Shown: positions 1 to 64,000 of the stretch, piece by piece | Layout of the letters: every line of letters begins with the position of its first letter | Numbering within the stretch: the stretch's first letter is position 1 | Assembly (NCBI GenBank): GCA_023435025.1 | Contig: JAEYSE010000020.1 | Coordinates: 16,189-80,188 of the forward strand | DNA: 64,000 nucleotides | From: Bacillota bacterium | GTDB lineage: Bacteria; Bacillota; Clostridia; Christensenellales; CAG-138 | Direction of reading: 5' to 3' | The notes under the pieces: model-generated | The model's input: the letters and a program-made list of their open reading frames with translations, nothing else | What the model was told of the DNA's origin: nothing | The model's database searches: none | Position numbers and translations under genes: made by a program

Positions 1-243
1 CCCTCCACCGCGACACTTTCCACCGTGGATGGCGTGACCGCCGAAAAGCCGCTGCACTTCTTCCTGGAGCGCTATATGGCGGCCTACCAGCAGGAGATCA
101 AGTCCTTTGTGGATGCGGTCATAAACGATACGCCTACCGAGGTGGATGTCAACGATGGGCTGCAGCCCGTATTAATCGGTCTTGCGGCAAAACGCTCCAT
201 GGAGCAGGGTCGCCCAGTCAAGATTTCCGAGGTTTCACTCTAG
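1..243 (+). CDS. Gfo/Idh/MocA-family oxidoreductase (inositol 2-dehydrogenase-like), C-terminal fragment; 5' end lies outside the window
   Basis: Frame 1 is open from base 1; the track ORF 25..243 starts at an internal GTG. The tail HFFLERYMAAYQQEIKSFVDAV...GRPVKISEV resembles the C-terminal domain of IolG-like dehydrogenases. Confidence 0.6.
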   Translation, partial: PSTATLSTVDGVTAEKPLHFFLERYMAAYQQEIKSFVDAVINDTPTEVDVNDGLQPVLIGLAAKRSMEQGRPVKISEVSL

Positions 244-416
244 ACGGGCCGGGCCATGATGGCGCCATCTGAGACGTGGATACTGTCCGGCCTTGCAGGA
301 TGTGGGAAAGCCCTATGAACAAAAAAGAAAAGGGATTCCTGAATACCGGTTTGGGCGGGCGGCTAAGAGGACGCGTTGCGGCGGTCCTCTGTGTCCGGCA
401 ATCTGCTAGCCAAATC

Positions 417-1310
417 ATGCCGCATGCGGTTGCTAGCGCGAGATTGCTGCAAATTGCCGCCCTGATATCCGTATTGTTTCTGATGCTTCCGGGTTGTGCA
501 GAGCAGTCATCGCCAGCCCGGAAAGCGTCCCTGCCGCTCACGGTGGAGGATGTGGTGCGGAGGGAAGCAAAGGCTCACGGCATTGCGCTCACGGCGCAGG
601 AAGAAGCGGACGCAGTCAAAAGGCTTCAGGCCGACGTTGCAGAATATGCGCTGGACGGCTCCGCCGATTCCCTTGATCTTAAAAAAATGCGCGAGGACTA
701 TCTTTTTAGCGCCCTGTCCGATAAACTTTGCGCCGCAGTAACGGGGAACGTGACCGTGGAAGAAGCAAAGGTCCGCGAATGGTACGATGCGCGTTATGCC
801 GCCCTCAAGACTGCCTTTGACAATGACCCGGGTCTTTATAAAAATCAGCAGGAGGGTTACGAGCGGTATGGCGGAGTGCCACCGCTCTTTGTTCCTGAAG
901 GCTATATCCGTTTCCGGCACATACTCATTGCGGATGAAGCAACGGCGAACGCCGTGCTTATGCTTCTCCGGGAAGGCGCGCCGTTTGGAGAATTGCTTGT
1001 TAAGTTTGGAATGGACGCGGGCATGAAAATAGAGCCGTATCAAAGCCACGGATACCTCACAAGCGAATACGCTTCCAACCCCGATTATATTTCGGAGCTC
1101 AAAGAGGCCGCTCTGGCGTTAAAGGATACCGGGGATGTTAGTGAAATCGTCAAATCAAGCGCCGGTTTCCACATCATAGAGCTTACAGAGCGTATACCGG
1201 CTGGCGATGTTTCCTATGAGGCCGCGCGCAACGCCATTCAAAAGCTGCTGGAAACTCAGGCACGCCGGGAGGCCTATGAGGCCATGATTGCGGGCTGGAT
1301 GGTAAAGTGA
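417..1310 (+). CDS. PpiC/parvulin-type peptidyl-prolyl isomerase lipoprotein (PrsA-like foldase)
   Basis: Signal peptide with lipobox LFLMLPGC. Parvulin core FRHILI...GFHIIELTERI. Start is ambiguous (417 gives a normal-length signal peptide; 315 and 276 are also in frame). Confidence 0.75.
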   Translation: MPHAVASARLLQIAALISVLFLMLPGCAEQSSPARKASLPLTVEDVVRREAKAHGIALTAQEEADAVKRLQADVAEYALDGSADSLDLKKMREDYLFSALSDKLCAAVTGNVTVEEAKVREWYDARYAALKTAFDNDPGLYKNQQEGYERYGGVPPLFVPEGYIRFRHILIADEATANAVLMLLREGAPFGELLVKFGMDAGMKIEPYQSHGYLTSEYASNPDYISELKEAALALKDTGDVSEIVKSSAGFHIIELTERIPAGDVSYEAARNAIQKLLETQARREAYEAMIAGWMVK

Positions 1311-1326
1311 TCGCGTAAATGATTAG

Positions 1327-1366
1327 GGGCTGTCTAAAAGCACATAACATGCTCAGTAGACAGCCC
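1327..1366. terminator. Stem-loop between convergent genes (possible bidirectional terminator)
   Basis: GGGCTGTCTA (1327-1336) pairs perfectly with TAGACAGCCC (1357-1366). The downstream U-tract is weak. Confidence 0.45.
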
Positions 1367-1432
1367 TTCCGTTCTAACGGTGACACATGGGGCTTCCAAT
1401 AAAGCGCAGGCGTTGGATAGCCCCATCACTGT

Positions 1433-1876
1433 TTAGCAAGCCGAAGATTTCGTTCGCTTTAGCTGATTCTTTCTCCGAATCAGCCAATAAATACCCCAGC
1501 TCATGAGGTTGCCCAAAACAGTGGGCGGCAGCAAGTACATAAGCATCATTTGCCGGGCAATCAGCCGGTCAGCTTCGTCTACTCTATAAAACAACCCAAG
1601 TACCAAAAAATAAGCGATAAAGAACAGGAACGCAACTGGAACAACGCGTTTATCCTGAAAGGGAATCATAAAAAGGCAGCAGATTCCGCATGCTAGGAGC
1701 GCAGCCGCGCTGGGACCAAGCCAGACCTCCCAGAAAGAACCCGTAACCGGTCCCGACAGCAGGATGGCGGGGAGCATGTATGCCAGCACAAATATCACAA
1801 TAAACAATAGGCTCATTGTAAAGCTGATGATCATCAGCGGGCTTTTTACTTTGCCGTCCTTCATGAAAAGTCCCAT
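1433..1876 (-). CDS. Small polytopic membrane protein, unknown function (paralog of 10064..10546)
   Basis: Hydrophobic segments throughout. The N-terminal region MKDGKVKSPLMIISFTMSLLFIVIFVLAYML aligns with TENGRVKSTLLIYSFSLSILFVAIYLLSYLM of the other copy. Last gene of the long operon. Start is uncertain (1876/1864/1927). Confidence 0.6.
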   Translation of the reverse strand: MGLFMKDGKVKSPLMIISFTMSLLFIVIFVLAYMLPAILLSGPVTGSFWEVWLGPSAAALLACGICCLFMIPFQDKRVVPVAFLFFIAYFLVLGLFYRVDEADRLIARQMMLMYLLPPTVLGNLMSWGIYWLIRRKNQLKRTKSSAC

Positions 1877-2025
1877 TTGTTTTCCGCCCTTCCCCATCAC
1901 CTGTAAAATCCGCTGATAAAGCCACAAAAGCCTTATCAGCGGATTTCTTTGGCGTTACGGGCTTTTGCTTTTATTGCTGATCTACGCTTACGCGTCAGAT
2001 TATACCCTCACAAAGAGAAAGTTGT

Positions 2026-3267
2026 CTAGCCCTGCAGAGAGATCCAGAAGTCCATGACGTCGGGGAGATTTTCGTAGACGTACATGGGGTTGAAATCCCA
2101 CACGTGCAGGTCGCTCAGCGGCGTGCTGCCTTCAGCCAGCTGCACGTTGTCACGTACGGACCAGCCGCCCAGCGTGTTGAAGGGGCTGAACCCTGCGCCT
2201 GTGCCATCGGCCTCGCCGGTCATCCAGCGGACCAGGAGCTTGGCCGCGTTGGGATGCGGGGCCTCATTGACGATATACAGGTTGTTCTGCGCGGGAATGC
2301 CGGTGGCGGGCAGCATGTTGATGGGCGCCAATACCCAGCCGTCGCTTTCGTTCTTGCGGAGCTTCGAGGAAGCGGCATAGCCGAGTATATCGGCCTTGGT
2401 GCCTGCCGTCCCGACGGACTCACAGATTTCGTCCGATGAGGCGATGAACACAAGGTCATTGGCGACCAGCCGCTTCATCAGCTCGTGGGCCGCGGTTGGG
2501 CAGCCTTCCGAAAGCGTAAGGGCCTCGCCGAACTCGCGCTGATAATCGGCCGCAAGTTCATCGTGGTAGGCGGTAAAGGCGGTGAATATGGCCATGTAGT
2601 TGATGTTGTCGATGGGGTTGCTGATCAGGAGCTTGCCTTTCCATTCAGGCCTTGTGAGATCCCACCAACTGTCTACCGGAGGTCCGTCCGGATATGCCTC
2701 GTAATTGTAGAACCACTGATTCAGCTCGATATAGAGGGGCATGGCGTAGGTTAGATAATTGGGGTTGCTGATTGTCTTGACGATGTCGTCGGGATAATAG
2801 TTGTGGAATATCCCGGTGGCTACCTTTTCAATATAGAGCCCGCCGTCCTGGTCTTTGCAGTGGATGACGTCCGCGTTGCGTATGCCCGATTCATATTCGC
2901 GGGTGATTTTCTCAAGGAGTTCATTGGTGGAAATGTCATACGCATCGCATATCACGCCGGGATACTGCGCTTCGAAGCTCTCCTTCACCTGCACGCAGCG
3001 GCTGGATATGGAATACAGCACGACTGTTCCTTCCTGCTTGGCAAGCTCATAAAGCTCGTCAACGGTTTGTGAACCGGTGGTAATCATGTTTTCTTCTGCC
3101 CAGGTGGTGACCGCCGGCTCCGGGAGAGGCGTAGCCTCGGCTTCTACTGCAGGCGCTTCGGAGGGAGGGGCTTCCTGCTCGGTTTGCACGGGCTGCTGTG
3201 CGCAACCGACACAGGATAGTATGAGCAACAACACGGTCAACAGTGAGATGATCGATCTGGTCTTCAT
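2026..3267 (-). CDS. ABC importer substrate-binding lipoprotein, FbpA/AfuA-like class (cassette 1)
   Basis: Lipobox LLILSCVGCAQ, a Pro/Ala/Glu-rich linker, then a family-1 solute-binding fold (TVVLYSISS...). About 35-40% identical by eye to the 10624..11928 product. Confidence 0.8.
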   Translation of the reverse strand: MKTRSIISLLTVLLLILSCVGCAQQPVQTEQEAPPSEAPAVEAEATPLPEPAVTTWAEENMITTGSQTVDELYELAKQEGTVVLYSISSRCVQVKESFEAQYPGVICDAYDISTNELLEKITREYESGIRNADVIHCKDQDGGLYIEKVATGIFHNYYPDDIVKTISNPNYLTYAMPLYIELNQWFYNYEAYPDGPPVDSWWDLTRPEWKGKLLISNPIDNINYMAIFTAFTAYHDELAADYQREFGEALTLSEGCPTAAHELMKRLVANDLVFIASSDEICESVGTAGTKADILGYAASSKLRKNESDGWVLAPINMLPATGIPAQNNLYIVNEAPHPNAAKLLVRWMTGEADGTGAGFSPFNTLGGWSVRDNVQLAEGSTPLSDLHVWDFNPMYVYENLPDVMDFWISLQG

Positions 3268-3350
3268 AGTTCCTCCTTATTCTATTGTCTTGCCCGCCGA
3301 TTCGTCCATCGGCAAACATTGCTTCATATGGAATCTCCGGCGGTCCTCCC

Positions 3351-4478
3351 CTATTCTGTAGCGGCGTATTTGAGCAGCTTGCCGGTTGCCTTGCTGTAAA
3401 CGGTAATCATACGTTCGGGTATCTGGACTCCCACCTTCTGATCGCGTTCATAGCTGGTAATACCAATTGCCTTGGCCAATAGCACCGTTGCGCCAATCTG
3501 CACCTGGACCAACGTTTCCGACCCGGCGGGCTGGCAGGCGTATACGGACCCTAAAAACGCGGTGTTCTCCGTGTTCTTGGAAACCGCGATATGCTCTGGC
3601 CGTATACCCAGTACGCAATCAAATTCGCCGGACTTCGGAAATTCGTTTCCGGTCAGGTCGCCTTGCTCAAACGCGAAGCTTCCAAGATCAGAGATCACGC
3701 GGAGTTTGCCGCCATCATGCTGCGCCTTGGCCTGCACCGTATTGATGCGCGGGTTGCCTATAAAATCCGCTATCCGAAGATCTGCAGGGTTGCTGTAGAC
3801 ATTGATTGGCGTGTCTACCTGAGCAAGCTCACCCTCAAAGAATATGGCGACACGGGTGCTCATGGTCAGTGCCTCAATTTGGTCATGGGTAACGTATATG
3901 ACTGTAGTGCCCAGCTCCTGGTGCAGGCGTTTGAGCTCGGAGCGCATATCGATGCGCAGCTTGGCATCCAGGTTAGAAAGCGGCTCGTCCAGCAGCAGGG
4001 TCTTCGGCTCGCTTACGATTGCGCGGGCAATCGCCACGCGCTGCTGCTGACCCCCGGAAAGCTCGCTCGGGTACCGGTTGACGTATTCGCCGATCTGTAA
4101 GCGCTCCAGCGCGTTTCCCACGCGCCGCTTGATCTCATCCTTTGGCACTTTTTTAATGCAAAGACCAAACGCAACATTGTCGAACACCGTCATATGCGGC
4201 CACAAAGCGTAGGATTGGAACACCAGATTCAGCCCTCGTTTGGACGGCGCTTCAAAGAACAGCTCTTCGGTGTTCACGACCTCGCGGCCGTCCATATGGA
4301 TTTTGCCTCTTTGCGGGCGCTCAAGGCCCGACACCACGCGCAGCGTGGTGGTCTTCCCGCAGCCTGAGGGGCCAAGCAGCGTCATGAACTCGCCGTCCTC
4401 AATCGTAAGATCCAGGCTTTTCAATACGTGGTTGCTTCCGTAATATTTGTCAATGCCCTGTAATACGATTTTGCTCAT
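3351..4478 (-). CDS. ABC importer ATP-binding protein (MalK/FbpC-like, with C-terminal regulatory domain), cassette 1
   Basis: Walker A GPSGCGKTT, signature LSGGQQQR, Walker B LLLDEPLSNLD, H-loop VTHDQ. Closely paralogous to 11963..13081. Confidence 0.92.
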   Translation of the reverse strand: MSKIVLQGIDKYYGSNHVLKSLDLTIEDGEFMTLLGPSGCGKTTTLRVVSGLERPQRGKIHMDGREVVNTEELFFEAPSKRGLNLVFQSYALWPHMTVFDNVAFGLCIKKVPKDEIKRRVGNALERLQIGEYVNRYPSELSGGQQQRVAIARAIVSEPKTLLLDEPLSNLDAKLRIDMRSELKRLHQELGTTVIYVTHDQIEALTMSTRVAIFFEGELAQVDTPINVYSNPADLRIADFIGNPRINTVQAKAQHDGGKLRVISDLGSFAFEQGDLTGNEFPKSGEFDCVLGIRPEHIAVSKNTENTAFLGSVYACQPAGSETLVQVQIGATVLLAKAIGITSYERDQKVGVQIPERMITVYSKATGKLLKYAATE

Positions 4479-4484
4479 TGTCCG

Positions 4485-6323
4485 TTAACCTCCCATACCT
4501 TTGGCGATATCCGCGTTACCAAACCGATTGGTCAGCCAATATACAAACAACACGATGAGGAACATGCACACCGCCACGACGTTGGAGTAAGGCTCCATAT
4601 TGCTGTTGGAGTACGAGAACGCCATGTACGGCAGCGTGGCCAGCTTGGGCGTTACAATCAATATAATCAGGTCGAGTTCCTTCATGATGCTGATGAATAT
4701 CAGCATAAAGCCCGAAATAAACCCTGCCTTGGACAGCGGCAACACAATACGCCCCATGCGTTTGCCAAAGCCCGCGCCTTCTATGGAGGCCGCCTCCTCA
4801 AGCTCCATACCGATCTGCATCATGTTGGCGGTACCCGCGCGGCTTGAGAAAGGCAGGTGTTTGACCACCGAGACCAGCACCATCAGCGCGAATGTGCCGT
4901 AGAGCGAGGGTATCAAAAGTTGAGGCTTCGAGAACATGGAAAGGTAAATCGCGCCGAATGCGATCGAAGGGATCAGGTAGGGCACGAATACCAGCTGCTC
5001 CACCAGGCGGCCGGATATTTTACCTCGGCCACGGGATGTGATATAACCGATCAACTGCCCGCACAGCGTTCCGATTACGGACGTCACGACCACCAGCTTG
5101 AGCGTATTCCATACATTGGTCCAGAACCGCGGGTTCGCGAACACGCCCGGTTCTCCTTCAAATACCTCTGGTAACTGGTGTGCAGCCCCGGCCCAGTAAT
5201 GGAGTGAAAAATTACTCCACGCGTAGACGCCCGGCTTGAGCATAAACGTATCGACCATCAGTATCATGAGCGGCCCGATTACTGCGACGCAAACAAACAG
5301 GACCAAGAGTATTAACAGAACCGGCTTTGCGGCGCCCAGCGAAATCAGCGTATGGCGCCCGCCTTTGCCGCCGATCGTAGCGTAACTTTTCCGCGCGCCG
5401 ATTGCCCGCTGGTTTAAATACACGTTGAGCGCGGCGATGGTAATCAATATCATGGCAATGGCGAAGCCGGTGGTGGTATTTTGCTGTTTGACGGTGGAAT
5501 AGAGCATGGTGGAAATGGTGTAGTAATTTACCTTCATGCCGAGGAAAGCCGGTACGCCGAATGTACCCATGGATTTGGAGAATGTGAGTATGAACGCGGA
5601 AAGTATGGCAGGCAATACAAGCGGCAGCGTAATCCTTTTTAATATTTGAAACTTGCCCGCTCCCGCAATTTCGCCCATTTCCTCAAGCTCACTGTTGATG
5701 GACCCAAGCGCAGCCGATACCAGCAGGTAGGCATACGCGTAATAGTGGACGGTCAGCACGATAATGATCGGTATGGGTCCATAGGCCAGCCAGTCCGGCG
5801 TATCAATGCCTAAAGACGCCAGAAAGCCCATCGATCCGCCCACACGCGCGTTTTTGAACACCGCCATCCATGCCATGGATTTGCACCAGGAAGGCAGCAT
5901 GTATGGAACGATGATCGCGAGCGAAAAAAACTTCTTGAATGGAAGATCGGAGCGCACCATCAGCCACGCGATGCCCGCGCCCAAGCCGATGCTCAGCACG
6001 GATACCGTAATGGCAATCACCAGCGAGTTTACTAGCGGCTTGTACAAAAGCGAGTTGCTGACCTCTGTGAACAACAGGCGGTTCCAGTAAAACAGCGTGA
6101 AGTCTCCGACTTGCGCGCCGGGAATACGGCGAAGATCCTTGTTTGCTGCCTGGAATGTGGTGGAGATCATCTCCAGCAGCGGCACCACAATCAAATACGC
6201 CAGCAGTACAATGGCGACGATTACGATAATGTTGTACGGATTGGTAAACGTATTGATTAAGCCGTTCTTAAATCGTCTGCTTCGTGAAAACCCAAGTGAT
6301 CGCGGGACAGATTCGGGCCTCAT
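4485..6323 (-). CDS. Fused two-domain ABC importer permease (FbpB/AfuB-like), cassette 1
   Basis: 612 aa with two tandem transmembrane halves. Collinear paralog of 13127..14953. Start moved to the ATG at 6323, preceded by AAGGAGGAGCAA. Confidence 0.88.
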   Translation of the reverse strand: MRPESVPRSLGFSRSRRFKNGLINTFTNPYNIIVIVAIVLLAYLIVVPLLEMISTTFQAANKDLRRIPGAQVGDFTLFYWNRLLFTEVSNSLLYKPLVNSLVIAITVSVLSIGLGAGIAWLMVRSDLPFKKFFSLAIIVPYMLPSWCKSMAWMAVFKNARVGGSMGFLASLGIDTPDWLAYGPIPIIIVLTVHYYAYAYLLVSAALGSINSELEEMGEIAGAGKFQILKRITLPLVLPAILSAFILTFSKSMGTFGVPAFLGMKVNYYTISTMLYSTVKQQNTTTGFAIAMILITIAALNVYLNQRAIGARKSYATIGGKGGRHTLISLGAAKPVLLILLVLFVCVAVIGPLMILMVDTFMLKPGVYAWSNFSLHYWAGAAHQLPEVFEGEPGVFANPRFWTNVWNTLKLVVVTSVIGTLCGQLIGYITSRGRGKISGRLVEQLVFVPYLIPSIAFGAIYLSMFSKPQLLIPSLYGTFALMVLVSVVKHLPFSSRAGTANMMQIGMELEEAASIEGAGFGKRMGRIVLPLSKAGFISGFMLIFISIMKELDLIILIVTPKLATLPYMAFSYSNSNMEPYSNVVAVCMFLIVLFVYWLTNRFGNADIAKGMGG

Positions 6324-6428
6324 TTGCTCCTCCTTAACATGTACTGGTTGGCTTTGCGAAATTACAAAAGAGACATTTTGGCTGAATTGTGCGCTTAAAG
6401 GTGTGTTTGGCCGCAACGCCAAGAAATG

Positions 6429-7469
6429 CTACAGGCGACAGGTTACTACCACTGCGTCGTGGTCGGAAAGTTCCTGGCCGTCGTATATGGAAAGCTCCTT
6501 CGGCTGTCCGGATAGTTCCGTGTGCTTGAATACTGTCTCCACCCGCAGGGGGTTGGAGCAGGTAAGCCCTTTCTGGAAGAACCAGTCCAAATTCAGGCGG
6601 ACGGTGGAGCCGTCGGGCATAGGCTTTCTTCTTGTGGTTTTGTTCATCAGGTTACAATCCGTATACGAATACCCGAATTCTTCCGCGCAGCGCATCAAAG
6701 GCTCCAGCGTCGGGATAATCGCCAAGCGGCGGTCTTGCTCCTCCTCGTTGTGGTAGAACACATTCATGCTGCCCAACGTATCCCCGTTTACGGTATTGGT
6801 GTTCATATCGCCGCCTACCAGTATTGGGATATTGCCGAAATGCTCGTCGGCGCATTCCAAAAGGTAGCGAAGTTGCCGCTCGCGTTCTTCCGGCGTTGCC
6901 CGGTTCTCAAGATGCACGCAAACGAGGCCTATGCGCCTCCCTGCAGCTTCTATTTCCGCCAATATCGCAACCCGCGTCCCCAGGCGGCAGTCATTTTCGC
7001 GGTAAAACCAATCGTACATAATGGGAAGATGCACAAGCTTTGCGTTATGCAAGGGGTATTTTGATAATATGGCATTGCCGTGCCAGCCCAGCGTGTTGCC
7101 GCCCTGGCCCGCCTTGGCGGTAATAAATTCAATGCCGTAGGCATAATTCATGCCGAGCGCTTCCGCGATATCCCGCGTGACATGCTTGTTGTTTGAGCGC
7201 GCCATGCCGTAATCAAGCTCGTTGGCAAGTATGATGTCCGCGTTGCAAAGGTCTGGATGCAGCTGCAAGTAGGGCATGATTTTTTCGGGGCGCGTGCCGC
7301 ATTCCATGTTAAATACCGTTGCGATAAAGGAGGGATCTTCCTTTTTTGCATACGAATTGTTCACTTCAACGCTGAACAATTCCGGTATCCCGGAGATTGC
7401 CTTTAGATGCGGCATCTGGCTCATATTGCTGATTGCGTCCTGTATTCTTTTTAAGTAGTTCTCGGACAT
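6429..7469 (-). CDS. Endonuclease/exonuclease/phosphatase (EEP) family protein, cytoplasmic
   Basis: EEP-type motifs ANELD, GGDMNTN, LDWFF, SDHDAVVV at the C-terminus. No signal peptide. RBS GGGAGGAAAGAC before the ATG. Confidence 0.75.
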   Translation of the reverse strand: MSENYLKRIQDAISNMSQMPHLKAISGIPELFSVEVNNSYAKKEDPSFIATVFNMECGTRPEKIMPYLQLHPDLCNADIILANELDYGMARSNNKHVTRDIAEALGMNYAYGIEFITAKAGQGGNTLGWHGNAILSKYPLHNAKLVHLPIMYDWFYRENDCRLGTRVAILAEIEAAGRRIGLVCVHLENRATPEERERQLRYLLECADEHFGNIPILVGGDMNTNTVNGDTLGSMNVFYHNEEEQDRRLAIIPTLEPLMRCAEEFGYSYTDCNLMNKTTRRKPMPDGSTVRLNLDWFFQKGLTCSNPLRVETVFKHTELSGQPKELSIYDGQELSDHDAVVVTCRL

Positions 7470-7494
7470 GTCTTTCCTCCCAGTGACAAAATAA

Positions 7495-8418
7495 TTATTC
7501 GATCACAAAACGAACCCTGGAATGATACTGAGCCTCTAACCCCAATATGGAAACCGCATCTGTAAACTGAATGCAACCGGCATATTGCTGTAACAACGCG
7601 ATCGCCTCGGCGGACGGGCGGTTGTCCCCCCGGTCATTGGAAACAGAGACTACGGCGTGTTCGGGTCGAAGCTTTTTGAGAAGCTCTTCGGTCAGGGCAC
7701 CCCCGCAGGCGTGATGCGGAACTTTCAGGATATAGCAGGGGTCGTTTTGCTCATAATCCCAAAATTCACTGTAAACGTCTGCAGGCAGCACGATATCCCG
7801 TCCATGATAGGAAAGGCGCAGACGAATACCTGTGATGTTGGTGAACCGCCCCACAAAATCCAGTTCAAAGCGGTCCGGCCTTCCCAACAGGGCGTCATCC
7901 AGCACGCGCCTCTGGCGGGCATAGAGATACTGCTGCTGGCAGGAGATGTCGGTAAAAAGCCCGGGCGTCAGGCAATACCCTTTCCGGCTTTCGTGTACCT
8001 CCTTGAGCCTGCACCCGCACGCCTGAAGCGGTTGCACCGCATCGAGCAGCATGTTGAGCGTATGACATACGCTCTTCGCAGTCTTGGAGTAATCATCCCC
8101 CGGCTTCAGGCGAACGGAGCGCAAGTCGGGGGTCGGCAGGTAAGGCGTCCAAAGCTCATCGATTTCGGCCTGATTGAAAAGCTTCTCCATGCCGCCGATG
8201 TGATCGCGGTGCAGATGCGTCAATACCAGCAGATCGATATGCGAAACGCCTTCTTCGCGCAGATACGTGGCTGCATCGATCCGCCTGGAGTTTGGCTGAA
8301 CGCTGCCGGGCGTAGTATCCCCGCAGTCCACCAGCATACAGAAATGAGAGGAATCCTCTTGCTCCCGGATGAGTATGGCGTCCCCATACCCAATGTTGAT
8401 AAAATCGATCGTCAGCAT
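7495..8418 (-). CDS. MBL-fold metallo-hydrolase, ComEC C-terminal-domain-like (stand-alone)
   Basis: NIGYGDAILI, HxHxDH motif THLHRDHIGG, later KVPHHACGG. No signal peptide or TM segment. Paralog of 43639..44589. Confidence 0.8.
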   Translation of the reverse strand: MLTIDFINIGYGDAILIREQEDSSHFCMLVDCGDTTPGSVQPNSRRIDAATYLREEGVSHIDLLVLTHLHRDHIGGMEKLFNQAEIDELWTPYLPTPDLRSVRLKPGDDYSKTAKSVCHTLNMLLDAVQPLQACGCRLKEVHESRKGYCLTPGLFTDISCQQQYLYARQRRVLDDALLGRPDRFELDFVGRFTNITGIRLRLSYHGRDIVLPADVYSEFWDYEQNDPCYILKVPHHACGGALTEELLKKLRPEHAVVSVSNDRGDNRPSAEAIALLQQYAGCIQFTDAVSILGLEAQYHSRVRFVIE

Positions 8419-8448
8419 AAGTTCCTTTGTATTGCTTGAAATCCGGTA

Positions 8449-9261
8449 CTATCCGGCTTGGTCCGTATAGGTACCGCGGCAGAACATCCGGGGCGCAAGC
8501 AGCAGCGTTTCCCGCTCTGCGCCTTGGCACAGGCGTTCCATCAAAGACACTGCATGGGTCTCAAGCGCAAAGCGGCCGCATCCCACGCTGGTCAGCTTGT
8601 ATTTGGACAACGATGCGAGCGAAACATCCCCGAACCCAAGAAGCGCGATGTCCCTGCCCGGCCGCAATTCCCGCTCCACAATCGCCTGCCATGCGCCAAA
8701 GGCGGTAAAATCATCCTGGGCGGCAATCACCGTGGGCATGCCTCCATCCAGAAGGCTGCGTGTCGCGCAGTAGCTATCCTGCAGTGAGTTTCCCGCAACC
8801 GCAACCGTATGGACGGCGCTGCAGGGGATGCCGCTTTTTTGCGCCCCCAGCAAAAAGCCTTTGAGAAGTTCATCATGGCAGGATGTGGGGTGAAACAGGA
8901 ACACAAGTTTTCTGTGCCCGTTTTTCATCAGGCGTTCCGCGGCCAAAGTGCCTGCTTTTTTCTCATCCATAGAAACAAAACTTATGGATGCGTGCGAGGC
9001 GTTTTGGCCAACAAATACGACGGGAACGCGCAATCCTTCATACAATGCCTTGCTTTGCGCCTGTACCGGCATGGCGAAGATGCCTGAGACATTCGCCGCA
9101 ATCAGCCCGTTTAGGAACCGGGCCTCATTTTTAAAATCCCCCTGCGCGTTACAAATCAGCAGGCAGTCCCCCCGCCTCTCCAGTTCACGCGCAATGTTTT
9201 CAGCGGTTTCCGGATAAAACGGGTTGATGTCGTCCGGAATGATCATGCCATATTGCTTCAT
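8449..9261 (-). CDS. LacI/PBP1-type sugar-binding (effector) domain protein lacking the N-terminal HTH
   Basis: The product begins MKQYGMIIPDDINPFYPE, which is the first strand of the LacI effector domain. The start ATG overlaps the HAD stop (ATGA), and the DNA upstream is HAD coding sequence, leaving no room for an HTH. Confidence 0.7.
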   Translation of the reverse strand: MKQYGMIIPDDINPFYPETAENIARELERRGDCLLICNAQGDFKNEARFLNGLIAANVSGIFAMPVQAQSKALYEGLRVPVVFVGQNASHASISFVSMDEKKAGTLAAERLMKNGHRKLVFLFHPTSCHDELLKGFLLGAQKSGIPCSAVHTVAVAGNSLQDSYCATRSLLDGGMPTVIAAQDDFTAFGAWQAIVERELRPGRDIALLGFGDVSLASLSKYKLTSVGCGRFALETHAVSLMERLCQGAERETLLLAPRMFCRGTYTDQAG

Positions 9262-10022
9262 GCCGTCTTGTTTTCCGCCTCGCGCAGCATTTTCAATATG
9301 GGATATACGTCGTAAATCTCGTTGAGCCTGTAGTCCGGCTGAACGCCGTCCGTACGGGCGTCCCGGTCCGCGGTAAGGAACGAGTCGATTTGCAGCGTAA
9401 GGCCAAACCCGGCGTTTTTGGCGCCTATGACGTCCCGGGATATGGTATCCCCGACATAGGCGCAGTTCTCGGCTTTTGCGCGCATCTGATGAAGCGCTAT
9501 CAAGAATATATTGGAGTTGGGCTTGCGGTAGCCAACTACGCTCGAAAGCGTGACGTCCTCAAAATAAGAGCGAATTCCGTATTCCTCCAGCGTCTCGAAC
9601 ACCTGAAACATGCTGGCGGTGTTGCTGATAACGCCCATCCGCATTCCCATTTCCCGCAGGCCTTCGAGCATTTCCTTTACGCCCGGGCGCATTTTGCGCG
9701 TATAATATGTGATTTCCCACATATAGGCCAGTTCCTCGGAAATGGAAGCCAGTTTCTTCTTATCCACAGGTAAAAAGGGCAAAGCGTATTCCGGCCAGAT
9801 CTGATCGGGTTTTAACTCGACACATGTTTGTTCGCCTAGGATTTTATACCGCTTCATGCCGGCAGATACTTCCGCCCAAAGCGCCGCATCGTCCATAGAC
9901 AGGCAGATGTCATACTTTTGAAGGATACGGCGTATCCCCTTTGCGGTTTCCGCCATCGTTTTTTCGTCGCTGTAGATTTCCTCGAGCGTACCGCCCATGT
10001 CGAACAAGACAGTATCGATCAT
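9258..10022 (-). CDS. HAD-superfamily hydrolase (subfamily IA-like), motif I DxGxT
   Basis: Motif I LFDMGGTL, motif II VISNT, motif III RKPN, motif IV VGDTISRDVIGAKNAGFG. RBS AAGGAG. Confidence 0.85.
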   Translation of the reverse strand: MIDTVLFDMGGTLEEIYSDEKTMAETAKGIRRILQKYDICLSMDDAALWAEVSAGMKRYKILGEQTCVELKPDQIWPEYALPFLPVDKKKLASISEELAYMWEITYYTRKMRPGVKEMLEGLREMGMRMGVISNTASMFQVFETLEEYGIRSYFEDVTLSSVVGYRKPNSNIFLIALHQMRAKAENCAYVGDTISRDVIGAKNAGFGLTLQIDSFLTADRDARTDGVQPDYRLNEIYDVYPILKMLREAENKTA

Positions 10023-10063
10023 ACATACTCCTTTAAAAGCCGTTGTCCGGCTAACTTACATAC

Positions 10064-10546
10064 TCAATGCTTCTTTTTGTACTTTACGTACAGAAGCGTG
10101 GATACTGCGCCGCCAATCACAAGAGGCGGCAGCACAACCATGGAAAAGAGGCCTAAGAAAGTGGGCATTTCATTTTGCGTAAGGCTTACTGCAATCCCTA
10201 TGCCTCCCACAAGTGCGTAAAACAGCAAGAAGAGATAGGCGCCGGGTACGAGCCTTTTCTCCTTGACCACAAAATGTAACGAACAGCACAGCGCGGTTCC
10301 CGCGATTGCGGGAAGAACGCTTTCAAGGAACGTGGTGAATTTCGTCCCGATACGCGGCAGGAAGAACGCGTCGATCGGGTCAATGAGCATCAGGTACGAA
10401 AGCAGGTATATTGCAACGAACAGAATGCTCAGCGAGAAGGAGTAAATAAGCAGCGTGCTTTTTACCCTGCCGTTTTCGGTAAACAGAAATATGCTCCAGA
10501 ACTTATCGGCCTTTGTCTGTTTCCGGACTGCCTTTGCCTGATCCAT
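10064..10546 (-). CDS. Small polytopic membrane protein, unknown function (paralog of 1433..1876)
   Basis: About four hydrophobic segments. Occupies the same position (immediately after the binding-protein gene) as its paralog. Start at 10546 is preceded by AAAGGAAG. Confidence 0.6.
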   Translation of the reverse strand: MDQAKAVRKQTKADKFWSIFLFTENGRVKSTLLIYSFSLSILFVAIYLLSYLMLIDPIDAFFLPRIGTKFTTFLESVLPAIAGTALCCSLHFVVKEKRLVPGAYLFLLFYALVGGIGIAVSLTQNEMPTFLGLFSMVVLPPLVIGGAVSTLLYVKYKKKH

Positions 10547-10623
10547 GGATTTCAATCTTCCTTTTGAATGCGGGCGGGCAGTGCCCGCCCGCATCCGGTT
10601 TTTTTAGTTCTATGGTTGCGCTC

Positions 10624-11928
10624 TTACATATTGGGGTTCTGGTCGAGCCAATAGACCCAGAAGTCCTGAACGTCGAGGAATATGTCATACACGCCCTTCA
10701 TGTTGCCCGGTATGGCGCCGCTTTCCTTCACGGAGAACGGATTATTGGGGTTGACATAATCGTCGCGGATGGACCAGTTGCCCTGTTTGGTGAACGGCTC
10801 AAAGCCAATGCCCTGGCCGTCCGCTTCGCCCATCAGGAACCGGATGAAAAGGCGCGCGCCCGCGGGGTTGTCGCAGCCGGTTACCACATACAGGTAATTG
10901 CAGTTCTGCACGTTGGGATAGGGCAGAAGCTTCGTTACCCAATCAATGGTATAGCCGTTTTCCTCGCGGTTGGTGATCTTACCCGCAGAGCAGAAGCCCA
11001 GCCTGGGCTTACTCGGGTCGGTCGCGGCGTTGACGGCTTCCACGATTTCATCACCGTCGCCTATGAACGTCAGTTTCAGCTGCGAGAGCCTGTACAGGAA
11101 TTCATAGCCCGCGTTCTTTTCAGGGACGTTCGCGGTCTTCGTGCTGTCATAGGTATACTCTATGGGCTTGCCGTACTTGGCTTCATATGCCTGCGCCAGC
11201 TGATCGGCGTTGAGTATCATGCTGGAGTAGAATGTCAGGTAGGTGGGGTCGGCAGACAGGTTTTCGCATACGATATCATATTTCTGGTTGCCATTTGCGT
11301 CCAGTTCAATGATATCCCACCAGTTGGAGACCGGTGCGCCGTTGGGGAATGCCGTGGTGTTGTAATACCAGAAGTTCATGCTCGCATAGAACGGCATGCC
11401 GTAACCCAGCAGGCTGGGATCGATGTGCGAGACGATATCGCTGGGATAATACGTTTCAAGATAACCAAACGGGAAAAAGTCGTAGTAGATTTCGCCGTTG
11501 CCGTCCTTGCACTGCAGGACGTCCGCATTGATATTACCGGATTTCGCTTCAATCTCAATCTTGCTTACCGCTTCCCCCTGGTCCAGGTCGATGGCTTCGG
11601 CGGTCAGCCCCGGGTATGCTTCCATGAACGTATCACAGGTTTTCTGCATGCGGCTGGAAATGGTATAGACGGTTACCTTGCCGCCCTCCTTTTTTGCCTG
11701 CTCATAGAGCTCTGCCGATGTCATGTTGTTCCATTTGTCATCGGTAACCACATTGGAGTCAGTCGCCTCGGGCGCGGCGGTAGCTTCGGCGGCAGGGGCT
11801 GCTGGGGCTGCGGGCGCTGCGGGTTCCGGAGTAGGATTGCTGCTGGCGGGAGCTGTAGGCGTACATCCTACCAATGCCAATGTGCAAACCATTAATACAA
11901 CCAGGGTAAGCGTGAGCAGTTTCTTCAT
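10624..11928 (-). CDS. ABC importer substrate-binding lipoprotein, FbpA/AfuA-like class (cassette 2)
   Basis: MKKLLTLTLVVLMVCTLALVGC lipobox, PAAPAAPAAPAA linker, KVTVYTISS... fold. Start trimmed to 11928 (RBS GAAAGGAG). Confidence 0.8.
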   Translation of the reverse strand: MKKLLTLTLVVLMVCTLALVGCTPTAPASSNPTPEPAAPAAPAAPAAEATAAPEATDSNVVTDDKWNNMTSAELYEQAKKEGGKVTVYTISSRMQKTCDTFMEAYPGLTAEAIDLDQGEAVSKIEIEAKSGNINADVLQCKDGNGEIYYDFFPFGYLETYYPSDIVSHIDPSLLGYGMPFYASMNFWYYNTTAFPNGAPVSNWWDIIELDANGNQKYDIVCENLSADPTYLTFYSSMILNADQLAQAYEAKYGKPIEYTYDSTKTANVPEKNAGYEFLYRLSQLKLTFIGDGDEIVEAVNAATDPSKPRLGFCSAGKITNREENGYTIDWVTKLLPYPNVQNCNYLYVVTGCDNPAGARLFIRFLMGEADGQGIGFEPFTKQGNWSIRDDYVNPNNPFSVKESGAIPGNMKGVYDIFLDVQDFWVYWLDQNPNM

Positions 11929-11962
11929 GGCTGTTCTCCTTTCAGTTATATAAACCCTGCGG

Positions 11963-13081
11963 TTATACCGCAAGCTTGATAAGCTTCCCGCATGCCTTGT
12001 CATAAACATTGAGCTTTCCGGGATCTATAACCAAGCGCACCTTTTCGTTGATTTGGTAGTCCATGATGCCGATCTGCTTGGAAAGGAATTCGGCGTTGCC
12101 TACGGTCAACGTAACCAGCGTTTCGGAGCCTGCGGGCTGGCTGGCGTAGATGCTTGCCTCTATCCCGTCGCCGGTGCCGCCCCGCTCAATACGTACCTGC
12201 TCGGGGCGCAGGCCGAACACGCAGGGGAACTCTCCGGAAGGCAGGGGCACATCCGACATGTCCTTTTTGCAGTAGCGGAACGTGCCAATCGCGCAGGCGG
12301 CGGTCAGATGATCGCCGTCGTAGGACGCGGTCCCCTGAAGGAAATTGATGCGGGGGTTGCCGATGAAGTCTGCCGCCATCAGGGTGCCGGGGTTCATATA
12401 CAGATCCAGCGGCGTTGCGACCTGGGCCAGTACACCCTCGGAATACAGCGCGATCTTGGTGGACATCGTAAGCGCCTCCACCTGGTCGTGCGTGACATAT
12501 ATGATGGTGGTACCCATTTCGTTGTGCAGACGCTTCAATTCGGAACGCATGTCGATGCGCAGCTTGGCGTCCAGGTTAGATAGCGGTTCGTCCAATAGCA
12601 GCAGCTTCGGCTCGGAAGCGATGGCGCGGGCGATCGCCACGCGCTGCTGCTGGCCGCCGGAAAGCTCGTTGGGGTACCGCTTTTCGAATTCGCCGATCCG
12701 CATCATTTCCAGCGCTCTTTTGACCATCTTGTCAATTTGGCTGGCGGACATTTTTTTAATCTTCAGGCCGAACGCCACGTTCTCGTATACCGTCATATGC
12801 GGCCAAAGGGCATAGCTTTGGAACACAAGGTTGAGCTCGCGTTTGCTCGGCTCCTCAAAATAGGCGAGGTCGCAGTTGATAACCTCCCGCCCGTCCATGC
12901 GCATAATGCCGTTCTGCGGCTTTTCAAGCCCCGAAACCACGCGCAGCGTGGTCGTCTTTCCGCAGCCTGACGGCCCCAATAGCGTCATGAAGTCTCCGTC
13001 TTCGATCGTCAGGGACAAATCCTTTAATACATGGTTGTCGCCGAAATACTTGTCAATATGCTCCAGTTCGATTCTACTCAT
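11963..13081 (-). CDS. ABC importer ATP-binding protein, cassette 2
   Basis: Walker A GPSGCGKTT, LSGGQQQR, LLLDEPLSNLD. High identity to 3351..4478 along the full length. Confidence 0.92.
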   Translation of the reverse strand: MSRIELEHIDKYFGDNHVLKDLSLTIEDGDFMTLLGPSGCGKTTTLRVVSGLEKPQNGIMRMDGREVINCDLAYFEEPSKRELNLVFQSYALWPHMTVYENVAFGLKIKKMSASQIDKMVKRALEMMRIGEFEKRYPNELSGGQQQRVAIARAIASEPKLLLLDEPLSNLDAKLRIDMRSELKRLHNEMGTTIIYVTHDQVEALTMSTKIALYSEGVLAQVATPLDLYMNPGTLMAADFIGNPRINFLQGTASYDGDHLTAACAIGTFRYCKKDMSDVPLPSGEFPCVFGLRPEQVRIERGGTGDGIEASIYASQPAGSETLVTLTVGNAEFLSKQIGIMDYQINEKVRLVIDPGKLNVYDKACGKLIKLAV

Positions 13082-13126
13082 TGCGTATTTTCCTCTCTTT
13101 CCGCATTCACAAACGGCTTAAACTAA

Positions 13127-14953
13127 TCAACCCCAGCTCTTGCCGATATCGGCGCCGCCGAATTTATTGGCAACCCAGTAAGATACCAGCACGAATAAAA
13201 GCACACATACCGAGATCGCGTCAGCCATCTGGGGGAGCGCCTCGCGCGAATATTGGAATGCGAGATACGATAGCGTACGGTTCTCCGGTGTGATCAAAAG
13301 TATAATAAGATCCAGTTCTTTCGCGATGCTGATGAATACAAGCATAAAACCCGAAAGGAAGCCCTGTTTCGCAAGCGGTATGATGATCCGCCCCATTCTT
13401 CGCCAGAAGCTCGCGCCTGCGATATCTGCGGCTTCCTCCAGCTCCACCCCGATCTGCATCATATTCGCGGTCCCCGCACGGCTTGCGAATGGGAAGTGCT
13501 TGACCACGCTTGCCAGCACGAGCAGCGTGAATGTGCCGTACAGGGATGGAATAATGCCGTGCGGCATGCTCCACATGGCGAGGTAGATCGCCGCAAACGC
13601 GATGGCTGGCATCAGGTACGGGATAAACACGAGCTGCTCGGTGAGCTTCCCATACCATTTCCCACGGCCGCGAGAGCTGATATATCCCAGGAACTGCCCG
13701 CAAAACGCCGTGATAATCGATGAGATAAGTGTGAGTTTGATCGTGTTCCACAGGCCCCTTGAGAATTCCTGATTTTTGAATATGCCCGGATAATGGCTGG
13801 TGGTGCTGGAAAAATCAGCGTCGCCAATCCAGTTGTATAGCGTCAGGTTGTCTAGCCCGTAACCTGCGCCCGTGCTTTTCTGGAACGTTTCCATGACCAG
13901 TATGAACATGGGCATGAACATGGCGATGACCAGAAACAGGGCCAGGAATATCATGATATACGGCTTGGCCTTGCCCAGCGGGATGAGAGCGTGCTTGGTG
14001 CCCTTGCCGCCGAGCGTTTCATAGGACTTTCGTGTGCCCACCAGCCGCTGGTTCGCGAATATGGTGCCCGATGCCAGAACGATTAAAAGCAGCGCCATTG
14101 CGTAGCCAAGCCCTGCCTGCCTACCGTTGATGCAGTCGTGCATTTTGGTGGCCAGCGTGAAGTAGCCGATGCGCAAGCCCAGGTTGGCGGCCACGCCGAA
14201 GGAACCCACGGATTTTGAAAGCGTCATGATGGTTGCGGATAGCACCGCGGGGGCGACTAGAGGCAGCGTAATGCTTTTTAATATCTGCAGCTTGCTTGCA
14301 CCCTGTATTTCGCCCATTTCTTCAAGTTCGCTGTTGACGGAGCGGAGAGAGCTTGAAACCATAATGTAAGAGAAGGCGTAATAGTGCAGCACCATGACCA
14401 GTATGATCGCCACCGGACCATACGCCAGCCAGTCCGGTATGGTCAGCCCCAGGCCCTCTAAAAAGCCGGGCGAGCCGCTTCTTGCGTTGCGGAATACCGC
14501 AAGCCAGGACATCGCTTTGCACCAGGACGGTATCATGTAGGGAACAATGATGCCGATGGAAAGAAATTTCTTCCCCGGTAAATCGCTGCGCACCATTACC
14601 CAGGCAAGTATCGAGCCTAGTGGTACGGAAATGAGCGCCGTAAAAAAGCCTATAATCAGGGAGTTGATCAGCGGCTTCCAGAGCGTAGCTGAGGAAAGGT
14701 TGCTCGCGAAAAGCTGCTTCCAATAATAGAGCGTGAAGTCCCCAACCTTGCCGTCCACACGCCTTAATTCACTCGCTGCGAGCGTGAATGTGGTCCGGAG
14801 CATCTCGATAAGTGGGATAACGATCAGCACAATTAACAGCACAAGGGAAATCAGCACAATCATGTTGAACGGATTCTTAACGACCTGCAGGACCTTGTTT
14901 TTGATCTTCACTGTGGACCAGGGCTTCTTGGCCTGTTTACCGCTCACGTTCAC
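13127..14953 (-). CDS. Fused two-domain ABC importer permease, cassette 2
   Basis: 608 aa, collinear with 4485..6323. Many shared blocks, e.g. SIGIIVPYMIPSWCKAMSWLAVFRNA vs SLAIIVPYMLPSWCKSMAWMAVFKNA. GTG start (14953 or 14947). Confidence 0.88.
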   Translation of the reverse strand: MNVSGKQAKKPWSTVKIKNKVLQVVKNPFNMIVLISLVLLIVLIVIPLIEMLRTTFTLAASELRRVDGKVGDFTLYYWKQLFASNLSSATLWKPLINSLIIGFFTALISVPLGSILAWVMVRSDLPGKKFLSIGIIVPYMIPSWCKAMSWLAVFRNARSGSPGFLEGLGLTIPDWLAYGPVAIILVMVLHYYAFSYIMVSSSLRSVNSELEEMGEIQGASKLQILKSITLPLVAPAVLSATIMTLSKSVGSFGVAANLGLRIGYFTLATKMHDCINGRQAGLGYAMALLLIVLASGTIFANQRLVGTRKSYETLGGKGTKHALIPLGKAKPYIMIFLALFLVIAMFMPMFILVMETFQKSTGAGYGLDNLTLYNWIGDADFSSTTSHYPGIFKNQEFSRGLWNTIKLTLISSIITAFCGQFLGYISSRGRGKWYGKLTEQLVFIPYLMPAIAFAAIYLAMWSMPHGIIPSLYGTFTLLVLASVVKHFPFASRAGTANMMQIGVELEEAADIAGASFWRRMGRIIIPLAKQGFLSGFMLVFISIAKELDLIILLITPENRTLSYLAFQYSREALPQMADAISVCVLLFVLVSYWVANKFGGADIGKSWG

Positions 14954-15000
14954 ACCTCTTTCTTTCTGGGTAGAAATTTGCCTGTATGGCGGCCTTCGTT

Positions 15001-15783
15001 TTAGTGGCTTTCATTACGATGGCTTTCATTATAGGACCGGATAATGCCGATAACCTCCGGCAGCGCTTTTATGGTATAGTCCGGCTGGTAGCCGCACCCT
15101 TCAAGCTTGCGTTCACGTTCCAGCACATGCGGCTTTGCTTCGCTGAACAATATGCGTATCATCAGGCCCCATCCCGCGTTCTTTACGCCGATGACGTCCC
15201 GTGAAATGGTATCTCCCACATAGGCCATTTCCTCGGCCTTCAAACCCATGGAATTCCTGCAAAGATCGAATATTCGCCTGTCCGGCTTTCTCAGTCCGCA
15301 TACGCTGGATAGGAGTATATACTCAAAGTAGCCGGAAACGCCGTATTCCTGCAGGAAATGAGGCGCATACGTCCTCGAAAGCGTGTTGCTGAGTATGGCC
15401 AAGCGCATGCCCTGCTCTCGTAGACCCTGCAGGCACTCGTGCAGGCCCTCTCGCGGAGCGTCTTGCGCGTGGTTACACCAAAGAAAGCTTAAGTCCTCTG
15501 AAATGGGGAACAGCTGCTCTGTTGTCGCGCCATAATCCTTTAAAAAGAAGTTACGCCATGCCTCAAGCGGGGGGATTTCCTCTACCAGTTGTTCGGAAGC
15601 ACGCTTGCGGGCATGGTCGGCTTCCGAGAGTTTTAAGGCGAAAGTCTCGACTGGGTCGGGTATGCGAACTCCTCGGAGCTCAAGAAGATTTTTGATCTTT
15701 CTCGCACAGAGAAGGTGTCGTTTCGGGTCTTCTGTCAATGTGTGAATGACGCCGCCCATATCAAATACAACTGCCTGAATCAA
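15001..15783 (-). CDS. HAD-superfamily hydrolase, motif I DxGxV; first gene of the long operon
   Basis: VVFDMGGVIHTL, ILSNT, RKPD, VGDTISRDVIGVKNAGWG. Preferred start is the TTG at 15783 (RBS AAGGCGGG, 8-nt spacer). The track ORF extends to a TTG at 15855 that has no RBS. Confidence 0.8.
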   Translation of the reverse strand: MIQAVVFDMGGVIHTLTEDPKRHLLCARKIKNLLELRGVRIPDPVETFALKLSEADHARKRASEQLVEEIPPLEAWRNFFLKDYGATTEQLFPISEDLSFLWCNHAQDAPREGLHECLQGLREQGMRLAILSNTLSRTYAPHFLQEYGVSGYFEYILLSSVCGLRKPDRRIFDLCRNSMGLKAEEMAYVGDTISRDVIGVKNAGWGLMIRILFSEAKPHVLERERKLEGCGYQPDYTIKALPEVIGIIRSYNESHRNESH

Positions 15784-15884
15784 AGAGTTCACCCGCCTTG
15801 CGGTTTGGTTTAAAGGTAGGACTGGAATGGAATAGCGGTCTGAATTATGTGACAATTAGAATGACAGTGGATTGGAATGGTTTA

Positions 15885-15898
15885 TGCAAACGATTGCG
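15885..15898. promoter_or_regulatory. LacI-family operator-like site TGCAAACGATTGCG
   Basis: Lies 20 nt downstream of the -10 of the operon promoter. It shares the TGCAAACG half-site with the sites at 22565 and 26692, and with one half of 44675. Confidence 0.5.
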
Positions 15899-15917
15899 TT
15901 AAAAATTATTTGTACTT

Positions 15918-15946
15918 ATCATAATGGCATATCTTTATTCTGTCAA
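15918..15946 (-). promoter_or_regulatory. Sigma-A-type promoter of the 13-gene operon
   Basis: On the minus strand: TTGACA (15946-15941), 17-nt spacer, TATGAT (15923-15918). Confidence 0.6.
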
Positions 15947-16180
15947 TTGCTTTTTTATGTTCAATTTTAAATAAAACACGGTTTCTCCCTAATTATCGGC
16001 AAAATACTAGTATAAACAGCTAAAACAGGACCGTTCGCGGCGTTTGTTGGGCAGGGAGCATCTCCCAGGCGGAAGGGAAGCATTGCATCGTTTGGGGGAA
16101 GATTTTTGCGGCATTTTATGCATACGTTTACGAATGTCGGTTCTTCATGACAGGGGCCCGAGGCATATGCCCGAATGTCG

Positions 16181-17938
16181 TTACCGAATTTCAAACTGCG
16201 AAGCGTACAGGCTTGCATACATGCCTCCAGCCCGCAAAAGGTCCTCATGCTTGCCCTGTTCCACGATCCGCCCATGGTCCATCACAAGTATCAGATCCGC
16301 GCGCTCAATTGTAGAAAGCCTATGTGCGATGACAAAGCATGTCTTTCCATGCATCAGCTTTTTCATCGCTTCGTTGATTTCAATCTCAGTCGCAGTATCC
16401 ACATTGGAGGTCGCCTCGTCCAGTATCAGCATGCTGGCGTCCAGCAGCATGGCGCGGGCGATGGTCAAAAGCTGCTTCTGGCCTTTTGATATATTGAGGC
16501 TGTCATCGGAAAGCAGGGTATCATATCCGTCGGGCAGCGACATGATGAAATTGTGGATTTTCGCGGCCTTTGCGGCCTCCTGCACGCGCGCTAATGTGGC
16601 GTTCTCGCTCCCATAAGCGAGGTTCTCGTAAATGGTCCCATAAAACAGCCACGTATCCTGTAGCACCATGGCATAGGCCCGCCGCAGCTGCTTGCGGGCC
16701 ATGTCACGCACATCGCTGCCGTCCACCAATATGCGCCCGCCGCTCACGTCATAAAACCGCATCAACAGGTTTACGATTGTCGTCTTGCCCGCGCCCGTGG
16801 GGCCCACAATTGCAGTTAAGGTGCCGCTTTTTACGTCCGCCGTCAAATCGTGCAGGATGTCGATATCCTGCTCATACCCGAACTTCACATGCTGCAGATT
16901 GATATCCCCTTGGGGGGAAAACGGAGCATCTTCCGCTGTTTCACCCGTCGGCTCCGGCTCCTCGTCAATCAGCCGGAACACCCGCTGTGCTGCGGCCACC
17001 GCCGCTTGTATTTCTGTAATAATATTTGCCGCCTCGCGAATCGGCCCAGAAAACTTGCGCGAATATAGAATGAATGAGGAGATATTGCCCAAAGAGATGC
17101 TGCCGGCAATATAAAGGAGCGCCCCAAACACGCTGATAAACGACAGCGACATGTTGTTGATGAAATTGACCAAAGGTCCCAAAATCCTACTTTCATAATC
17201 CGCCCGGTAGTTCGCTTCTATCGCCGCGTCGTTGCGCTCGCGGAACCGCTCGATCTGTTCTGCCTCCCTGCCGTAGGCGCGAATGGTCCTTTGGCCGGAA
17301 ATGCTTTCTTCCACGAACCCGTTGAGTTTGCCCAGCTTTTCCGAACGGAGCAGGTACAAGGGATGCTGCCGCTTGACCTGTCGCCCCGTAAACAGCATGG
17401 TAAGGGGAACCGCCGCTAAGAACACGCAGGAAAGCAGCGGGGAAATAACGAGCAGCATGATAAAGGATCCAACGACCGTTACCACCGAGGTGCAGACCTG
17501 CATGAGATCGGTGGAAAGCGACGAGTTGATTGTGTCGATATCGAAACAGACGCGGCTGATAATATCCCCCGACGGATGCGTATCGAAGTATTTCACCGGC
17601 AGATCCACCAGTTTGTGGAACACATCCTTGCGCAGCTCATAGGAAACCTGTTGGCTTAAATTGATCAGGCCCACCGAGAGCCAATAGGAAAGCGTTGAGG
17701 AAAGCGCGAAGCAAATTACCATCAGGCCGCAGTTTAGGAAGATACGGGAAAAGTCAACATTGCCTGATGTTATGCCTATGGCGTCCACGGCGCGGCCGGA
17801 CAGAAACGGAATAGCGAGCTCAAGCGCATTGGCGGCAAGCATGGCCACAAAGAGCAGAATCAGCCTACCGCGCTTGGTTTTTAAGTACTTCCACAGCCTT
17901 TTAAGGGTTGCAAATATGCCGCTAAGCCGTTCTTTCAT
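16181..17938 (-). CDS. ABC exporter, fused TMD-NBD half-transporter (consensus ATPase site)
   Basis: Six-helix N-terminal domain. GPTGAGKTT, ISKGQKQL, LILDEATSNVD, FVIAHRLST. 4-bp start/stop overlap with the upstream partner. Confidence 0.88.
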   Translation of the reverse strand: MKERLSGIFATLKRLWKYLKTKRGRLILLFVAMLAANALELAIPFLSGRAVDAIGITSGNVDFSRIFLNCGLMVICFALSSTLSYWLSVGLINLSQQVSYELRKDVFHKLVDLPVKYFDTHPSGDIISRVCFDIDTINSSLSTDLMQVCTSVVTVVGSFIMLLVISPLLSCVFLAAVPLTMLFTGRQVKRQHPLYLLRSEKLGKLNGFVEESISGQRTIRAYGREAEQIERFRERNDAAIEANYRADYESRILGPLVNFINNMSLSFISVFGALLYIAGSISLGNISSFILYSRKFSGPIREAANIITEIQAAVAAAQRVFRLIDEEPEPTGETAEDAPFSPQGDINLQHVKFGYEQDIDILHDLTADVKSGTLTAIVGPTGAGKTTIVNLLMRFYDVSGGRILVDGSDVRDMARKQLRRAYAMVLQDTWLFYGTIYENLAYGSENATLARVQEAAKAAKIHNFIMSLPDGYDTLLSDDSLNISKGQKQLLTIARAMLLDASMLILDEATSNVDTATEIEINEAMKKLMHGKTCFVIAHRLSTIERADLILVMDHGRIVEQGKHEDLLRAGGMYASLYASQFEIR

Positions 17939-19647
17939 ATCGCCGCCCCTCCCATCTGCACCTGCGCGATCTTTCGGTAGCTTTCGCAGGTGTCCATCAG
18001 GTGCCTGTGGGTTCCGGCTCCTTCAATTTGCCCGTCCGCGAGCACCAGGATGTGGTCGGCGTTGCATACGGAGCTGATCCGCTCCGAGATAATCACCGTT
18101 GTTGTGTCGCTGTATTCCCCGCTGATGGCGGCGCGCAGCAGGGCGTCCGTACGGTAATCGAGCGCGCTTTCAGCGTCGTCCAATATCAATATTTCCGGGG
18201 TTCCGGCTAACGCCCGGGCGATTAAAAGCCGCTGCTTCTGGCCGCCGCTCAAATTCGCCCCCCGGATATCGATCATGTGATTGTAACCGCCGGAAAGCCC
18301 CAGTATAAACTCCTCCGCCTGCGCGGCGCGGGCGGCTTTTTCCACCTCCGCTTGCGGGATATTGCGCATAAAGGAGATGTTTTCGTATACGCTGTCGTTC
18401 AAAAGCACGTCGTTCTGGAACACTACGCCAAAACGGCCGGACAGCTCGCTTTGGGGAATACCGCTTATAAGATCCCCGCCTATCCGGATGCTTCCGCCCT
18501 GCGCTTCATAAAGCCGCATCAACAGGCTCACTAGCGTCGTCTTTCCGCTTCCGGTGGGGCCGATGATGCCAAGCGTCTCCCCTCGTTTGACACAGAAGGA
18601 AATGCCCGTGAGATCATTTTGCTTGCCATTATACGAAAAGCTGACGTCGTCAAAACGGATGTGGCAGTCATCGTCCACATGCGCTCGGTTTCCCGTCGCT
18701 TTGGCTTCGTCCTTTAATAGTACTTCCTCCACGCGGTTCATGGAGGCGCTGCCCCTGGACCAGATGGCGAACATTTTTGTAATGGAAAGCGCCGCGTTGA
18801 TGACGATTGTATAGTATGAAAGAAAGGCGATGATTTTGCCCACCTGCATCAGCCCCGCCTGCACGCGGTACGCGCCTACCAGGATTACCAGCGTCAGCCC
18901 GATGTTCAGAATAAGGCTCATCATCGGGTTGGTAGAGGCCACAACCCGCCCCGCCTTTTTTTCAATGTCCGCAACGCCCTCGTTTACTTTGGCGAACCTT
19001 TGCTTTTCATAACCTGTCTTTGAGAGCGCCTTAATAACACGCACCCCCACCGCGTTTTCGCGTAAGATGCGAACCAAGCCCTCAATTTTTTGCTGCGCCT
19101 CGCGATAAAGCGGGGTGCTCCTTTTATACACCCACCGGATCAGAACGATCAAAGCCGGGGTCATCAGAAGCTGTATGAGCGCCATTGCGGGCTCCATCGT
19201 AAAGGAAAGCGTAATCCCTCCCACGATCAAAAGCGGCGTGCGGACCCCCAGGCGCTGCATCCTGTCTAGCAGCGTATGGATATTGTACGTATCGTTGGTG
19301 AGTCTGGATATCAAAGAAGGTAGCGCGAACCGGTTCATATCCGGAAAGGACAGGCGGGAGATCTTTGCAAACAGGTCAAAGCGGAGTTCCCTCGTAATAT
19401 CGCGGGATACCTTGGCCGCCATGCGGTTTGCCCAGACATTGAAGGAAAATGCGATTCCCGCGCAGATAGCCATCAGCCCGCCATACAGATATACCGCTTT
19501 GACGTCCTTGACTGGTACGACCTCATCAATCACGTAAGCAAGCAGCCACGGCAATACCAGATCCATCATTGTGCCGATAAACTTAATGAGCAGGCCAAAG
19601 GACATCCTGCCGATAAAAGGTTTTAAATACTGGCGGACAATATGCAT
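17935..19647 (-). CDS. ABC exporter, fused TMD-NBD half-transporter (degenerate ATPase site)
   Basis: GPTGSGKTT, LSGGQKQR, but Walker B is ILILDDAESALD (catalytic Glu replaced by Asp) and the H-loop reads VIISERISS (no His). Confidence 0.85.
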   Translation of the reverse strand: MHIVRQYLKPFIGRMSFGLLIKFIGTMMDLVLPWLLAYVIDEVVPVKDVKAVYLYGGLMAICAGIAFSFNVWANRMAAKVSRDITRELRFDLFAKISRLSFPDMNRFALPSLISRLTNDTYNIHTLLDRMQRLGVRTPLLIVGGITLSFTMEPAMALIQLLMTPALIVLIRWVYKRSTPLYREAQQKIEGLVRILRENAVGVRVIKALSKTGYEKQRFAKVNEGVADIEKKAGRVVASTNPMMSLILNIGLTLVILVGAYRVQAGLMQVGKIIAFLSYYTIVINAALSITKMFAIWSRGSASMNRVEEVLLKDEAKATGNRAHVDDDCHIRFDDVSFSYNGKQNDLTGISFCVKRGETLGIIGPTGSGKTTLVSLLMRLYEAQGGSIRIGGDLISGIPQSELSGRFGVVFQNDVLLNDSVYENISFMRNIPQAEVEKAARAAQAEEFILGLSGGYNHMIDIRGANLSGGQKQRLLIARALAGTPEILILDDAESALDYRTDALLRAAISGEYSDTTTVIISERISSVCNADHILVLADGQIEGAGTHRHLMDTCESYRKIAQVQMGGAAI

Positions 19648-19898
19648 GTCGGCTCCTCAGGATTGCGGCTGATGCCGCTTCAATCACCCGGGAACGGGGG
19701 CGCGTTTTTGTTGAACCGCAGACCAGAAAGGTAAGTAAGAAGCGGGAAGGGCTTAATTTTCCTCCATAGATCAGGCACTCGCTTAGCCATGATTTCAAGC
19801 GCTAAAAGCTGAGGTCCTGCAGGCAAAACAATTCAAACCAAAACACTGCAATCCCTCTCCGCTTAAAATTTTGAATGCTAGAAAAAATGTCCCGACGG

Positions 19899-20789
19899 TC
19901 AGCCTTGATAAAATTCGTCGATATAAGCTTTCACCTGTTCGCGCGTACCCAGGAACGGCCCGGGCGTTTCCATCTTGAGCGATACCAAGGCCGAGGCCCA
20001 CAGCAGCGCCTCCGGAATATCCGCATACAGGCGTTCCGTGATATATCCGGAAAAGCAGGTATCCCCCCGGCCCGTGCGGCCAATCAGACTGCGCGGCTTC
20101 AACGGACAGGTATAGACTTTTTTTCCATCGTATACGAGCACTTCGGTGTTATGGGTAATCATGACCTCCTGCGCGCCCCATGCGTAGAGCTGCTTGGCGG
20201 CCTGTTCCCGGTCGGTCATGCCGGTCATTATTTCCGCCTCCGCGGCGTCCATCTTTAAAAAGCGGATCATGGGGAGGTAGGTAAGCTTCTCTTCCCAATC
20301 ATGGAACACCATGGTGCCATTTTCCTCGCACCTTAGCAGACATTGTACATCCACGGCAGCCATAGCCTTTTTTGCTGCGTAGGCGATGATTTCATTTCCT
20401 AAATCCCCCCGCATCAGACCGGCAATGTGATAGATGCTCGCGTCCACTTCTGGGATCTCGTTTACCGCGTACGGCTCTATGCGGCTGAGCATGGTGCAGG
20501 TACGCCTTTCACGGTCAGCGGTGTGGTAGACGTTTTGAATGGAGGTGCTGTGCGTGCTGTTAAGCGGGAAAACAGTGACGTTCTTTGCCCCTGAAAACAG
20601 GTTGTCTAAGTCCATATCAGCCTTGCTCGCCTTGGGTAGCGCTGCAACCGTTCGCCCCATGCCCGACGCCGCAAAGCCGGAGAATACAACCGCCCCGCCG
20701 ATCGCGCGAAGGGTTACGCCGTCATAATCCGTGTTGACGTCCAAACTGGGCTGGCCCAGAATGAATGTGTCGAATTTCTTTTTCCCCAT
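19899..20789 (-). CDS. PfkB-family carbohydrate/small-molecule kinase
   Basis: N-terminal ILGQPSLDV and the C-terminal anion-hole region GRTGRGDTCFSGY typical of the ribokinase/PfkB fold. Abuts the PHP gene with no gap. Confidence 0.75.
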   Translation of the reverse strand: MGKKKFDTFILGQPSLDVNTDYDGVTLRAIGGAVVFSGFAASGMGRTVAALPKASKADMDLDNLFSGAKNVTVFPLNSTHSTSIQNVYHTADRERRTCTMLSRIEPYAVNEIPEVDASIYHIAGLMRGDLGNEIIAYAAKKAMAAVDVQCLLRCEENGTMVFHDWEEKLTYLPMIRFLKMDAAEAEIMTGMTDREQAAKQLYAWGAQEVMITHNTEVLVYDGKKVYTCPLKPRSLIGRTGRGDTCFSGYITERLYADIPEALLWASALVSLKMETPGPFLGTREQVKAYIDEFYQG

Positions 20790-21518
20790 CTAATTCCTAC
20801 CTCCAAAATAGGCGTTGCACTTTGCAATCAAATGCTGAAATTCGTCGCTATGCACGCGGTATGCTCTTTGTTGCACCGCGCGCTTATAATCGAAGGAGTC
20901 AGAAAGCCGCGCGTCAAACACCATTGCCGCGCGCCCTTCATCACCCGGACGGTGCGTATCGGAGCTGCAGGTCCTAAGCAGATGAGGGTTTTCCATGCAA
21001 AGCGCGAGCGCCTGATCATTGCCGTTTTCATGGCGGGGGCTGCAGTTGATGTATTCAATCCCGTGTACGCAATCATAATGGATAAGGCCGTGCTGCTTCC
21101 GGAACGGGTGCGCGTGTATGATCAAAACCTCGTTTTTGAACGTTTGATAAAAGTCATGCGGGTCCATGCGATACGGGTAGGGGTTGCGTTTGAGAAACGC
21201 CTCGTCTATGCCGTACACCAGGTAATCGTTGTTGCTGTCCTGTTCAAAACGCAATTCAGCTCCCAGAAGCACGTCAAACCCCAATTCGGCCCCTCTTTGC
21301 TTCGCGGTTTTGTAACCAAGGAGGAACCGGTCCACGCACGCGTCCCAATCATCGTTGCAGTCTAGCGAGGAAATGTAAGTTTCGTGCAGGTGGTCCGTCA
21401 CAATAAATCCGGCGTAGCCCTTCTCATGGTACGTTTCCACCAGTGTTTTTGCGGCTATCCTTCCGCAGTGGCTGGTTTCCAGGGTATGGACGTGCGGGTC
21501 GTACAAGTATTCTTTCAT
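20790..21518 (-). CDS. PHP-domain phosphoesterase (histidinol-phosphatase-like fold)
   Basis: N-terminal DPHVHTLETSHC metal motif, TDH, IHAHP, SSDTHRPGDEG. Confidence 0.7.
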   Translation of the reverse strand: MKEYLYDPHVHTLETSHCGRIAAKTLVETYHEKGYAGFIVTDHLHETYISSLDCNDDWDACVDRFLLGYKTAKQRGAELGFDVLLGAELRFEQDSNNDYLVYGIDEAFLKRNPYPYRMDPHDFYQTFKNEVLIIHAHPFRKQHGLIHYDCVHGIEYINCSPRHENGNDQALALCMENPHLLRTCSSDTHRPGDEGRAAMVFDARLSDSFDYKRAVQQRAYRVHSDEFQHLIAKCNAYFGGRN

Positions 21519-21537
21519 AGGTCCTCCGGGTTAAAAA

Positions 21538-22545
21538 TTATACCAACGAAATACAGGATTTACGCTTGATCAGCGTGGGCAACAGGATCTGATGCGAGTA
21601 ACCGAGCGACGGATTGCGGAGCTTTTCCAGCATCATATCCACCGCGATCGCCGCCATTGTCATTTTGGGCTGCTCGATCGTGGTAAGGTTGATTTTGGGA
21701 AGGCCCGTAAAATGGATATTGTCGAACCCGAGCAGTGAGAGATCCTCGGGTATCCGTACGCCGCATTCGTCGGCTGCCTGAAGCACCCCCAAAGCGTTGG
21801 AGTCCGTGGACGCGAATATGGCGGTATAGTCAAAGCGGCTTGCAAACAGCTGCTTGGCCAGGGCGTAGCCGTTCTGTATGGAGCTTGCCATGTACGGGCT
21901 GTTGAAAAAGCACGGCGTAATCTTATAATCGCGGCATGCGTCGCTGTATCCGTCCGAGCGCAGCTGGTGGGTGTTGCTGCCTTTGCGGTATCCAAAGTAC
22001 AGGATGTTCCTGTGCCCCAGGGAATACAGGTATTCCGTGCCGATATACGTACCCCGGTAATTATCTACGGCCACATAGCTTTCCGGCGCGTCCCGCAGGT
22101 TTTCGCTGACAAACACGGTGGGCACCTTGTTCAGATACTTTTTCAGGCGGCCATACGTATCGATGCTGGAGGGGACGATGATAATGCCGTCTACCTGCCT
22201 GCCCATCAGCAGCTCAAACACCTGCTCCTCCTGAGCTAAGTCGTTAGAGGAGTTACACAGCATGATGTTGTAACCGCGTGCCCGCGCGTTCAGCTCAATA
22301 TGGTACGCGATCTCGGACATAAACGGATTTTCTATGCTGGTTACGATTAGCCCGATGAGCTTTGTGCGTTTCATCACCATGGAACGGGCCACGAAATTGG
22401 TGGTATAGCCCATTTCCTTGCAAATCTTCACAATGCGCTCGCGAGTTTCGGTGCTGATCTCGGGGCTGTTGGACAGCGCGCGCGAAACGGTGGCATAGGA
22501 CACATTCGCAACCTTGGCAATGTCCTTAATTGTGACGTTTTTCAT
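21538..22545 (-). CDS. LacI-family transcriptional regulator (full length, with HTH)
   Basis: MKNVTIKDIAKVANVSYATVSRALSNSP HTH followed by a PBP1 effector domain (IGLIVTSIENPF...). Confidence 0.9.
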   Translation of the reverse strand: MKNVTIKDIAKVANVSYATVSRALSNSPEISTETRERIVKICKEMGYTTNFVARSMVMKRTKLIGLIVTSIENPFMSEIAYHIELNARARGYNIMLCNSSNDLAQEEQVFELLMGRQVDGIIIVPSSIDTYGRLKKYLNKVPTVFVSENLRDAPESYVAVDNYRGTYIGTEYLYSLGHRNILYFGYRKGSNTHQLRSDGYSDACRDYKITPCFFNSPYMASSIQNGYALAKQLFASRFDYTAIFASTDSNALGVLQAADECGVRIPEDLSLLGFDNIHFTGLPKINLTTIEQPKMTMAAIAVDMMLEKLRNPSLGYSHQILLPTLIKRKSCISLV

Positions 22546-22564
22546 GATTCACGCTCCTGTAGAA

Positions 22565-22578
22565 TGCAAACGTTTTCG
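22565..22578. promoter_or_regulatory. LacI-family operator-like site TGCAAACGTTTTCG (autoregulatory position)
   Basis: Imperfect palindrome (10 of 14 positions symmetric) located 8 nt downstream of the -10 and just upstream of the lacI RBS. Confidence 0.55.
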
Positions 22579-22586
22579 TTATACAA

Positions 22587-22616
22587 ATCATACTACATCT
22601 CTATATAGGATGTCAA
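22587..22616 (-). promoter_or_regulatory. Sigma-A-type promoter of the lacI-PHP-pfkB operon
   Basis: On the minus strand: TTGACA (22616-22611), 18-nt spacer, TATGAT (22592-22587). Confidence 0.6.
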
Positions 22617-22723
22617 TTGCACCGTCTACAGGCCCCAAAGGCATGTGACTCCCAAATCTGCCGTGGTACTTTTAAGGTTGTGTTAACAGTTTTGATAAAA
22701 TTTTCGTAAATTTACGCCTTATT

Positions 22724-24289
22724 TTAGATATATTGCGTTCCTCCACCCCGTACAAGCGCCGCATATACCTTTTCGATTTTCGCGTAATTTCCGTCCCGAT
22801 CCAAGGCCAGTCCGCGTCCCACGCCGTCCACAATCTGCCCCGTACCGATTTTGGTGATTTGCGTTTCAAGCTCTTCAAGCAGTTTGGGCGCGCTGCCCGG
22901 CTCGGTGCTGCGTCCATCAAATATGATATGCACATATACCTTGGGCAGGTCCTTGGCCATTTGCAGCAGCGCAAGCGGATAGTCTATGGAGCCGTGGGAG
23001 GATTTTTTGGTCAGCAGGGCGAGTAAATGCAAAGCGGCCCCATTTTTTCTGACACGATCGATTGCGTTTAGGAACACCTCGTTTTGCAAAAAGGAGCCGT
23101 CCTTCATGGCTTGGTCCAGCCGGATATCATCCTGCTGCACGATCCTGCCTGCCCCGATGTTGGAGTGACCCGCCTCCGAATTGCCGGGCTTGCCTTCCTG
23201 CAAACCTACCGCCTCGCCTGAAGCGCGCAGCCGGGAGGGCGTATAGTCGGCGTTGAGCCGATCCCATACGGGGGTCTCCGCCAAATAGATGGGGTTGGTG
23301 TTGTCTTGCTTTCCAATACCCCACCCATCCAGAATAATGAGCAGCAGCTTACGGTCTTTGCCAAAATCATGCCCGGCAGCAAGGCTTACGCCCGTCATGC
23401 CTGCGGGCTGCGGAATGCGGAGTACTTGCAATGCTGTAGGCGCGACGTCTGAAAGGTTCCCGTTCGAAAGCGCGATGGGAGCGTCCGAATCCGGGTCGAT
23501 CAAAAAAAAGGAAACGAGGTTCGACGTATGCGCCACATGCGGCTTGCCTTCGGGTGTGCACATTTCCTCCAGGTTGCCGTGGTCGGCGGTAATGGCGGTT
23601 ACATAGCCATGCCGCTTAGCCGCTTCTAGCACACGCCCCAGGTGGTAATCCACATGCGCGGCGCACTCTATTTTCGCCTTTTCATTGGAGGTATGCCCGA
23701 TCACGTCCCCGTTCGCGAAATTGACCACGATCCATTCGCGCCCATCCTCCAACCCTTTTATAACCGTATCGGCCACCTCGGGCAGGCGCAACGCTGGGAC
23801 TTGGTAAAAAGGAATGCCCTTGGGCGAGGGGATGCAGACGTCGTCTTCGCCGGGGAACGGCACATTGTTCCCGCCGTTTAAAAAGAACGTCACATGGGCG
23901 TATTTTTCGGACTCCGCGCAGTGCAACTGCCTAAGCCCCGACTTACTTACCGTTTCCGCCAACGTATCCTTCCCGCGTGTCGGTGCGAAAGCGATGGGCA
24001 GATCCTTGTACTTTTCGTGGTACATGGTCAGTATGACAAATGAAAGGTCCGAATAGCGTTCCCGTTCAAAATGCGGAAACTCCGCGGCTGTGAACGCGTC
24101 CGTCAGCTCAATCTCCCGTTCGCCGCGGCGGCAGCAGAATATGACCGCGTCGCCGTCGCGGACGCGACCGATTGCGTTGCCTTCTTCATCCACGCGAACC
24201 AGCGGCTCCATGGAATAATCGGCCTGGCCACGGGCATAGGCGTCCCTGACTGCATTCGCTAAGGCTACTCCGCCGTATTCCCCATGCAT
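22724..24289 (-). CDS. Circularly permuted cofactor-independent phosphoglycerate-mutase-like enzyme (alkaline phosphatase superfamily)
   Basis: All iPGM motifs are present but in the order C-terminal half then N-terminal half: ESEKYAHVTFFLNGG, NGDVIGHT, TADHGN, VAHTSN, IPQPAGMTG, linker, IILDGWG, GNSEAGHSNIGAGRIV, FDGRS, LDRDGNYAKIEKVY. Start set at the ATG at 24289 (RBS AAGGAGG, 7-nt spacer). Confidence 0.85.
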   Translation of the reverse strand: MHGEYGGVALANAVRDAYARGQADYSMEPLVRVDEEGNAIGRVRDGDAVIFCCRRGEREIELTDAFTAAEFPHFERERYSDLSFVILTMYHEKYKDLPIAFAPTRGKDTLAETVSKSGLRQLHCAESEKYAHVTFFLNGGNNVPFPGEDDVCIPSPKGIPFYQVPALRLPEVADTVIKGLEDGREWIVVNFANGDVIGHTSNEKAKIECAAHVDYHLGRVLEAAKRHGYVTAITADHGNLEEMCTPEGKPHVAHTSNLVSFFLIDPDSDAPIALSNGNLSDVAPTALQVLRIPQPAGMTGVSLAAGHDFGKDRKLLLIILDGWGIGKQDNTNPIYLAETPVWDRLNADYTPSRLRASGEAVGLQEGKPGNSEAGHSNIGAGRIVQQDDIRLDQAMKDGSFLQNEVFLNAIDRVRKNGAALHLLALLTKKSSHGSIDYPLALLQMAKDLPKVYVHIIFDGRSTEPGSAPKLLEELETQITKIGTGQIVDGVGRGLALDRDGNYAKIEKVYAALVRGGGTQYI

Positions 24290-24308
24290 ACCGGCACCTC
24301 CTTTATGC

Positions 24309-25067
24309 TTATTTCTTTGCGGTGCCTGCCTCAAGGCAGACACTCGGTGCCTTCGGGAATATATCCAGCAGTTGCCGGATGTCGCTTATGATGATGTCAG
24401 GCCTGTTCTCGTCGGTGATGATTTCTCTGGAGGGGTTATCGGGGTAATCGATACCTACATTCAGCCCGAATCCAGCGGATTTTGCGCCAATGATATCGCG
24501 GGCGTAATTGTCCCCCACGCAAGCGCAAAGCGCTGGCGGTACGTTTGCCTCTTCCACCGCCTGCAAATAGATTGCGGGGTCCGGCTTGCGAATGCATGTC
24601 ACGGAGGACAGCACCACGGTCTTGAAATAATGCTCCAGCCCATCTTCCTTGAGCCAATCCTGGATTTCATGGCAGCCGATGAGGTTGCTGATAATTCCCA
24701 GCGTGTAGCCCCGTTTGTACAGCGTGTCTATGACCTCCACGCCGCCATCAATAACGTACCGCTTGCCTTTGGCCTGGCGGTACTGGTACGTAAGCTCCGG
24801 GGCGTTCGCGGCAATGCGCTCCGCCGGGTATTCGGGGGCCAGCCAGCGAGTCCAGAGCTCGGCTTCCGGCGCTTCACGATTGGTATCAATCGCCCAGTCA
24901 CGGTATTTGTCATAGCGCTGGTCGATCAACTTGTGGAACTGCTTTGGGTCCATATCTGTGCCGACCAGCTCCGCGATTTTAGACATTGCGTTATACTGAT
25001 GCTCCGGCTCCTTGCGCAGGATGCGAAGCGTGCCGCCAAGATCAAAGAATATACCCTGAATATCCAT
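24309..25067 (-). CDS. HAD-superfamily hydrolase, motif I DxGxT (tandem paralog 3 of 3)
   Basis: IFFDLGGTL, IISNL, RKPD, VGDNYARDIIGAKSAGFG. RBS GGGAGGAG. Confidence 0.85.
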   Translation of the reverse strand: MDIQGIFFDLGGTLRILRKEPEHQYNAMSKIAELVGTDMDPKQFHKLIDQRYDKYRDWAIDTNREAPEAELWTRWLAPEYPAERIAANAPELTYQYRQAKGKRYVIDGGVEVIDTLYKRGYTLGIISNLIGCHEIQDWLKEDGLEHYFKTVVLSSVTCIRKPDPAIYLQAVEEANVPPALCACVGDNYARDIIGAKSAGFGLNVGIDYPDNPSREIITDENRPDIIISDIRQLLDIFPKAPSVCLEAGTAKK

Positions 25068-25088
25068 GGTTCTCCTCCCTATATCCGT

Positions 25089-25835
25089 CTATATTGCCGC
25101 TTCTAAATTGCGCGGCGGGAACATAGTCAGCAGTTCGGCAAGATCGTATAGTACGGCGTCCGGCTCGCACCCTTCGGGCGCGGGCTTTAAAGTCTTCCCG
25201 GGTTCCACAAACAACAGGAAAGCGCCAAAGCCTGCGGCTTTTGTGCCTGCGACATCGCGCTTGACGTTATCCCCCACGTATACACAGCGTTCGGGCGATA
25301 TTCCCACCTCCCGCGCGGCCATACGGTGCATCTCCGGGTCGGGTTTGCGGATGCCGCATACCGCTGAAAGCAGAACGGACTTGAAATATGGGGTCAGTCC
25401 GTCCGCCTCCAGCCAATCCGGAATCTCCTTTGAGGTGATCAAGTTGCTGATAATGCCCAAGGTATATCCCCTCAGGTGCAGTTCGCGGATGACCTCCGCG
25501 CCATGCTCGGCAACCACCCGCCGCCCCTTGGCATTGCGGTAGTGGATTGTTAGCTCCACGGCGGCGGCAGCAACGCTGTCCTTCGGAAATTCCGGCGCAA
25601 GCCACCGCGTCCAAAGTTCAGACTCGGGCGCTTCCTTCATTTCTTCAAACGCCCATTTGCGGTAATCCAGATACCGTTCATCCAGAAGGGCGCAGAACGC
25701 CTTGGGTTCCGCATCGGTGTTTAGCAGCCGTGTGATGTTCCGTAGGGCGTCGTTTTGGAACGCCTCGTCCTCCACTAAAAGGCGAAGCGTGCCGCCGAGG
25801 TCAAAAAATATCGCATCGAAGTTTTCCGTATTCAT
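25089..25835 (-). CDS. HAD-superfamily hydrolase, motif I DxGxT (tandem paralog 2 of 3)
   Basis: IFFDLGGTL, IISNL, RKPD, VGDNVKRDVAGTKAAGFG. ATGA overlap with the upstream paralog. Confidence 0.85.
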   Translation of the reverse strand: MNTENFDAIFFDLGGTLRLLVEDEAFQNDALRNITRLLNTDAEPKAFCALLDERYLDYRKWAFEEMKEAPESELWTRWLAPEFPKDSVAAAAVELTIHYRNAKGRRVVAEHGAEVIRELHLRGYTLGIISNLITSKEIPDWLEADGLTPYFKSVLLSAVCGIRKPDPEMHRMAAREVGISPERCVYVGDNVKRDVAGTKAAGFGAFLLFVEPGKTLKPAPEGCEPDAVLYDLAELLTMFPPRNLEAAI

Positions 25836-26587
25836 GCATTATCTCCCTGCGTCGCCTTTATGCGGGAAGGAAACAGGCCAAGAAGCTCCGAAATTTCGTC
25901 TATTGTATGGTCCAGCGGAAAGTCCGCCGACTGCGGCTCGTTTTTGAGCGTAGCCGGTTCGTTGATGAGTATCATTTTCGCAAAGCCGGACGCGCGCGTA
26001 CCCTCCGTATCGCGTATGGGATTGTCTCCCACATAGGCACACTGAGCGGGTATGGAGCCGATCGTACGGGCGGCAAGCAGGTAGATCTCAGGATCTGGCT
26101 TGCGGAGCCTGACCTTTGAGGAGAGTATCACGGTGCGGAAGCAGCTTGCCACGCCGTCCGCAATCATCCAGTCCGGTATTTCGGTTTCCGTGATGGTATT
26201 TGCAATAATGCCCAGCTTGTAACCGCGCCGGACCAGTTCTTGTAGCGTCGCCTTGACGTCGTGCCTTGGAATGCGTCTGCCGTCATGGTCACGCCAAAGC
26301 CGCGTAAGCCGCCCGGCATTTGCCGTAATCAGCTCGGCAGGATAATCCGGAAGCAGCCAGAACGTCCAAAGCTCCATTTCCGAAGCTTCCAGCATACTGC
26401 GCTTGCTTTGCTTGCGGTATGCGTCCCATCTGCTTTCCAGCTTGCTGAAAAAAGCGTCGTGGGGCTCCGTTGCTCCTACGAGCCGCATCAGCTCGTGTTC
26501 CGCCGCAGCCTGAAACGGCGCGTCCTTTACAACGATTCTCAGGGTGTTGCCAACATCAAAGAATATGGTGTCGATCTCCGGCTTCAT
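25832..26587 (-). CDS. HAD-superfamily hydrolase, motif I DxGxT (tandem paralog 1 of 3)
   Basis: IFFDVGNTL, IIANT, RKPD, VGDNPIRDTEGTRASGFA. RBS CAGGAGGG. Confidence 0.85.
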   Translation of the reverse strand: MKPEIDTIFFDVGNTLRIVVKDAPFQAAAEHELMRLVGATEPHDAFFSKLESRWDAYRKQSKRSMLEASEMELWTFWLLPDYPAELITANAGRLTRLWRDHDGRRIPRHDVKATLQELVRRGYKLGIIANTITETEIPDWMIADGVASCFRTVILSSKVRLRKPDPEIYLLAARTIGSIPAQCAYVGDNPIRDTEGTRASGFAKMILINEPATLKNEPQSADFPLDHTIDEISELLGLFPSRIKATQGDNA

Positions 26588-26691
26588 AACGCCCTCCTGC
26601 AGAATGGAATTTTATAACACTTATTTCGGTTTTTGTGTCTATTTATGAGGGTTTTTGCCGTTTAAGTGGATTCGTAGCCTTCCAGACTGAC

Positions 26692-26705
26692 CGCAAACGT
26701 TTGCG
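26692..26705. promoter_or_regulatory. LacI-family operator, perfect 14-bp palindrome CGCAAACGTTTGCG
   Basis: Perfect dyad in the 5' leader of the HAD-HAD-HAD-iPGM-like operon, about 105 nt upstream of the first start codon. Confidence 0.6.
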
Positions 26706-26747
26706 CTGAATGTCAAAAAAATAAAGCTATATGGAATTGATATGCTT

Positions 26748-26776
26748 ATACTAGTCACAAAAAAACCTTTTGTCAA
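26748..26776 (-). promoter_or_regulatory. Candidate sigma-A promoter of the HAD/iPGM-like operon
   Basis: On the minus strand: TTGACA (26776-26771), 17-nt spacer, TAGTAT (26753-26748). Confidence 0.45.
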
Positions 26777-26929
26777 GCATAAAAATAGGCTCTGCCGAAA
26801 AAAAATTCCTGATTCACCCCGTTCAGCTGCAAAAAAGCTATACTGGATTGGACAGCACTGTATGATGTAAAATGAAATCGTATACGTTTACAAACGCAAA
26901 AGCAGCCCAAATGAACGGGAGAAAAGCAG

Positions 26930-27316
26930 ATGGATAAGACCGGAAAGCTGAGCCTGAAGGAACGGGCCAGAAAGCTCAAAACTGATATTCCGGCGGTATT
27001 TCTCGCCATGAGACGAAAAGAAACCCCCGCCATGGCAAAGCTTCTTGCCGCCGCAACCATTGGGTATGCGCTTTCCCCTATCGACTTAATTCCGGATTTT
27101 ATTCCCGTGTTAGGCTACCTGGACGATATTATTCTGCTTCCGGCATTGGTCGCACTCACTCTACGGCTGATCCCGCCCGACGTTATGGAGGACTGCCGAA
27201 AAGAAGCGGAGGGCCTTTGGTCAGATAGCAGGCCCAAGAAATGGTATTATGGGTTGCCTATAGTACTTATCTGGCTGATACTGGCGTTTGTCGTCATCCG
27301 GGCAATTTGGTTTTAG
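26930..27316 (+). CDS. YkvA-family (DUF1232) membrane protein
   Basis: Signature YALSPIDLIPDFIPVLGYLDDIILLP plus a C-terminal TM helix. Confidence 0.75.
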   Translation: MDKTGKLSLKERARKLKTDIPAVFLAMRRKETPAMAKLLAAATIGYALSPIDLIPDFIPVLGYLDDIILLPALVALTLRLIPPDVMEDCRKEAEGLWSDSRPKKWYYGLPIVLIWLILAFVVIRAIWF

Positions 27317-28628
27317 GCTTATCCGCCGCACGCGACACTTTGGTAACGGGTACGGGTTTTGGGCACGCCGATAGAGCGGCTTTGTTTTGAAAGTAGCCGA
27401 TGCCGGACCGGGCGTAGATGCGCACGGTTTCCATGCAGATATCCAACACCTTTTTGATGCAGCTGAGATCGATGTTCTCATACGTATCGTGGCGCGTGTG
27501 GTAATATGTCTGGGGGTCGTGGTTTACCGCGCACAGCCCGCAGGCCAGAAGGCCATTGCGGGAAAATGCCTCTGCGTCGGTCGCGCCGGGATAGAATGGG
27601 GCGCAGGATAGATCAATTCCGTTTTGCTTGGCCGCGGCAGACAGAAGGTTGCCCACCGCTTCGCTGTTGGGCTGCGTGCCGTTGATACCGCGCAGGTAGC
27701 AGCGGAGGTGCTTTTCTTCGCGTAGCGTATCTAACACCACAAATACGGTCTCGGTTTCCTGCGGGACGAGCTTTTTATAATCGGACGCAAAGGCAAACGA
27801 ACCCCGAAGCCCCACTTCTTCGCCGCCTGTGATCAGGCAGCAGACCTCCGTGTCCGCAAAGCGGATATTCTGATCAGCAAGTTCTTTTAATACGCCCATC
27901 GCAACAAAGGAACCCGAAAGGTTGTCGTTTGCACCGTCTACCACCGTTTTTCGGTTGAAGAAAAACAGCAGCGCGATAAAGAAGGGCACAAAACAGGTCT
28001 GAACAACAGCGGCCGTTCGGTAAATACCTTCCAATGGAATTGGGCCGCGCAAAATGGTTTCCACCAAAAGCGCAGCATTGATGCCGAATACCAGCAGCAT
28101 CCCCAATATGGACCCAATGAGCACGACGGCAATCGCCGGCCCGCGCCCGTGCAGGCAAAAAGTAAACTCGCAGGCGGTATCCGCATGCCCCACAAATACG
28201 ATCCGCTTTTTTGCAGGGCCTGCCGAGGAACGTCGGGCATATACGTTTATTGATTGTTTTCTGGGAAACAAAAAGTCTATATATTCCCGGTACAACAAAA
28301 ACTCAAATATAAATACAGAAATGCAAAGCAGGCTTAAAACAAAGCCAAAGGCAGGAATTGCCGTAGATGGCACGATCGTGCGGAACCAAAACAAGCCAAC
28401 GCAGAGCAGGTTTAATACAACCGCAATCGTAACCCAACCGTAAAACGCCTCAGGGTGTAGATAATATGCGTGCTGGCGCGTTTCATCCGCCCAGGCGCGC
28501 AGCTGTTTTTCAAAGAAAAGCTGGCAGCTAAGCTCGGCTTTCGAGCCCGCCGTACGGTTTTTAAATTTCCTGCAAACGGTAAAAATGCCGTCCTTGATAT
28601 ACGATATAGTCTCCTGCCTGATGTTCAT
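27294..28628 (-). CDS. Membrane-anchored M28-family metallopeptidase
   Basis: FVGHADT, DGANDNLSG, GGEEVGLRGS, YHTRHDT, interleaved with several TM segments. The 3' end overlaps the convergent ykvA-like gene by 23 nt. Confidence 0.7.
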   Translation of the reverse strand: MNIRQETISYIKDGIFTVCRKFKNRTAGSKAELSCQLFFEKQLRAWADETRQHAYYLHPEAFYGWVTIAVVLNLLCVGLFWFRTIVPSTAIPAFGFVLSLLCISVFIFEFLLYREYIDFLFPRKQSINVYARRSSAGPAKKRIVFVGHADTACEFTFCLHGRGPAIAVVLIGSILGMLLVFGINAALLVETILRGPIPLEGIYRTAAVVQTCFVPFFIALLFFFNRKTVVDGANDNLSGSFVAMGVLKELADQNIRFADTEVCCLITGGEEVGLRGSFAFASDYKKLVPQETETVFVVLDTLREEKHLRCYLRGINGTQPNSEAVGNLLSAAAKQNGIDLSCAPFYPGATDAEAFSRNGLLACGLCAVNHDPQTYYHTRHDTYENIDLSCIKKVLDICMETVRIYARSGIGYFQNKAALSACPKPVPVTKVSRAADKPKTKLPG

Positions 28629-28814
28629 GCATCCACGAATCCCGTTCTTTTGTTACCTTTAGCTTTGCAGCTTTGAAGGAAAAATATTTTGGGGAAAAAT
28701 CGGATGGCATGTCAAATGCAAGGCGGAAAAGCATAAGAAAAACGTGGAACAACTCGAATAGCTATTCTGTATGAATACGTCGGTTATTCCATGTAAATAT
28801 GGATTTTATTTTAT

Positions 28815-28839
28815 AAAAAATCCCGCGCAATGTGCGGGA
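28815..28839 (-). terminator. Rho-independent terminator after the GNAT gene
   Basis: On the minus strand: TCCCGC-loop-GCGGGA followed by TTTTTT (A-run 28815-28820 on the plus strand). Confidence 0.75.
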
Positions 28840-28855
28840 TAAGGGATATCATATG

Positions 28856-29422
28856 TTATCGGTTTTGCCAGTCTTCCTTCAGAATTGTGTACACGGCCAA
28901 ATCACAGTATGTGGTTCCGTCGTTCCTCAGTTTTTCTTGCCGGTGCGTGCCTTCATATAGCATGCCGCTTTTTTGCATCACCCTGCCCGAGGCGGGGTTT
29001 TTCGTATCGTGCCTCGCGACGATTCGGTTCATGCCCACCTCCGAAAACAGAAAATTAATCACCGCTTTGAGCGCTTCCGTCGTGATGCCCTTACCCCAGT
29101 AGGCTTTTGAAATACAGTAGCCGACTTCGCAGCAGACGTTTGCCTCATCCAGGTTCACTACGGAAATTCCTCCGATCGGCTCGCCTAACTCCTTCAGCCC
29201 GATGGCCCAATTGTAAACGCTTTTGGTTTCATATTCGTTTACCCACTGGTTCACCACGCCTTTGCTTACCTCTATGTCGCCATGAGGCCTCCAGGTCATA
29301 TACCGGGTCACTTCGGGGTCGTTCGCCCAATGTCGGAACATTGGCTCGGCATCAGAAAGCGCAAACCTGCGAAGACTCAGCCGCTGTGTGCCGATTGTTT
29401 GTGTGCCCCTGTGGGTCAACAT
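28856..29422 (-). CDS. GNAT-family N-acetyltransferase (RimJ/RimL-like)
   Basis: LSLRRFALSDAEPMFRHWANDPEVTRYM and the acetyl-CoA motif YWGKGITTEALKAVINF. Confidence 0.8.
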   Translation of the reverse strand: MLTHRGTQTIGTQRLSLRRFALSDAEPMFRHWANDPEVTRYMTWRPHGDIEVSKGVVNQWVNEYETKSVYNWAIGLKELGEPIGGISVVNLDEANVCCEVGYCISKAYWGKGITTEALKAVINFLFSEVGMNRIVARHDTKNPASGRVMQKSGMLYEGTHRQEKLRNDGTTYCDLAVYTILKEDWQNR

Positions 29423-29490
29423 ACAAATTCGCCCCCTTACGGTAAATTTAGGAAATTATATCGTGGCGGGTGCCGGTTTTCAAGCGATTT

Positions 29491-29880
29491 CTATCTGTCA
29501 CAGGGGGCGTTAACCGCCTGTTGCAGCTTCTGCCTTTCCCGCCGCGTGAGCTTGCCGGCGACGCGATTGTAGGAATGGTCTATCATATGGAACACCGCCG
29601 CGTCGTCCGCAGCCCCGTTTAAATATACCGTGTTCATATAGGGACGAAGCTGCTTTGGGCAATGGTAGCCGGGGACGACTGTGTCAGGATACTGCGTACG
29701 GTATAGTTCGGCCAGCATGGGCGCGCAAGAGACGGTGATTTTATGGTTGTCAGGAAGCGGGTAAAGCTGCAAGAACAGCTTGCCGCATACCTTGTAGCAC
29801 ACCGGGATCTCACCAAACGGGAAATCCTCGTATGCGCCGGGCTTTTGCAGGCAATACCGCGTGATTTCAGAATTTGTCAT
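29491..29880 (-). CDS. MmcQ/YjbR-family protein
   Basis: ITRYCLQKPGAYEDFPFGEIPVCYKVCGKLFLQLYP is typical of the YjbR fold. Start trimmed to 29880 (RBS GGAGG, 8-nt spacer). Confidence 0.7.
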   Translation of the reverse strand: MTNSEITRYCLQKPGAYEDFPFGEIPVCYKVCGKLFLQLYPLPDNHKITVSCAPMLAELYRTQYPDTVVPGYHCPKQLRPYMNTVYLNGAADDAAVFHMIDHSYNRVAGKLTRRERQKLQQAVNAPCDR

Positions 29881-30070
29881 ATTCGCTGCCTCCTGTTCCA
29901 TTATAGCAAACGAGCGGGTCGGCTGCACCCTCGTTCCGGGTACAGCGCAAAGGAGGCTGAGGTCTTGGGTAACAGTAAAACAATAAAGGCGGGCCGTCCG
30001 CTCTTTTGTTGCGAATGTTTCCCGCCTTCTTTTTATGCATTTCACGCTTACTCAGGTTCCGCCCTTTTAC

Positions 30071-30412
30071 CTAGAAGGTGTAACCTTCTTTTTGAAGCTT
30101 CTCTTCCCAAATCATCTGCAGCAGCGCAAGTTCTTCCGAATAGTCCGTCTTTGATTCGTCCTTGTCATAGGGCAAAGTTTCTAGTATTTCCATCATAAAT
30201 TGCTCCTTACCAAGCAGGTTATAATCCTGCTGCAGCGCCCGGTAGGGGTGGGAGTTCCCGTTTAAGCGCGCCGTTGCGCCGTTCATCACGCCCCGCAAGT
30301 CCGGTGTCGCCTGTAAATAGCAGCGCTTATGTTTCAGGCACCGGATGATGAAGATGCCCATATCCGGCTTCGTCAACTTATATTGCTGCTTTAATTCCTT
30401 TCTTCTGTCCAT
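30071..30412 (-). CDS. Small GIY-YIG-like domain protein (degenerate motifs)
   Basis: GIFIIRC ... CYLQATPDLRGVMNG ... matches the pattern of short stand-alone GIY-YIG-like proteins. Assignment is tentative. Confidence 0.45.
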   Translation of the reverse strand: MDRRKELKQQYKLTKPDMGIFIIRCLKHKRCYLQATPDLRGVMNGATARLNGNSHPYRALQQDYNLLGKEQFMMEILETLPYDKDESKTDYSEELALLQMIWEEKLQKEGYTF

Positions 30413-30696
30413 GGTTCTCCCTCTTTTCTTCGCTTTTCATTCACCCAATAGCGGCTGCCGTCCGGTATCCGTTCCAAAAGACCATAGTCAATCAGCAGGC
30501 GGCGCAAAACAAAGTAGTCCCCGAATGTATGCCATGCGTCGATCACTGCGTTGACTTCTTTTTCCGTATAGACCCGGTCCGTTTCAAATTTCGCGCAAAG
30601 GTATTCTAATACCGGAATTTTGGTCCGGTTCGGGACGGGGATTTGTTTGATCCTACCGTTGCCGTCCAGAAAAACGGCGATGCTTTTTGCTGCCAT
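30391..30696 (-). CDS. DUF2087-domain protein
   Basis: YTEKEVNAVIDAWHTFGDYFVLRRLLIDYGLLER is the DUF2087 signature. The 3' end overlaps the next gene by 22 nt. Confidence 0.65.
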   Translation of the reverse strand: MAAKSIAVFLDGNGRIKQIPVPNRTKIPVLEYLCAKFETDRVYTEKEVNAVIDAWHTFGDYFVLRRLLIDYGLLERIPDGSRYWVNEKRRKEGEPWTEERN

Positions 30697-30713
30697 AGAT
30701 TCACCTTCTGTTT

Positions 30714-30736
30714 TTAGTAAACTAGTAATTTACTAA
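30714..30736. promoter_or_regulatory. Inverted repeat TTAGTAAA-N7-TTTACTAA between a TATTAT -10-like box and the DUF2087 RBS
   Basis: Perfect 8-bp arms in an operator-like position on the minus-strand leader. Confidence 0.35.
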
Positions 30737-30845
30737 ATGATAATAGGCGAATTTTGCTTTTCTGTCAACCAGTTTTTCGCATGTTAAACGTCGTCGCGCG
30801 GCAGGCGCTAAATATTGACCCAAAAGCGTTCTTGCTCTTATCAAG

Positions 30846-30884
30846 CAAAAGCCGCCGGCATTCAGGCTGCCAGGCGGCTTTTGC
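30846..30884 (-). terminator. Rho-independent terminator after the aconitase X small-subunit gene
   Basis: AAGCCGCC (30849-30856) pairs with GGCGGCTT (30873-30880). The stem is flanked by an A-run and a T-run, so it is potentially bidirectional. Confidence 0.7.
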
Positions 30885-30904
30885 ATATCATGAAGTTGTT
30901 TTAT

Positions 30905-31345
30905 CTACGCCACGGTCACCGTGCCATCCGGCTCCACGTTTACTTGCATGCCGGTCTTGACGTAGCGCAAAAACTCATCGCCCAGCGAATCTACGGTGGG
31001 CATGGAGCAATCCGTCCATACGTCGGCGAGTATCGCGCCCGCGGCAGCAAGCGAATCGATGGGTTTTGAAAACAGCAAGCACGCAGGCTGCTGGCCTAAA
31101 GCTGCGGCGCAGTAGAGCACCATGCCGCCGGTGGTGGAGCCTATGGTCTGCGGCATGCACAGGGCGGCGCCCGCCATGGGCTTTTTGTAAAGCGCCGCGT
31201 TGTTCTGGTCCGAGCAAACGGCTTTTTTATCCCCAGACATCAGGCTCTTTTGAAAGCTTGCAAGCGTATTGAATCCCTGTGTGGATACAAGCGCCACAGC
31301 CTCGGCTTTGCCGGGCACAACGGCGCGGCCTTTGAATGTCTTCAT
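30905..31345 (-). CDS. Aconitase X swivel-domain small subunit (DUF126)
   Basis: MKTFKGRAVVPGKAEAVALVS ... QTIGSTTGGMVLY ... typical of DUF126. ATGA overlap with the DUF521 gene. Confidence 0.8.
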   Translation of the reverse strand: MKTFKGRAVVPGKAEAVALVSTQGFNTLASFQKSLMSGDKKAVCSDQNNAALYKKPMAGAALCMPQTIGSTTGGMVLYCAAALGQQPACLLFSKPIDSLAAAGAILADVWTDCSMPTVDSLGDEFLRYVKTGMQVNVEPDGTVTVA

Positions 31346-32619
31346 GCGTCTAAGCCCCCTTTTGTGAGCAATGCGAGAATTTCGGCGTCCGTGTGGTAGC
31401 GCGCGCTGGTGTATGTGCGCAGCTTGTTGGAGTTGGTTACAACCGGTACTTTTGCGCATAGCGGGTTGTTCATGTACATAAGCGGGCAGATGTCGGAAAC
31501 CACCACGCCTGCCGCTGTAAGCTGCTTGAATTCCGGCGTTTGTTCAAACGCGCCTTTTACGCCGGGCGCTGCCGTAAACACGGTGGGGATCAACGTCTTT
31601 TTGCGGTTGGCGGCTTTGAGGGCGGCAAGCAGGTGCGCCGTCCAGTCCTTTAGCTGCGCCATAGAGAGGTGCGGGCACCCCACAAAGCAGAGCTTGGGGG
31701 TAGCAGCAGGGTCCTTCCAGATGCATGGATAGCTGTCGCGCACGCGTCTTAGTTCCGCGTCGTCCACAATATAACGTCCTGCATCCGGCTGCAGAAGCGC
31801 GCGGCCTTCGCGTCTTGCTTCCGGCGTAACCCCCTCAATGTGGTAGAGGCCTACCGCGCCGTTGGAGGCGGTGGCTGCGCCCATATCCTTCAGGTACGCC
31901 TTTGCCCGGTCTGTCAGCCCATCCGGGAAGAAGCGGTCAAGCCCTACGATATACGGCACGTCCTCCATCACATGAAGGCCAATGGCACTGCCCAGCACCT
32001 GCGCTTCGGGCAGCGTATCGGTTGTAACTTCCACCAGCCACTTCGCCTTGCGGCCTTCATCGGTCAGCAGGCCAAAATAAGGGACGTACCCTACAATGCT
32101 TCCAAACAGTTCAATAATACCCGAGTTGCGGTTGCACCGCGCGCCGAGAACGCTGTTAACATATACCACCGCGCTGCTTTCCGCCCAACTTAACACGTCG
32201 CCTTCGTTGGGGATATTGCCTACTTCATCCATGTAGCAGGTACAGGTGAACGCGCTGGGGCTTAAAATACCAAGCTCCAGGAGCTGCTTCTCATAGGAGG
32301 ACTGCTTGGAATACATGACGTTGAATACCAGCTTCTGCAGCGTGTTCTGCGGTACGTTGGGGTCCAGCGGGCGCGGGTCCGCACTGAACGCCTGGCCGGA
32401 AAGCGCGCCGCCATCAATCAACTGCTGCATCAACGCGTACACCGGTTTCATAACGGAAAGGCCGAAGCTTGTCACAAGATGGCCGTACTTGCCTGTAACG
32501 GGAACCATTTTTGTTGCGCCGAAGGTTTCCCCATACATGACCAGCGTCTTCATCACTTTTTGCAGCGCTTCTCCTTTGGCGCCGGAAAGCAGCGCTTGTT
32601 GTTCCACGTTAAGTTGCAT
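31342..32619 (-). CDS. Aconitase X catalytic large subunit (DUF521)
   Basis: N-terminus MQLNVEQQALLSGAKGEALQKVMKTLVMYGETFGA and overall length (425 aa) match DUF521/AcnX large subunits. Confidence 0.8.
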   Translation of the reverse strand: MQLNVEQQALLSGAKGEALQKVMKTLVMYGETFGATKMVPVTGKYGHLVTSFGLSVMKPVYALMQQLIDGGALSGQAFSADPRPLDPNVPQNTLQKLVFNVMYSKQSSYEKQLLELGILSPSAFTCTCYMDEVGNIPNEGDVLSWAESSAVVYVNSVLGARCNRNSGIIELFGSIVGYVPYFGLLTDEGRKAKWLVEVTTDTLPEAQVLGSAIGLHVMEDVPYIVGLDRFFPDGLTDRAKAYLKDMGAATASNGAVGLYHIEGVTPEARREGRALLQPDAGRYIVDDAELRRVRDSYPCIWKDPAATPKLCFVGCPHLSMAQLKDWTAHLLAALKAANRKKTLIPTVFTAAPGVKGAFEQTPEFKQLTAAGVVVSDICPLMYMNNPLCAKVPVVTNSNKLRTYTSARYHTDAEILALLTKGGLDA

Positions 32620-32630
32620 GTCGCCACCCC

Positions 32631-34901
32631 CTAGACGCGCGCGGCAAGCGCATATGCGGCGCGGGTTGCCTCGAGTACCTTGCCCGCACTGAAGCTGTCG
32701 CCGATGTAATAGAGCTCATCCGCCGCACGCGCGCGCTGCGCTTCAAAGAACAGCGCGTCGTCGGGCTTGCCGCCCATCGCCAGTACCACTAGATCGGCCT
32801 TGAGCGTTTCATCCTGCTCTTCCGGTCCAATCTTCTTGGCAAGTGGGTTCTCAATGTTTTTGGGCAGTATCGGCTGCCAGGTGTTGTAGGGATCGGGAAC
32901 ACCGTCGGAGACGTTGCGGCGGATGGATACGGATTTTGCATCAAACCCCGTCACATTGGCGCAATTGTACGCCTTAACGCCTTCGCGCTTCATGTAATGC
33001 AGCAGATGGCCGCGGTTGGCGGTGCATACGCCTTCCATCATGTAGGGCAGCATTTCTACCACGCTGACATCCCGTCCGTGTTCGTACTTCAGCCAGTAGG
33101 CAATTTCACAGCCGACTACGCCCCCGCCCACCACGACGATCTCTTTGGCGTCCCCAATGAGGCCGGGGTTATTTAGGAGTGCCGTAGCCTGCACGGCGTT
33201 TGCCTGTTCAAGCCCGGGAAGCTTCGGTGTAACCGCGCGTGTGCCAACTGCCACCACAATGGCGTCGTAGCCTTGCGCTTTGAGCGTTTCGAGGGAAGCC
33301 TCCGTCTGGTAGTGAATGGTCAGCCTGCCAGTCTTTTCAGCCATCTGAGCCATGCGGCGCAGGTACACGAGGTAATTTTGAATATCGAATTTGATGCGCG
33401 GCACACTGCCGGGGATAGTCTTGCCGCCCAGCTGATCGCTTTTTTCAAACAATTCCACCGTGTGGCCGCGCTCTGCCGCAATGCTTGCAAACGTCACGCC
33501 CGCGGGGCCGCCGCCGATCACGGCGATGCGCTTCGCCTTTTGTACGGGCATGGTTTCGGGCAGGTTGTGCTCAAAGCCAGTTCTGGGGTTGACGGCGCAC
33601 TGCGGGTGCCCGCCGTCTACAAACTCGTTGATGCAGCCCTCCTGGCAGCCGATGCAGGGACAGATTTCTTCCACCTTGCCCGCAAATGCCTTCATGGGCC
33701 AATCGGGGTCGGCAAGCAGCGGCCTTCCCAGCATAACCATGTCGCATTCGCCCTCGCGCAGCGCGCGTTCGGCAATGTCCGGATACCCAAGCTTGCCAAC
33801 GGCCACAACGGGAACGGGGAGCCCGGCGTTGGAACGGATGTTGTTCTTTTCAAAGTGCTCTTTTACCAGCTTGGAGACCGCCAGGAAGCATCCTGCAGGC
33901 ATACCGGCCGGAGGATGCGGCAGCCACCAGTTGTCATAGCAGCCAAGATCCACGTCAAACATATCCACGCCTGCCTTGACGAGCGCTTCCATATACGCGA
34001 GCGTCTCATTGATGGAACGCCCGTTCTTGAACTTCTTGAGCGCCGGTACGTTCATGCCGCTTTCCCCATATGTTTCGTTGAGCGCAAGGGAAAGGTCGAT
34101 ACGGTACATGATGGGGTAGCTGTCTCCCGCGCGACGGCGGAGTTCCTTGATAAGATCAACGCCAAAGCGCATATAGTCCGCATATGGGCCCGCTTTGCGG
34201 TGGTTAAAGGCGGGGTTGGTGAGCTGTTCGAGCAGATATCCCTCATGCCCGTGCAGGTATACGCCGTCGATGCCTGCGGCTTTTGCGTCCGCAGCGGCCT
34301 GCCCTGCATTTTTGATGATTTTTTTGAGTTGCGCATCGCTTAATGGCATACATGGAATCTGCGGGATGTAGAAGTTTGGATTCATGGAGGCGGAGACGGG
34401 GAACTTCAGCTCATGAATCAGACACTGGGGATTTCCCACTCGCCCTAAACCGGGCGTCAACTGAATAAAGAGCTTGCTGCCATAGGCGTGTACGCCCTGG
34501 GCTAAGTCACGCCAGCCCGCGAACACGGTGCGGCTGCGGTCGATGCGCGGGAAGTAGGAAAGATGTCCAAGCTCGGTAATGGAATTGTCAATGCCGTGGC
34601 TGATGGGCACCAGGCCTGTGGTAATTAACCCCACGCCGCCTTTAGCGCGCGCAAAGAAGTATTGCAGCATTTTGTCATTGGGACGGCCGGTTTCCTCACA
34701 CATGTCGATGTTGCCCATGGGAGCCATGACTAGGCGGTTCTTAATGGTGAGCCTGTTGATCTGGATGGGAGAAAACATTGCGTCGTACGGGTAGAGCTCC
34801 TTTGTCATGCGGCCAGTGCCGCCCGCGCGGTTTTCATTTTCTCCTGTGACCCAACTGCCGTAGCTGTCCACAAGGGACTGTACCAAAGCGTCTGTCTTCA
34901 T
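32631..34901 (-). CDS. OYE-like FMN domain + 4Fe-4S + FAD/NAD(P)-binding flavoenzyme (2-enoate reductase / 2,4-dienoyl-CoA reductase family)
   Basis: TIM-barrel OYE segment (RLVMAPMG, HGHEGYLL), Cys cluster CPCIGCQEGC...C, two Rossmann motifs VIGGGPAG and VVGGGVVGCE. Start trimmed to 34901 (RBS AAGGAG). Confidence 0.85.
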   Translation of the reverse strand: MKTDALVQSLVDSYGSWVTGENENRAGGTGRMTKELYPYDAMFSPIQINRLTIKNRLVMAPMGNIDMCEETGRPNDKMLQYFFARAKGGVGLITTGLVPISHGIDNSITELGHLSYFPRIDRSRTVFAGWRDLAQGVHAYGSKLFIQLTPGLGRVGNPQCLIHELKFPVSASMNPNFYIPQIPCMPLSDAQLKKIIKNAGQAAADAKAAGIDGVYLHGHEGYLLEQLTNPAFNHRKAGPYADYMRFGVDLIKELRRRAGDSYPIMYRIDLSLALNETYGESGMNVPALKKFKNGRSINETLAYMEALVKAGVDMFDVDLGCYDNWWLPHPPAGMPAGCFLAVSKLVKEHFEKNNIRSNAGLPVPVVAVGKLGYPDIAERALREGECDMVMLGRPLLADPDWPMKAFAGKVEEICPCIGCQEGCINEFVDGGHPQCAVNPRTGFEHNLPETMPVQKAKRIAVIGGGPAGVTFASIAAERGHTVELFEKSDQLGGKTIPGSVPRIKFDIQNYLVYLRRMAQMAEKTGRLTIHYQTEASLETLKAQGYDAIVVAVGTRAVTPKLPGLEQANAVQATALLNNPGLIGDAKEIVVVGGGVVGCEIAYWLKYEHGRDVSVVEMLPYMMEGVCTANRGHLLHYMKREGVKAYNCANVTGFDAKSVSIRRNVSDGVPDPYNTWQPILPKNIENPLAKKIGPEEQDETLKADLVVLAMGGKPDDALFFEAQRARAADELYYIGDSFSAGKVLEATRAAYALAARV

Positions 34902-34990
34902 ACTGTTCCACTCCTTTGCTATATTGACTTGATGTGTGGTTGAGAGTTGAAAAAACCGAACCGGATTCTGTTTGTATACACCGTACCACA

Positions 34991-35008
34991 TTGTTAATTT
35001 ATTTACAA
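34991..35008. promoter_or_regulatory. Imperfect palindrome TTGTTAAT-TT-ATTTACAA (candidate TetR operator)
   Basis: 7 of 8 positions are symmetric. Located in the divergent intergenic region between the flavoenzyme and tetR. Confidence 0.4.
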
Positions 35009-35057
35009 TAGAATTTATAGTTTTATTCGAACTTTTCTGAAAAGAGGCAGGGAAGGG

Positions 35058-35081
35058 GATGTGCTATAGATGTGCTATAAT
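35058..35081 (+). promoter_or_regulatory. Extended -10 promoter (TGcTATAAT) embedded in a tandem 11-bp direct repeat GATGTGCTATA x2
   Basis: TATAAT at 35076-35081 with TG at 35073-35074. The repeat units are 35058-35068 and 35069-35079. About 27 nt upstream of the tetR ATG. Confidence 0.45.
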
Positions 35082-35107
35082 GGAGAACAGAAGGAGTGGT
35101 GAACGAT

Positions 35108-35692
35108 ATGGCGCTGCACACCAACGCGGAGCGCTCGCTTTTAACCCAGACACGTATTCTGCAGGCGGCTAGAAGGCTGGTAAAACGCCAGAGCTGGGAA
35201 GCGACAAAGATTAAAGAAATCTGCACCGAAGCAGGTGTTTCTATAGGCGCGTTCTACCACCATTTCGCCTCTAAACAGGAGCTGATGAACCGCGCCTTTT
35301 TGCTCTTTGACGATACGCTGGGGGAAAATTTGCCCGAACAGTCGGGCTCGCCCCTGGAGACGGTCAAAGAAGTACTGCTTGTGCAGACAGCGTTTGTGGT
35401 GAGTGAGGCCGGGTCAATCATTACGGAGTATTATAAGAATATTTTAATGGATAAATCCCGCTCCGCCGTTAACCCGGAGCGTGCGTATTACCGCAGGGTG
35501 CTTGCGTGTGTGGAAAACGCTCAGCCGTATTTTCGCAACGATCTGGAACCAACGTACATTGCGGAGCTGCTCATCAAATTTGTGCGCGGCTGTCTCATTG
35601 ACTGGTGCCTGCACGATTGCGGATATGATGTGGTGGAGCGTACGGGGAAGGAACTGGATTTTTTACTGGCGGGCCTAAAAACACAAAAATGA
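35108..35692 (+). CDS. TetR/AcrR-family transcriptional regulator
   Basis: HTH TKIKEICTEAGVSIGAFYHHFASKQEL. Start is either the ATG at 35108 or the GTG at 35096. Confidence 0.88.
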   Translation: MALHTNAERSLLTQTRILQAARRLVKRQSWEATKIKEICTEAGVSIGAFYHHFASKQELMNRAFLLFDDTLGENLPEQSGSPLETVKEVLLVQTAFVVSEAGSIITEYYKNILMDKSRSAVNPERAYYRRVLACVENAQPYFRNDLEPTYIAELLIKFVRGCLIDWCLHDCGYDVVERTGKELDFLLAGLKTQK

Positions 35693-35744
35693 TTGAGGCG
35701 GTGGAATTTGCTCATTTCAAACACACGATCTTCCCCAAATAGGC

Positions 35745-35775
35745 ACAAAAAAGCGGCCAAATGGCCGCTTTTTTA
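35745..35775. terminator. Bidirectional rho-independent terminator
   Basis: AAAAAA-GCGGCC-AAAT-GGCCGC-TTTTTT between the convergent tetR and rubrerythrin genes. Confidence 0.8.
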
Positions 35776-35793
35776 TTGCCGTTAGATCAGAGA

Positions 35794-36333
35794 TTAATAG
35801 TTCTCCGCAAGCACCTGGAAGAAGCTTAAGGGGTGTGCACATACCGGGCATACGTTGGGAGCTTCCGGGCCTTCGTGCACATGGCCGCAGTTGGCGCAGA
35901 TCCATTTGACGGGAGCATCCTTTTTGAATACCTTGCCCTCCTCAATGTTCTGGAGCAGCTTCAGGTAGCGCTCTTCGTGACGCTTTTCGATGGCGGCTAC
36001 GCCCTCCATCAGCTTGGCGATGTTGTCAAAGCCCTCTTCGCGCGCTTCCTTGGCCATGGTGGCGTACATATCCGTCCACTCATAATGCTCGCCGGCGGCG
36101 GCGTCCTTGAGGTTCTGCTCGGTCTTGGGAATGCCGTTGTGCAGGAACTTGAACCAGAGCTTTGCGTGCTCCTTCTCGTTGTCCGCCGTCTCGGTAAAGA
36201 GCGCGGCAATCTGCTCATAGCCGTCCTTCTTTGCCTGAGATGCATAGTAGGTGTACTTGGTGCGCGCCTGGGCTTCCCCGGCGAACGCAGCCATCAGGTT
36301 CGCTTCCGTCTTGGTGCCTTTCAAAGATTTCAT
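35794..36333 (-). CDS. rbr: Rubrerythrin
   Basis: Ferritin-like di-iron motifs (EAQARTKY, NEKEHAKLW, AIEKRHEERY) plus a C-terminal rubredoxin CxxC...CPVC. Start trimmed to 36333 (RBS AAGGAG). Confidence 0.9.
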   Translation of the reverse strand: MKSLKGTKTEANLMAAFAGEAQARTKYTYYASQAKKDGYEQIAALFTETADNEKEHAKLWFKFLHNGIPKTEQNLKDAAAGEHYEWTDMYATMAKEAREEGFDNIAKLMEGVAAIEKRHEERYLKLLQNIEEGKVFKKDAPVKWICANCGHVHEGPEAPNVCPVCAHPLSFFQVLAENY

Positions 36334-36504
36334 GTGTTTCTCCTTTCTATCCGGACCGGCCCTCGGGAATATCCCCAAAAGGGCATCGCCCTAATTGTAA
36401 ACAGAATGCGGGAATCAAAAACGGGTTTTAACAAAGAATGTTTTAGGCTGCTTTTGTAAAAATGGCGCACAGGCTGCCCCGTGCGCCGTTGTGCTTTAAG
36501 GAAC

Positions 36505-37500
36505 TCAGCCAGCCTGCTCGATAGCCACCGCCACCGCGACAGATGCGCCGACCATGGGGTTGTTGCCCATTCCGATGAGGCCCATCATTTCTACATGCGC
36601 GGGCACGGAGGAGGAGCCTGCGAACTGCGCGTCCGAGTGCATACGGCCCATGGTATCCGTCATTCCGTAGGAAGCGGGGCCCGCCGCCATGTTGTCCGGG
36701 TGCAGCGTGCGTCCCGTGCCGCCGCCGGAAGCCACGGAGAAATACTTCCTGCCGTTCTCGATGCACCACTTTTTATAGGTGCCTGCAACGGGATGCTGGA
36801 AGCGGGTGGGGTTGGTGGAGTTGCCGGTGATGGAAACGTCCACGTTTTCATGCCGCATGATGGCGACGCCTTCGTTCACGTCGTCCGCACCGTAGCAGCG
36901 CACCTTGGCGCGGTCGCCGGTGGAGAAGGACTTCTCATAGAGTATCTTCAGTTCGCCGGTGTAATAATCATACTCGGTTTCCACCAAAGTAAACCCGTTG
37001 ATGCGGGAGATGATGGTGGCCGCGTCCTTGCCAAGGCCGTTCAATATGACCTGCAAGGGGGTCGACCTAACCTTGTTGGCGGTCTTCGCGATGCCGATTG
37101 CGCCTTCCGCGGCGGCAAAGCTTTCATGGCCTGCAAGGAACGCAAAACACTTGGTCTCCTCGCGCAGCAGCATGGCGGCGAGGTTGCCGTGGCCAATGCC
37201 TACGACGCGCTGGTCCGCAACGGAGCCTGGGATGCAGAATGCCTGAAGGCCAATCCCCAGAGCTTCCGCGGCGTCTGCGGCGGACTTGCAGCCCTTCTTG
37301 ATGGCGATGGCAGCGCCCGCGATATACGCCCATACGGCGTTTTCAAACGCGATGGGCTGAATGGAGCGAACGATTCCCTCAACATCCACACCCTTTTGCT
37401 TGCAGATCGCCAGCGCGTCCTCCAGCCCGTTAATGCCGTATTCGGCGAGGGAGCGGTTGATCTTTTCTATTCTTCTTTCGTATCCTTCAAACTTAACCAT
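36505..37500 (-). CDS. GGGtGRT-family protein (conserved, uncharacterised)
   Basis: Contains the eponymous SGGGTGRTLHPDN motif and a Gly-rich C-terminus. RBS AAGGAGGGAG. Confidence 0.75.
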   Translation of the reverse strand: MVKFEGYERRIEKINRSLAEYGINGLEDALAICKQKGVDVEGIVRSIQPIAFENAVWAYIAGAAIAIKKGCKSAADAAEALGIGLQAFCIPGSVADQRVVGIGHGNLAAMLLREETKCFAFLAGHESFAAAEGAIGIAKTANKVRSTPLQVILNGLGKDAATIISRINGFTLVETEYDYYTGELKILYEKSFSTGDRAKVRCYGADDVNEGVAIMRHENVDVSITGNSTNPTRFQHPVAGTYKKWCIENGRKYFSVASGGGTGRTLHPDNMAAGPASYGMTDTMGRMHSDAQFAGSSSVPAHVEMMGLIGMGNNPMVGASVAVAVAIEQAG

Positions 37501-37518
37501 ACTAAACTCCCTCCTTTC

Positions 37519-38211
37519 TTATTCGTGGCGCGGGTCGATCACCTTGACGGCTTCCGCAAAGCGGCCGTAGGTGCCGATGTTCTTTTCAAAGGCTTCCTTG
37601 GGATCAACGCCCTTCTTGATGGCGTCCATCATCTTCCCTAAAGAAACGAAGCGGTAGCCGATCACCTGATCCTCCGCGTCCAGGCCAATGCCCAGCACGT
37701 AGCCTTCCGCCATTTCGAGATAGCGTACGCCCTTTGCGCCCGTGCTGTACATGGTGCCAATCTGGGACCTTAAGCCCTTGCCCAGATCTTCCAACCCTGC
37801 GCCAATGGGCAGGCCGTCCTCAGAGAACGCGCTCTGCGTGCGCCCGTAGGCGATCTGCAGGAACAGCTCGCGCATAGCGGTGTTGATGGCGTCGCACACA
37901 AGGTCGGTATTGAGCGCTTCAAGCACCGTCTTGCCGGGCAGCACTTCGGCCGCCATGGCTGCCGAATGCGTCATGCCGGAACATCCCAGGGTTTCCACCA
38001 GCGCTTCTTCGATGACGCCGTTCTTGACGTTGAGCGTCAGTTTACATGCGCCCTGCTGCGGCGCGCACCAGCCCACGCCGTGCGTAAGACCGCTGATATC
38101 CGTAACTTGCGTGGCCTTTACCCATTTGCCTTCCTCGGGAATGGGGGCAGGGCCATGCTTTGCGCCCTTGGCGACGCAAACCATTTCCTCCACCTCGCGG
38201 GAGTATTGCAT
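37519..38211 (-). CDS. NifU/IscU-N-terminal-like Fe-S scaffold-domain protein with C-terminal extension
   Basis: Three IscU-like Cys contexts: CAPQQGACKL, LGCSGMTHSAA, LVCDAINTA. Start trimmed to 38211 (RBS AAGGAGGG). Confidence 0.65.
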   Translation of the reverse strand: MQYSREVEEMVCVAKGAKHGPAPIPEEGKWVKATQVTDISGLTHGVGWCAPQQGACKLTLNVKNGVIEEALVETLGCSGMTHSAAMAAEVLPGKTVLEALNTDLVCDAINTAMRELFLQIAYGRTQSAFSEDGLPIGAGLEDLGKGLRSQIGTMYSTGAKGVRYLEMAEGYVLGIGLDAEDQVIGYRFVSLGKMMDAIKKGVDPKEAFEKNIGTYGRFAEAVKVIDPRHE

Positions 38212-38369
38212 GCTCAAATACCCTCCTTGAACTTTGATAAAAACTTGCAATATATATAGACCTATTGCTTCACGTTATAGTATAGCATGCATACAGGAAC
38301 TGCTGCACCTATTTTTTGTGACTTTTTCGTGGTATAATCCTGCTATCCGGCGTAGGGAGGGGAAGTGTA

Positions 38370-38639
38370 TTGGCGCCGCTGCTTTCTTTTTTGTGCAGCC
38401 TTGGGGCAGGCTTTTTGCTCACGGATCATTTCTTTTTGGGCGGGGAGTGGTATACGCGCCTGCCCGGATTTACGGCGTCTGCTGCGGCGCTCACAGGTCT
38501 GCTTATAGCGGGGCTTGAATACCGAATGAGAAAAACAAAAAAACAGCGCCGTCTGCCTATGACGCTTTTGATGGTTGCCTGCTTAATGGGCATACTCTCC
38601 ACCGGGCTGTGGTTGTACCAATTGATCTCCAATAAATGA
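38370..38639 (+). CDS. Small membrane protein, unknown function
   Basis: TTG start after GGGAGGGG. Three hydrophobic helices. An extended -10 (TGGTATAAT) lies about 35 nt upstream. Confidence 0.5.
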   Translation: MAPLLSFLCSLGAGFLLTDHFFLGGEWYTRLPGFTASAAALTGLLIAGLEYRMRKTKKQRRLPMTLLMVACLMGILSTGLWLYQLISNK

Positions 38640-38649
38640 GGGACATTAG

Positions 38650-39219
38650 ATGAAGCTTGCCGTCACGAAAAGAAAACCCATTCCGTTTCAAAAGCTCATA
38701 CGCGTACCCTTAGTATGTCTGGGTACGGGTATACTCAACTACATTGTCAGCCGTTTGGCGAATTTTATGGCGGGAGCGGGGCGCATCCCTGTGGACAGCG
38801 TTTTTATGATCGGCTGCGTCGCTGCGGTTGCATTGTTCCTGCTTTCCGGCCTGTTGTGTTTGCGGAAGCTGAAGCAGGATGAAATTATTCGCTCGGCGGG
38901 CTACGTGGTGCTGTATTATCTTGTGGCGTTTGTCGTGGCGCAGGAGTTGATCGCCCGCGCGCAACCGCTATCCAAATGGGAGTGGCTCTTTGTTCCGGTC
39001 TGGCCGTTTACGTACCTGCATGCGGGCTTATTGAAAGTAGGGTTCACCAACATGTATGCGCTTGCGCCCGCGCTGCTTTCCCCGCTGTTCTACGCCATGT
39101 TCGGCCAGCCGCGCGTGGTGGAGGCAGACGACCCTGTCGCCGCTCCGGTAAACCCTGAAGAAGTGAATGTACCTGATGTACAGGAAGGGGACGGGGAGGT
39201 ACAGAAGCCGAAGGAATAG
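38650..39219 (+). CDS. Polytopic membrane protein, unknown function
   Basis: Multiple TM segments and an acidic C-terminal tail. Followed by a terminator. Confidence 0.55.
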   Translation: MKLAVTKRKPIPFQKLIRVPLVCLGTGILNYIVSRLANFMAGAGRIPVDSVFMIGCVAAVALFLLSGLLCLRKLKQDEIIRSAGYVVLYYLVAFVVAQELIARAQPLSKWEWLFVPVWPFTYLHAGLLKVGFTNMYALAPALLSPLFYAMFGQPRVVEADDPVAAPVNPEEVNVPDVQEGDGEVQKPKE

Positions 39220-39259
39220 CAAACAGAGAGTAAATAGCTGCGCTTTTGTGATAGTCTCC

Positions 39260-39290
39260 ACGGGGCGGTTTTTACCGCCCCGTTTCTCTT
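39260..39290 (+). terminator. Rho-independent terminator
   Basis: CGGGGCGG-TTTTTA-CCGCCCCG followed by TTTCTCTT. Confidence 0.7.
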
Positions 39291-39419
39291 GTATAGCTAT
39301 TGAATAAAATGCGTCCAGTGAATACTTGTTACTTCGCTGCCGCCCGGGGCATTTTGCCCGGCAACCGTCGCTTTGGGGCGCAGGGGTTGCCGGGCAAGGC
39401 AATGGGGGAGGCAGAAACG

Positions 39420-40487
<1,068 letters not shown>

Positions 40488-40508
40488 GGTTGATTCTCCT
40501 ATTCGCGA

Positions 40509-41336
40509 TTACAGGCGGCCGAAGGAAGACAGATACTCCGCCTTCATAAATTTCTGGAAGCAGAATAGCAGCAGAATACCCGGAATTGTGACCATCAGGC
40601 TGGTAACGGAGGCGATCTGCATCTCATACCCCATGGACGCCGTATACATCTGCACCGGCAGCGTCTTTACAAAGGGCGAACCGATCATCAGCGTACCCGT
40701 AAACTCATCGAGAGAATACAGAAAAACCAGAAGGGCGGATACGAATATGCCCGGCCCGGCCAGCGGCAGGGCCACGTCAAAGAATGCGCGTATCCGCGAA
40801 GCGCCCATGGAAAACGCGGCGTCTTCTAGTACCTTGGGTATGGATTGGTACACCGACACCATGGTCCATATGGAATAAATGAACGCCGCGCCGATATGCA
40901 CCATCGCCACGCCGGACATTTTTCCCGCGAGATCCCACCGGTAGAAAAGTGTAGCGAGGTTCGCGAATATGGGAAGGGAGGGGAAGGCCTGGGGCAGCAG
41001 GAACAGCGCGAGTATGATGGTTTTGAACGGGATTTTATACCGCGCCAGCACATACCCCAACGGGACGGAAATCAGCATGACAACAAGCGTCGTGATAATG
41101 GCGATCTCGACGCCGTTGGTAAACGACGTCATCATGTCCCCGCGGAACGCTTTTACCCAATAAGAAACGCCGAATTGCTGCGGCATGATATTCGGCCAGT
41201 ACCACTTCTCGGCAAACGACCATATCACAAGGCCGCTTAGAGGGCCCACAATGACAAATATGGTGATAAAGTACGCGAGCAGGCGGCCCGTCAGCTTTAA
41301 TGGGCTTCTGTTGCGCAGCATATCGCTCTGTTTCAT
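40509..41336 (-). CDS. ABC importer permease (PotC-like), cassette 3
   Basis: Six-TM MetI-type permease with an EAA-like loop (LEDAAFSMGASRIRAFFDVALP). Confidence 0.85.
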   Translation of the reverse strand: MKQSDMLRNRSPLKLTGRLLAYFITIFVIVGPLSGLVIWSFAEKWYWPNIMPQQFGVSYWVKAFRGDMMTSFTNGVEIAIITTLVVMLISVPLGYVLARYKIPFKTIILALFLLPQAFPSLPIFANLATLFYRWDLAGKMSGVAMVHIGAAFIYSIWTMVSVYQSIPKVLEDAAFSMGASRIRAFFDVALPLAGPGIFVSALLVFLYSLDEFTGTLMIGSPFVKTLPVQMYTASMGYEMQIASVTSLMVTIPGILLLFCFQKFMKAEYLSSFGRL

Positions 41337-41340
41337 AGGC

Positions 41341-42249
41341 TCACTTCGCCGCCTTTCTCAGATAAATGACTGCAGCACCCAGTGCGAATACGTAGGAGAC
41401 CACACCCAGCGCGTTCGCGACGTTCATGTTGTTGAGGTAATTGATCTGCTGGAATATGTCCACCATAATGTGCCGGGCACCCGAACCGCTCCCCATCATC
41501 ATTACAACGGAGAAGTTCTGGAGAAAGGAAGTAAATATCAGTACCGCGGATACCGCGATGCTGCCAAAGGACAATGGCAGCAGCATTTCACGGATCAGCC
41601 TGAATTTTGATGAGCCCAGGTTTCTTGCCGCCTCCAAGTAGCTCTTGTCCACGGATTGGAACGCGGACATCACCAGCAGCAGCGCAAACGCGATCTGCTT
41701 CCAGCTGAGCGCGATGATCGTCCCAATCGGTCCGTACGCGTAATCCGGCGGCACTTCGATATTGACAAGGCCAATTAGGCTCAGCAAAGAATTCAGTATG
41801 CCCTTGGGCGCTAAAAATGTCCGCATTGCATGGCCGACCACCACGAACGGAATAAATAAGGGCAGCTTGAACATAAATTCGATAAACGGGTTTTCGTTGA
41901 GCGTCAGATATCCGCCGATCAATATGGATACCGTCAGTACCACGAGGAGCGACGCTACGGAAACAAACAGGGTATACAAAATGTCCTGGCCGTAAATCCG
42001 CAGGATGTAAGCATAGTTTTCTAGCGTAAATGCGCCGCCTTCTTGCGCCTGCAGGCTGCTTATGAAGGACAGCAGGAACGGGTAGACATACTCTACAAGA
42101 ATAAGCACCACCACGGGCAGCACAATGACCGCCCCCAGCAGCTTATAGGCGAGTTCTTTGGTCGCCTGCTTTTTTTGCGCGGCTTCTGCCGCAGGGTAAC
42201 TCTTCACGATGGCTTCACCCCAATCCGGCATTCGTTCAGCGGGAGACAC
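41341..42249 (-). CDS. ABC importer permease (PotB-like), cassette 3
   Basis: MetI-type permease with EAA loop YLEAARNLGSSKFRLIREMLLP. Confidence 0.85.
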   Translation of the reverse strand: MSPAERMPDWGEAIVKSYPAAEAAQKKQATKELAYKLLGAVIVLPVVVLILVEYVYPFLLSFISSLQAQEGGAFTLENYAYILRIYGQDILYTLFVSVASLLVVLTVSILIGGYLTLNENPFIEFMFKLPLFIPFVVVGHAMRTFLAPKGILNSLLSLIGLVNIEVPPDYAYGPIGTIIALSWKQIAFALLLVMSAFQSVDKSYLEAARNLGSSKFRLIREMLLPLSFGSIAVSAVLIFTSFLQNFSVVMMMGSGSGARHIMVDIFQQINYLNNMNVANALGVVSYVFALGAAVIYLRKAAK

Positions 42250-42320
42250 CCCGCTGACAAAGCGAGGAGACTTTGTCAGCGGGTCTTAAAACATCCGCAA
42301 TACGGCGGGCCGTGTTTGTG

Positions 42321-43562
42321 TTAGCGCACTTCCTCGTACGTTTTCAACAGGTCGGCCTGGTAGTTGGTCAGCATCAAGGTAAGCCCTTTGGCTGCAAGCT
42401 CCTCGGATGTGACTTCGCTGAACAGCTTGGTCTTGGCTTCGTCGCTGCACACCTCGAATACGGCGTTGGCGTCAATGCCGGGGTACCAGGTGCTGGCCTC
42501 TACCACATACTTGGCCTGAATTTCGGGGCGGGCGATAAAGTCTATGAACTTTTTCGCGGCATCCTGATTCTCGCCTTTTGTTGAAACCACCAGATACATG
42601 GGCTGGCCGGGCAGTCCGGGTTCGGGCAGTATCATTTTCATGTTGGGGTCCATGCGCCCGTCGCTCTTCCAAAGATAGAACATATCCACCCAGACGGGAC
42701 CCATGGCGATTTCGCCGCGGTTGAGCATATCCAGCGTACCGGCGTTTCCTTGCGTATAGACAACAGGAAGGCTCTTGAGTTCCTTGATCACGTCGGGCCA
42801 GGTCGCTTCGTTCGCTACGTCATATACGCCCTTGGAGAACGTATCGTACATGCCCGTCTTGTAGTACACATAACCGATTGTGAACCCTACGCCGGACATG
42901 CCGCCCGTTACGCCGTTGTAACCGAATTTGTTCGGGTTCTCCTTGATCCACGTTTCCAGCTCCGCAAATGTCTTGGGCGGGCTCGCTACCATGGCGGGGT
43001 TGTACGCGATAACCACCTGGGACTGGAACAAGGGCACCACATACCCTTCCACCGGCGTACCCAGTGCGTTTTTCGAGGATACGGTGTTAACGTACTTCCC
43101 GTTTTCGAGCTGGTCTACGAATTTCATGATCAATCCGTCGGCGATCAGATCGCGCATCACGCTTTGGTTGACACATGCCGCATCCAGGTCCCATTTTTCC
43201 TTCCCCGCGTCAAGCTGGGCGCGCAGCTTGGTATGAATCGTCTTGCTGCCGGAGTCACCCGCGCCGGTGCCCGCGATATTCACAGAAATATGCGGGTATT
43301 CCTTGTTGAATTCCGGCACGATCATGTTCTGGAAGAACTCCATCATGTTGGTATCGCCCGCGGTGGCGAAATTCAGGGTAACAGGGGTCGTGTCTGCGGT
43401 CGGCTCCGGGGGCGCCGCGGGCGGTTCAGTCTGGGCGGGCGCGGGAGCGTTCTCGGTCGCCGCCGGTTCAGAGGTTGCCGGAGGCGTAGGCGTGCAGCCC
43501 ATAAGTGCCCCGGTGATCATGAGAAGGACACACAACCAAGCGAGAAGTCTGTTTTTCTTCAT
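42321..43562 (-). CDS. ABC importer substrate-binding lipoprotein, cassette 3
   Basis: MKKNRLLAWLCVLLMITGALMGC lipobox, Pro/Ala/Thr-rich linker, family-1 SBP fold. ATG at 43562 is preferred (RBS AAGAGGTG). Confidence 0.8.
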   Translation of the reverse strand: MKKNRLLAWLCVLLMITGALMGCTPTPPATSEPAATENAPAPAQTEPPAAPPEPTADTTPVTLNFATAGDTNMMEFFQNMIVPEFNKEYPHISVNIAGTGAGDSGSKTIHTKLRAQLDAGKEKWDLDAACVNQSVMRDLIADGLIMKFVDQLENGKYVNTVSSKNALGTPVEGYVVPLFQSQVVIAYNPAMVASPPKTFAELETWIKENPNKFGYNGVTGGMSGVGFTIGYVYYKTGMYDTFSKGVYDVANEATWPDVIKELKSLPVVYTQGNAGTLDMLNRGEIAMGPVWVDMFYLWKSDGRMDPNMKMILPEPGLPGQPMYLVVSTKGENQDAAKKFIDFIARPEIQAKYVVEASTWYPGIDANAVFEVCSDEAKTKLFSEVTSEELAAKGLTLMLTNYQADLLKTYEEVR

Positions 43563-43638
43563 TGATGACACCTCTTTCTTTTTTATTAAAGCGTTGCGCT
43601 TTAAAGAAAATGCGTTTATGCAATATCGAATATTGAAT

Positions 43639-44589
43639 TCAATGGCTGCTGCCGTGGAGGTTCAGCCGCACCGCCTGCGTCCTCTGACGCCCATACGTAT
43701 AGGGCGGGTAATCCGCTTCATCGCTGAATAAAAAATCCGGCTGCGCGTCGGCGGGCAGCGCGTTCTTTATCAACCGGTAGACTTCCGTGTTGGAGCTGTT
43801 GTAGCGGCGGTCGGAGGAGGATGTCGTAAGCACCACCCGTGGGCGCACCGCCTGTATGGCGTCGACCGTGACGCTGTCGATCTGGCCGTGATGCGGAAGC
43901 TTGAATACATCCGCGCGCAGTTCGCTTTCTGTCAGCCCTTCCGGCCATGCGTGGGGGCAGCAATCGCCGGGCAGTAATATGGAACACCCGGGACCGAAAA
44001 TTTTCAATATCAGGCTTGCATCGTTGGATTGGCTGTCCAGTGCTACAAGAAACGGCAGCGCGTCCTCATCCGTCTCGCACTGATAGGCGCGATTTAGCAG
44101 CTCTACAAACGCGGCCCGTCTATGCGCATCCGGGCCCAGCGCCTTTGCTTTCAGCCCGCCGCCCAAAGCGATAGACACCCCGCGCGAAAGCTCTCGGAAT
44201 CGCACCCCCTTGGCGTCTGCCAGCCGTACCAGGCGCTGCATGACATTGAGCGCCTGCGTGAACAGCCGGACGTTTTCTGCTGTATCCGTCGGAAAGGAAA
44301 ACGCGCGTCCGGAACGGAAAAGCGCAGCCGGATAAGGCAGCCATAGCTCTTTTACAGCAAGCTGGTCGAGCACGGCTTCAAGCCCGCCGACATGGTCCTC
44401 ATGGATATGGGAAACGACAACGGCGTCAAGCGCGCCAATGCCGTATTTACGAAGCCAGGCAAGCGCCGGTGTGCGGTTCTCCCGATATTCATTCGGGTCC
44501 GCGCTTCCTCCGTCAATGAGAAGGCGATACCCTTCGGACTGCAGGAATATCGCATCCCCGTATCCGACATTGATGCAGATAATCTCCAA
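43639..44589 (-). CDS. MBL-fold metallo-hydrolase, ComEC C-terminal-domain-like (stand-alone), paralog of 7495..8418
   Basis: NVGYGDAIFL, SHIHEDHVGG, KLPHHGQ. TTG start after TAAGGAGC. Confidence 0.8.
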   Translation of the reverse strand: MEIICINVGYGDAIFLQSEGYRLLIDGGSADPNEYRENRTPALAWLRKYGIGALDAVVVSHIHEDHVGGLEAVLDQLAVKELWLPYPAALFRSGRAFSFPTDTAENVRLFTQALNVMQRLVRLADAKGVRFRELSRGVSIALGGGLKAKALGPDAHRRAAFVELLNRAYQCETDEDALPFLVALDSQSNDASLILKIFGPGCSILLPGDCCPHAWPEGLTESELRADVFKLPHHGQIDSVTVDAIQAVRPRVVLTTSSSDRRYNSSNTEVYRLIKNALPADAQPDFLFSDEADYPPYTYGRQRTQAVRLNLHGSSH

Positions 44590-44674
44590 GTTTGCTCCTT
44601 AAAATTTGCTTCGTTTTATGAAAATTGTGAAACAAATGAATGTCTGCGAACACCGCGCAAGATTTAAAAGAAAA

Positions 44675-44688
44675 TGAAAGCGTTTGCA
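44675..44688. promoter_or_regulatory. cre/LacI-type operator-like site TGAAAGCGTTTGCA
   Basis: Matches the CcpA cre consensus TGWAANCGNTNWCA at 13 of 14 positions. One half-site is identical to the TGCAAACG half-site at 15885, 22565 and 26692. Sits upstream of the MBL-ABC genes. Confidence 0.45.
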
Positions 44689-44749
44689 TAAAAGCGGATG
44701 CGAAGAAACGAAAATTCGGCATTGTAAATATGGAGGATATCGGTGCGGA

Positions 44750-45745
44750 TCAGGTGGTTTGACGCACGATCAGTTCGGTTTTGACAAGAATCTCCCCAGG
44801 GGTAACCGGTTGGTTGTTGATCATGGAAATGAGATTTTCCGCCGCAAGGCGTCCAAGCATCTGCGTATCCACGCGTATGGAGGTCAATTCGGGCTCTATC
44901 ATTTTGCAGATTTCGCTGTCGTCGTAGCCGATCACCGCGATGTCCTGCGGTATTCGCAGCCCCATGCGCAGCGCCGCTTTCACAGCTCCCACAGCAATGG
45001 TATCGTTGGTGCAGAACAGGGCCGTAGGCCTATCGGTCAAAGAAAGCAGCGAGGAAGCGCAGCGGATTGCGTCCTCAACCGTGGGTTCAACGGACTGAAT
45101 AAAGCGATAATCCAGCTCGATATCGTTCTGCCTGAGCGTATCCGTATATGCGTTATAACGCAAGGAATAGGTATGGGGTGAGAAACGGCCCGCAAGCATG
45201 CCGATTTTGCGGTGCCCCCGGTCAATCAAATGTTCCATTGCCTGCACAGCACCGCCGTAATGATCCGTCGTAATGCTGATAAGGTCATCCATATCCAGCT
45301 TGTTGTTCAATAACACAAAGGGGATGTTTTGTTTTCTGAGGCTCAATATGGTGTCGGTATCCGTCTGCCCCGCAAGTATGACGCCATCCATCTGTTTCTT
45401 CATGTACAGCTCGCCGCTGGGCAGCCGAAGATCTTTATCAGATGAAACAAACAGGCCATAGCCGCCTTTTGCTGCAGTTTGCAGTACCGCTTCAAATACA
45501 GGGGAATAGAACGGATTAAGCACAACGGGATATTGGCGTTCGTATATGATAAATGCGATATTGTCCGTGCGCTTGCGTACCATGGCGCGGGCGATGGCGT
45601 CCGGCGTATAGTTGAGTATCTTGGCCGCCTCGTAGATTCTGTCCCGCGTTTCGGCATTGACATTGGCAGGTTCGACAAACGCGCGGGATACCGTGGTTTT
45701 TGAGACGCCGCTTAGTTTTGCCACATCCTTTATCGTCGCCGCCAT
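44750..45745 (-). CDS. LacI-family transcriptional regulator (full length)
   Basis: HTH MAATIKDVAKLSGVSKTTVSRAF plus a PBP1 effector domain. Confidence 0.9.
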   Translation of the reverse strand: MAATIKDVAKLSGVSKTTVSRAFVEPANVNAETRDRIYEAAKILNYTPDAIARAMVRKRTDNIAFIIYERQYPVVLNPFYSPVFEAVLQTAAKGGYGLFVSSDKDLRLPSGELYMKKQMDGVILAGQTDTDTILSLRKQNIPFVLLNNKLDMDDLISITTDHYGGAVQAMEHLIDRGHRKIGMLAGRFSPHTYSLRYNAYTDTLRQNDIELDYRFIQSVEPTVEDAIRCASSLLSLTDRPTALFCTNDTIAVGAVKAALRMGLRIPQDIAVIGYDDSEICKMIEPELTSIRVDTQMLGRLAAENLISMINNQPVTPGEILVKTELIVRQTT

Positions 45746-45791
45746 ATTGCCTCCGAGAAGATACGAAAATCTATTATAAAGGTGAAATGTT

Positions 45792-45807
45792 ATGGGAACG
45801 TTCTCAT
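45792..45807. promoter_or_regulatory. LacI-family operator O1, ATGGGAACGTTCTCAT
   Basis: 14 of 16 positions symmetric. Begins 4 nt downstream of the -10 box on the minus strand, overlapping the likely transcription start. Confidence 0.6.
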
Positions 45808-45811
45808 AAAA

Positions 45812-45840
45812 AGTATACGCTTGGGATTAAAATATGTCAA
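45812..45840 (-). promoter_or_regulatory. Sigma-A-type promoter of the lacI (cassette 3) gene
   Basis: On the minus strand: TTGACA (45840-45835), 17-nt spacer, TATACT (45817-45812). Confidence 0.55.
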
Positions 45841-45900
45841 CCAATAAGTGCCAATTAGAGAAATAATTTTAAAAATACTGAAGATAACCCTTCAATTTAT

Positions 45901-45916
45901 ATGAGAACGTTCCCAT
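45901..45916. promoter_or_regulatory. LacI-family operator O2, ATGAGAACGTTCCCAT
   Basis: Exact reverse complement of O1, 109 bp away centre to centre. An extra half-site CGTTCCCAT lies at 45921-45929. Confidence 0.55.
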
Positions 45917-46118
45917 AATCCGTTCCCATAGTAATCTCAAAACGCTTGACTTTGCCGGAGTGCTGCATGCGTTAACAGACCAATCTTATACCTTCTATCC
46001 ATGCAGAAAAGAGGAACCCGCAATAAACCGCATCGCAGCCCTTTGCAGCCCGCAGCGCATGTTTTCGGCCTAATCCAAGGGGCATGAAGCATACAATGAG
46101 GCGAAGGGGGGATGGAAC

Positions 46119-46754
46119 ATGGAAGAATTCTGCTTGCGCATCGGTATGCCAGCGCCTGATTTTAACGCCACCAGCACCATGGGGCCAGTCAATATGTCCC
46201 GCTATAAGGGCAGATGGGTGGTATTCTTTTCGCATCCGGGGGATTTTACGCCGATCTGCACCACGGAATTTTTGGCGTTTGCGAAACATGCAGACGCGTT
46301 TCGCGCAATCAACACCTATCTTTTGGGCCTGAGCATAGACAGCAACTCCTCCCATCTTGCGTGGGTGGACAGCATCTATCAGATTGCAGGCGTACGCATT
46401 CCATTTCCCATCGTCGCGGACAGAAAAGGCGAAGTCGCGCGTCTGTACGGCATGCTGGCGCCCGATGTGAGTACGGAAGCGACGGTAAGGTCCACGTTCA
46501 TCATCGATCCTTCGCAGAAAGTCCGCGCCATTCTTACATATCCAATGACCACAGGTCGAAACATACCGGAAATTCTAAGAACAGTGCAGGCGCTGCAATT
46601 TACGGACGAAACCGGCCTTGTCACGCCTGCAGGCTGGATGCCGGGGGATCCCGGCGTAGTGCCCCCGCCGGGCAATTATCACGATATGCTTGAGCGCATG
46701 ATGGGCCCGGAAGGCATGACGTGCGAATCCTGGTACCTGTGCTTTAAGAAGTAA
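46119..46754 (+). CDS. Peroxiredoxin (Prx6 / 1-Cys-like)
   Basis: FSHPGDFTPICTTEF peroxidatic-Cys motif. RBS AAGGGGGGA. Confidence 0.88.
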   Translation: MEEFCLRIGMPAPDFNATSTMGPVNMSRYKGRWVVFFSHPGDFTPICTTEFLAFAKHADAFRAINTYLLGLSIDSNSSHLAWVDSIYQIAGVRIPFPIVADRKGEVARLYGMLAPDVSTEATVRSTFIIDPSQKVRAILTYPMTTGRNIPEILRTVQALQFTDETGLVTPAGWMPGDPGVVPPPGNYHDMLERMMGPEGMTCESWYLCFKK

Positions 46755-46770
46755 CCGCCCCCGCGATTAA

Positions 46771-46800
46771 AAAGGCCCGCAAATGTTGCGGGCTTTTTTG
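46771..46800. terminator. Bidirectional rho-independent terminator
   Basis: AAAA-GGCCCGC-AAATGTT-GCGGGC-TTTTTT between convergent genes. Confidence 0.8.
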
Positions 46801-46806
46801 CTTCTT

Positions 46807-47952
46807 TTAAAGGGATGCCTTGCGGATCACAAATTCCGCGGTGACCATCTGATAACTGGCGACGGAAAAGTCTTCTATGGTATGGAAGCTTACGCCGCCC
46901 AGGTTGTAAGCTTCCACAAGATCAAGCGGTGCCCTGAGGTTGGTATCGCTCTGGCAGACCACTTCGTGGAGCACGCCGTCGTCGCTAAAATACGTAAAAT
47001 ACGACCTCCTGGAGCGTGGGTCAATGCGAAACGTCCCGCCGGTCTCTAAAACCAGCTCATCCGCCTGAGCTGAAGTAAGTATCCGGTAAAGCTCGCTGTA
47101 CTCAGGCCCCGGCATCAAGTCATAGCAGCAGCCGGGTATTGATAAAAGCACTTTCGGGTTGGATATGAACGGGGTTGTAAAGTCGATAGCCGCCTGCAAT
47201 TCGTCGATATAAGATATTTCGCGGTATTCGAAAGTGCATACCCATTCGGTGGTGCGCAATATGAGGCGGTCCAGATTGTTGTTGAAGGGAAAGTACGAAT
47301 TCGCTTGAATTAAAGCGGCCTGCTGCTCAAGGAGGGTGTTGATCCGCGGGCTGACGACTACGATATAATTTAAAGGGTGCAACTGCAGCGTCAGAGCCTG
47401 TAAAAACCCCGCAAAAGCGATATAATCGCTGGGGTACAGTTCTAACAAACTGATATTAACACCGTAATACTGTTTCTCACCGAGGGTTGCGATTATGTTT
47501 GCTATCAACGTTTGGGAAAGCCTCGCGTCTGAAAGCAGGGTATGCGTCAGCGCGCCGGAAAAACCGGTAAGCGGGTCGATACTCGGGTCGATATTGGTAA
47601 TCACCATCAGGGGCGCTACGCCTCTCTGGCGCGCCATACCGATCAGCTTTGAATCATCGAGTGAGGAGAGCGTACCATCGGGCCTTATGTTATAGCTGAG
47701 TATGCTTAAATAGGTAAGATAGGGCAGCACGTTCTCCAAAACGTTGTCGCTCACCGTGGGGTAAGCGTCGCCGTTTACCTCAATGACAGGGCGCGCGCCC
47801 CCAGCCTGCGGAATATTTAGCGTCTGGCCGACGGCGATGCCGCCGCCATACTGAAGTTCGGGGTTTACAGAGAGCAGTTGCGCGGTGGTAATGCCAAACA
47901 GCCGCGTAATGGAATAGATGGTATCATTCGGCTGAACGATATAGTCAAACAA
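46807..47952 (-). CDS. LysM + GH18-like (YaaH/SleL-like) protein; catalytic motif apparently lost
   Basis: N-terminal LysM (YIVQPNDTIYSITRLFGITTAQLLSVNPEL). The GH18-like barrel has GVNISLLE where DxDxE is expected. TTG start at 47952 is inferred from the paralog alignment and RBS AAAGAGGGA. Confidence 0.65.
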   Translation of the reverse strand: MFDYIVQPNDTIYSITRLFGITTAQLLSVNPELQYGGGIAVGQTLNIPQAGGARPVIEVNGDAYPTVSDNVLENVLPYLTYLSILSYNIRPDGTLSSLDDSKLIGMARQRGVAPLMVITNIDPSIDPLTGFSGALTHTLLSDARLSQTLIANIIATLGEKQYYGVNISLLELYPSDYIAFAGFLQALTLQLHPLNYIVVVSPRINTLLEQQAALIQANSYFPFNNNLDRLILRTTEWVCTFEYREISYIDELQAAIDFTTPFISNPKVLLSIPGCCYDLMPGPEYSELYRILTSAQADELVLETGGTFRIDPRSRRSYFTYFSDDGVLHEVVCQSDTNLRAPLDLVEAYNLGGVSFHTIEDFSVASYQMVTAEFVIRKASL

Positions 47953-48044
47953 ATTGCATCCCTCTTTCCCAAAGGATATTATGCATGGGACAATGTTATA
48001 AGGTTGCCGTGGAATTTGCCAGCGGTCATGCGGGCACAACCGAC

Positions 48045-49181
48045 CTAGACCACCTTCCGGATCTCGTAAAGGCTCCCCAGCGTCCGGTAGCTTACCATGG
48101 AGAAACGATCGATTGTACGGAAACTGATTCCGCCCAGGTTATACGTATCTACCAGTGCCAGCGGCCCTCTCAGGTTGGTTTCATTTTCGCACCAGACCTG
48201 ATGTAAAATATTGTCCTCATCGTAGTATTGAAAATAAGACGCCTGCGTCTGTGGATCAATGCTTACTTTTGCGCGGGTTGCTATCAGCAGCTCATCCGCC
48301 TGCGCCGGAGAAAGCGTACGGAGGAGAACTGCTTCGCCGTCGGTGATTTGCCAAATGTAACAGCAGTTGGGTACCGTCAATAATATTTTATTGCTGGAAA
48401 TCATGCCAGAGGCAAAATCCAAGCCCCGCTGCAATTCATCAATTAGGGGCAGTCTGTGCTCTGCGTCATCATAAGTGCAGGTCCATACGGTGGTGCGAAT
48501 GATCAGCCGGTCCATCAGGCTGTTGAAGAGAAAGGCCTGGTTGATACGTTGGAGTATATCCTGCTGTTCAAGCAGTATATTGATCCTGGGGGCCACCACC
48601 ACGATATATCCAAGCGGGTGCAGTTGCATGGTGAGCAGCCGCAAAAACCCCGAATATGTAACGTAATCTTCCAAGTAAATCTCCGAAAAATCAACATTGA
48701 CCCCGTAATAGTTTCCATCCCGCAGGCGAATGATGATGTTGTTGATCAGCATTTGCTGCAGTGTTGCGCTAGAAAGCAGAGTATGCGCAAGTTCACCCAA
48801 ATAATTTCCAAGTGCGTCCCGGTTGGAAACCACCATCAGCGGGGCCACGTTGTATAAAAGCGCGGTGTCGATCAGCGTGGCGTCATTGGCATATTGGATG
48901 GAGCCGTCCGGGTTTGCCTCAAACCCTATGATGCTCAGATACGTCAGGTAGGGCAGGATGTTTCTTAGGGTGCCTTCGTCCACGGTCGGATAGGCATAAC
49001 CGTTCACTTCGATTGTACGGCGAAATGTACGCGTACCGGGGATGCGCAGAATCTGGCCCACTGAAAGTCTGTCGATATCGGTAATTTCCGGATTGACTGA
49101 GAGAAGGGCGGCGGTTGTGATACCAAACAAACGGGAAATGGAATATGCCGTATCCCCGGGCTGCACAGTATACTCAAACAA
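48045..49181 (-). CDS. LysM + GH18-like (YaaH/SleL-like) protein
   Basis: LysM (YTVQPGDTAYSISRLFGITTAALLSVNPEI). The GH18-like barrel has the non-canonical GVNVDFSE. Confidence 0.7.
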   Translation of the reverse strand: MFEYTVQPGDTAYSISRLFGITTAALLSVNPEITDIDRLSVGQILRIPGTRTFRRTIEVNGYAYPTVDEGTLRNILPYLTYLSIIGFEANPDGSIQYANDATLIDTALLYNVAPLMVVSNRDALGNYLGELAHTLLSSATLQQMLINNIIIRLRDGNYYGVNVDFSEIYLEDYVTYSGFLRLLTMQLHPLGYIVVVAPRINILLEQQDILQRINQAFLFNSLMDRLIIRTTVWTCTYDDAEHRLPLIDELQRGLDFASGMISSNKILLTVPNCCYIWQITDGEAVLLRTLSPAQADELLIATRAKVSIDPQTQASYFQYYDEDNILHQVWCENETNLRGPLALVDTYNLGGISFRTIDRFSMVSYRTLGSLYEIRKVV

Positions 49182-49279
49182 ATGCGTTCACCCTACTTCC
49201 CGCCAAAAGCATTCTTCCATTGTTCTATCGTATGAGATCACTAGAAAGAACATGAGCGAAAAAGGTGTTCGTCCACAAT

Positions 49280-50131
49280 TTATCGGGCCTGGGCGGCTAG
49301 GAGACCATTTAGGAATGAGTCAAAATAGGCATAGAATTCATCGGGGTTACTCAAATGCACGTTGTGGTCCGGTTGGGAGAGCTCCCTCGCGGTGCAGTTT
49401 TGAAGTAAGGCTTTCATTTTCGCATGATCCTCATCGGGTACGGCTTCATGGCTGGAGGAGCGAATAAGCAATACGGGGCATTGGATGCCAGGCAGCAGAT
49501 GGTACCAGTTTGTATCGTAGGCGATATTGGCGGCAATGGCCTGGTTGCTGTGCATCATTTTGTAGCCCGTTTCGTCTTCATACAGGCTTCCTATAAAATA
49601 CTCGTATTCAAGCTGAGATTCTGTCTGCCTTTTCAGAAAATCCTGTGCCTGCTGCAGTGTCACAAACGGCATGGGCCAGTCTTTTGTCAGTGGGTCTATG
49701 TCGGGGATTTCGCTAAGAGGCAATCCAGGGTTATCCTTAAGCCCATTTGCGGATTTGTCAAGCAAAGCCAATGCATCAACACGCTCTGGGTATAGAGCAG
49801 CTAAATGTCCGGCGACCCGCGCTCCCATGGAATGGCCAACGAGTATCACGCGCTCAATGCCTAAAAAATCAAGGAGCGCCACAGCATCCTCCGCCATTTC
49901 CTCCGCCGTATAGCGGGAAACGGGCTTGCCGCTCAGGCCGTGTCCGCGCTGGTCCGGTGCGATCACGCGGTATCGGCTTCCATACTGCTGCATAAAGGCA
50001 GAAAAGGTTTGCCCACGCCCCCATCTTCCATGGAGGCATAGGATAACCGGGCCCGACGTCCTGGTATCCAGATAGAACAGGTCAATCGAATTGAGCCTTG
50101 CTGCCGCCCGGTATATCGTGATTGGTTCCAT
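49280..50131 (-). CDS. Alpha/beta-fold hydrolase
   Basis: Oxyanion region LCLHGRWG, nucleophile elbow GHSMGA, C-terminal His (QPDHNVH). Start trimmed to 50131. Confidence 0.8.
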   Translation of the reverse strand: MEPITIYRAAARLNSIDLFYLDTRTSGPVILCLHGRWGRGQTFSAFMQQYGSRYRVIAPDQRGHGLSGKPVSRYTAEEMAEDAVALLDFLGIERVILVGHSMGARVAGHLAALYPERVDALALLDKSANGLKDNPGLPLSEIPDIDPLTKDWPMPFVTLQQAQDFLKRQTESQLEYEYFIGSLYEDETGYKMMHSNQAIAANIAYDTNWYHLLPGIQCPVLLIRSSSHEAVPDEDHAKMKALLQNCTARELSQPDHNVHLSNPDEFYAYFDSFLNGLLAAQAR

Positions 50132-50207
50132 AATATTCCTCCCAGATGTGGATGGCACAAGTATAGCACACGGTTATTGCGAATATATACTTTTCATGAC
50201 GCCTAAG

Positions 50208-50242
50208 AAAATAAAAATGCCCGGAGCCGTTTGGCTCCGGGC
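50208..50242 (-). terminator. Rho-independent terminator after the GNAT gene
   Basis: GCCCGGAGCC (50219-50228) pairs with GGCTCCGGGC (50233-50242). On the minus strand it is followed by TTTTTATTTT. Confidence 0.85.
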
Positions 50243-50257
50243 ATATAGAATGGAAAA

Positions 50258-50797
50258 TCAATTCCCTGATGCAAGCGCGTATCGGATCAGCTCCGGCGCG
50301 TCTACCGATCGTTTTGTGATGCCGCAGGAAGAAAACCCGTTGCGAGAGAGTACCTGCAAAGACGGCAGGTTTTTCGGGTCCACCAGTGCATCCACACAGG
50401 CAAAGCCGATCTCAGAAAACGCATACTGACTCACCGCGCGGATGGCTTCGCTGGCATAGCCTTTCCCGTGGAATGCTGGCAGCAACTCGTAGCCGATTTC
50501 CGTGCTGCCCTCTTCCAACCGGAAATTCCAAAGGCAGACGCTGCCGATAAACGAACCGCTTTCTTTTAAGGTGATGGCCCAAAACAGACAGTTTCCTTCT
50601 GCCATCATCTGCATGCGGGTCACCACATAGCGCTCCGCCTCTTCCAACTTCACATAGGGGGAAAACCCCATCATGGCCGTGACGGTACGGTCTTGCCGCA
50701 GTGCAAAGAAACCAGATGCATCTTCCCTGCAAATGGGGCGGATAGTAAGGCGCTCCGTCTCAATCGTCAGATTTTGCGGAAGCGGAATGGCGCTCAT
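50258..50797 (-). CDS. GNAT-family N-acetyltransferase
   Basis: ERLTIRPICREDASGFFAL... and FHGKGYASEAIRAVSQYAF. ATGA overlap with the kinase gene stop. Confidence 0.8.
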   Translation of the reverse strand: MSAIPLPQNLTIETERLTIRPICREDASGFFALRQDRTVTAMMGFSPYVKLEEAERYVVTRMQMMAEGNCLFWAITLKESGSFIGSVCLWNFRLEEGSTEIGYELLPAFHGKGYASEAIRAVSQYAFSEIGFACVDALVDPKNLPSLQVLSRNGFSSCGITKRSVDAPELIRYALASGN

Positions 50798-52275
50798 GCG
50801 GTTGCTCCTTCCATAAGCCTCATCAGCCGTGCGTAGGCTTCGTCCCACGCGTCGGTGTGGTGGGGTGTGTAGGTCTCCACCTCAATGGAATCCCGTACAA
50901 CCGCGCGGACATCTTCAATGCCGCCCAGCTCACCCAATGCCACCGCCTGCATCAGCAGGTTTCCAATGCAAGCGCCCTCTGTTGGGCCGGTGAATACCGG
51001 GCGGTCGATAGAATCGGCAGTCATTTGGTTCAAAAGCTTGTTCTGGATGCCGCCGCCGACCAGGTTGAGGGCGTTGAGCCTGCGGCCCTTGAGCGTTTCA
51101 AGTACGCCCAGCGCCCAGCGGTATTTGAGCGCTAGGCTTTCATACACGCAGCGGGCGATCTCGCCGACCGTCTCGGGCACGGGCTGACCGGTATTCTTGC
51201 AATAGGTCTGAATGCGCTTTACCATGGAGCCGGAGCCGAAAAACTCCTGGTAGTCCGGGTCTATGATGGAACGGAACGGAGCAGCTTTACGCGCCGCGTC
51301 CACAATATCGTCCCAGTTAAGTTTTTTGCCTTCTTTGATCCAATCCCGCCTGCATTCCTGTATGATCCACATGCCCATGATGTTCTTTAATGGCCTGAAG
51401 CCGCCCTGCACCGTGCCTTCGTTGGAGAAGTTGGAGCGATAGACTTCATCGGTCAGTATGGGCGCATCGGTTTCCACGCCGAAGAGCGACCATGTGCCCG
51501 AAGAGCAGAAGGCGAAATCGCCTTCGCCGGGAATGGCGGCCACAGCCGACGCCGTATCGTGCGTGCCCACCGCCGCGAATGCGGCCCGGTTGAGGGAGAG
51601 TTCGCTGGCGACGTCGGGCAGCAGCCTTCCACGTAATGTTCCCGCGCGGTCAATGTACGTAAATATCCGCTCAGGCAGGCCTAAAGCGCGGATGGTTTCA
51701 TAATCCCAATCCTTTTTGACGGGGTTATAGAGCATGGAAGTGGTGACGTTGGTGTACTCGCTGCCGCGCTCGCCGGTAAAGAAATACCCCAATAGATCCG
51801 GCATCAAAAGCATGCAGGAGGCAGCTTCAAGCGCCGCGTCCCCTTCGCGTTTTCTGCGGTAGAGCTGGTAGACGGTGTTGAAGTTCATGCTGGCAAGGCC
51901 GGTACGGGCAAACAGGGTCTCTTTGGGTACAACCGTATAGACCGCTTCCATATCAACGTCAAGCGCCTGCCGGTAGCAGCGGGGGTTGCCCAACAGCGCG
52001 CCGTTTTTATCCAGCAGGCCATAGTCTACGCCCCAGGTATCCACGCCGAATGCATGGAGGTCGCCTTCCTTCAGCCGCGCAAACGCGGAAAAGCCCGCCT
52101 TCATCTGCTGGTAAAAGTCCAGCGTATTCCAATACAGCACGCCGTTGAGGCTTACGAAGTTGTTTTCAAACCGGTGGAGTTCCTCAAGCGTAATGCGATT
52201 TCCGTCAAAACGGCCGAGTATGGCCCGTCCGTTGCTTGCGCCAAGGTCAAAGGCAAGTAGGTTTAAGTTTGGCAT
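50794..52275 (-). CDS. FGGY-family sugar kinase, rhamnulokinase-like
   Basis: N-terminus LLAFDLGASNGRAILGRF...LEELHRFEN and overall FGGY architecture. RBS GCAGGAGA. Confidence 0.8.
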   Translation of the reverse strand: MPNLNLLAFDLGASNGRAILGRFDGNRITLEELHRFENNFVSLNGVLYWNTLDFYQQMKAGFSAFARLKEGDLHAFGVDTWGVDYGLLDKNGALLGNPRCYRQALDVDMEAVYTVVPKETLFARTGLASMNFNTVYQLYRRKREGDAALEAASCMLLMPDLLGYFFTGERGSEYTNVTTSMLYNPVKKDWDYETIRALGLPERIFTYIDRAGTLRGRLLPDVASELSLNRAAFAAVGTHDTASAVAAIPGEGDFAFCSSGTWSLFGVETDAPILTDEVYRSNFSNEGTVQGGFRPLKNIMGMWIIQECRRDWIKEGKKLNWDDIVDAARKAAPFRSIIDPDYQEFFGSGSMVKRIQTYCKNTGQPVPETVGEIARCVYESLALKYRWALGVLETLKGRRLNALNLVGGGIQNKLLNQMTADSIDRPVFTGPTEGACIGNLLMQAVALGELGGIEDVRAVVRDSIEVETYTPHHTDAWDEAYARLMRLMEGATA

Positions 52276-52361
52276 AGCGGTTTTCTCCTGCTTTGTTGCG
52301 TTGCGTATGATGAATGTGAATAAGTGCGCTGAAATATCATTCCGAAGGGATGGAAGGCTGA

Positions 52362-52400
52362 TAAAAAAAGGAAGGGAACGCGGAACACGTCCGCGTTCCC
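52362..52400 (-). terminator. Rho-independent terminator after the dehydrogenase gene
   Basis: GGGAACGCGGA (52374-52384) pairs with TCCGCGTTCCC (52390-52400). On the minus strand it is followed by TTCCTTTTTTT. Confidence 0.85.
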
Positions 52401-52413
52401 ATATTTTAATGCG

Positions 52414-53679
52414 TTACGCGATGGGCTTTGCGTTTGCCAGCAGGTATTTTTCCGCCTCGGCGTTCCACAGGTTGTTGTGCTTGGCAACAAGTTCGTGGAG
52501 GGTCTTGAATACCGGGTCAGACTTGCCCTTTTCTTCAAAGTCCGTGATGGCGGTCAGCGGCATGCTGATCTGGGTGTAGATGAGCTTCTTGCCGCCGGGG
52601 ATATGCGGGAGGTTGAGCGTGGTTTCCACGACGCTGTCCAGACCGCCGATATGCGTGATCATGGAAGCGGGGTTCAGCTTTCCTGCCGCCATCATTTCGA
52701 TTGCTTCGCGTATATCGTCCGTATTGCCGCCGGAGGTCCCCACGATGTGGTGCGCGGCGTAGTGGACGTTGTAGAAGTTCAACTCGGCTTTAAATTCGGT
52801 GTTAGACGGGCCTGCAAAGAAGTTGAGGCAGCCGTCAAAGCCCAGTATGGCGTTGCCCTGCTCCACAACGGGCCTCACGGGCGCGAATACGATGACGTCG
52901 TCATAGCCTGTTCCGCCCGAAAGCTCCATCAGCTTTGCAACAGGATCGCTTTCCTTTGCGGTGTTGAGGTAGATCAACTCAATGCCCAGTTCCTTTGCGT
53001 GCTCCACAGTGTAGAGGCTCTGTGCGCGGGAAAGACGCGCGTCGTCGATATCCGTAACCACAATCAGGCTCGGCCTGCGGTCACAATGCAGCGCGTAATC
53101 GATGGCGCCAAGACCCATGGGGCCAACGGAAGCAAGGAGTGCCAGCTTGCCGCCCTCTACAATGCCCATCTGATGGACATAGCTGCCCGGCTTGGTGTGG
53201 TACATGGCATGATAGGTGCCAATGATGCAACTCACCGGCTCCGCGAGGGATCCGTAGAAGTAAACATCGGAATCGTAATGGAGGAGGCAATCCATCTCCA
53301 TGATTTCCATGGGGATGTTGACAGCCGTGGAGCTGCCGCCGCAATTGCGGTAGGAGTAACCCGGCGCGTCCAAAGAACCTTTGTAAAAGTGTGCAGGCTG
53401 TATGGCAAAACGCTCGCCCGCCTTGAACTTATCCTTCCATTTTTCGCCCACCTCCAGAATTTCGCCGCAGAATTCATGGCCAACGATGGTGGGGTTGGTG
53501 GAAACATCATCAGGAACGCGCTTGTGCGCGGCACCCTGTATGGCCGCCTTATACGAACTCATGCAGATGCTGTCCGAGATGACTTTTGCGCGCACCTCGT
53601 CCGGCTTGAGGACGTCGAGTTCAAATTCTTCCAGCCTGAGGTCATTGGCTCCATAAAGCCGTACTGCCTTTGTTTTCAT
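52414..53679 (-). CDS. Zn-dependent MDR dehydrogenase, L-sorbose-1-phosphate-reductase (SorE)-like
   Basis: The 421-aa long-form MDR resembles SorE-type enzymes as I recall them: VISDSICMSSYKAA, IVGHEFCGEI, GPMGLGAIDYA and the C-terminal GGKKLIYTQISMPLTAITDFEEKGKSDP. Confidence 0.7.
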   Translation of the reverse strand: MKTKAVRLYGANDLRLEEFELDVLKPDEVRAKVISDSICMSSYKAAIQGAAHKRVPDDVSTNPTIVGHEFCGEILEVGEKWKDKFKAGERFAIQPAHFYKGSLDAPGYSYRNCGGSSTAVNIPMEIMEMDCLLHYDSDVYFYGSLAEPVSCIIGTYHAMYHTKPGSYVHQMGIVEGGKLALLASVGPMGLGAIDYALHCDRRPSLIVVTDIDDARLSRAQSLYTVEHAKELGIELIYLNTAKESDPVAKLMELSGGTGYDDVIVFAPVRPVVEQGNAILGFDGCLNFFAGPSNTEFKAELNFYNVHYAAHHIVGTSGGNTDDIREAIEMMAAGKLNPASMITHIGGLDSVVETTLNLPHIPGGKKLIYTQISMPLTAITDFEEKGKSDPVFKTLHELVAKHNNLWNAEAEKYLLANAKPIA

Positions 53680-53714
53680 AATCGTTTCCTTTCCGGGCCT
53701 GTGCCCTGCACAAA

Positions 53715-54890
53715 TTAAAATATTATCTTTTTCCCGCGTTCATGTGCGATAAGCGCCCATGTAGCGTCGATTAAATTGGAAAACTGCGGGTCCTCCATGG
53801 CCTTGCACACGAAATCCTGACGCGGAGAATTGATGTCCTCGCCGCTGATTTCAAACATGCCGTATGTTTTGCACAGCGCGCGCAGCCGGTCCAACTGGGC
53901 CCGTGTATTGCGCGGCGGCATGTAGGTAACGGCGCGGACGTTATAGTCCCTTAAAACACCGAACAGCTCGTCAAGATAGTCATCCTCGAACTTCTGGGCC
54001 TTTTTATCGCCCGTTACGCTGTCCGCCACATCGCCAAGGTACGCGTAGCAGAAAATTGCACCCACGTCGTTTGCGAGTTTGACCGCCTCCTGTAAAGGGA
54101 GGCACTCGTCGGCCGCGGGGATAAACACAAGCGGCACGAAGGCACTTTTTAGTATACCTAACAAATCATATTCATAAAAGAGGTAGCCCGTATCAAGCAG
54201 CTGTTTCTTCTGCTTTTCCAAGAGCGCCACGCCCAGTTTTTCTAAAAGGGCTATGGTGCCTTCGCCGCGGCCTGCAACCGATACAATCTTATGCGCGAGC
54301 GCATACATCAGATGGCGTTCCGTCACGCTGCCGCCCAAGGCATACTGGGAAAGAGGCAGCACATCCGCGTCAAAATCCAACCGGATGCCGTGGGGTGCAA
54401 GCATTGAGTCTATCTTTTGCGTCATCGCCCGGTTTCTTACATTGCGCTTTTCTCGAAGCGGGGTAAAGGCCGCCTGCAGCACGTCAATGTTTTCATGCGG
54501 AACGGCGTGCATGGTCATGTAGCTTACGCCGGATTGGTCCGGATTGTTGGTGGTGCGATGCTCCAATGGCGTTCCCGCCATGTTCACGCGGCATTCCATG
54601 CCAATCGTGGTGGGTACCCCCAAAATGTCGCCCGCTTCCAAGAACTCCTTCGCACCGCCGATGCTGTCATGGTCCATAATGCCCGCGGTGCACAATCCCG
54701 CCGCGCGTGCAAAATAGACCGCCGCCGTTGGCGAATACGGGGAAAAGGAATATGTCGTGTGAATGTGGTTGTTGATATAGCGCGGATCGGTCGGCGGCAG
54801 TGCTGCCGACGCCGCAATTTTTTGTAACGCAGAAAGCCGCGCTTCTTTTCCGGGTTGGTTCAGTTCCCCAAGTATTTGCTGATTCATCAT
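53715..54890 (-). CDS. PHP-domain phosphoesterase (long form, 391 aa)
   Basis: NNHIHTTYSFSPYSP and GIMDHDSIGG metal motifs, followed by an extended C-terminal region of unclear homology. Confidence 0.65.
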   Translation of the reverse strand: MMNQQILGELNQPGKEARLSALQKIAASAALPPTDPRYINNHIHTTYSFSPYSPTAAVYFARAAGLCTAGIMDHDSIGGAKEFLEAGDILGVPTTIGMECRVNMAGTPLEHRTTNNPDQSGVSYMTMHAVPHENIDVLQAAFTPLREKRNVRNRAMTQKIDSMLAPHGIRLDFDADVLPLSQYALGGSVTERHLMYALAHKIVSVAGRGEGTIALLEKLGVALLEKQKKQLLDTGYLFYEYDLLGILKSAFVPLVFIPAADECLPLQEAVKLANDVGAIFCYAYLGDVADSVTGDKKAQKFEDDYLDELFGVLRDYNVRAVTYMPPRNTRAQLDRLRALCKTYGMFEISGEDINSPRQDFVCKAMEDPQFSNLIDATWALIAHERGKKIIF

Positions 54891-54932
54891 ATCTTTTCTT
54901 TACCCTTCCCGTGTCGTCCTCAACCGAAAGCG

Positions 54933-55808
54933 TCAGTGCAGCATGTTCTGCCCGCCGGTGACGGGAATGGCTTGGCCGGTCTCATAGGCCTGCTCCACGG
55001 CGTAGAATATGGCGCGCGCCACATCCTTGGGGAAGCAGCCGCGGCGCATGGGGACAAGGTTTTCATAATGCCGCTTGACGTCTGCGGTGGTTTTTGCCCC
55101 CGGCACCTTGCCGGCGTTTAAAAACTGCACGAACAGGCCGCGGTCCGGGTCCATCCACAAGGGGCCGTCCAGAAAGTTGCCCGGGCAGATGGCGTTGACC
55201 TTGATACGGTAGGGGCAAAGCTCCAGCGCGAAACTTTCCACAAGGCCGATACCGCCAAACTTGCTGCCTGCGTAGGCAAAATTCTTGTTGGATCCGGCAA
55301 GGCCACTTTTGGAGTTGATTTGTATGATATCCCCGGACCAATCCGGGTTTGCCTGGAACTGCGCTTTCATCACACGTGAAGCGTACTTGGTACAGAGGAA
55401 GAACGCAGTGTAGTTAATGGAGGTGACGAATTCAAAATCCTTCTTCTCCAGCTCATCTAGGCTGCCGGCCTTCAGTACGCCGACGTTGCTTATAAACAGG
55501 TCCAGCCCGTGAAAGCGCTCCACGGTTGCGCCGATCATGGCTGCAACGCTTTCTTCATTTGATACATCTACTTTTACAGCGAAAGCACGTTCGCCAAGCT
55601 CGGCGGCGACCTCAGCGGCCATAGCTTCGTTCAAATCCGCCAGCACAACGCATGCGCCCTCACGGTATAATTCCTCCGCAATGCCACGGCCAAAGCCCTG
55701 CGCGCTGCCCGTGACAATGGCGATTTTACCGCCCAGCCTGCCCGGAACGCTCACGCGATCTTTTGCGTAATTCGCGGCAAGTTGTTCCCATTTGCCCATG
55801 TCCAGCAT
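54933..55808 (-). CDS. SDR-family oxidoreductase (sorbitol-6-phosphate-dehydrogenase-like)
   Basis: TGSAQGFGRGIAEEL cofactor motif and catalytic YAGSK. Start trimmed to 55808 (RBS GGGAGGAAAC). Confidence 0.8.
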   Translation of the reverse strand: MLDMGKWEQLAANYAKDRVSVPGRLGGKIAIVTGSAQGFGRGIAEELYREGACVVLADLNEAMAAEVAAELGERAFAVKVDVSNEESVAAMIGATVERFHGLDLFISNVGVLKAGSLDELEKKDFEFVTSINYTAFFLCTKYASRVMKAQFQANPDWSGDIIQINSKSGLAGSNKNFAYAGSKFGGIGLVESFALELCPYRIKVNAICPGNFLDGPLWMDPDRGLFVQFLNAGKVPGAKTTADVKRHYENLVPMRRGCFPKDVARAIFYAVEQAYETGQAIPVTGGQNMLH

Positions 55809-55966
55809 GTTCGTTTCCTCCCGGTAACAAATAATGCACCTATGCATGTAAGAGTCTGCTATATAGCATAGCATATCATACAGATACGAGCGGTGTAAAA
55901 TAATTTCACTACAGATGTTCAAAAGTAACAACAAAGTGCTATTCCATCACAAGAAATGAACATCGC

Positions 55967-55996
55967 TTGAAGTATTTGCCCTGTACATGCTATGAT
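55967..55996 (+). promoter_or_regulatory. Candidate sigma-A promoter of the two-component/ABC module
   Basis: TTGAAG (55967-55972), 18-nt spacer, TATGAT (55991-55996), 38 nt upstream of the response-regulator ATG. Confidence 0.5.
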
Positions 55997-56033
55997 GCCG
56001 GAGAAGGGAACAATTGTAAGGCAGGAGGAAACC

Positions 56034-56738
56034 ATGCAGCAGAATACGGGCGCTCCTGTGAGCATTTTGATTGTGGAAGACGACGCCGTCATTGCAAACC
56101 TCGTCGCAAAGGAGCTTGCGCGGTGGGGGTACCTCCCCTGCATGGTGGAGGATTTTTCCGATGTGATGCAGGCATTTTATAGGTGCCGCCCGCAGCTTGT
56201 GCTGATGGATATCGCGCTTCCCTACTATAACGGTTATTACTGGTGTACCGAAATCCGTAAGGTTTCCGATGCGCCTGTCGTATTTCTTTCCTCCCGGACG
56301 GAGGATATGGATATCGTCATGGCCATGCAGATGGGCGGGGACGATTATCTGACCAAGCCCTTTTCCATGGAGGTGCTTGTCGCAAAGCTGCAGGCTGTAT
56401 TGAGAAGAACCGGGGGGCAGCCAGTACAGGAGCTGGAGTTTTGCGGCGCGCGGCTATCACTGGCGGAAGGTTGCCTGTATACCGGGGAGGGAAAACTGGA
56501 GCTGACCAAGAACGAACTGCGCATCCTGCAGCTTTTGCTTTCCCACAAAGGACGGGTCGTTTCCCGGGAGGAGATCATGCTTCGGCTCTGGGACAGCGAC
56601 AGCTATATAGACGACAACACCCTCACCGTCAACATGAACCGCCTGCGGCGCAAACTGGAGCCTGCGGGCCTCTCCGGCTGTATTGTCACCCGCAAGGGGG
56701 AGGGCTACCAGCTTACTGAGGAGCAGGGGGAAGCGTAA
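56034..56738 (+). CDS. OmpR-family response regulator (BceR-like)
   Basis: Receiver domain (ILIVEDD, MDIALP) plus a winged-helix output domain (LTKNELRILQLL...VTRKGEGY). RBS AGGAGGAAACC. Confidence 0.9.
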   Translation: MQQNTGAPVSILIVEDDAVIANLVAKELARWGYLPCMVEDFSDVMQAFYRCRPQLVLMDIALPYYNGYYWCTEIRKVSDAPVVFLSSRTEDMDIVMAMQMGGDDYLTKPFSMEVLVAKLQAVLRRTGGQPVQELEFCGARLSLAEGCLYTGEGKLELTKNELRILQLLLSHKGRVVSREEIMLRLWDSDSYIDDNTLTVNMNRLRRKLEPAGLSGCIVTRKGEGYQLTEEQGEA

Positions 56739-56747
56739 GGGGGGAAT

Positions 56748-57776
56748 ATGCGCAAGCGGAAAAAGGAAGAAAAAAAGAGGCTTTCATTCTTCCGGGGCGT
56801 TCTTTCTTATATCGGCTACCGGTGGGCGCTGTTTTTGTTCTATCTTTTGAGCAATGTCCTGGTGGTCAGCTTTTGGGCGCTCAACGGTACGCCGGGGGGA
56901 GATATCCGGTACAGCGTGCTTTTAGGCGCGCTTGCGCTGATACTCATCGTGGGCCTGGACCTCTTTGCAATGTTGCGGCGGCTTCGGGCGCTCATCGAAA
57001 TCAGGGCGCACCTGCATGAATTTGAGCAGGAGCTTCCTGAGGGCGGTAACCGCGTGGAGCGTCTCTACTGTGAGATCGCGGATGGATACTTAACCCGCGC
57101 GCGGCAGGAAAAAGAGGAGCTTTCCATGTCTCATCGGGCGACCATTTCCTATTTTACATTGTGGATGCATCAGATCAAGACACCTATCGCCGCCTTGCGC
57201 CTGTTGCTGGAAAGCCCGGAGCTTGACCGTGCACTGTTTCAGCGCCAGCTGTTCGAGGTGGAGCGATACGCAGAGCTCGCCATGCAGTATGTGCGCTCGG
57301 CGGATATCTCAGCGGATCTTGTGCTGATGCCCTGCGAGCTCGAACCCCTTGTGCGCGAAAGTATCCGCAAATACGCGCCGCTATTTATTGCAAAAGGACT
57401 GGGCGCGGAAGTGGGGGATCTTTCGCTCAAAGTGCTTACCGATGCAAAGTGGTTCGCGTTCGTGTTTGAGCAGCTTCTCTCCAATGCCGTTAAATACACG
57501 CAGCAGGGCAGCGTTCGGGTATATGTGCAGGATAACGCGCTGATATTGGAGGACACCGGCTGCGGCATACGGCCGGAGGATATGCCTAGGGTATTTGAAA
57601 AAGGATATACCGGCTATAATGGCCGGCTCGATAAGCGTGCAAGCGGTATAGGCCTGTTCCTTGCGCGCCGCGTTTCAGACGCGCTGCGCATAAAGCTGGA
57701 GCTTGTATCGGCTTGGGGGAAGGGCACCAAGGCGGTTATACGGTTCCCACAGCAGGACCGCGAGGTATTCTCCTGA
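56748..57776 (+). CDS. Intramembrane-sensing histidine kinase (BceS-like)
   Basis: Two N-terminal TM helices with almost no extracytoplasmic loop. H-box MHQIKTPI, ATPase G-boxes EDTGCGI and GIGL. Confidence 0.88.
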   Translation: MRKRKKEEKKRLSFFRGVLSYIGYRWALFLFYLLSNVLVVSFWALNGTPGGDIRYSVLLGALALILIVGLDLFAMLRRLRALIEIRAHLHEFEQELPEGGNRVERLYCEIADGYLTRARQEKEELSMSHRATISYFTLWMHQIKTPIAALRLLLESPELDRALFQRQLFEVERYAELAMQYVRSADISADLVLMPCELEPLVRESIRKYAPLFIAKGLGAEVGDLSLKVLTDAKWFAFVFEQLLSNAVKYTQQGSVRVYVQDNALILEDTGCGIRPEDMPRVFEKGYTGYNGRLDKRASGIGLFLARRVSDALRIKLELVSAWGKGTKAVIRFPQQDREVFS

Positions 57777-57902
57777 CCCAATGTGACAAAACTGTAAGCT
57801 ACGTCCAGAAAACTGTAAGCCGGTTCGATGGATGCGACGCTATAGAATTTGATACGATTCCTCCATCATATTTGCCATTTGGGCAAAGAGGAGGCCTACT
57901 TA

Positions 57903-58667
57903 ATGGAACTGTTGAAGATCGATCATGTGCGGCGTATATTCAATACTCGTCTGGGGCTTAAGCAGTGTGTGGCGCTGCGGGACGTCAGCTTTGAAGTCGG
58001 TGCGGGGGAGTTCGTGGCCATTATGGGGCCCTCCGGCTCCGGCAAGTCCACGCTTTTGAATATCATCGCCTCGCTGGATAAACCGAGCGGGGGGGACGTC
58101 TACCTCTCCGGCCGCAGCCTTAAGGCAATCCCGGAGCGGGAACTTTCAGAATTTCGGCGCGACAACCTCGGGTTCGTGTTTCAGGATTTTAACCTGCTGG
58201 ATACATTCTCTTTGAAGGATAACATCCTGCTGCCGCTTGTTTTAAAGCGCACGCCGCTCGCGGAAATGGAGCAGCGGCTGTTGCCCGTGGCGCAGGAATT
58301 GCGCATTACTGAGCTGCTGAACAAATTCCCTTATGAGGTATCCGGCGGCGAAAAGCAGCGCGCAGCGGTTGGCCGGGCCATTATAACCAATCCGCAGCTC
58401 CTGCTGGCAGATGAGCCGACGGGGGCGCTTGACTCGCAGTCTTCGGCGAACCTTCTTGCCCTGTTCGGAAACCTGAATGAAAGAGGTCGTACCATACTGA
58501 TGGTGACGCACAGCGCGCTTGCGGCAAGCCACGCAGGGCGTGTGCTGTTTATACGCGACGGCGAGATTTTCAGTCAGCTTTACCGCGGGGAGGACAACAA
58601 CCGCGCCTTTTATGAGCGCATCATCCACAACCTGACCATATTGGAGGACGGAGGTGCGCAAGCGTGA
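57903..58667 (+). CDS. ABC transporter ATP-binding protein (BceA/MacB-type)
   Basis: GPSGSGKST, VSGGEKQR, LLLADEPTGALD. RBS AGAGGAGG. Confidence 0.9.
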   Translation: MELLKIDHVRRIFNTRLGLKQCVALRDVSFEVGAGEFVAIMGPSGSGKSTLLNIIASLDKPSGGDVYLSGRSLKAIPERELSEFRRDNLGFVFQDFNLLDTFSLKDNILLPLVLKRTPLAEMEQRLLPVAQELRITELLNKFPYEVSGGEKQRAAVGRAIITNPQLLLADEPTGALDSQSSANLLALFGNLNERGRTILMVTHSALAASHAGRVLFIRDGEIFSQLYRGEDNNRAFYERIIHNLTILEDGGAQA

Positions 58668-60370
58668 ATAAGGGCTTTTATTTTCGGCTGGCGCGCTCAA
58701 ATGTCATGCGAAGCCGCCAGGTCTATGTGCCGTACTTTTTAGCCACGGCCATCATCAGCGGCGTATATTTTCTGATACTCGCCATGATATTCTCCCCGGG
58801 GCTCAAAAACGTACCGGGAGGGCAGACCGCGCAGGCGATGTTTGTTGCGGGTATTGTCGTGTTTACACTGTTTGCGTTCTTCTTTATGCTCTATATCAAC
58901 GCATTCCTGGTCAAGCGCAGGAAAAAAGAGTTTGGCCTGTATAGCGTGCTGGGCATGAACCGGCGGCAGGTGGCGCGCGTGCTCAAATGGGAAAACCTCA
59001 TTGTGGTGGGGGCCGGCGTTCTCGCGGGCATCGCACTGGGCATCGCGGTGGGAAGATTGCTCTTTTTGCTGCTGATGCATATGCTGCACGCGGCGGAAGG
59101 CAGTACATTCGTGCTTCCATGGTTTGCGTTTGCGGGAACCGCGCTGCTGTTTTTTGCGGTGTTTGTAGCAACCTCCATCTACAACGGCATCCGTATCCGC
59201 GTTGCCGATACGGCGGAGCTTCTAAAGAGCGACCGTAAAGGCGAAAAAGAGTCAAAAACCGTTTTGCCCGCAACCATATTGGGCCTGCTGCTGTTGGGAG
59301 GGGCTTATCTGGTGGCCATTTTCTCCAACAACACCGGGATGGCGATGGGGCTGTTCTTTCCGGCTTCCTTCATCGTCATTATTGCGACGTACCTTTTGTT
59401 CAACGCTGGCAGCATCGCATTTTTGCGGGGGCTCAGGCGCAACAAGAAGCTCTACTATCAGCCGGAAAACTTTATTTCAATCTCCTCCATGTTTCACCGC
59501 ATGCGCCAGAACGCGCGAGGGCTTGCAAGCATCTGCGTATTCTCCACAATGCTCATCGTAACGGTGGCGGGGACGTCTTCGCTTTATCTTGGGCAGGAGC
59601 AGATTTTAAGAGAAATGCATCCGTATGATCTGCGCATGTCCCTGCGGGACATGAAGGCGGAAACCTATTTAGAAGTTGATGAACTTCTGGGAAAGCTTGC
59701 CGCCGAGCATCATGTGGAACTATCCGCAACGCCGGAAAAGCTTGTGACCCCGGAGAATGCGCCGGAGAACAACATCGGGATGATCGTGCGCCATGAGAAC
59801 TCCGAGTTTGTACAATTGCAGAATGGATTGGTGCTCGACAAGGTATTAATGCTGGATATTAAGGGTTCGGAACAGGACGGAATGGCATTTGTATCCGCGT
59901 TTGAGGAGACAATGCTCCAAAAATTTGAGGGCGTGGGCAGCGCAAACGATATCTACTCCGCGCGTACCAACGGCTATGGCGTATATGGCGGCCTTTTGTT
60001 CCTGGGCGTATTCTTCGGGGTGCTGTTCCTTGCGGTGACGGTGCTGATGATCTATTTCAAGCAGGTCACGGAAGGGCAGGAGGACAAGGAGCGCTTTGAA
60101 ATCCTGCAAAAGGTGGGCATGCAGGACGAAGAGGTAAAGGATACTATCAACAAACAGATATTGTGGGTGTTCTTCCTGCCTCTCATTGGCGCGCTCATGC
60201 ATATTCTTGCCGCAAGCAACATGATCTCAAAGATGCTTGAAGTATTTAGCCTGTATGACAAAACGCTTACACTGGGCTGCATAATCGTTACATCCGCCGT
60301 ATTTGCGCTGGTATATCTGGTTGTTTACCGCCAGACGGCGAACGTATACTATAAAATGGTCAGAAGATAG
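58664..60370 (+). CDS. FtsX-domain ABC permease (BceB-like)
   Basis: Ten predicted TM segments with a large extracytoplasmic domain between the two TM bundles. 4-bp overlap with the ATPase gene. Confidence 0.85.
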   Translation: MNKGFYFRLARSNVMRSRQVYVPYFLATAIISGVYFLILAMIFSPGLKNVPGGQTAQAMFVAGIVVFTLFAFFFMLYINAFLVKRRKKEFGLYSVLGMNRRQVARVLKWENLIVVGAGVLAGIALGIAVGRLLFLLLMHMLHAAEGSTFVLPWFAFAGTALLFFAVFVATSIYNGIRIRVADTAELLKSDRKGEKESKTVLPATILGLLLLGGAYLVAIFSNNTGMAMGLFFPASFIVIIATYLLFNAGSIAFLRGLRRNKKLYYQPENFISISSMFHRMRQNARGLASICVFSTMLIVTVAGTSSLYLGQEQILREMHPYDLRMSLRDMKAETYLEVDELLGKLAAEHHVELSATPEKLVTPENAPENNIGMIVRHENSEFVQLQNGLVLDKVLMLDIKGSEQDGMAFVSAFEETMLQKFEGVGSANDIYSARTNGYGVYGGLLFLGVFFGVLFLAVTVLMIYFKQVTEGQEDKERFEILQKVGMQDEEVKDTINKQILWVFFLPLIGALMHILAASNMISKMLEVFSLYDKTLTLGCIIVTSAVFALVYLVVYRQTANVYYKMVRR

Positions 60371-60388
60371 GGAAGAGAAAAGAAAAGG

Positions 60389-60412
60389 GACTGCCGATAT
60401 TTTTGGGCAGTC
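60389..60412 (+). terminator. Stem-loop after the permease gene (probable terminator)
   Basis: GACTGCC (60389-60395) pairs with GGCAGTC (60406-60412), followed by T-rich TCTTATTCGTTTTTT. Confidence 0.5.
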
Positions 60413-60414
60413 TC

Positions 60415-60852
60415 TTATTCGTTTTTTAGATGCTGTTCGGCGTGAAGCTTTACTACAAGCTTCTCAATATTCTCCACCGTACGGCGGTTGAAAAAATGCT
60501 CGATCAGCTCCACCTGCTCCAAATCCTCCGGCACGCCGTTAACGATACATAAAAACTCATGCAGTACGTCATGCCGGTACAAAAGGTAATTTCCTTCCGC
60601 CTCCCCCTGCGGCGTAAGCTTCAAGTAAGCGTAGGGGTGGTATTCCACAAGTCCCCGGGATGCGAGCTGCTGCATCATCTTGGTTACGGAGGAAGGTTTC
60701 ACATTCAGACTTTCCGCCACGGCCTGTACGCGCACAACGGGGTCCAGGCGAGAAAGGCGGCAGATCATTTCCAGATAATCCTCCATCGTCCGCGTGATGG
60801 CGCGCTTTTGCACGCGGTCATAGCCATCCAGCGTACGGAATTCGCTTTTCAT
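60415..60852 (-). CDS. DtxR/MntR-family metal-dependent transcriptional repressor
   Basis: EDYLEMICRL... winged HTH VSSVTKMMQQLASRGLVEY plus the dimerisation/metal domain HDVLHEFL. Confidence 0.85.
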   Translation of the reverse strand: MKSEFRTLDGYDRVQKRAITRTMEDYLEMICRLSRLDPVVRVQAVAESLNVKPSSVTKMMQQLASRGLVEYHPYAYLKLTPQGEAEGNYLLYRHDVLHEFLCIVNGVPEDLEQVELIEHFFNRRTVENIEKLVVKLHAEQHLKNE

Positions 60853-60911
60853 ATTTCACTCCTTTCACCCTTTTTTCCCCCGCCGCATACAATTGTTTCA
60901 GGGAAACTTCC

Positions 60912-60925
60912 TTGCACCCGTGCAA
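60912..60925. promoter_or_regulatory. Perfect palindrome TTGCAC-CC-GTGCAA in the mntR-like/feoA divergent region
   Basis: 6-bp perfect arms. Candidate metalloregulator operator. Confidence 0.35.
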
Positions 60926-60993
60926 CAGCAAGGCAGGGGATGCAGCGGAAAACCCTTCTATTTAGTGAAGCATATGAAAGGAACGGAAAGAGT

Positions 60994-61224
60994 ATGATGG
61001 AAAGTCTTCTGCAGGCCCCCATGGGCGTAGCGGTACGAATTGCATCCCTCTACGCAGGCGATACGATGCGCAGGCGGCTTTTAGATATGGGCCTGACGCC
61101 CGGCGCGTGCGCAACCTGCTTATACGAGGCGCCTTCGGGCGACCCCAAGGCGTATTTTATCCGCGGCGCGGTGGTGGCGCTGCGCAATGAAGATGCTTCG
61201 ACCATAGGGCTGATGCCGGTATAG
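60994..61224 (+). CDS. feoA: FeoA-family ferrous iron transport protein A
   Basis: SH3-like FeoA pattern: RRRLLDMGLTPGA...IRGAVVALRNEDA. Confidence 0.85.
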   Translation: MMESLLQAPMGVAVRIASLYAGDTMRRRLLDMGLTPGACATCLYEAPSGDPKAYFIRGAVVALRNEDASTIGLMPV

Positions 61225-61233
61225 GAGGCGGGA

Positions 61234-63351
61234 ATGGAGGAGCAGTTCAGGCCAACGCCGATCTTGCAGATACATAGGGAACAGGACACCGATATGGTCA
61301 TAGCCTTGGCTGGCAACCCCAACGTAGGGAAATCCACCGTGTTTAACACGCTGACAGGCATGCGCCAGCATACGGGGAACTGGCCGGGGAAGACAGTGGC
61401 GAGCGCCCAGGGCCGCGCCGTATTCCGCAAGGCGGGGTATGTGCTGGTGGATCTGCCCGGTACGTATTCGCTCATGGCACATTCTACGGAGGAGGAAATC
61501 GCACGGGATTTCCTCCTTTTTGGCGGTGCTGAAGCCGCCGTAGTGGTCTGCGATGCCACCTGTCTGGAGCGAAACTTAAACCTTGTGCTGCAAACGCTGG
61601 AACTTGCGCCGCGTACCGTCGTCTGTGTGAATCTGATGGATGAGGCGGCAAAGAAGGGCGTCAGGCTGGATCTTCCAAAGTTGGAGCATATGCTCGGGGT
61701 ACCGGTGGTGGGAACTTCCGCGCGGGAAAACAAGGGTTTGGATGTACTGATGGCCCGCGTAGAAGAAATGGTGGCGCAGCGTGAAAAAGTGCCGTTTGAG
61801 GTCCGCTATGCACCCGCCGTGGAGGAAGTGGTATCCATACTGCAGCCTGTACTTTCCGAACTGCCGCTTCAAAACCTTCCAACTCGGTTTGCGGCCTTAA
61901 AGCTGTTGGAAGGGGACCAAACGCTGCTTACCCGCATAAAAGAACAGCTTGGGCTTGATCTCCCGGCGCTTTTAAGCGAGCCGCTTTCCCGCGCACGGGA
62001 GGCGCTTCGCGTCGGAGGCTGCGAGGACCTCGAAAACGCGTTGGTAGCAGGGCTGTATCGCGAGGCGGAACGCCTTGCCGCAGCCTGCGTGACGCAAACC
62101 AAAGAGGAGTATCAGGTGCGGCAGTGGAAGCTTGATAAACTGCTCACTGGCAAATGGACGGGTACACTCATCATGCTGCTTCTGCTCGCGGTGGTGTTCT
62201 ACATTACAATCGCGGGCGCAAACGTACCCTCTCGGCTGCTTTCACAAGGGCTGTTCTGGGTAGGGGACCGGTTTTCGGAAGGGTTGCTGGGGGTGGGCGC
62301 GCCGGAATGGTTGCGCAGCATGCTGGTGGACGGGATATACCGGGTGCTCGCCTGGGTGGTATCCGTCATGCTGCCACCCATGGCGATATTCTTCCCACTG
62401 TTTACGCTGCTGGAGGACTTGGGTATGCTGCCGCGCGTGGCATTCAACCTGGACCACCGCTTCCGCAAATGCAACGCCTGCGGAAAACAGTCCCTCACAC
62501 ATTGTATGGGCTTTGGCTGCAATGCCGCAGGGGTCATAGGCTGCCGGATCATAGACAGCCCGCGTGAGCGGCTGATCGCCATATTGACCAACAACTTCGC
62601 CCCCTGCAATGGGAGATTTCCAACTCTAATCGCTATACTCACCATATTCTTTGTAGGCACTGCCGCACGCCCGGGCGACGGCGCAGTTGCGGCACTGCTG
62701 CTTACCTCCATTATTGCGCTGGGGGTGATGGCTACATTTCTGTCCTCCTGGCTGCTCTCCAAGACCATATTAAAAGGGGAAGCATCCGCATTCACGCTTG
62801 AGCTTCCGCCTTTTCGGAGACCGCAGATCGGCAAGGTCATTGTTCGCTCCATATTTGACCGCACGCTGTTTGTATTAAGCCGAGCGGTCGCGATTGCGGC
62901 CCCGGCCGGGCTTGTGATCTGGATACTAGCCAATGTGCAGGTTGGCGGCCTTACACTGCTTGCACACGGTACGGCGTTCTTGGATCCGTTCGCCCGCTTC
63001 TTCGGGCTGGACGGCGTGATTTTGATGGCGTTCATACTTGGCCTGCCCGCCAACGAAATCGTCATTCCGATCATTTTGATGACGTATCTGTCCCGGGGCA
63101 GCATTCTGGAATACGACTCGTTGGCCTCGCTTTCCGCGCTGCTTACCCAAAACGGGTGGACGTGGGTGACAGCCGTGTGCGTTGTGTTGTTCTGCCTGAT
63201 GCACTGGCCCTGCTCGACCACGCTTTTGACCATAAAAAAAGAAACCGGCAGCTTAAAATGGATGGCCGTCGGGTTCCTGCTTCCCACCATATTTGGGCTA
63301 GCTGCCTGCGCGTTGGTTGCGAATTTGGCGAGGCTATTCGGGCTAGCGTAA
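61234..63351 (+). CDS. feoB: Ferrous iron transport protein B
   Basis: G-domain GNPNVGKST, DLPGTYS, NLMD, followed by the polytopic gate domain. RBS AGGAGG. Confidence 0.93.
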   Translation: MEEQFRPTPILQIHREQDTDMVIALAGNPNVGKSTVFNTLTGMRQHTGNWPGKTVASAQGRAVFRKAGYVLVDLPGTYSLMAHSTEEEIARDFLLFGGAEAAVVVCDATCLERNLNLVLQTLELAPRTVVCVNLMDEAAKKGVRLDLPKLEHMLGVPVVGTSARENKGLDVLMARVEEMVAQREKVPFEVRYAPAVEEVVSILQPVLSELPLQNLPTRFAALKLLEGDQTLLTRIKEQLGLDLPALLSEPLSRAREALRVGGCEDLENALVAGLYREAERLAAACVTQTKEEYQVRQWKLDKLLTGKWTGTLIMLLLLAVVFYITIAGANVPSRLLSQGLFWVGDRFSEGLLGVGAPEWLRSMLVDGIYRVLAWVVSVMLPPMAIFFPLFTLLEDLGMLPRVAFNLDHRFRKCNACGKQSLTHCMGFGCNAAGVIGCRIIDSPRERLIAILTNNFAPCNGRFPTLIAILTIFFVGTAARPGDGAVAALLLTSIIALGVMATFLSSWLLSKTILKGEASAFTLELPPFRRPQIGKVIVRSIFDRTLFVLSRAVAIAAPAGLVIWILANVQVGGLTLLAHGTAFLDPFARFFGLDGVILMAFILGLPANEIVIPIILMTYLSRGSILEYDSLASLSALLTQNGWTWVTAVCVVLFCLMHWPCSTTLLTIKKETGSLKWMAVGFLLPTIFGLAACALVANLARLFGLA

Positions 63352-63358
63352 TGGAATT

Positions 63359-64000
63359 TTAAACTTCACGGTCTTGGTGATTAAGATGCGAGTAGAGCGA
63401 ATACAGCGCCTGTGGCTCCAGTGCCTCCGCGCGCACGCCTTCGGGCAAATTTGCGCTCTTCATGGCTTCCCGTATGGTTTCACGCGGGTAACGTGTGGAG
63501 AGCAGGTTGTTTAGCAGCGTCTTTCTTCGCATGGCGAACGCGCTTTGTAAAAAAGATAAAAAGCCTTCCGGCAGCGGAGCGCCCTTTGAAACAAGGCGCA
63601 CCACTGCGGAATGCACGTCTGGCTGTGGATAATAGGCCGAAGGGGGGAGCTTTAACACCTCTTCCACGTCGTAGCCGCACTGTGCAGCTACGGTCAACGG
63701 ACCGTAGACGCGGTCGGCAGGTCCTGCGAAAAAGCGCTCCGCCGCCTCCTGCTGCAGCATCAGCGTCATGCATGCAATAGGTAAGGCGCATTTTAGAAGC
63801 ATCAGCACGATGGGCGTTGTGATGTAGTAAGGCAAATTCCCCGCCACGGTGAGCGGGCCGCCACCTAACTCTTTATGCAGCGCGGCAATATCAGCTTTGA
63901 GGATATCCCCCTCCACAAGAATCAGCCGAGGGGAGGAAAGCGTCTCCTGCAATACGCGTATCATGGCCGCGTCCTTTTCCACGGCGGCCACCGCTTTTGC
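63359..64000 (-). CDS. rsmA: 16S rRNA (adenine1518/1519-N6)-dimethyltransferase RsmA/KsgA, C-terminal part; 5' end lies outside the window
   Basis: GNLPYYITTPIV motif and the C-terminal helical domain. The reading frame stays open to the window edge. Confidence 0.8.
   Translation of the reverse strand, partial: AKAVAAVEKDAAMIRVLQETLSSPRLILVEGDILKADIAALHKELGGGPLTVAGNLPYYITTPIVLMLLKCALPIACMTLMLQQEAAERFFAGPADRVYGPLTVAAQCGYDVEEVLKLPPSAYYPQPDVHSAVVRLVSKGAPLPEGFLSFLQSAFAMRRKTLLNNLLSTRYPRETIREAMKSANLPEGVRAEALEPQALYSLYSHLNHQDREV

Follow-up and report, generated by a model that had tools for sequence, protein, structure and literature searches.

A naturally circularly permuted protein of the cofactor-independent phosphoglycerate mutase family, encoded in a HAD-containing operon

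The question raised by this locus is whether a 521-residue product, which resembles cofactor-independent phosphoglycerate mutase (iPGM) with the two halves of its chain in reverse order, is a genuine enzyme and, if so, whether it still acts on 3-phosphoglycerate (3-PG). The gene lies in a 64-kb window, i.e. the whole stretch of DNA that was analysed (table 1). All twelve peptide motifs quoted in the original prediction were found in the protein where it had placed them, and the linker it described, SLAAGHDFGKDRK, was located at nt 23348-23386. The strand, absent from that prediction, is the minus strand.

The protein is a true circular permutant of iPGM. Positions 214-503 of the 504 in profile TIGR01307 were aligned to residues 11-303 of the product, and phmmer against PDB 1ejj gave two stretches, query 314-520 matching GpmI 5-213 (E 1.9e-44) and query 13-304 matching GpmI 219-509 (E 7.9e-60). 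A Smith-Waterman alignment to a single copy of GpmI scored 529 and was confined to query 14-303. When GpmI was used in tandem, the score rose to 921 in one alignment, in which query 14-520 corresponded to GpmI 220-511 and then 1-213, with 208 of 498 positions identical (approximately 42% identity over the whole length); shuffled queries scored 38 +/- 4.6. The Pfam domains Metalloenzyme (PF01676, E 4.6e-56) and iPGM_N (PF06415, E 2.8e-44) were both detected. The collinear order of iPGM, with the transferase domain between phosphatase parts 1 and 2, is absent from the product. The predicted chain order was thus supported by the profile, the phmmer stretches and the tandem alignment, and a collinear order is refuted. 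The predicted breakpoint held in part: it lies inside the transferase domain, but at about GpmI 213/219 and not at about 233/235.

Segment A holds transferase part 2, up to about residue 100, followed by phosphatase part 2, and carries R55/R58 (R261/R264 in GpmI), an extra R54, K129 (K336), D195/H199, D236/H237 and H254. Segment B begins with phosphatase part 1, containing D321 (D12), the nucleophile S371 (S62, encoded at nt 23177-23179) and H375 (H66), and ends with transferase part 1, containing H432, R460, S461 (which replaces D154), R492 and R498. The chain starts midway through the transferase domain and passes through hinge 2 into phosphatase part 2; after the 9-residue linker come phosphatase part 1, hinge 1 and, at the C-terminal end, transferase part 1. 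The phosphatase domain is thus a contiguous insert within the transferase domain, and both predicted hinges and the whole active site are kept.

The open reading frame is preceded by a strong match to the Shine-Dalgarno sequence (AAGGAGG, 7 nt 5' of the ATG at 24289). An AlphaFold2 model showed two domains with a mean pLDDT of 90.9 and a pTM of 0.83, and pLDDT values of 94-97 across the linker region. The only significant structural matches of the model found by Foldseek were iPGMs, each covering about half of the protein; Foldseek is a sequential aligner and aligns one half only, and half-length matches of this kind are expected for a permutant. No tRNA or Rfam matches were detected in the window.

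The homolog search for a clade and its conserved neighbours showed that the permutation is widespread. Every one of the 80 species-genome loci retained after the scan was collinear with residues ~2-521 of the permuted protein, and the hosts belong to the Oscillospiraceae, other Clostridia and the Anaerolineae. The breakpoint was common to at least 16 clusters at 50% identity, including the cluster of the query, and every permuted cluster has a linker of 7-11 residues in this position. Carriers of the architecture include the cultured species Butyricicoccus pullicaecorum (ET57) and Levilinea saccharolytica (KIBI-1) as well as many metagenomes. A main clade, which has its own sequence signature, comprised 18 of the 21 permuted proteins, including the query (bootstrap 90/100, from a neighbour-joining tree only). 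Relatives were automatically named iPGM, 'alkaline phosphatase family protein' (NCBI, one relative) or hypothetical protein. No dedicated Pfam or NCBIfam model for the permuted form was among the matches, no collinear PDB entry was found, and the searchable literature yielded nothing relevant on a permuted iPGM and nothing useful on the gene set; within these resources, the claim that no permuted iPGM has been described was upheld. The permuted clade is a widespread and apparently undescribed bacterial group with an altered substrate pocket.

The Ser nucleophile and six metal ligands (S371, D321, D195, H199, D236, H237 and H254) were invariant across the family, which confirms and extends the claim that all nucleophile and metal-ligand motifs are retained. 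Equivalents of D12, S62, H66, H123, R185, R191, R261, R264, K336, D403, H407, D444, H445 and H462 were kept in all 21 permuted proteins. Of eight substrate-contact residues of GpmI (H123, R153, D154, R185, R191, R261, R264 and K336), the query keeps seven, D154 being replaced by Ser. This position is Asp in 113 of 115 canonical proteins, and Ser, Asp and Gly in 14, 4 and 3 of the 21 permuted ones, respectively. The changes V122 to Ser and T334 to Ser separate the permuted from the canonical group. In the main clade the pocket is altered from GVHS to SSHG (with S430/S431 in the query), from D154 to Ser (DGRS), from F260 to Arg (an extra Arg at position 260, within CCRRGERE) and from T334 to Ser. 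The signature proposed for this clade (SSHG, DGRS, [CA]C[RK]RGERE and ESEK) is met by the query, with KKSSHGS, FDGRS, FCCRRGERE and AESEKYA. Inferred from sequence alone, the changed pocket would be about two charges more positive than that of canonical iPGM. In iPGM the Arg cluster serves to hold and re-orient the dephosphorylated substrate.

The permuted gene is the last of an operon that begins with three HAD genes, as originally claimed. HAD genes were found near the permuted gene in 67 of the 80 loci, in 42 of them at position -1, and the Asp+2 general acid/base was absent from 109 of 118 HAD partner sequences. Adjacency of HADs without Asp+2 holds for the query (three genes) and for the close subfamily; the divergent members P0132 and P0135 lack it. 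A natural fusion of a HAD domain with a permuted iPGM (P0051) was seen on 8 contigs, and its HAD domain is 52% identical to HAD3. A PhnX-type phosphonatase identity for the HADs was rejected, as it was absent from the reported NCBIfam matches. The contigs of the divergent members P0133, P0136, P0138 and P0139 were too short, and no context was drawn from them; antisense shadow ORFs from loci of high GC content (clusters 3, 19, 22, 24 and 25) were left out of the neighbour analysis.

Table 1. Features of the permuted iPGM locus (positions are those of the window).
Feature	Coordinates	Strand	Remarks
Permuted iPGM-family gene	22724..24289	minus	521 aa, ATG start, TAA stop
Segment A	23378..24253	minus	Residues 13-304 = GpmI 219-509, phmmer alignment
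Linker	23351..23377	minus	Residues 305-313 (9 residues), joins ancestral C-terminus to ancestral N-terminus
Segment B	22730..23350	minus	Residues 314-520 = GpmI 5-213, phmmer alignment
Promoter-like and palindromic elements upstream of HAD1	26693..26776	minus	TTGACA-17-TAGTAT at 26776-26748; perfect palindrome GCAAACGTTTGC at 26693-26704; consensus matches only
HAD1	25832..26587	minus	First operon gene; motif I FDVGNTL; without Asp+2
HAD2	25089..25835	minus	Motif I FDLGGTL; start overlaps HAD1 stop by 4 nt
HAD3	24309..25067	minus	Stop 19 nt before permuted gene
Promoter-like and operator-like elements in front of LacI gene	22566..22616	minus	TTGACA-18-TATGAT; operator-like GAAAACGTTTGC at 22566-22577
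LacI-family regulator	21538..22545	minus	
PHP-domain phosphoesterase	20790..21518	minus	Recurs in 6/80 loci
Ribokinase-family kinase	19899..20789	minus	TM0415 homologue
HAD (FDMGGV), then importer cassette 1	10064..15855	minus	Fused permease 608 aa, ATPase, binding protein 461 aa (10624-12009), small membrane protein 176 aa; likely part of the permuted-gene system (inferred)
HAD (FDMGGT), LacI-type ligand domain without HTH, MBL-fold protein, Exo_endo_phos-family protein, importer cassette 2	1433..10022	minus	Possibly part of the same locus (inferred)
Importer cassette 2, content	within 1433..10022	minus	Permease 645 aa, ATPase, binding protein 413 aa (2026-3267), small membrane protein 164 aa

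Operator-like palindromes precede both transcription units, that of the HAD1 operon and that of the LacI gene, and a homologous LacI gene flanks the permuted gene in 39 of the 80 loci. The permuted gene is apparently under LacI control, as inferred from consensus matches only. The palindrome core, AANCGNTT, is generic among LacI/CcpA-type operators.

The neighbouring kinase is a full-length homologue of TM0415 from the inositol cluster TM0411-TM0416 of Thermotoga maritima. TM0415 was described as a PPi-dependent myo-inositol 1-kinase, with the motif RXGRGD, K171 and the acceptor residues D11, N78, Q141 and R145 as criteria (PMC5931981); its true acceptor remained unresolved in that study. In the kinase from the present locus the donor motif is RTGRGD, and K171, D11, N78, Q141 and R145 were all aligned and identical to TM0415, so that it meets the PPi-dependent criteria, although its activity is likewise inferred from the sequence only. 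Kinases of the TM0415-like or PRK-like type were mutually exclusive across the 80 loci, one kind being present in 46 and both in 1. Inositol-pathway markers were found in 37 of the 80 loci, and related loci carry UxaE, IolG and IolM-like genes. An iPGM-like gene or HAD array is not known in the Thermotoga cluster.

An ApgM-type iPGM scoring above its own NCBIfam cutoff shared the operon of the permuted gene in 33 of the 80 loci; a second mutase for 3-PG would be superfluous there. No glycolytic genes were found in the examined parts of the window, and for those parts the claim of no glycolytic neighbours held; the gene does not lie in a glycolytic or housekeeping context, its neighbours being HAD, LacI, kinase and importer genes. 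The neighbours vary by lineage, with PfkB/PHP in Clostridia, PRK-like/ApgM/RpiR in Anaerolineae and LysR/GDPD elsewhere, and a single pathway is for this reason an inference only.

The importer was found in 43 of the 80 loci, also beside the divergent permuted genes P0132 and P0135, and is present in two copies in the window. The binding protein and the small membrane protein of cassette 1 are 45% and 39% identical, respectively, to their counterparts beside P0132 (locus L086). Matches of the importer components to PhnS2/T2/U2 were below cutoff, and a phosphonate-transporter label was withheld on that ground. No relative of the binding protein that would reveal a ligand was found in PDB, Pfam or NCBIfam.

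Taken on balance, we favour the view that the permuted protein is a functional, Mn-dependent phosphoserine phosphomutase acting on an anionic phosphoester other than 3-PG. Both activity and substrate are inferred; there are no biochemical data for any member, and the gpmI/gpmA content of the host was not covered. The substrate is thought not to be glycolytic 3-PG/2-PG because of the changed pocket together with the HAD, importer, LacI and PPi-dependent inositol-type kinase neighbours. The original idea of a different substrate is thus strengthened by the pocket signature, by the linkage and fusion to HADs and by the inositol/organophosphate-type neighbours, but it is not proven. In the proposed mechanism, an anionic phosphoester would bind the Arg/Lys/His pocket of the transferase domain (inferred from residue conservation), and domain closure would carry its phosphate to the binuclear metal site, where Ser371 would accept it as phosphoserine. 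The dephosphorylated substrate would re-orient, and the phosphate would be returned to a neighbouring hydroxyl. The substrate would more likely be a phosphoester more anionic than 3-PG/2-PG from an inositol/organophosphate utilisation pathway, for instance an inositol phosphate, a phospho-(keto)hexonate or a bisphosphate.

The strongest competing explanation is that the protein is a true 3-PG/2-PG mutase whose chain is merely permuted, either as a housekeeping enzyme or as a pathway-dedicated isozyme through which a product of catabolism enters lower glycolysis. It is supported by the whole-length identity to GpmI, by the conservation of all catalytic residues and seven of the eight checked contacts, and by the TIGR01307 score of 460.1 against an equivalog cutoff of 330.65 (summed over two out-of-order stretches); on the contacts and the score, plain 3-PG/2-PG activity cannot be excluded. 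Relatives are already named iPGM in source records, and the permuted P0143, P0144 and P0159 have fully canonical motifs, so that a canonical pocket can coexist with a permuted chain. Against it stand the invariant clade-specific pocket substitutions, including the change at D154, a score of 361.4 for NF003897 against a cutoff of 862, and a context in which glycolytic genes were never seen beside the permuted gene, an ApgM-type iPGM often shares its operon, LacI control is apparent (from consensus sites only) and HADs are coupled and occasionally fused to it. We consider this explanation less likely than the preferred one.

An enzyme that is no longer a mutase, i.e. a phosphatase or an intermolecular phosphotransferase whose phosphoserine is hydrolysed or passed on, perhaps in a relay with the adjacent HADs, seems unlikely. 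In its favour are the membership of the alkaline phosphatase superfamily and the corresponding NCBI name of one relative, the non-mutase NCBIfam members among ApgM-type relatives (a proposed homoserine kinase and the PhpG transferase), the many phosphoesterases in the locus, and the HAD fusion and the HAD partners that mostly lack Asp+2. However, the transferase domain is complete, its Arg cluster is invariant, and no hydrolase-specific features were found. The unusual order, and the lack of a record for the exact protein in the assembly index, could raise the suspicion of a misassembly, a pseudogene or a pair of gene fragments that merely look like a single ORF. This is countered by full-length relatives at 99% and 88% identity in independent assemblies, by the strong Shine-Dalgarno sequence and the confident model through the linker, and by the breakpoint and linker shared by all permuted clusters. 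The same architecture in 80 of 80 kept loci, in metagenomes and in cultured species all but rules out a pseudogene, fragments or a chimeric junction, and the claim of an uninterrupted, intact gene was upheld.

Canonical iPGM (GpmI/GpmM; TIGR01307; PDB 1EJJ, 1O98) shares with the permuted protein the Metalloenzyme and iPGM_N domains, the Ser nucleophile, the two metal sites and the Arg/Lys/His cluster. In the canonical enzyme the transferase domain is inserted in the phosphatase domain, whereas the permutant has the reverse nesting, with its phosphatase domain inside the transferase domain; the main clade differs further in its SSHG, DGRS, CCRRGERE and ESEK motifs and in its non-glycolytic, HAD-linked and LacI-flanked context. 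The permuted iPGMs with canonical motifs (P0143, P0144, P0159 and a module in the 5027-aa P0270) have the same breakpoint and a linker of 9-11 residues, keep GVHS, DGRD, NFRxDRA and ETEK, are scattered among canonical iPGMs in the neighbour-joining tree, and are likewise undescribed. P0144 has no HAD neighbours. ApgM (PF10143, NF003160) shares the superfamily and catalytic core, but has an unrelated cap domain, is only weakly similar to the query (E 1.5e-06) and does not show this permutation. Phosphopentomutase DeoB and the wider alkaline phosphatase superfamily have a binuclear metal site, a Ser/Thr nucleophile and a weak core match to the query, but lack the iPGM_N transferase domain and act on other substrates.

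Returning to the preferred reading, that of a phosphomutase for a substrate other than 3-PG, a bolder version is possible. The protein may be a new phosphomutase for inositol phosphates or phosphorylated keto-hexonates of a Thermotoga-type inositol pathway, partnered with a dedicated PhnS2T2U2-like ABC importer, several position-specific HADs without Asp+2 and a TM0415-like or PRK-like kinase in an undescribed pathway of organophosphate use. Gut Oscillospiraceae and Anaerolineae of digesters and sediments would use imported organophosphates, for example by shifting the phosphate on phytate end-products such as Ins(2)P to a site accepted by the other enzymes. If this were true, the role of TM0415-type kinases would also be explained.

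The natural circular permutation described here inverts the domain-insertion topology of a well-studied, drug-targeted enzyme family, and the intermediates, which have the same breakpoint and a canonical pocket, allow it to be tested whether permutation preceded a change of function. Annotation as a glycolytic iPGM, an alkaline phosphatase or a hypothetical protein would mislead metabolic reconstructions of the abundant gut Oscillospiraceae and of Anaerolineae. An uncharacterised pathway linked to organophosphates or inositol is suggested by the conserved gene set, in which an importer and unusual HADs occur together with two kinds of mutase and with a kinase that is either PPi-dependent or PRK-like. 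The same set gives a practical way to approach what PPi-dependent kinases of the TM0415 type do in the cell.

The permuted gene is an uninterrupted ORF encoding 521 aa, with a strong Shine-Dalgarno sequence (AAGGAGG) 7 nt 5' of its ATG. A longer, GTG-initiated start would run into the upstream gene and lacks homologue support, since almost every aligned family member shares M1. The product is a circular permutant of cofactor-independent phosphoglycerate mutase (iPGM). A Pfam search returned Metalloenzyme and iPGM_N, and residues 11-303 matched positions 214-503 of the 504 in NCBIfam TIGR01307. Compared with the Geobacillus stearothermophilus enzyme (GpmI, PDB 1ejj), query residues 13-304 corresponded to GpmI 219-509 (E 7.9e-60) and residues 314-520 to GpmI 5-213 (E 1.9e-44). 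A single GpmI copy aligned to query 14-303 only (score 529); tandem GpmI gave one continuous alignment (query 14-520 to GpmI 220-511 and then 1-213, 208/498 identical). The two out-of-order matches and the tandem alignment place the new termini between GpmI residues of about 213 and 219, inside the transferase domain, while a linker of 9 residues (305-313) joins the old termini.

The original prediction, made from sequence alone, had claimed this permutation and proposed the tandem alignment as a check. The claim held well above chance (score 921, against 38 +/- 4.6 for one hundred shuffled queries), and all the peptide motifs that it quoted were found where it had placed them, as was its linker SLAAGHDFGKDRK (nt 23348-23386). 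Its placement of the breakpoint in the transferase domain was also correct, but the residue estimate was off, the true site lying about 15-20 residues earlier.

An AlphaFold2 model of the query, built from 52 family members, was confident (mean pLDDT 90.9, pTM 0.83), including the linker region (pLDDT 94-97). In a Foldseek comparison of the model with the PDB, the 22 significant matches were exclusively to iPGMs. The aligned regions were limited to 251-319 columns, and the top matches reached TM values of about 0.50; such half-length matches are the predicted outcome for a circular permutant under a sequential aligner. When PDB sequences were compared with the family profile, none was collinear and every match was split in two stretches.

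Of the database relatives, the top 120 (64-99% identity) were all collinear with the query at 98-100% coverage, and full-length relatives at 99% and 88% identity occurred in independent assemblies. A one-genome-per-species scan detected at least 593 stretches encoding a relative, and each of the best 80 loci (L001-L080) matched residues of about 2-521 unbroken. Their hosts were Oscillospiraceae, Oscillibacter, the isolate Butyricicoccus pullicaecorum and other Clostridia; many were Anaerolineae, among them the isolate Levilinea saccharolytica.

Searching 1.84 billion 50%-identity representatives exhaustively returned 10,566 hits. The best 150 comprised 125 canonical proteins (two stretches, canonical order), 20 permuted ones and 5 fragments; 15 of the permuted hits were full-length representatives with merely 40-58% identity. 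Permuted sequences were re-set to canonical order and combined with 115 canonical proteins in one alignment (502 columns; 136 sequences in all). In the resulting neighbour-joining tree, a single main clade contained 18 of the 21 permuted proteins (bootstrap 90/100). The three outliers (P0143, P0144, P0159) share the breakpoint of the main clade and have linkers of 10-11 residues, but unlike the main clade they carry fully canonical motifs and are scattered among canonical iPGMs. P0144, recovered on two contigs that stem from different samples, is a genuine gene and lacks HAD neighbours. Such canonical-pocket forms may represent an intermediate stage of evolution or a separate permutation event, and the permutation may have one origin or more. 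Forms of this kind are located on contigs L084 (4041-5585) and L085 (2341-3885), in a different context without HADs. A collinear permuted module with canonical motifs was also seen at residues 3859-4373 of a predicted 5027-aa protein (P0270), where the flanks resemble long helical or membrane regions.

Equivalents of D12, S62, H66, H123, R185, R191, R261, R264, K336, D403, H407, D444, H445 and H462 (GpmI numbering) were present in 21/21 permuted proteins, in agreement with the earlier claim that the query retains its metal-ligand and nucleophile motifs. In the main clade, unlike canonical iPGMs, GVHS is replaced by SSHG (V122 to S being discriminating), ETEK by ESEK (T334 to S), NFRxDRA by CCRRGERE, with an extra Arg at position 260, and DGRD by DGRS. 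Canonical proteins have Asp at position 154 in 113/115 cases, and the permuted ones have Ser (14), Asp (4) or Gly (3). Loss of this Asp and gain of the Arg would shift the charge of the pocket by about +2. The signature positions are taken, from GpmI-3PG/2PG crystal structures, to line the substrate pocket, which is a lead only.

In the window the permuted gene is the fourth and last of a tightly packed set, so that its description as the last gene of a three-HAD operon held on gene layout. A promoter-like site was also matched upstream of HAD1, the first gene, together with the palindrome listed below. The core of this palindrome is of a type common to LacI/CcpA operators in general and does not identify a binding regulator. 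The whole stretch of ~1.4-26.6 kb lies on the minus strand and further contains two HADs, MBL-fold and Exo_endo_phos-family proteins, a LacI-type ligand domain without HTH, and two importer cassettes (identity 55% for permeases, 63% for ATPases, 34% for binding proteins), in both of which the last gene encodes a polytopic membrane protein of only 164 or 176 aa, for which no family match was found. The importer's nearest named relatives were the 'putative 2-aminoethylphosphonate' PhnS2/T2/U2 models, all far under cutoff. No second PGM was found in the rest of the window, nor any glycolytic gene, the latter in agreement with the original prediction of no glycolytic neighbours.

Features of the permuted-gene locus and the wider window
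Feature	Position	Strand	Remarks
Palindrome GCAAACGTTTGC	26693-26704		Upstream of HAD1; perfect, operator-like
HAD1	26587-25832	-	First of four packed genes
HAD2	25835-25089	-	4-nt overlap with HAD1
HAD3	25067-24309	-	19 nt before permuted gene
Permuted gene	24289-22724	-	ATG to TAA
Linker	23351-23377	-	Within permuted gene
Operator-like GAAAACGTTTGC	22566-22577		One-mismatch variant, near-identical to GCAAACGTTTGC; after promoter-like site, before LacI-PHP-PfkB unit
LacI	22545-21538	-	First gene of next unit
PHP phosphoesterase	21518-20790	-	Same unit
PfkB kinase	20789-19899	-	Same unit
Two further HADs	9258-10022; 15001-15855	-	Motif I FDMGG
Paralogous ABC importer cassettes	1433-6422; 10064-14953	-	Each fused double permease, ATPase, binding protein, small membrane protein
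Exo_endo_phos-family and MBL-fold proteins	6429-8418	-	Between the importers
LacI-type periplasmic-binding-fold ligand domain	8449-9261	-	270 aa, no HTH; start overlaps upstream HAD stop
IolG-like inositol 2-dehydrogenase, C-terminal end	1-237	+	Cut by left window edge
AcnX (aconitase X); 786-aa OYE/pyridine-nucleotide-disulphide oxidoreductase fusion; GGGtGRT-family protein	31342-37500	-	GGGtGRT protein 648 bits, function unknown
Second MBL-fold paralogue	43639-44589		
Third operator-like palindrome	44676-44687		One-mismatch variant of GCAAACGTTTGC; between second LacI gene and MBL-plus-ABC-importer operon
Second LacI gene	44750-45745		

Neighbours at the 80 loci were counted by crude ORF calling and BLAST clustering. 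HAD paralogues of the same family were present in 67 (at position -1 in 42, usually 2-3 copies), followed by a fused ABC permease (40), LacI (39), PRK/uridine-kinase-like proteins (36; some 400 aa long, of which ~190 aa form an N-terminal extension of no known family), ApgM-type (archaeal-type) iPGM (33; above the NF003160 cutoff, 560 vs 468), RpiR (31), UxaE (21), IolM-like dehydrogenase (17), KdgK-like kinase (14), Gnd (14), LarA-like epimerase (12), TM0415-like PfkB (11), IolG (10), membrane-type H+-pyrophosphatase (8; beside the permuted gene in Clostridia loci) and PHP (6). Inositol-pathway markers or the importer occurred in 57/80 loci, and the IolG-like end in the window shares 56% identity across 79 aa with the IolG beside the permuted gene in locus L046. 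The usual Anaerolineae locus has Gnd, LarA-like, SDR, UxaE and LacI on the divergent side and, in order on the other, HAD, HAD, the permuted gene, ApgM, PRK-like (x2), RpiR, importer and another HAD. Within an operon of this type, on 8 contigs, lies a natural fusion of HAD and permuted enzyme (P0051, 786 aa), the HAD part being 52% identical to HAD3. Divergent main-clade members (P0132, P0135) lack the HADs and retain the importer. Behind P0132 (49% identity), contig L086 has permease, ATPase, binding protein (45% identical to the 461-aa one of the window) and small membrane protein (39%) genes, and P0135 is the final gene of a LysR-controlled importer operon. Contig L086 also carries two permuted paralogues (7001-8548; 14522-15548), two glycerophosphodiester phosphodiesterase (GDPD) genes and LysR with the importer cassette.

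The HAD nucleophile Asp was present in 117/118 sequences, and motifs III and IV keep their Lys and Asp, respectively. In place of Asp+2, the general acid/base, 109/118 neighbours of permuted genes in other genomes have Gly (motif I D-x-G-[N/G]-T-L-R), and all five HAD paralogues of the window lack this Asp (D-x-G-[G/N]-[T/V]). By analogy with E. coli YihX (glucose-1-phosphatase, DLGNV), HADs without Asp+2 may still be phosphatases, particularly for good leaving groups. The PfkB of the window is homologous along its whole length to Thermotoga maritima TM0415 (E 1.7e-38; PDB 1vk4, 5ysp). TM0415 is a ribokinase-family kinase from the operon TM0411-0416 for inositol catabolism; it is pyrophosphate-dependent, phosphorylates the 1-OH of myo-inositol and carries RXGRGD as its hallmark motif. 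Because its Km for inositol is as high as 12 mM, the true acceptor may be another pathway compound, and no physiological acceptor has been settled for kinases of this type (PMC5931981). The window protein has RTGRGD and conserves all published ligand residues (D11, N78, Q141, R145, K171, R229, R232, D234), and R[TS]GRGD occurs in 12/12 members of its cluster. Levilinea saccharolytica, the source of the active 'homolog No. 49' (PMC5931981), also carries the permuted gene (L016), with the homolog gene not adjacent. Beside the permuted gene, one of the TM0415-like and PRK-like kinases was found in 46 of the 80 loci and both in only 1; this near-exclusion suggests that they fill the same step.

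These results establish an intact, widespread homologue of iPGM in permuted order, whose catalytic apparatus is complete, whose pocket is specific to its clade and whose neighbourhood is conserved and non-glycolytic. An artefact is all but excluded by full-length relatives (99% and 88% identity) in independent assemblies and by 80/80 best loci in one piece; the earlier view that the gene is neither a pseudogene nor two fragments held, given the uninterrupted ORF and collinear relatives. That the query is a real and functional enzyme of the iPGM family in permuted form is very likely, catalysis itself being inferred. The main rival, a bona fide mutase of 3- and 2-phosphoglycerate (3-PG/2-PG) in permuted form, remains a serious contender but is disfavoured; the earlier proposal of a substrate other than 3-phosphoglycerate is supported by the pocket signature and neighbours as an inference and is not shown. 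A phosphatase or phosphotransferase role is unlikely. These proteins are currently named iPGM, 'alkaline phosphatase family protein' or hypothetical in their sources.

No dedicated model, structure or paper for a permuted iPGM was found in Pfam, NCBIfam, solved structures or the searchable literature. Within these sources the original statement that no described form was known held, and this form of a known family is likely undescribed. By the iPGM mechanism, substrate would bind the transferase domain and the hinges close, Ser371 would be phosphorylated at the binuclear metal site, and the substrate would re-orient, the phosphate being returned to an adjacent hydroxyl. The full reading, including a non-glycolytic substrate, is favoured by a modest margin, the substrate being inferred: it would likely be an anionic phosphoester other than 3-PG/2-PG, in an inositol-related or imported organophosphate pathway.

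Follow-up and report, generated by a model that had tools for sequence, protein, structure and literature searches.

The window analysed here, a 64,000-nucleotide stretch of a Christensenellales genome assembly (Bacillota; Clostridia), carries five genes for HAD-family proteins, three of which lie in a row ahead of a gene for a circularly permuted member of the iPGM family. A preliminary description of the sequence had placed the five open reading frames on its coordinates, and all were found there on the minus strand. They and the neighboring features that bear on their function are as follows.

9258-10022, minus strand: HAD4, orthogroup C, between two importer cassettes; motif I FDMGGTL (DMGGT)
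15001-15783, minus strand: HAD5, orthogroup C, first gene of importer operon 2; motif I FDMGGVI (DMGGV)
19899-20789, minus strand: PfkB-family kinase, a TM0415 homologue; pyrophosphate-signature residues K171, R229, R232 and M266 kept, F221 replaced by Leu
20790-21518, minus strand: PHP-domain phosphoesterase, conserved together with the HAD block in 7 of 8 Bacillota loci
21538-22545, minus strand: full-length LacI-family regulator with its own promoter and operator-like site
22565-22578: operator-like site CGAAAACGTTTGCA, similar to CGCAAACGTTTGCG, ahead of lacI
22724-24289, minus strand: circularly permuted iPGM-family gene (permuted mutase), last gene of the apparent operon; reading frame open from 24343, likely start ATG 24289 behind AAGGAGG
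24309-25067, minus strand: HAD3, 252 aa, orthogroup B, mutase-proximal copy; motif I FDLGGTL (DLGGT)
25089-25835, minus strand: HAD2, 248 aa, orthogroup B, Bacillota duplicate; motif I FDLGGTL (DLGGT)
25832-26587, minus strand: HAD1, 251 aa, orthogroup A; motif I FDVGNTL (DVGNT), motif II GIIANT with Ser replaced by Ala
26692-26705, no strand: perfect 14-bp palindrome CGCAAACGTTTGCG, read directly, resembling a LacI-family operator, between the promoter and HAD1, upstream of HAD1
26748-26776, minus strand: sigma-70-like promoter for HAD1-HAD2-HAD3-mutase, TTGACA and TAGTAT separated by 17 nt, 10 of 12 consensus positions, a consensus match only

The start codon of HAD2 overlaps the stop codon of HAD1 (ATGA), 21 nt containing GGGAGGAG separate HAD2 from HAD3, and, provided that the mutase starts at ATG 24289, a gap of 19 nt with AAGGAGG separates HAD3 from the mutase. 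The three HAD genes and the iPGM-like gene had been proposed to share one promoter and operator, and the promoter-like site and palindrome read upstream of HAD1 agree with that proposal. The gene overlaps, the ribosome-binding sites, the one promoter/operator and the conserved gene order together suggest that a single operon under LacI control comprises HAD1-HAD2-HAD3 and the permuted iPGM-family gene.

All five HADs match the Pfam families HAD_2, Hydrolase and Hydrolase_like, and they are all paralogous to one another within a single unusual subfamily, as had been suggested. A family profile recovers them from the genome at 213 to 348 bits, with the next-best HAD at only 30 bits and the next two genomic HADs carrying canonical DxD motifs; these five are the only copies in the whole 3.17-Mb assembly (E <= 1e-5). 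HAD2 and HAD3 are approximately 50% identical, and HAD2, HAD3, HAD4 and HAD5 share 42, 40, 26 and 28% identity with HAD1. An ELWTRWLAPE-type cap helix had been ascribed to three copies; it is exact in HAD2 and HAD3 and takes the variant form ELWTFWLLPD in HAD1, and only its invariant Glu and Trp are kept in the corresponding region of HAD4 and HAD5.

The AlphaFold2 model of HAD3 (pLDDT 93.7) has a Rossmannoid core and an inserted C1 helical cap, and Foldseek returned only HAD-IA structures, all generic neighbors. The closest NCBIfam and PDB matches are TIGR02253 (CTE7), TIGR02252 (REG-2-like), PH0459 (1X42), PH1655 (2HOQ) and human HDHD3 (3K1Z). The three structures share the core, the four-helix C1 cap (Foldseek TM 0.6-0.68) and a G-D-x4-D type motif IV with the proteins described here, but identity to TIGR02253/TIGR02252-type relatives is only about 22-27% and PH1655 differs in retaining Asp+2 (DLDDT). 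Profile alignments to most PDB relatives are confined to the core, starting near residue 106, and the cap is therefore no common feature. The five HADs score below cut-off for TIGR02253 (74-119 versus 169.75 bits), TIGR02252 (63-84 versus 155.2 bits), the L-2-haloacid dehalogenase model TIGR01428 (31-43 versus 125.4 bits; the motif IV Asp residues are retained, whereas that class has Ser/Asn instead of the Mg-binding Asp) and the beta-phosphoglucomutase model TIGR01990 (24-36 versus 189.4 bits; Asp+2 is absent). We know of no TIGR02253/TIGR02252-type protein, including PH0459, PH1655 and HDHD3, with an established physiological substrate, and no characterized orthologue of the family exists. 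The five copies belong to a conserved, uncharacterized HAD-IA family with a C1 (four-helix) cap and the hallmark D-x-G-(N/G)-T in motif I.

The preliminary description had noted that motif I reads D-x-G-(G/N)-(T/V), with Gly in place of the general acid/base Asp+2, and this is seen in all five window copies. The substitution extends far beyond the window. A homologue search gave more than 2000 matches, of which the best 120 include 113 with DLGNT, DVGNT or DLGGT; the family comprises 174 representative clusters at E <= 1e-30, and among the 127 representatives with a readable motif, Gly stands at Asp+2 in 117 and Asp in one. In 80 related loci, Asp is absent from this position in all 198 HADs. 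Gly at Asp+2 is therefore a hallmark of the family and not a local oddity.

The rest of the catalytic apparatus is largely intact. Asp9, Thr13, Lys161, Asp186 and Asp191 (HAD3 numbering throughout) are 95-100% conserved across clades A, B and C; the motif I nucleophile Asp occurs in every one of the five window copies and is invariant in the three clades, and motif III R-K-P and motif IV G-D-(N/T)-x3-R-D are 100% conserved. HAD2 to HAD5 have the motif II Ser, as do all members (100%) of clades B and C. HAD1 and all of clade A have Ala there, with a conserved Thr two residues on, and because both Asp+2 and the motif II Ser are absent, the catalytic activity of HAD1-type proteins is uncertain. 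Arg15, Arg56, Arg97 and Arg103 are common to clades A and B (98-100% conserved), and clade C lacks most of them; judged from sequence, the substrate pocket looks basic.

Other HAD-fold phosphoaspartyl enzymes also manage without Asp+2, although their likeness to this family is one of analogy only and not of any specific sequence kinship. P-type ATPases (DKTGT) hold the phospho-enzyme until a separate Glu, that of the TGES motif, is delivered, and in the phosphonatase PhnX (DxAGT) the role is supplied by a Lys from the cap. Every member (100%) of clades A, B and C has Glu or Asp at position 65, and the HAD3 model places Glu65 in the loop that joins cap helices 41-62 and 68-76. This invariant acidic cap residue is a candidate substitute for Asp+2, a role modeled on P-type ATPases and PhnX because acid/base function or water activation there comes from another domain. 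A compensating acid/base together with a characterized orthologue for each copy had been envisaged as a finding that would speak against the initial proposal: Glu65 is a candidate for the former, and orthologues of the latter kind do not exist. By this model, Asp9 would be the nucleophile, Mg2+ would be held by the backbone carbonyl of Gly11 and by Asp186, the phosphate would be held by Thr13, Ser127 and Lys161, and the proton would be transferred from Glu65 or from a neighboring anionic group of the substrate.

The E. coli alpha-D-glucose-1-phosphate phosphatase YihX (itself named HAD4 in E. coli) had been cited as a precedent. Its motif DLGNV was confirmed in the E. coli K-12 record, and it shares Gly at Asp+2 with the proteins described here. 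The alignment does not amount to kinship: hhalign gives a probability of 93% and 23% identity over 97 columns of generic core, leaving the cap and motif I region unaligned, and the YihX-type model NF006991 matches only HAD4 and HAD5 of the window (31-39 bits versus a cut-off of 295). YihX differs further in its DD-type motif IV, its length of 200 aa with a smaller cap, and its lack of a mutase/importer context, and we treat it as an analogy. As such it is informative, being an active Mg-dependent phosphatase with a kcat of approximately 10 per second on glucose 1-phosphate and a 565-fold preference for the anomeric phosphate over Glc6P (PMC4251788).

Three orthogroups can be distinguished among the HADs: A contains HAD1, B contains HAD2 and HAD3, and C contains HAD4 and HAD5. 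Their membership tracks gene position. The block of HAD-A, HAD-B and permuted iPGM is conserved in Anaerolineae and Clostridia, between which family identity is 55-60% with many invariant cap residues. A permuted-iPGM homologue adjoins a HAD in 77 of 80 loci and in all 47 loci of at least 18 kb; 44 of those 47 also have an Afu-type permease. The presence of five copies had been taken to suggest subfunctionalization on related substrates. That the orthogroups are conserved separately and differ in their cap signatures fits a divergence of specificity on such substrates, but there was no local five-copy burst, since A, B and C are old lineages in two phyla and the Bacillota-only duplication of HAD2/HAD3 is the sole lineage-specific one. 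At only five sites do clades A and B each conserve a different residue, so most of their divergence lies at positions that just one of the two clades conserves.

The permuted mutase keeps Ser62, His123, Arg153, Arg185, Arg191, Arg261, Arg264 and Lys336 of iPGM; TKKSSHGS stands in place of the conserved pocket motif SDGGVHSH, and Ser in place of Asp154. Because most phosphoglycerate-binding arginines are kept, its substrate may also be a phospho-hydroxyacid. No canonical iPGM, aPGM or dPGM scored above cut-off in this assembly, which is 92% complete. A role as the housekeeping PGM was nevertheless ruled out: canonical iPGM is present in six genus relatives, several relatives have both forms, and the permuted mutase is thus accessory. 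Loci in Anaerolineae have, in addition, an aPGM above its cut-off and PRK-like kinases.

The genomic context points to inositol, because IolM, IolN and IolO lie nearby (12128-15353 of the same contig, just upstream of the window), the PfkB kinase is a TM0415 homologue, and family HADs are found fused to IolO/IolE-like TIM barrels. In another locus (L004), IolM and IolN adjoin the HADs with scores above NCBIfam cut-offs, and a fusion of a family HAD to a PhoU-like domain also exists. PDB sequence searches with the PHP protein and the importer binding protein gave no match and no relative, respectively. In Thermotoga maritima, TM0411-TM0416 encode IolM, IolN, IolG, TM0415 and IolO, and homologues of IolM, IolN, IolO and TM0415 flank the HADs here and in relatives. 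The pathway described in that organism begins with free myo-inositol and, to our knowledge, has no HAD or iPGM-like enzymes, making the HAD/mutase/importer block an addition relative to the Thermotoga operon. TM0415 is a pyrophosphate-dependent myo-inositol kinase (PMC5931981). Ins(2)P and inositol accumulate when the gut degrader Mitsuokella jalaludinii breaks down phytate in culture (PMC7618129), and are a possible substrate supply; that cross-feeding paper does not mention a HAD, mutase or ABC importer, and no published account of a HAD-based or importer-based route for inositol phosphates turned up in our literature searches.

From this genomic context we infer, at roughly an even chance of being right, that the family consists of Mg-dependent phosphomonoesterases that differ in their specificity for imported inositol phosphates or phosphorylated derivatives. 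The HADs would act intracellularly on phosphorylated inositol compounds that the neighboring Afu/Fbp-type ABC importers deliver, and the orthogroups would differ in the phosphate position or phosphorylation state that they accept. A phosphate may be moved to another position by the permuted mutase, and the inositol, once free, would feed into the adjacent IolM/IolN/IolO pathway. The kinases of these loci, TM0415-like here and PRK-like in Anaerolineae, fit poorly with simple phosphate stripping.

A phosphorylated inositol might instead be oxidized and ring-opened before dephosphorylation, so that the HAD substrates would be phosphorylated open-chain or inosose intermediates such as phospho-5-keto-gluconate, phospho-hexonates or phosphoglycerate-like acids. 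The iPGM residues that bind a 2/3-phospho-hydroxyacid, the additional aPGM and PRK-like kinases of Anaerolineae, and the fusions to TIM barrels that act after ring oxidation would all suit this order of events, and a carboxylate beside the phosphoester could stand in for Asp+2. We consider it unlikely, however, given that the Thermotoga-type pathway has no known phosphorylated intermediates of that sort, that the SDGGVHSH motif and Asp154 of the mutase are replaced, and that an ABC importer in the conserved core suggests a phosphorylated compound of outside origin. The lack of the general acid/base could also make the aspartyl-phosphate long-lived, as in P-type ATPases, and the HADs would then be phosphotransferases or mutases that move and conserve phosphoryl groups together with the permuted mutase and pyrophosphate- or ATP-linked kinases. 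Their pairing with the mutase in nearly all loci, and with kinases, accords with this, as does the use of pyrophosphate by the TM0415-type kinase, whose Km for inositol is 12 mM. Known HAD mutases (beta-PGM) require Asp+2, however, the conserved cap Glu could activate water, and YihX is a plain hydrolase without Asp+2 (PMC4251788), all of which make a transferase improbable.

We have equally little confidence that the HADs are ordinary promiscuous sugar-phosphate phosphatases in which Gly at +2 is meaningless and no substrate logic connects them with the mutase and importers. Promiscuity is frequent among HAD-IA enzymes, and the NCBIfam matches are to many phosphatase families, all sub-threshold; but the cross-phylum identity and invariant cap residues, the strict gene order with the permuted mutase in two phyla, the orthogroups that track gene position and the domain fusions are hard to square with it. 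Non-phosphoryl chemistry, such as dehalogenase-like C-X hydrolysis (cf. L-2-haloacid dehalogenase), or a non-catalytic binding role seems very improbable. PH0459 and 2-haloacid dehalogenases are among the top structural matches, dehalogenases share the missing Asp+2, and the motif II Ser is missing as well from HAD1-type proteins; against this, the nucleophile, the Lys and the motif IV acidic pair (G-D-N-x3-R-D), which binds Mg2+ in phosphotransferases, are all 100% conserved, TIGR01428 scores fall far under the cut-off, and all neighbors are phosphate-handling or inositol enzymes.

Returning to phosphomonoesterases acting on imported inositol phosphates, we speculate tentatively on a more specific form, which is possible rather than probable: the family may be a new HAD-fold class of intracellular, phytase-type inositol-polyphosphate phosphatases, serving a route in anaerobes by which phytate-derived inositol phosphates are imported and then dephosphorylated. 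Its paralogues would be position specific, catalysis would be substrate assisted or rely on a cap-delivered Glu, and the permuted iPGM would shift resistant phosphates, such as the axial 2-phosphate. In a bolder form, with the pyrophosphate-dependent kinase, phosphoryl groups would be partly conserved and not hydrolyzed.

In feed, gut contents, soils and digesters, a large pool of organic phosphorus takes the form of phytate and lower inositol phosphates, which the known bacterial routes degrade extracellularly with four or five known phytase folds. The tight linkage of the family to an importer, a permuted mutase and genes of inositol catabolism points toward an intracellular route not described so far and, if this is true, HAD-fold inositol-polyphosphate phosphatases would be a new structural class of phytase-type enzymes. 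Regardless of the substrate, the family is a clean test case for HAD catalysis without the general acid/base residue, and the many database entries annotated "HAD family hydrolase" that belong to it gain a testable context.

The five HAD genes lie where the preliminary description had placed them, all on the minus strand, and in each of them motif I reads D-x-G, with Gly replacing, as it had stated, the general acid/base Asp+2 of the DxDxT motif:

25832-26587, minus strand: HAD1, motif I FDVGNTL
25089-25835, minus strand: HAD2, motif I FDLGGTL
24309-25067, minus strand: HAD3, motif I FDLGGTL
9258-10022, minus strand: HAD4, in an ABC importer operon, motif I FDMGGTL
15001-15783, minus strand: HAD5, in an ABC importer operon, motif I FDMGGVI

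Each matches Pfam HAD_2, Hydrolase, and Hydrolase_like. HAD1 is 42% identical to HAD2, 40% to HAD3, 26% to HAD4, and 28% to HAD5, and HAD2 and HAD3 are ~50% identical to each other. The copies form one unusual subfamily, and the 3.17-Mb assembly holds only these five at E <= 1e-5; a family profile scored them at 213 to 348 bits and the next HAD at 30 bits, and the next two genome HADs carry canonical DLDGV and DMDGV motifs. An unrelated 220-aa HAD, encoded by an ORF near position 4147 (minus strand) of contig C124, has Asn at Asp+2 (DFNGT).

The Gly at Asp+2 is a trait of the family to which the five copies belong. HAD3 has more than 2000 homologues in Anaerolineae and Clostridia, many of them 55 to 60% identical; among the best 120, motif I is D-x-G in 113, for the most part DLGNT. 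Asp was found at +2 in none of 198 sequences, comprising 193 HAD ORFs extracted from 80 genome loci and the five window copies. A search of 1.84 billion representatives returned the family as 174 clusters at E <= 1e-30, and among the 127 representatives with a readable N-terminus the residue was Gly in 117 and Asp in one. Mg2+ in HAD enzymes is bound by the backbone carbonyl of the +2 residue (PMC10541634), a function that Gly retains, so that the substitution loses the side chain only. The acid/base function would come from either the cap or the substrate itself. E. coli YihX, cited earlier as a true phosphatase with the motif DLGNV, does have Gly at +2 like the window HADs and shows selective phosphatase activity (PMC4251788), although it has the core alone in common with the family. 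The best NCBIfam matches, CTE7 and REG-2, score far below cut-off, and the PDB relatives PH1655, PH0459, and HDHD3 are ~22 to 27% identical in alignments that mostly cover only the core.

The tree of the 198 HAD sequences resolves three clades:

Clade A, 71 rows: HAD1; motif I DVGNT; usually the second gene ahead of the mutase in Anaerolineae and the third in Clostridia
Clade B, 88 rows: HAD2 and HAD3; motif I DLGNT or DLGGT; usually the gene immediately before the mutase (69 loci)
Clade C, 21 rows: HAD4 and HAD5; motif I DMGGT-like; usually near the importer

HAD2 and HAD3 belong to an exclusively Bacillota clade of 25 rows (support 99), to which nine loci besides the window also contribute two members each; the pair is therefore the product of a lineage-specific duplication. 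Across clades A, B, and C, Asp9, Gly11, Thr13, Lys161, Asp186, and Asp191 (HAD3 numbering) are 95 to 100% conserved, Trp72 is invariant, and all sequences have an acidic residue, Glu or Asp, at position 65. In an AlphaFold2 model (pLDDT 93.7), residue 65 sits in the loop that joins cap helices 41-62 and 68-76, which from its topology we take to be the substrate-specificity loop of C1-capped HADs (cf. beta-PGM and phosphonatase). Arg15, Arg56, Arg97, and Arg103 are common to clades A and B at 98 to 100% and most are absent from clade C, suggesting a strongly anionic ligand for the former and a less anionic one for the latter. In clade A the motif II Ser is Ala in 100% of the 71 members, including HAD1, and a Thr two positions further on is invariant; two catalytic motifs of this clade thus differ from the HAD consensus.

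HAD1, HAD2, HAD3, and the permuted iPGM-family gene (the mutase) are closely packed. HAD1 and HAD2 share an ATGA overlap, and the 21-nt gap between HAD2 and HAD3 contains GGGAGGAG. If ATG 24289 is the start of the mutase, a 19-nt gap containing AAGGAGG separates it from HAD3. Upstream are two candidate regulatory sites:

26776-26748, minus strand: promoter-like site TTGACA-17-TAGTAT, upstream of HAD1
26705-26692: perfect palindrome CGCAAACGTTTGCG, between the promoter-like site and HAD1

A second predicted promoter and a site similar to this palindrome precede lacI. Terminator-like matches inside the HAD block showed no excess over chance (10 observed, 8.8 expected). From the sequence we infer that the four genes would be co-transcribed. 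The window's gene order, in which HAD5-type, HAD1, HAD2, HAD3, and mutase genes are accompanied by a divergent lacI-PHP-pfkB unit, is seen again in other Clostridia loci, several of them Oscillospiraceae. A permuted-iPGM homologue is present in 77 of the 80 loci and in all 47 of at least 18 kb, 44 of which also carry an Afu/Fbp-type fused permease. One carrier available in culture is Levilinea saccharolytica KIBI-1 (locus L062). Anaerolineae loci add aPGM, two PRK-like kinases, and RpiR (38 to 39 of 39), and Bacillota loci a PHP protein (7/8) and a PfkB kinase (5/8). Two ABC exporter-type genes with fused membrane and ATPase domains lie between HAD5 and pfkB (16181-19647, minus strand); a similar pair adjoins the importer in the closest relative's locus, L004.

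The mutase retains iPGM Ser62, Asp12, His123, Arg153, Arg185, Arg191, Arg261, Arg264, and Lys336 together with the metal ligands; the motif SDGGVHSH has become TKKSSHGS, and Ser replaces Asp154. No canonical iPGM, aPGM, or dPGM scored above cut-off in the 92% complete assembly, probably reflecting an assembly gap. Six genus relatives carry canonical iPGM, and in several relatives the two forms occur together, which makes the permuted mutase an accessory enzyme.

Several neighbors point to inositol. The only PDB relatives of the window PfkB (19899-20789, minus strand) are TM0415 (E 1.7e-38), a pyrophosphate-dependent myo-inositol kinase (PMC5931981), and the PfkB-domain entry 7E4L. Of the five residues in the published pyrophosphate-donor signature, the window protein has four (K171, R229, R232, and M266), with Leu in place of F221. 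Its activity is probably that of a pyrophosphate-dependent inositol-type kinase, and a paralogue, 76% identical, lies on contig C90. In L004 the HADs adjoin UxaE, an IolO-like gene, and genes for IolM and IolN, which both score above cut-off. The window's own contig carries counterparts of the three iol genes:

C77:12128-15353: IolM, IolN, and IolO, just upstream of the window start

This places a Thermotoga-type inositol pathway directly beside the importer operons. Within C77:10733-15353, the IolM-IolN-IolO operon diverges from the gene of a LacI paralogue that has 61% identity to the window LacI, and the operon's products are 88 to 89% (IolM, IolN) and 63% (IolO) identical to those of L004. 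In at least eight representative clusters the HAD is fused to a xylose-isomerase-like TIM barrel (proteins of ~560 to 575 aa), for which the nearest named families are IolO and IolE (five checked against NCBIfam). Other fusions include one with a PhoU-like domain (PhoU_div/DUF47) and several HAD-HAD proteins (fusion proteins P0151, P0153, P0157, P0169, P0173, P0179, P0180, P0226, P0182, and P0158). A second cluster in this genome, on contig C7 (7865-19902), encodes UxaE, a LarA-type putative hexonate epimerase, a D-mannonate oxidoreductase-like SDR, Gnd, and PfkB kinases; it matches the operon that runs divergently from the Anaerolineae HAD block and suggests a route from tagaturonate through fructuronate, mannonate, and gluconate to 6-phosphogluconate.

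A literature search found no published description of this HAD family or of an inositol-phosphate import and dephosphorylation route. We predict, with about an even chance of being right, that the HADs are Mg-dependent phosphomonoesterases for imported inositol phosphates or phosphorylated derivatives, with specificity differing by orthogroup.

Follow-up and report, generated by a model that had tools for sequence, protein, structure and literature searches.

The two characterised reactions of aconitase X (AcnX), those of the type I (hydroxyproline) and the type IIb (mevalonate-phosphate) enzymes, are described by Watanabe et al. 2021 (PMC8184944) as eliminations of an α-hydrogen and a β-hydroxyl, which lead to either a 2-enoate or an enamine. 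The same paper recognises types IIc to IIf as bacterial subclasses of no assigned function, in which the landmark residues that go with either known activity are missing, and mentions no reductase partner for any of them. The archaeal type IIb enzyme of Thermococcus kodakarensis (TK1249/TK1248; PDB 7CNR and 7CNS) is made of two subunits, carries three cysteine ligands of a [4Fe-4S] cluster, a Glu-Ser-Ser stretch, a Lys/Tyr pair and a serine in the small subunit, and has a UbiD/UbiX decarboxylase as its partner. Outside AcnX, a dehydratase of the aconitase family and an ene-reductase that then takes the free acid have been combined in an engineered pathway, where LeuCD and an enoate reductase convert citramalate through citraconate into 2-methylsuccinate (Wang et al. 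2018, cited as ref 30 in PMC12290011).

Here we analyse a window of 64,000 nucleotides from a gut Clostridia genome, where an AcnX pair is found next to a flavin-dependent ene-reductase. We propose for this cassette a logic like that of the citramalate route; unlike the latter, which is synthetic and built from unrelated family members, the AcnX cassette is natural and operonic.

Organisation of the locus

The genes of the reductase (hereafter red) and of the large and small AcnX subunits (AcnX-L and AcnX-S) form one operon on the minus strand (Table 1), and each of them, as well as the TetR gene, occurs in a single copy in the genome. Translation of red starts at the ATG at 34901, preceded by AAGGAG; a 786-aa version from an upstream ATG was discarded, since all the orthologs begin with MKTD. 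From the TAG stop codon of red (32631-32633), a spacer of just 11 nt (GGGGTGGCGAC) leads to the ATG of AcnX-L at 32619, and the end of this gene at 31342 forms with the start of AcnX-S an ATGA overlap (31342-31345), through which the small subunit is translationally coupled to the large one. Both the overlap and the position of a 756-aa flavoenzyme 11 nt ahead of the AcnX pair had been pointed out in a preliminary description of this DNA, and the ORF coordinates bear them out. That description had also considered an independent promoter for the reductase, but the gap is short and no promoter- or terminator-like site was seen between the operon genes. At the 3′ side of AcnX-S the operon is closed by a strong terminator-like hairpin, and none of its 200 shuffled versions folded as stably.

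Table 1. Features of the AcnX-reductase locus (positions in the window)
Feature	Position	Strand	Remarks
red (reductase)	32631..34901	-	756 aa; Pfam, NCBIfam, alignment to 1PS9 and 6QKG
AcnX-L, large catalytic subunit	31342..32619	-	425 aa; PF04412, E 3e-89
AcnX-S, small swivel subunit	30905..31345	-	146 aa; PF01989
Terminator-like hairpin, intrinsic type	30845..30884	-	predicted dG -28.7 kcal/mol, z -4.6
TetR-family regulator, divergent	35096..35692	+	PF00440, E 4e-15
Leader palindrome AAACCGAAC-CGG-ATTCTGTTT	34953..34973		leader of the reductase operon; candidate TetR operator
First-noted palindrome ATTGTTAATTTATTTACAAT	34990..35009		overlaps the -35 element and spacer presumed for the operon promoter

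A type II AcnX probably outside the two known activities

AcnX-L and AcnX-S match the Pfam families AcnX (300 bits, cut-off 31.5) and AcnX_swivel (43 bits, cut-off 27, E 3e-11), and both subunits have their best PDB match in 7CNR (E 2e-41 for the large and 2e-7 for the small one). Residues Cys126, Cys315 and Cys378, Glu147-Ser148-Ser149, Lys399 and Tyr403 of AcnX-L, which at least 103 of the 104 orthologs share, match Cys110, Cys283 and Cys342, Glu129-Ser130-Ser131 and Lys361/Tyr365 of the T. kodakarensis enzyme (TkAcnX), whereas the AcnX-S motif TIGSTTGG, which contains the catalytic serine (Ser62 in TkAcnX), is identical in 101/101 orthologs. Judged by Pfam score and by these cluster and catalytic residues, the pair can be assigned to the heterodimeric type II AcnX, with the two-subunit architecture and the catalytic residues seen in type IIb.

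In the phylogenetic tree, however, the AcnX of this locus belongs to a well-supported clade apart from both type I and type IIb, with TkAcnX placed in the other major clade (aLRT 96). It keeps the catalytic core but has none of the substrate landmark residues of types I and IIb. A grouping with the hydroxyproline dehydratases, contemplated in the preliminary description, is thus not what the placement gives, and a hydroxyproline route for the pair seems very improbable to us. It is true that the LhpI model (NF051439) is the sole NCBIfam match of AcnX-L, that AcnX-S carries a threonine at the position of Thr72 in AtAcnX and, as type I enzymes do, a threonine after the catalytic Ser-Thr of the small-subunit motif, and that amine dehydrogenases share the flavoenzyme superfamily of red. 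Against this reading, the LhpI match reaches 138 bits for a cut-off of 700, and the positions of the type I residues Asp203 (whose Ala mutant is almost inactive according to PMC8184944) and Trp35 are taken by Val49 and Leu28. Moreover, the cysteines follow the three-Cys pattern of type II and not the [2Fe-2S] pattern of type I, and hydroxyproline, proline and transporter genes are absent nearby. What the pair has in common with type I would be the superfamily and the elimination of α-H and β-OH that we propose for it.

With respect to type IIb, the host is here a bacterium, the partner is an ene-reductase instead of a decarboxylase, and the TkAcnX residues that bind the phosphate (Ser50, Asn53 and Asn79) give way to Phe52, Lys/Ser55 and Asp81, in an alignment-based view of the pocket where the N-terminal loop is placed two residues apart by HMMER and by MAFFT. 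These replacements also bear on the idea that the pair serves central metabolism as a back-up enzyme, be it aconitase, fumarase or mevalonate-5-phosphate dehydratase. The closest solved structure is indeed the archaeal mevalonate-5-phosphate dehydratase, and the pair often lies amid housekeeping genes and no transporter, but the window genome owns a class I fumarase together with LeuC-like and roughly 760-aa aconitase-family genes, and no complementary presence and absence of aconitase or fumarase versus AcnX was seen among 20 AcnX-positive and 17 AcnX-negative genomes. A replacement of aconitase or fumarase was accordingly discarded, as most AcnX-positive genomes, this one included, already have both; a back-up role, which also leaves the reductase partner unexplained, has very little probability. 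Here, too, the residues diagnostic of either known activity are missing, and the clade most likely corresponds to one of types IIc to IIf.

The reductase

The red protein matches the Pfam families Oxidored_FMN (E 6e-42) and Pyr_redox_2 (E 2e-29) and contains two Rossmann stretches at residues 458-506 and 588-657 (NAD_binding_8/Pyr_redox), whereas its C-x2-C-x3-C-x11-C motif and the tyrosine of HEGY(L) align with those of the 2,4-dienoyl-CoA reductase of Escherichia coli (FadH, 1PS9). Among 18 red orthologs, HGHEGYL is kept in all of them and the four-Cys motif in 17. The OYE barrel, cysteine cluster and two Rossmann folds recognised in the preliminary description are therefore confirmed, and red is predicted to be an OYE (FMN)/[4Fe-4S]/FAD-NAD(P)H reductase with a proton-donor tyrosine, of the superfamily of the clostridial 2-enoate reductases, FadH, 2-naphthoyl-CoA reductase (6QKG), BaiCD/BaiH and BilR, with which it shares the barrel, the [4Fe-4S] motif, the FAD and NAD(P)H domains and the EGY tyrosine. 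Unlike these relatives, red shows a conserved, clade-specific N-terminal extension of 31 aa and a C-terminal insertion. Its scores stay below the NCBIfam equivalog cut-offs of BaiCD (308 versus 825 bits) and BilR-long (316 versus 750), and with 249 bits for a cut-off of 793 it does not reach that of the mycofactocin OYE either.

Conserved linkage between AcnX and the reductase

A reductase gene lies directly upstream of AcnX, on the same strand, in 83 of the 102 informative AcnX ortholog loci (81%), which come from many families, usually at a distance of 13-50 nt; AcnX has no adjoining reductase in the other 19. The adjacency suggested from this single locus is then a conserved trait. The partner reductases fall into two clades, red, as found here, and red2, with a mutual identity of 32%, whereas the gene order (reductase, AcnX-L, AcnX-S) is constant in every locus. 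One of the red2 loci (L102) belongs to a cultured species, Mediterraneibacter agrestimuris DSM 111629. The architecture has thus been kept while the partner clade was exchanged, and therefore the reductase function itself is apparently needed beside AcnX. In a sample of 399 Clostridia genomes, red or red2 is present in all 23 genomes with an AcnX ortholog and in 9 of the 376 genomes without it (seven with a red2 and two with a red ortholog), and 10/12 red orthologs adjoin AcnX. In view of the 19 loci and of these nine genomes, neither enzyme is strictly dependent on the other. The cassette is carried by about 6% of the sampled Clostridia species. AcnX-L relatives occur in at least 597 species genomes, and the 80 best-scoring loci of these all belong to gut or rumen organisms; deeper AcnX relatives (43-48% identity) are found in unrelated contexts and without the reductase.

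Such figures are difficult to reconcile with mere co-transcription, in which red would be a general NADH oxidase or, as in the NemR/NemA system, an ene-reductase that detoxifies electrophiles, and AcnX would do an unrelated job under a shared promoter. Some data fit this possibility: regulators of the TetR and MarR types, which also control electrophile-detoxifying OYE enzymes, are located upstream in some lineages, red2 persists in genomes of 0.8-1.0 Mb without AcnX, and one red ortholog (genome G345) sits beside a glyoxalase, a TetR gene and an aldehyde:ferredoxin oxidoreductase in the absence of AcnX. Nevertheless, an adjacency of this extent over many families, with two reductase clades at the same position, would be hard to maintain without functional coupling, and the presence of a reductase in every AcnX-ortholog genome of the sample points in the same direction, so we regard independent functions as quite improbable.

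To look for substrate clues, neighbouring ORFs were clustered from 37 and then 108 loci, with Pfam searches on about 60 neighbours. The only recurring genes across the 108 loci were red/red2, AcnX-L and AcnX-S. No conserved transporter or further pathway gene was detected near the cassette in these loci, nor any hydroxyproline cluster or conserved hydroxyproline or mevalonate gene. Six or seven loci share a DegV/PlsY/Der synteny that is probably plain conservation of gene order. As the neighbours are mostly housekeeping genes, the substrate is not readable from the context.

Regulation

The divergent TetR gene announced in the preliminary description does exist, with an N-terminal HTH domain (TetR_N) and the ATG at 35108 as its likelier start. 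Within the genus its orthologs share 84-86% identity with it, whereas those of loci L094 and L144 share 53% and 46%, and they are confined to one family-level lineage; some red2 loci show instead a MarR gene, located upstream of red2 in 10 of them. The palindrome originally noted between the divergent genes (34991-35008) is real but imperfect, with 7/9 pairs, or 8/10 when taken as ATTGTTAATTTATTTACAAT. Five genomes of the genus carry it unchanged, and no copy was found in other genera. The second palindrome of Table 1, in the leader of the operon, follows the TetR ortholog better over three genera: of the five genus members with sequences, four keep it with no more than one mismatch and the fifth (L141) with two, and it is exactly conserved in L094 and in L144, there upstream of red2. 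On this comparative pattern, the leader palindrome is the strongest operator candidate for TetR. A LexA (Cheo) box was rejected for it, the spacing being GAAC-N3-GTTC and not N4.

As a separate observation, a 19/20 copy of the first-noted palindrome occurs elsewhere in the genome, 15 nt upstream of pduL, and we considered a TetR regulon extending to the microcompartment operon. In a congener whose reductase operon carries the site unchanged, however, the pduL-side copy falls to 15/20.

A proposed two-step reductive dehydroxylation

Clostridial enoate reductases classically act on free 2-enoates. Because AcnX eliminations yield a 2-enoate or an enamine and enoate reductases take free 2-enoates, dehydration followed by reduction is the order that we favour: the single transcription unit probably encodes an AcnX dehydratase and an NAD(P)H ene-reductase that act one after the other on a carboxylic acid in its free, non-CoA form. 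The serine of the small subunit would take the α-proton, and the β-hydroxyl would be eliminated on the unique iron of the AcnX cluster to give the 2-enoate. Within the reductase, electrons would then pass from NAD(P)H to FAD, next to the [4Fe-4S] cluster and finally to FMN, and a hydride together with a proton from the conserved tyrosine would be delivered to the C=C bond. The net conversion of a β-hydroxy acid and NAD(P)H into a saturated acid and water could serve as an electron sink or a salvage step. In its own lineage, TetR would repress the operon, probably from the leader palindrome, until a small-molecule ligand binds. A module of this kind had been put forward in the preliminary description. 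The gene structure, the domains, the catalytic residues, the conserved linkage and the phylogenetic distance of this AcnX from the known types stand on the comparisons above, whereas the step order, the cofactor flow, the TetR repression and the kind of substrate are what we infer.

The steps could also run in another order or direction. The reductase might act first, its substrate being for example a dienoate, an oxo-enoate or a ring, with AcnX then hydrating, dehydrating or isomerising the product, or AcnX might be a competing hydratase on the same enoate. Aconitase-family enzymes catalyse reversibly, the reductase precedes the AcnX genes in every locus, and red2 has its own substrate, since seven genomes carry it without AcnX. 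Gene order, though, does not dictate reaction order, no conserved neighbour enzyme would consume a hydroxy-acid product, and both known AcnX enzymes appear in PMC8184944 as purely dehydratases in vivo; we hold this reversed scheme to be improbable.

For the dehydration-then-reduction scheme, several substrate classes can be weighed, if roughly and on weak evidence. Our tentative first choice, still short of an even chance, would be a β-hydroxy acid whose side group is hydrophobic, either aryl or alkyl, such as 3-hydroxy-3-arylpropionates or 3-hydroxy fatty and short-chain acids. A tertiary or di/tricarboxylic hydroxy acid of the citramalate, citrate or malate type appears less probable, some other class rather unlikely, and a β-hydroxy amino acid more unlikely still. 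Asp81 and two clade-specific phenylalanines also brought carnitine to mind; its conversion into γ-butyrobetaine is weakened by the finding of a BCCT transporter in only one of 20 AcnX-positive genomes.

Implications

Both enzyme families were already known, but the AcnX subclass has no assigned function and, in the searchable literature, we came across no account of it in one operon with a flavoenzyme of the enoate-reductase type. A broader reading, which we consider possible but on balance doubtful, is that the cassette represents a widespread CoA-independent reductive β-dehydroxylation of gut Clostridia, acting on a diet- or host-derived β-hydroxy acid and needing no dedicated transporter; the conversion of 3-hydroxy-3-arylpropionates into phenylpropionates, or of free 3-hydroxy fatty or short-chain acids into the saturated acids, would be examples. 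If so, it would give the first function for any of the AcnX subclasses IIc to IIf and the first natural Fe-S dehydratase feeding an enoate reductase. For enzymologists, the natural exchange between red and red2 offers a ready comparison. If the two-step dehydroxylation is true, gut anaerobes would have a CoA-free route from a hydroxy acid to the saturated acid, hence a new sink for NADH and one more source from which microbial metabolites arise, and a branch of the aconitase superfamily that has long been "unknown" would gain a concrete function.

Organization of the operon

The gene layout proposed for this locus in the preliminary description, with a reductase gene followed by the large and small subunits of aconitase X (AcnX-L and AcnX-S) and a divergent TetR gene, was borne out, including the 11-nt gap between the first two genes (GGGGTGGCGAC) and the ATGA overlap between the subunits. 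The reductase frame is open from 34991, and the ATG at 34901 was chosen as its start because an AAGGAG lies 8 nt ahead and the resulting MKTD... N-terminus is common to all reductase orthologs. No promoter- or terminator-like sites were seen between the three genes, each of which, as well as tetR, occurs as a single copy in the 3.17-Mb assembly.

Features of the AcnX locus (window positions unless another locus or contig is named)
Feature	Position	Strand	Remarks
Reductase, 756 aa	start ATG 34901, TAG 32631-32633	minus	
AcnX-L, 425 aa	starts 32619	minus	
AcnX-S, 146 aa	start in ATGA 31342-31345	minus	start overlaps AcnX-L stop
Hairpin	30845-30884		after AcnX-S; dG -28.7 kcal/mol, z -4.6
TetR gene	35096-35692	divergent from operon	ATG 35108 is the likelier start
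First palindrome, extended	34990-35009		ATTGTTAATTTATTTACAAT
Second palindrome	34953-34973		AAACAGAA(C/T)-N3-GTTCGGTTT; between promoter and RBS
Tandem 11-mer	35058-35081		GATGTGCTATA GATGTGCTATA; directly upstream of tetR
Rubrerythrin, GGGtGRT protein and NifU-like genes	35794-38250		adjoin tetR
Near-copy of ATTGTTAATTTATTTACAAT	window genome (G000), contig C47:7451-7470 (locus L130 4950-4971)		15 nt upstream of pduL; operon also on contig C22:1-4700 (locus L139)
CofE-like gene	L017 6980-8179, L019 11972-13171	same as AcnX-S	directly 3' of AcnX-S

Window 30696-30905 lacks the ABC sugar-type importer (permease, ATPase and periplasmic binding protein) that a sister species (L001 9800-14100) has as an insertion between AcnX-S and the DUF2087 gene. 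Synteny with the sister species (L001, L002) includes the rubrerythrin, GGGtGRT and NifU-like genes, which do not belong to the AcnX cassette of other lineages.

The enoate-reductase-like domain set ascribed to the first enzyme was also corroborated: it matches the Pfam domains Oxidored_FMN, Pyr_redox_2, NAD_binding_8 and Pyr_redox, and in an alignment with E. coli FadH (1PS9) its 4-Cys motif (CIGCQEGC...C) is retained, as is the tyrosine of EGY. All 18 orthologs of its clade, hereafter red, have HGHEGYL, and 17 of them keep the Cys motif. None of the NCBIfam equivalogs was reached (BilR-long requires 750 bits and gave 316; BaiCD requires 825 and gave 308).

A distinct AcnX subclass

Pfam identified the two subunits as AcnX (300 bits) and AcnX_swivel (43 bits), and the regulator as TetR_N. 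The closest solved relative of this AcnX is the mevalonate-5-phosphate dehydratase of T. kodakarensis (TkAcnX, 7CNR). Watanabe et al. 2021 (PMC8184944) listed the AcnX residues for cluster binding and for both known substrates, and we compared these positions by aligning 147 sequences with MAFFT. The residues for cluster ligation and catalysis (Cys126, Cys315, Cys378, Glu147-Ser148-Ser149, Lys399 and Tyr403) are invariant in the window clade, and the AcnX-S motif TIGSTTGG is present in 101/101 orthologs. In contrast, the substrate-specific positions are unlike those of both known AcnX enzymes: Ser50, Asn53 and Asn79 of the TkAcnX phosphate site are replaced by Phe52, Lys/Ser55 and Asp81, and Asp203 and Trp35 of the hydroxyproline site (AtAcnX numbering) by Val49 and Leu28. 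HMMER and MAFFT place a two-residue gap in the N-terminal loop differently, and we followed the MAFFT register, which is favoured both by the alignment with type I and by the conservation of the His47 column.

The window AcnX is one of 121 rows that form a clade (aLRT 96) in a maximum-likelihood tree. TkAcnX belongs to another clade (26 rows, aLRT 96) together with a type-I enzyme and clostridial AcnX genes linked to TRAP transporters, and no grouping of the window AcnX with hydroxyproline dehydratases was seen. Differing substrate residues and the separate clade together mark the window AcnX as a distinct type-II subclass, apart from types I and IIb and presumably one of IIc-IIf, which are described as uncharacterised and without landmark residues (PMC8184944). 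Nested among the clostridial sequences are orthologs from two spirochaete MAGs (Treponema sp., L062; Candidatus Ornithospirochaeta, L078), 66-68% identical to them, through either horizontal transfer or binning contamination.

Linkage of AcnX with enoate reductases

Two close relatives (L001, L002) share the TetR/reductase/AcnX-L/AcnX-S layout; among other Clostridia, L005 keeps reductase and AcnX without TetR, and L003 and L004 have AcnX alone. In a sample of 399 Clostridia genomes, AcnX was matched in 34 and an ortholog (identity of at least 53%) found in 23. Directly upstream of AcnX, ten of these 23, window genome included, carry red (60-72% identical, 752-758 aa) and eight carry in its place an alternative clade, red2 (~687 aa); in the other five, red2 lies at a different genomic site. 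Both clades belong to the same superfamily without an assigned family, and are 32% identical across the whole architecture. Within the same sample, red orthologs occur in 12 genomes, adjoining AcnX in 10 and without any AcnX in G019 and G345, and red2 orthologs in 20, with AcnX in 13 and without it in seven, some of only 0.8-1.0 Mb.

AcnX-L relatives were found in at least 597 genomes of the species-representative collection. Among the best 80, counted by eye, red lies directly upstream in 4 and red2 in about 58, with a red2-like gene ~3.8 kb downstream in two more; the remainder show no reductase or lie too near a contig edge. Pooling all ortholog loci (66 red2, 17 red, 19 none, 6 contig edge), the adjacency is conserved in 83 of the 102 informative loci, contig-edge loci left out. 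Beside deeper AcnX relatives (39-48% identity) the reductase is absent. On the AcnX tree, red-linked rows are basal and paraphyletic; the majority of those linked to red2 group in a single derived clade (82 rows, aLRT 95), and at least one other switch is seen. Most likely, the ancestral operon was red-AcnX, and red2 took the place of red later on. That such an exchange kept both the position and the close spacing argues strongly that AcnX requires a neighbouring ene-reductase.

Across 108 ortholog loci, only the three cassette genes recur (in 108, 96 and 85 loci). The next commonest neighbours are MarR, immediately ahead of red2 (10 loci), DegV (7) and PlsY/Der/DUF512 (5-6), the last two probably reflecting gene-order conservation. 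Other neighbours include UvrB, PGI, MutS2, RNase J, polysaccharide genes, M18 peptidase and GGDEF proteins; no transporter, hydroxyproline or mevalonate genes were seen near the cassette at these loci. In one genus (L017, L019) a CofE-like 'F420-0:gamma-glutamyl ligase' gene of 399 aa, with a large insertion, follows AcnX-S.

Although they lack fumarase and aconitase-family genes, very small Clostridia genomes (G113 and G350, of 0.9-1.1 Mb and the window's order, G141, G168 and G300) retain red2, two of them together with an AcnX pair located apart from it. This retention suggests that red2 matters for their minimal redox metabolism. The gene order around the AcnX-free red ortholog of G345 (L118, contig C93; 54% identical) is glyoxalase, red, TetR, then a tungsten-type aldehyde:ferredoxin oxidoreductase, a series that resembles an electrophile/aldehyde detoxification or acid-reduction cluster.

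Regulation

The palindrome noticed in the TetR control region, once extended, is unchanged across five genomes of the genus amid otherwise diverged intergenic DNA, and overlaps a candidate -35/spacer (TTGTAA-17-TACGGT, by eye). It was not found in other genera. Its sole other near-copy in the window genome (19/20) precedes a microcompartment operon of pduL, an unknown gene, EutN, aldehyde dehydrogenase, PduS-like and tandem-BMC shell genes; DeoC-like aldolase, GntR and ADH follow, with a gene split across the two contigs. About 0.005 chance 18-mer matches with up to one mismatch would be expected in this genome (back-of-envelope). However, the congener G404 has the exact site at its reductase operon and only 15/20 at pduL, which weakens this link.

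The second palindrome, in the operon leader, is kept with at most one mismatch in four members of the genus and two mismatches in the fifth (L141). It is also exact in L094 (TetR 53% identical, red) and L144 (TetR 46% identical, red2). Its occurrence thus goes with the TetR ortholog and not with the kind of reductase, for which reason 34953-34973 is preferred as the candidate TetR operator. TetR control would not extend to the cassette at large: this TetR is confined to the window's family-level lineage and L094, and other lineages have MarR, an unrelated TetR (L007, L008, G345) or no regulator at all. The tandem 11-mer ahead of tetR, whose second copy merges with an extended -10-like TGCTATAAT, may be a promoter of tetR or an element of its autoregulation.

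Substrate and significance

Several candidate roles were examined. Hydroxyproline failed the residue (Val49, Leu28) and clade tests, as did mevalonate phosphate (Phe52, Lys/Ser55, Asp81). Substitution for aconitase or fumarase was not supported: a class I fumarase and two members of the aconitase family are encoded in the window genome, and no complementary presence-absence with AcnX was seen in 37 genomes. Carnitine is made less likely by the absence of BCCT transporters in 19/20 AcnX-positive genomes. This leaves a beta-hydroxy acid that is taken up or formed with no dedicated transporter encoded nearby, and whose 2-enoate two different enoate reductases can accept. There is a weak indication of a hydrophobic substituent, aryl or alkyl, from Phe52 and the TetR/MarR regulators; polar acids may also fit, given Arg401, Asp81 and several polar clade-specific residues.

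We found no description of an AcnX-enoate reductase pairing in the searchable literature on AcnX/DUF521/DUF126, phosphomevalonate dehydratase and Fe-S flavoenzymes. AcnX is mentioned neither in an analysis of the 2-ER subfamily (PMC11759058) nor in the text of a study that surveyed gut anaerobes for gene clusters with Fe-S flavoenzymes (PMC7371122). The original observation is confirmed, and its reading as a putative module of dehydration followed by reduction is supported by the comparative evidence: the cassette is a real, widespread and conserved operon, made of enzymes of known kinds in an uncharacterised subclass and pairing.
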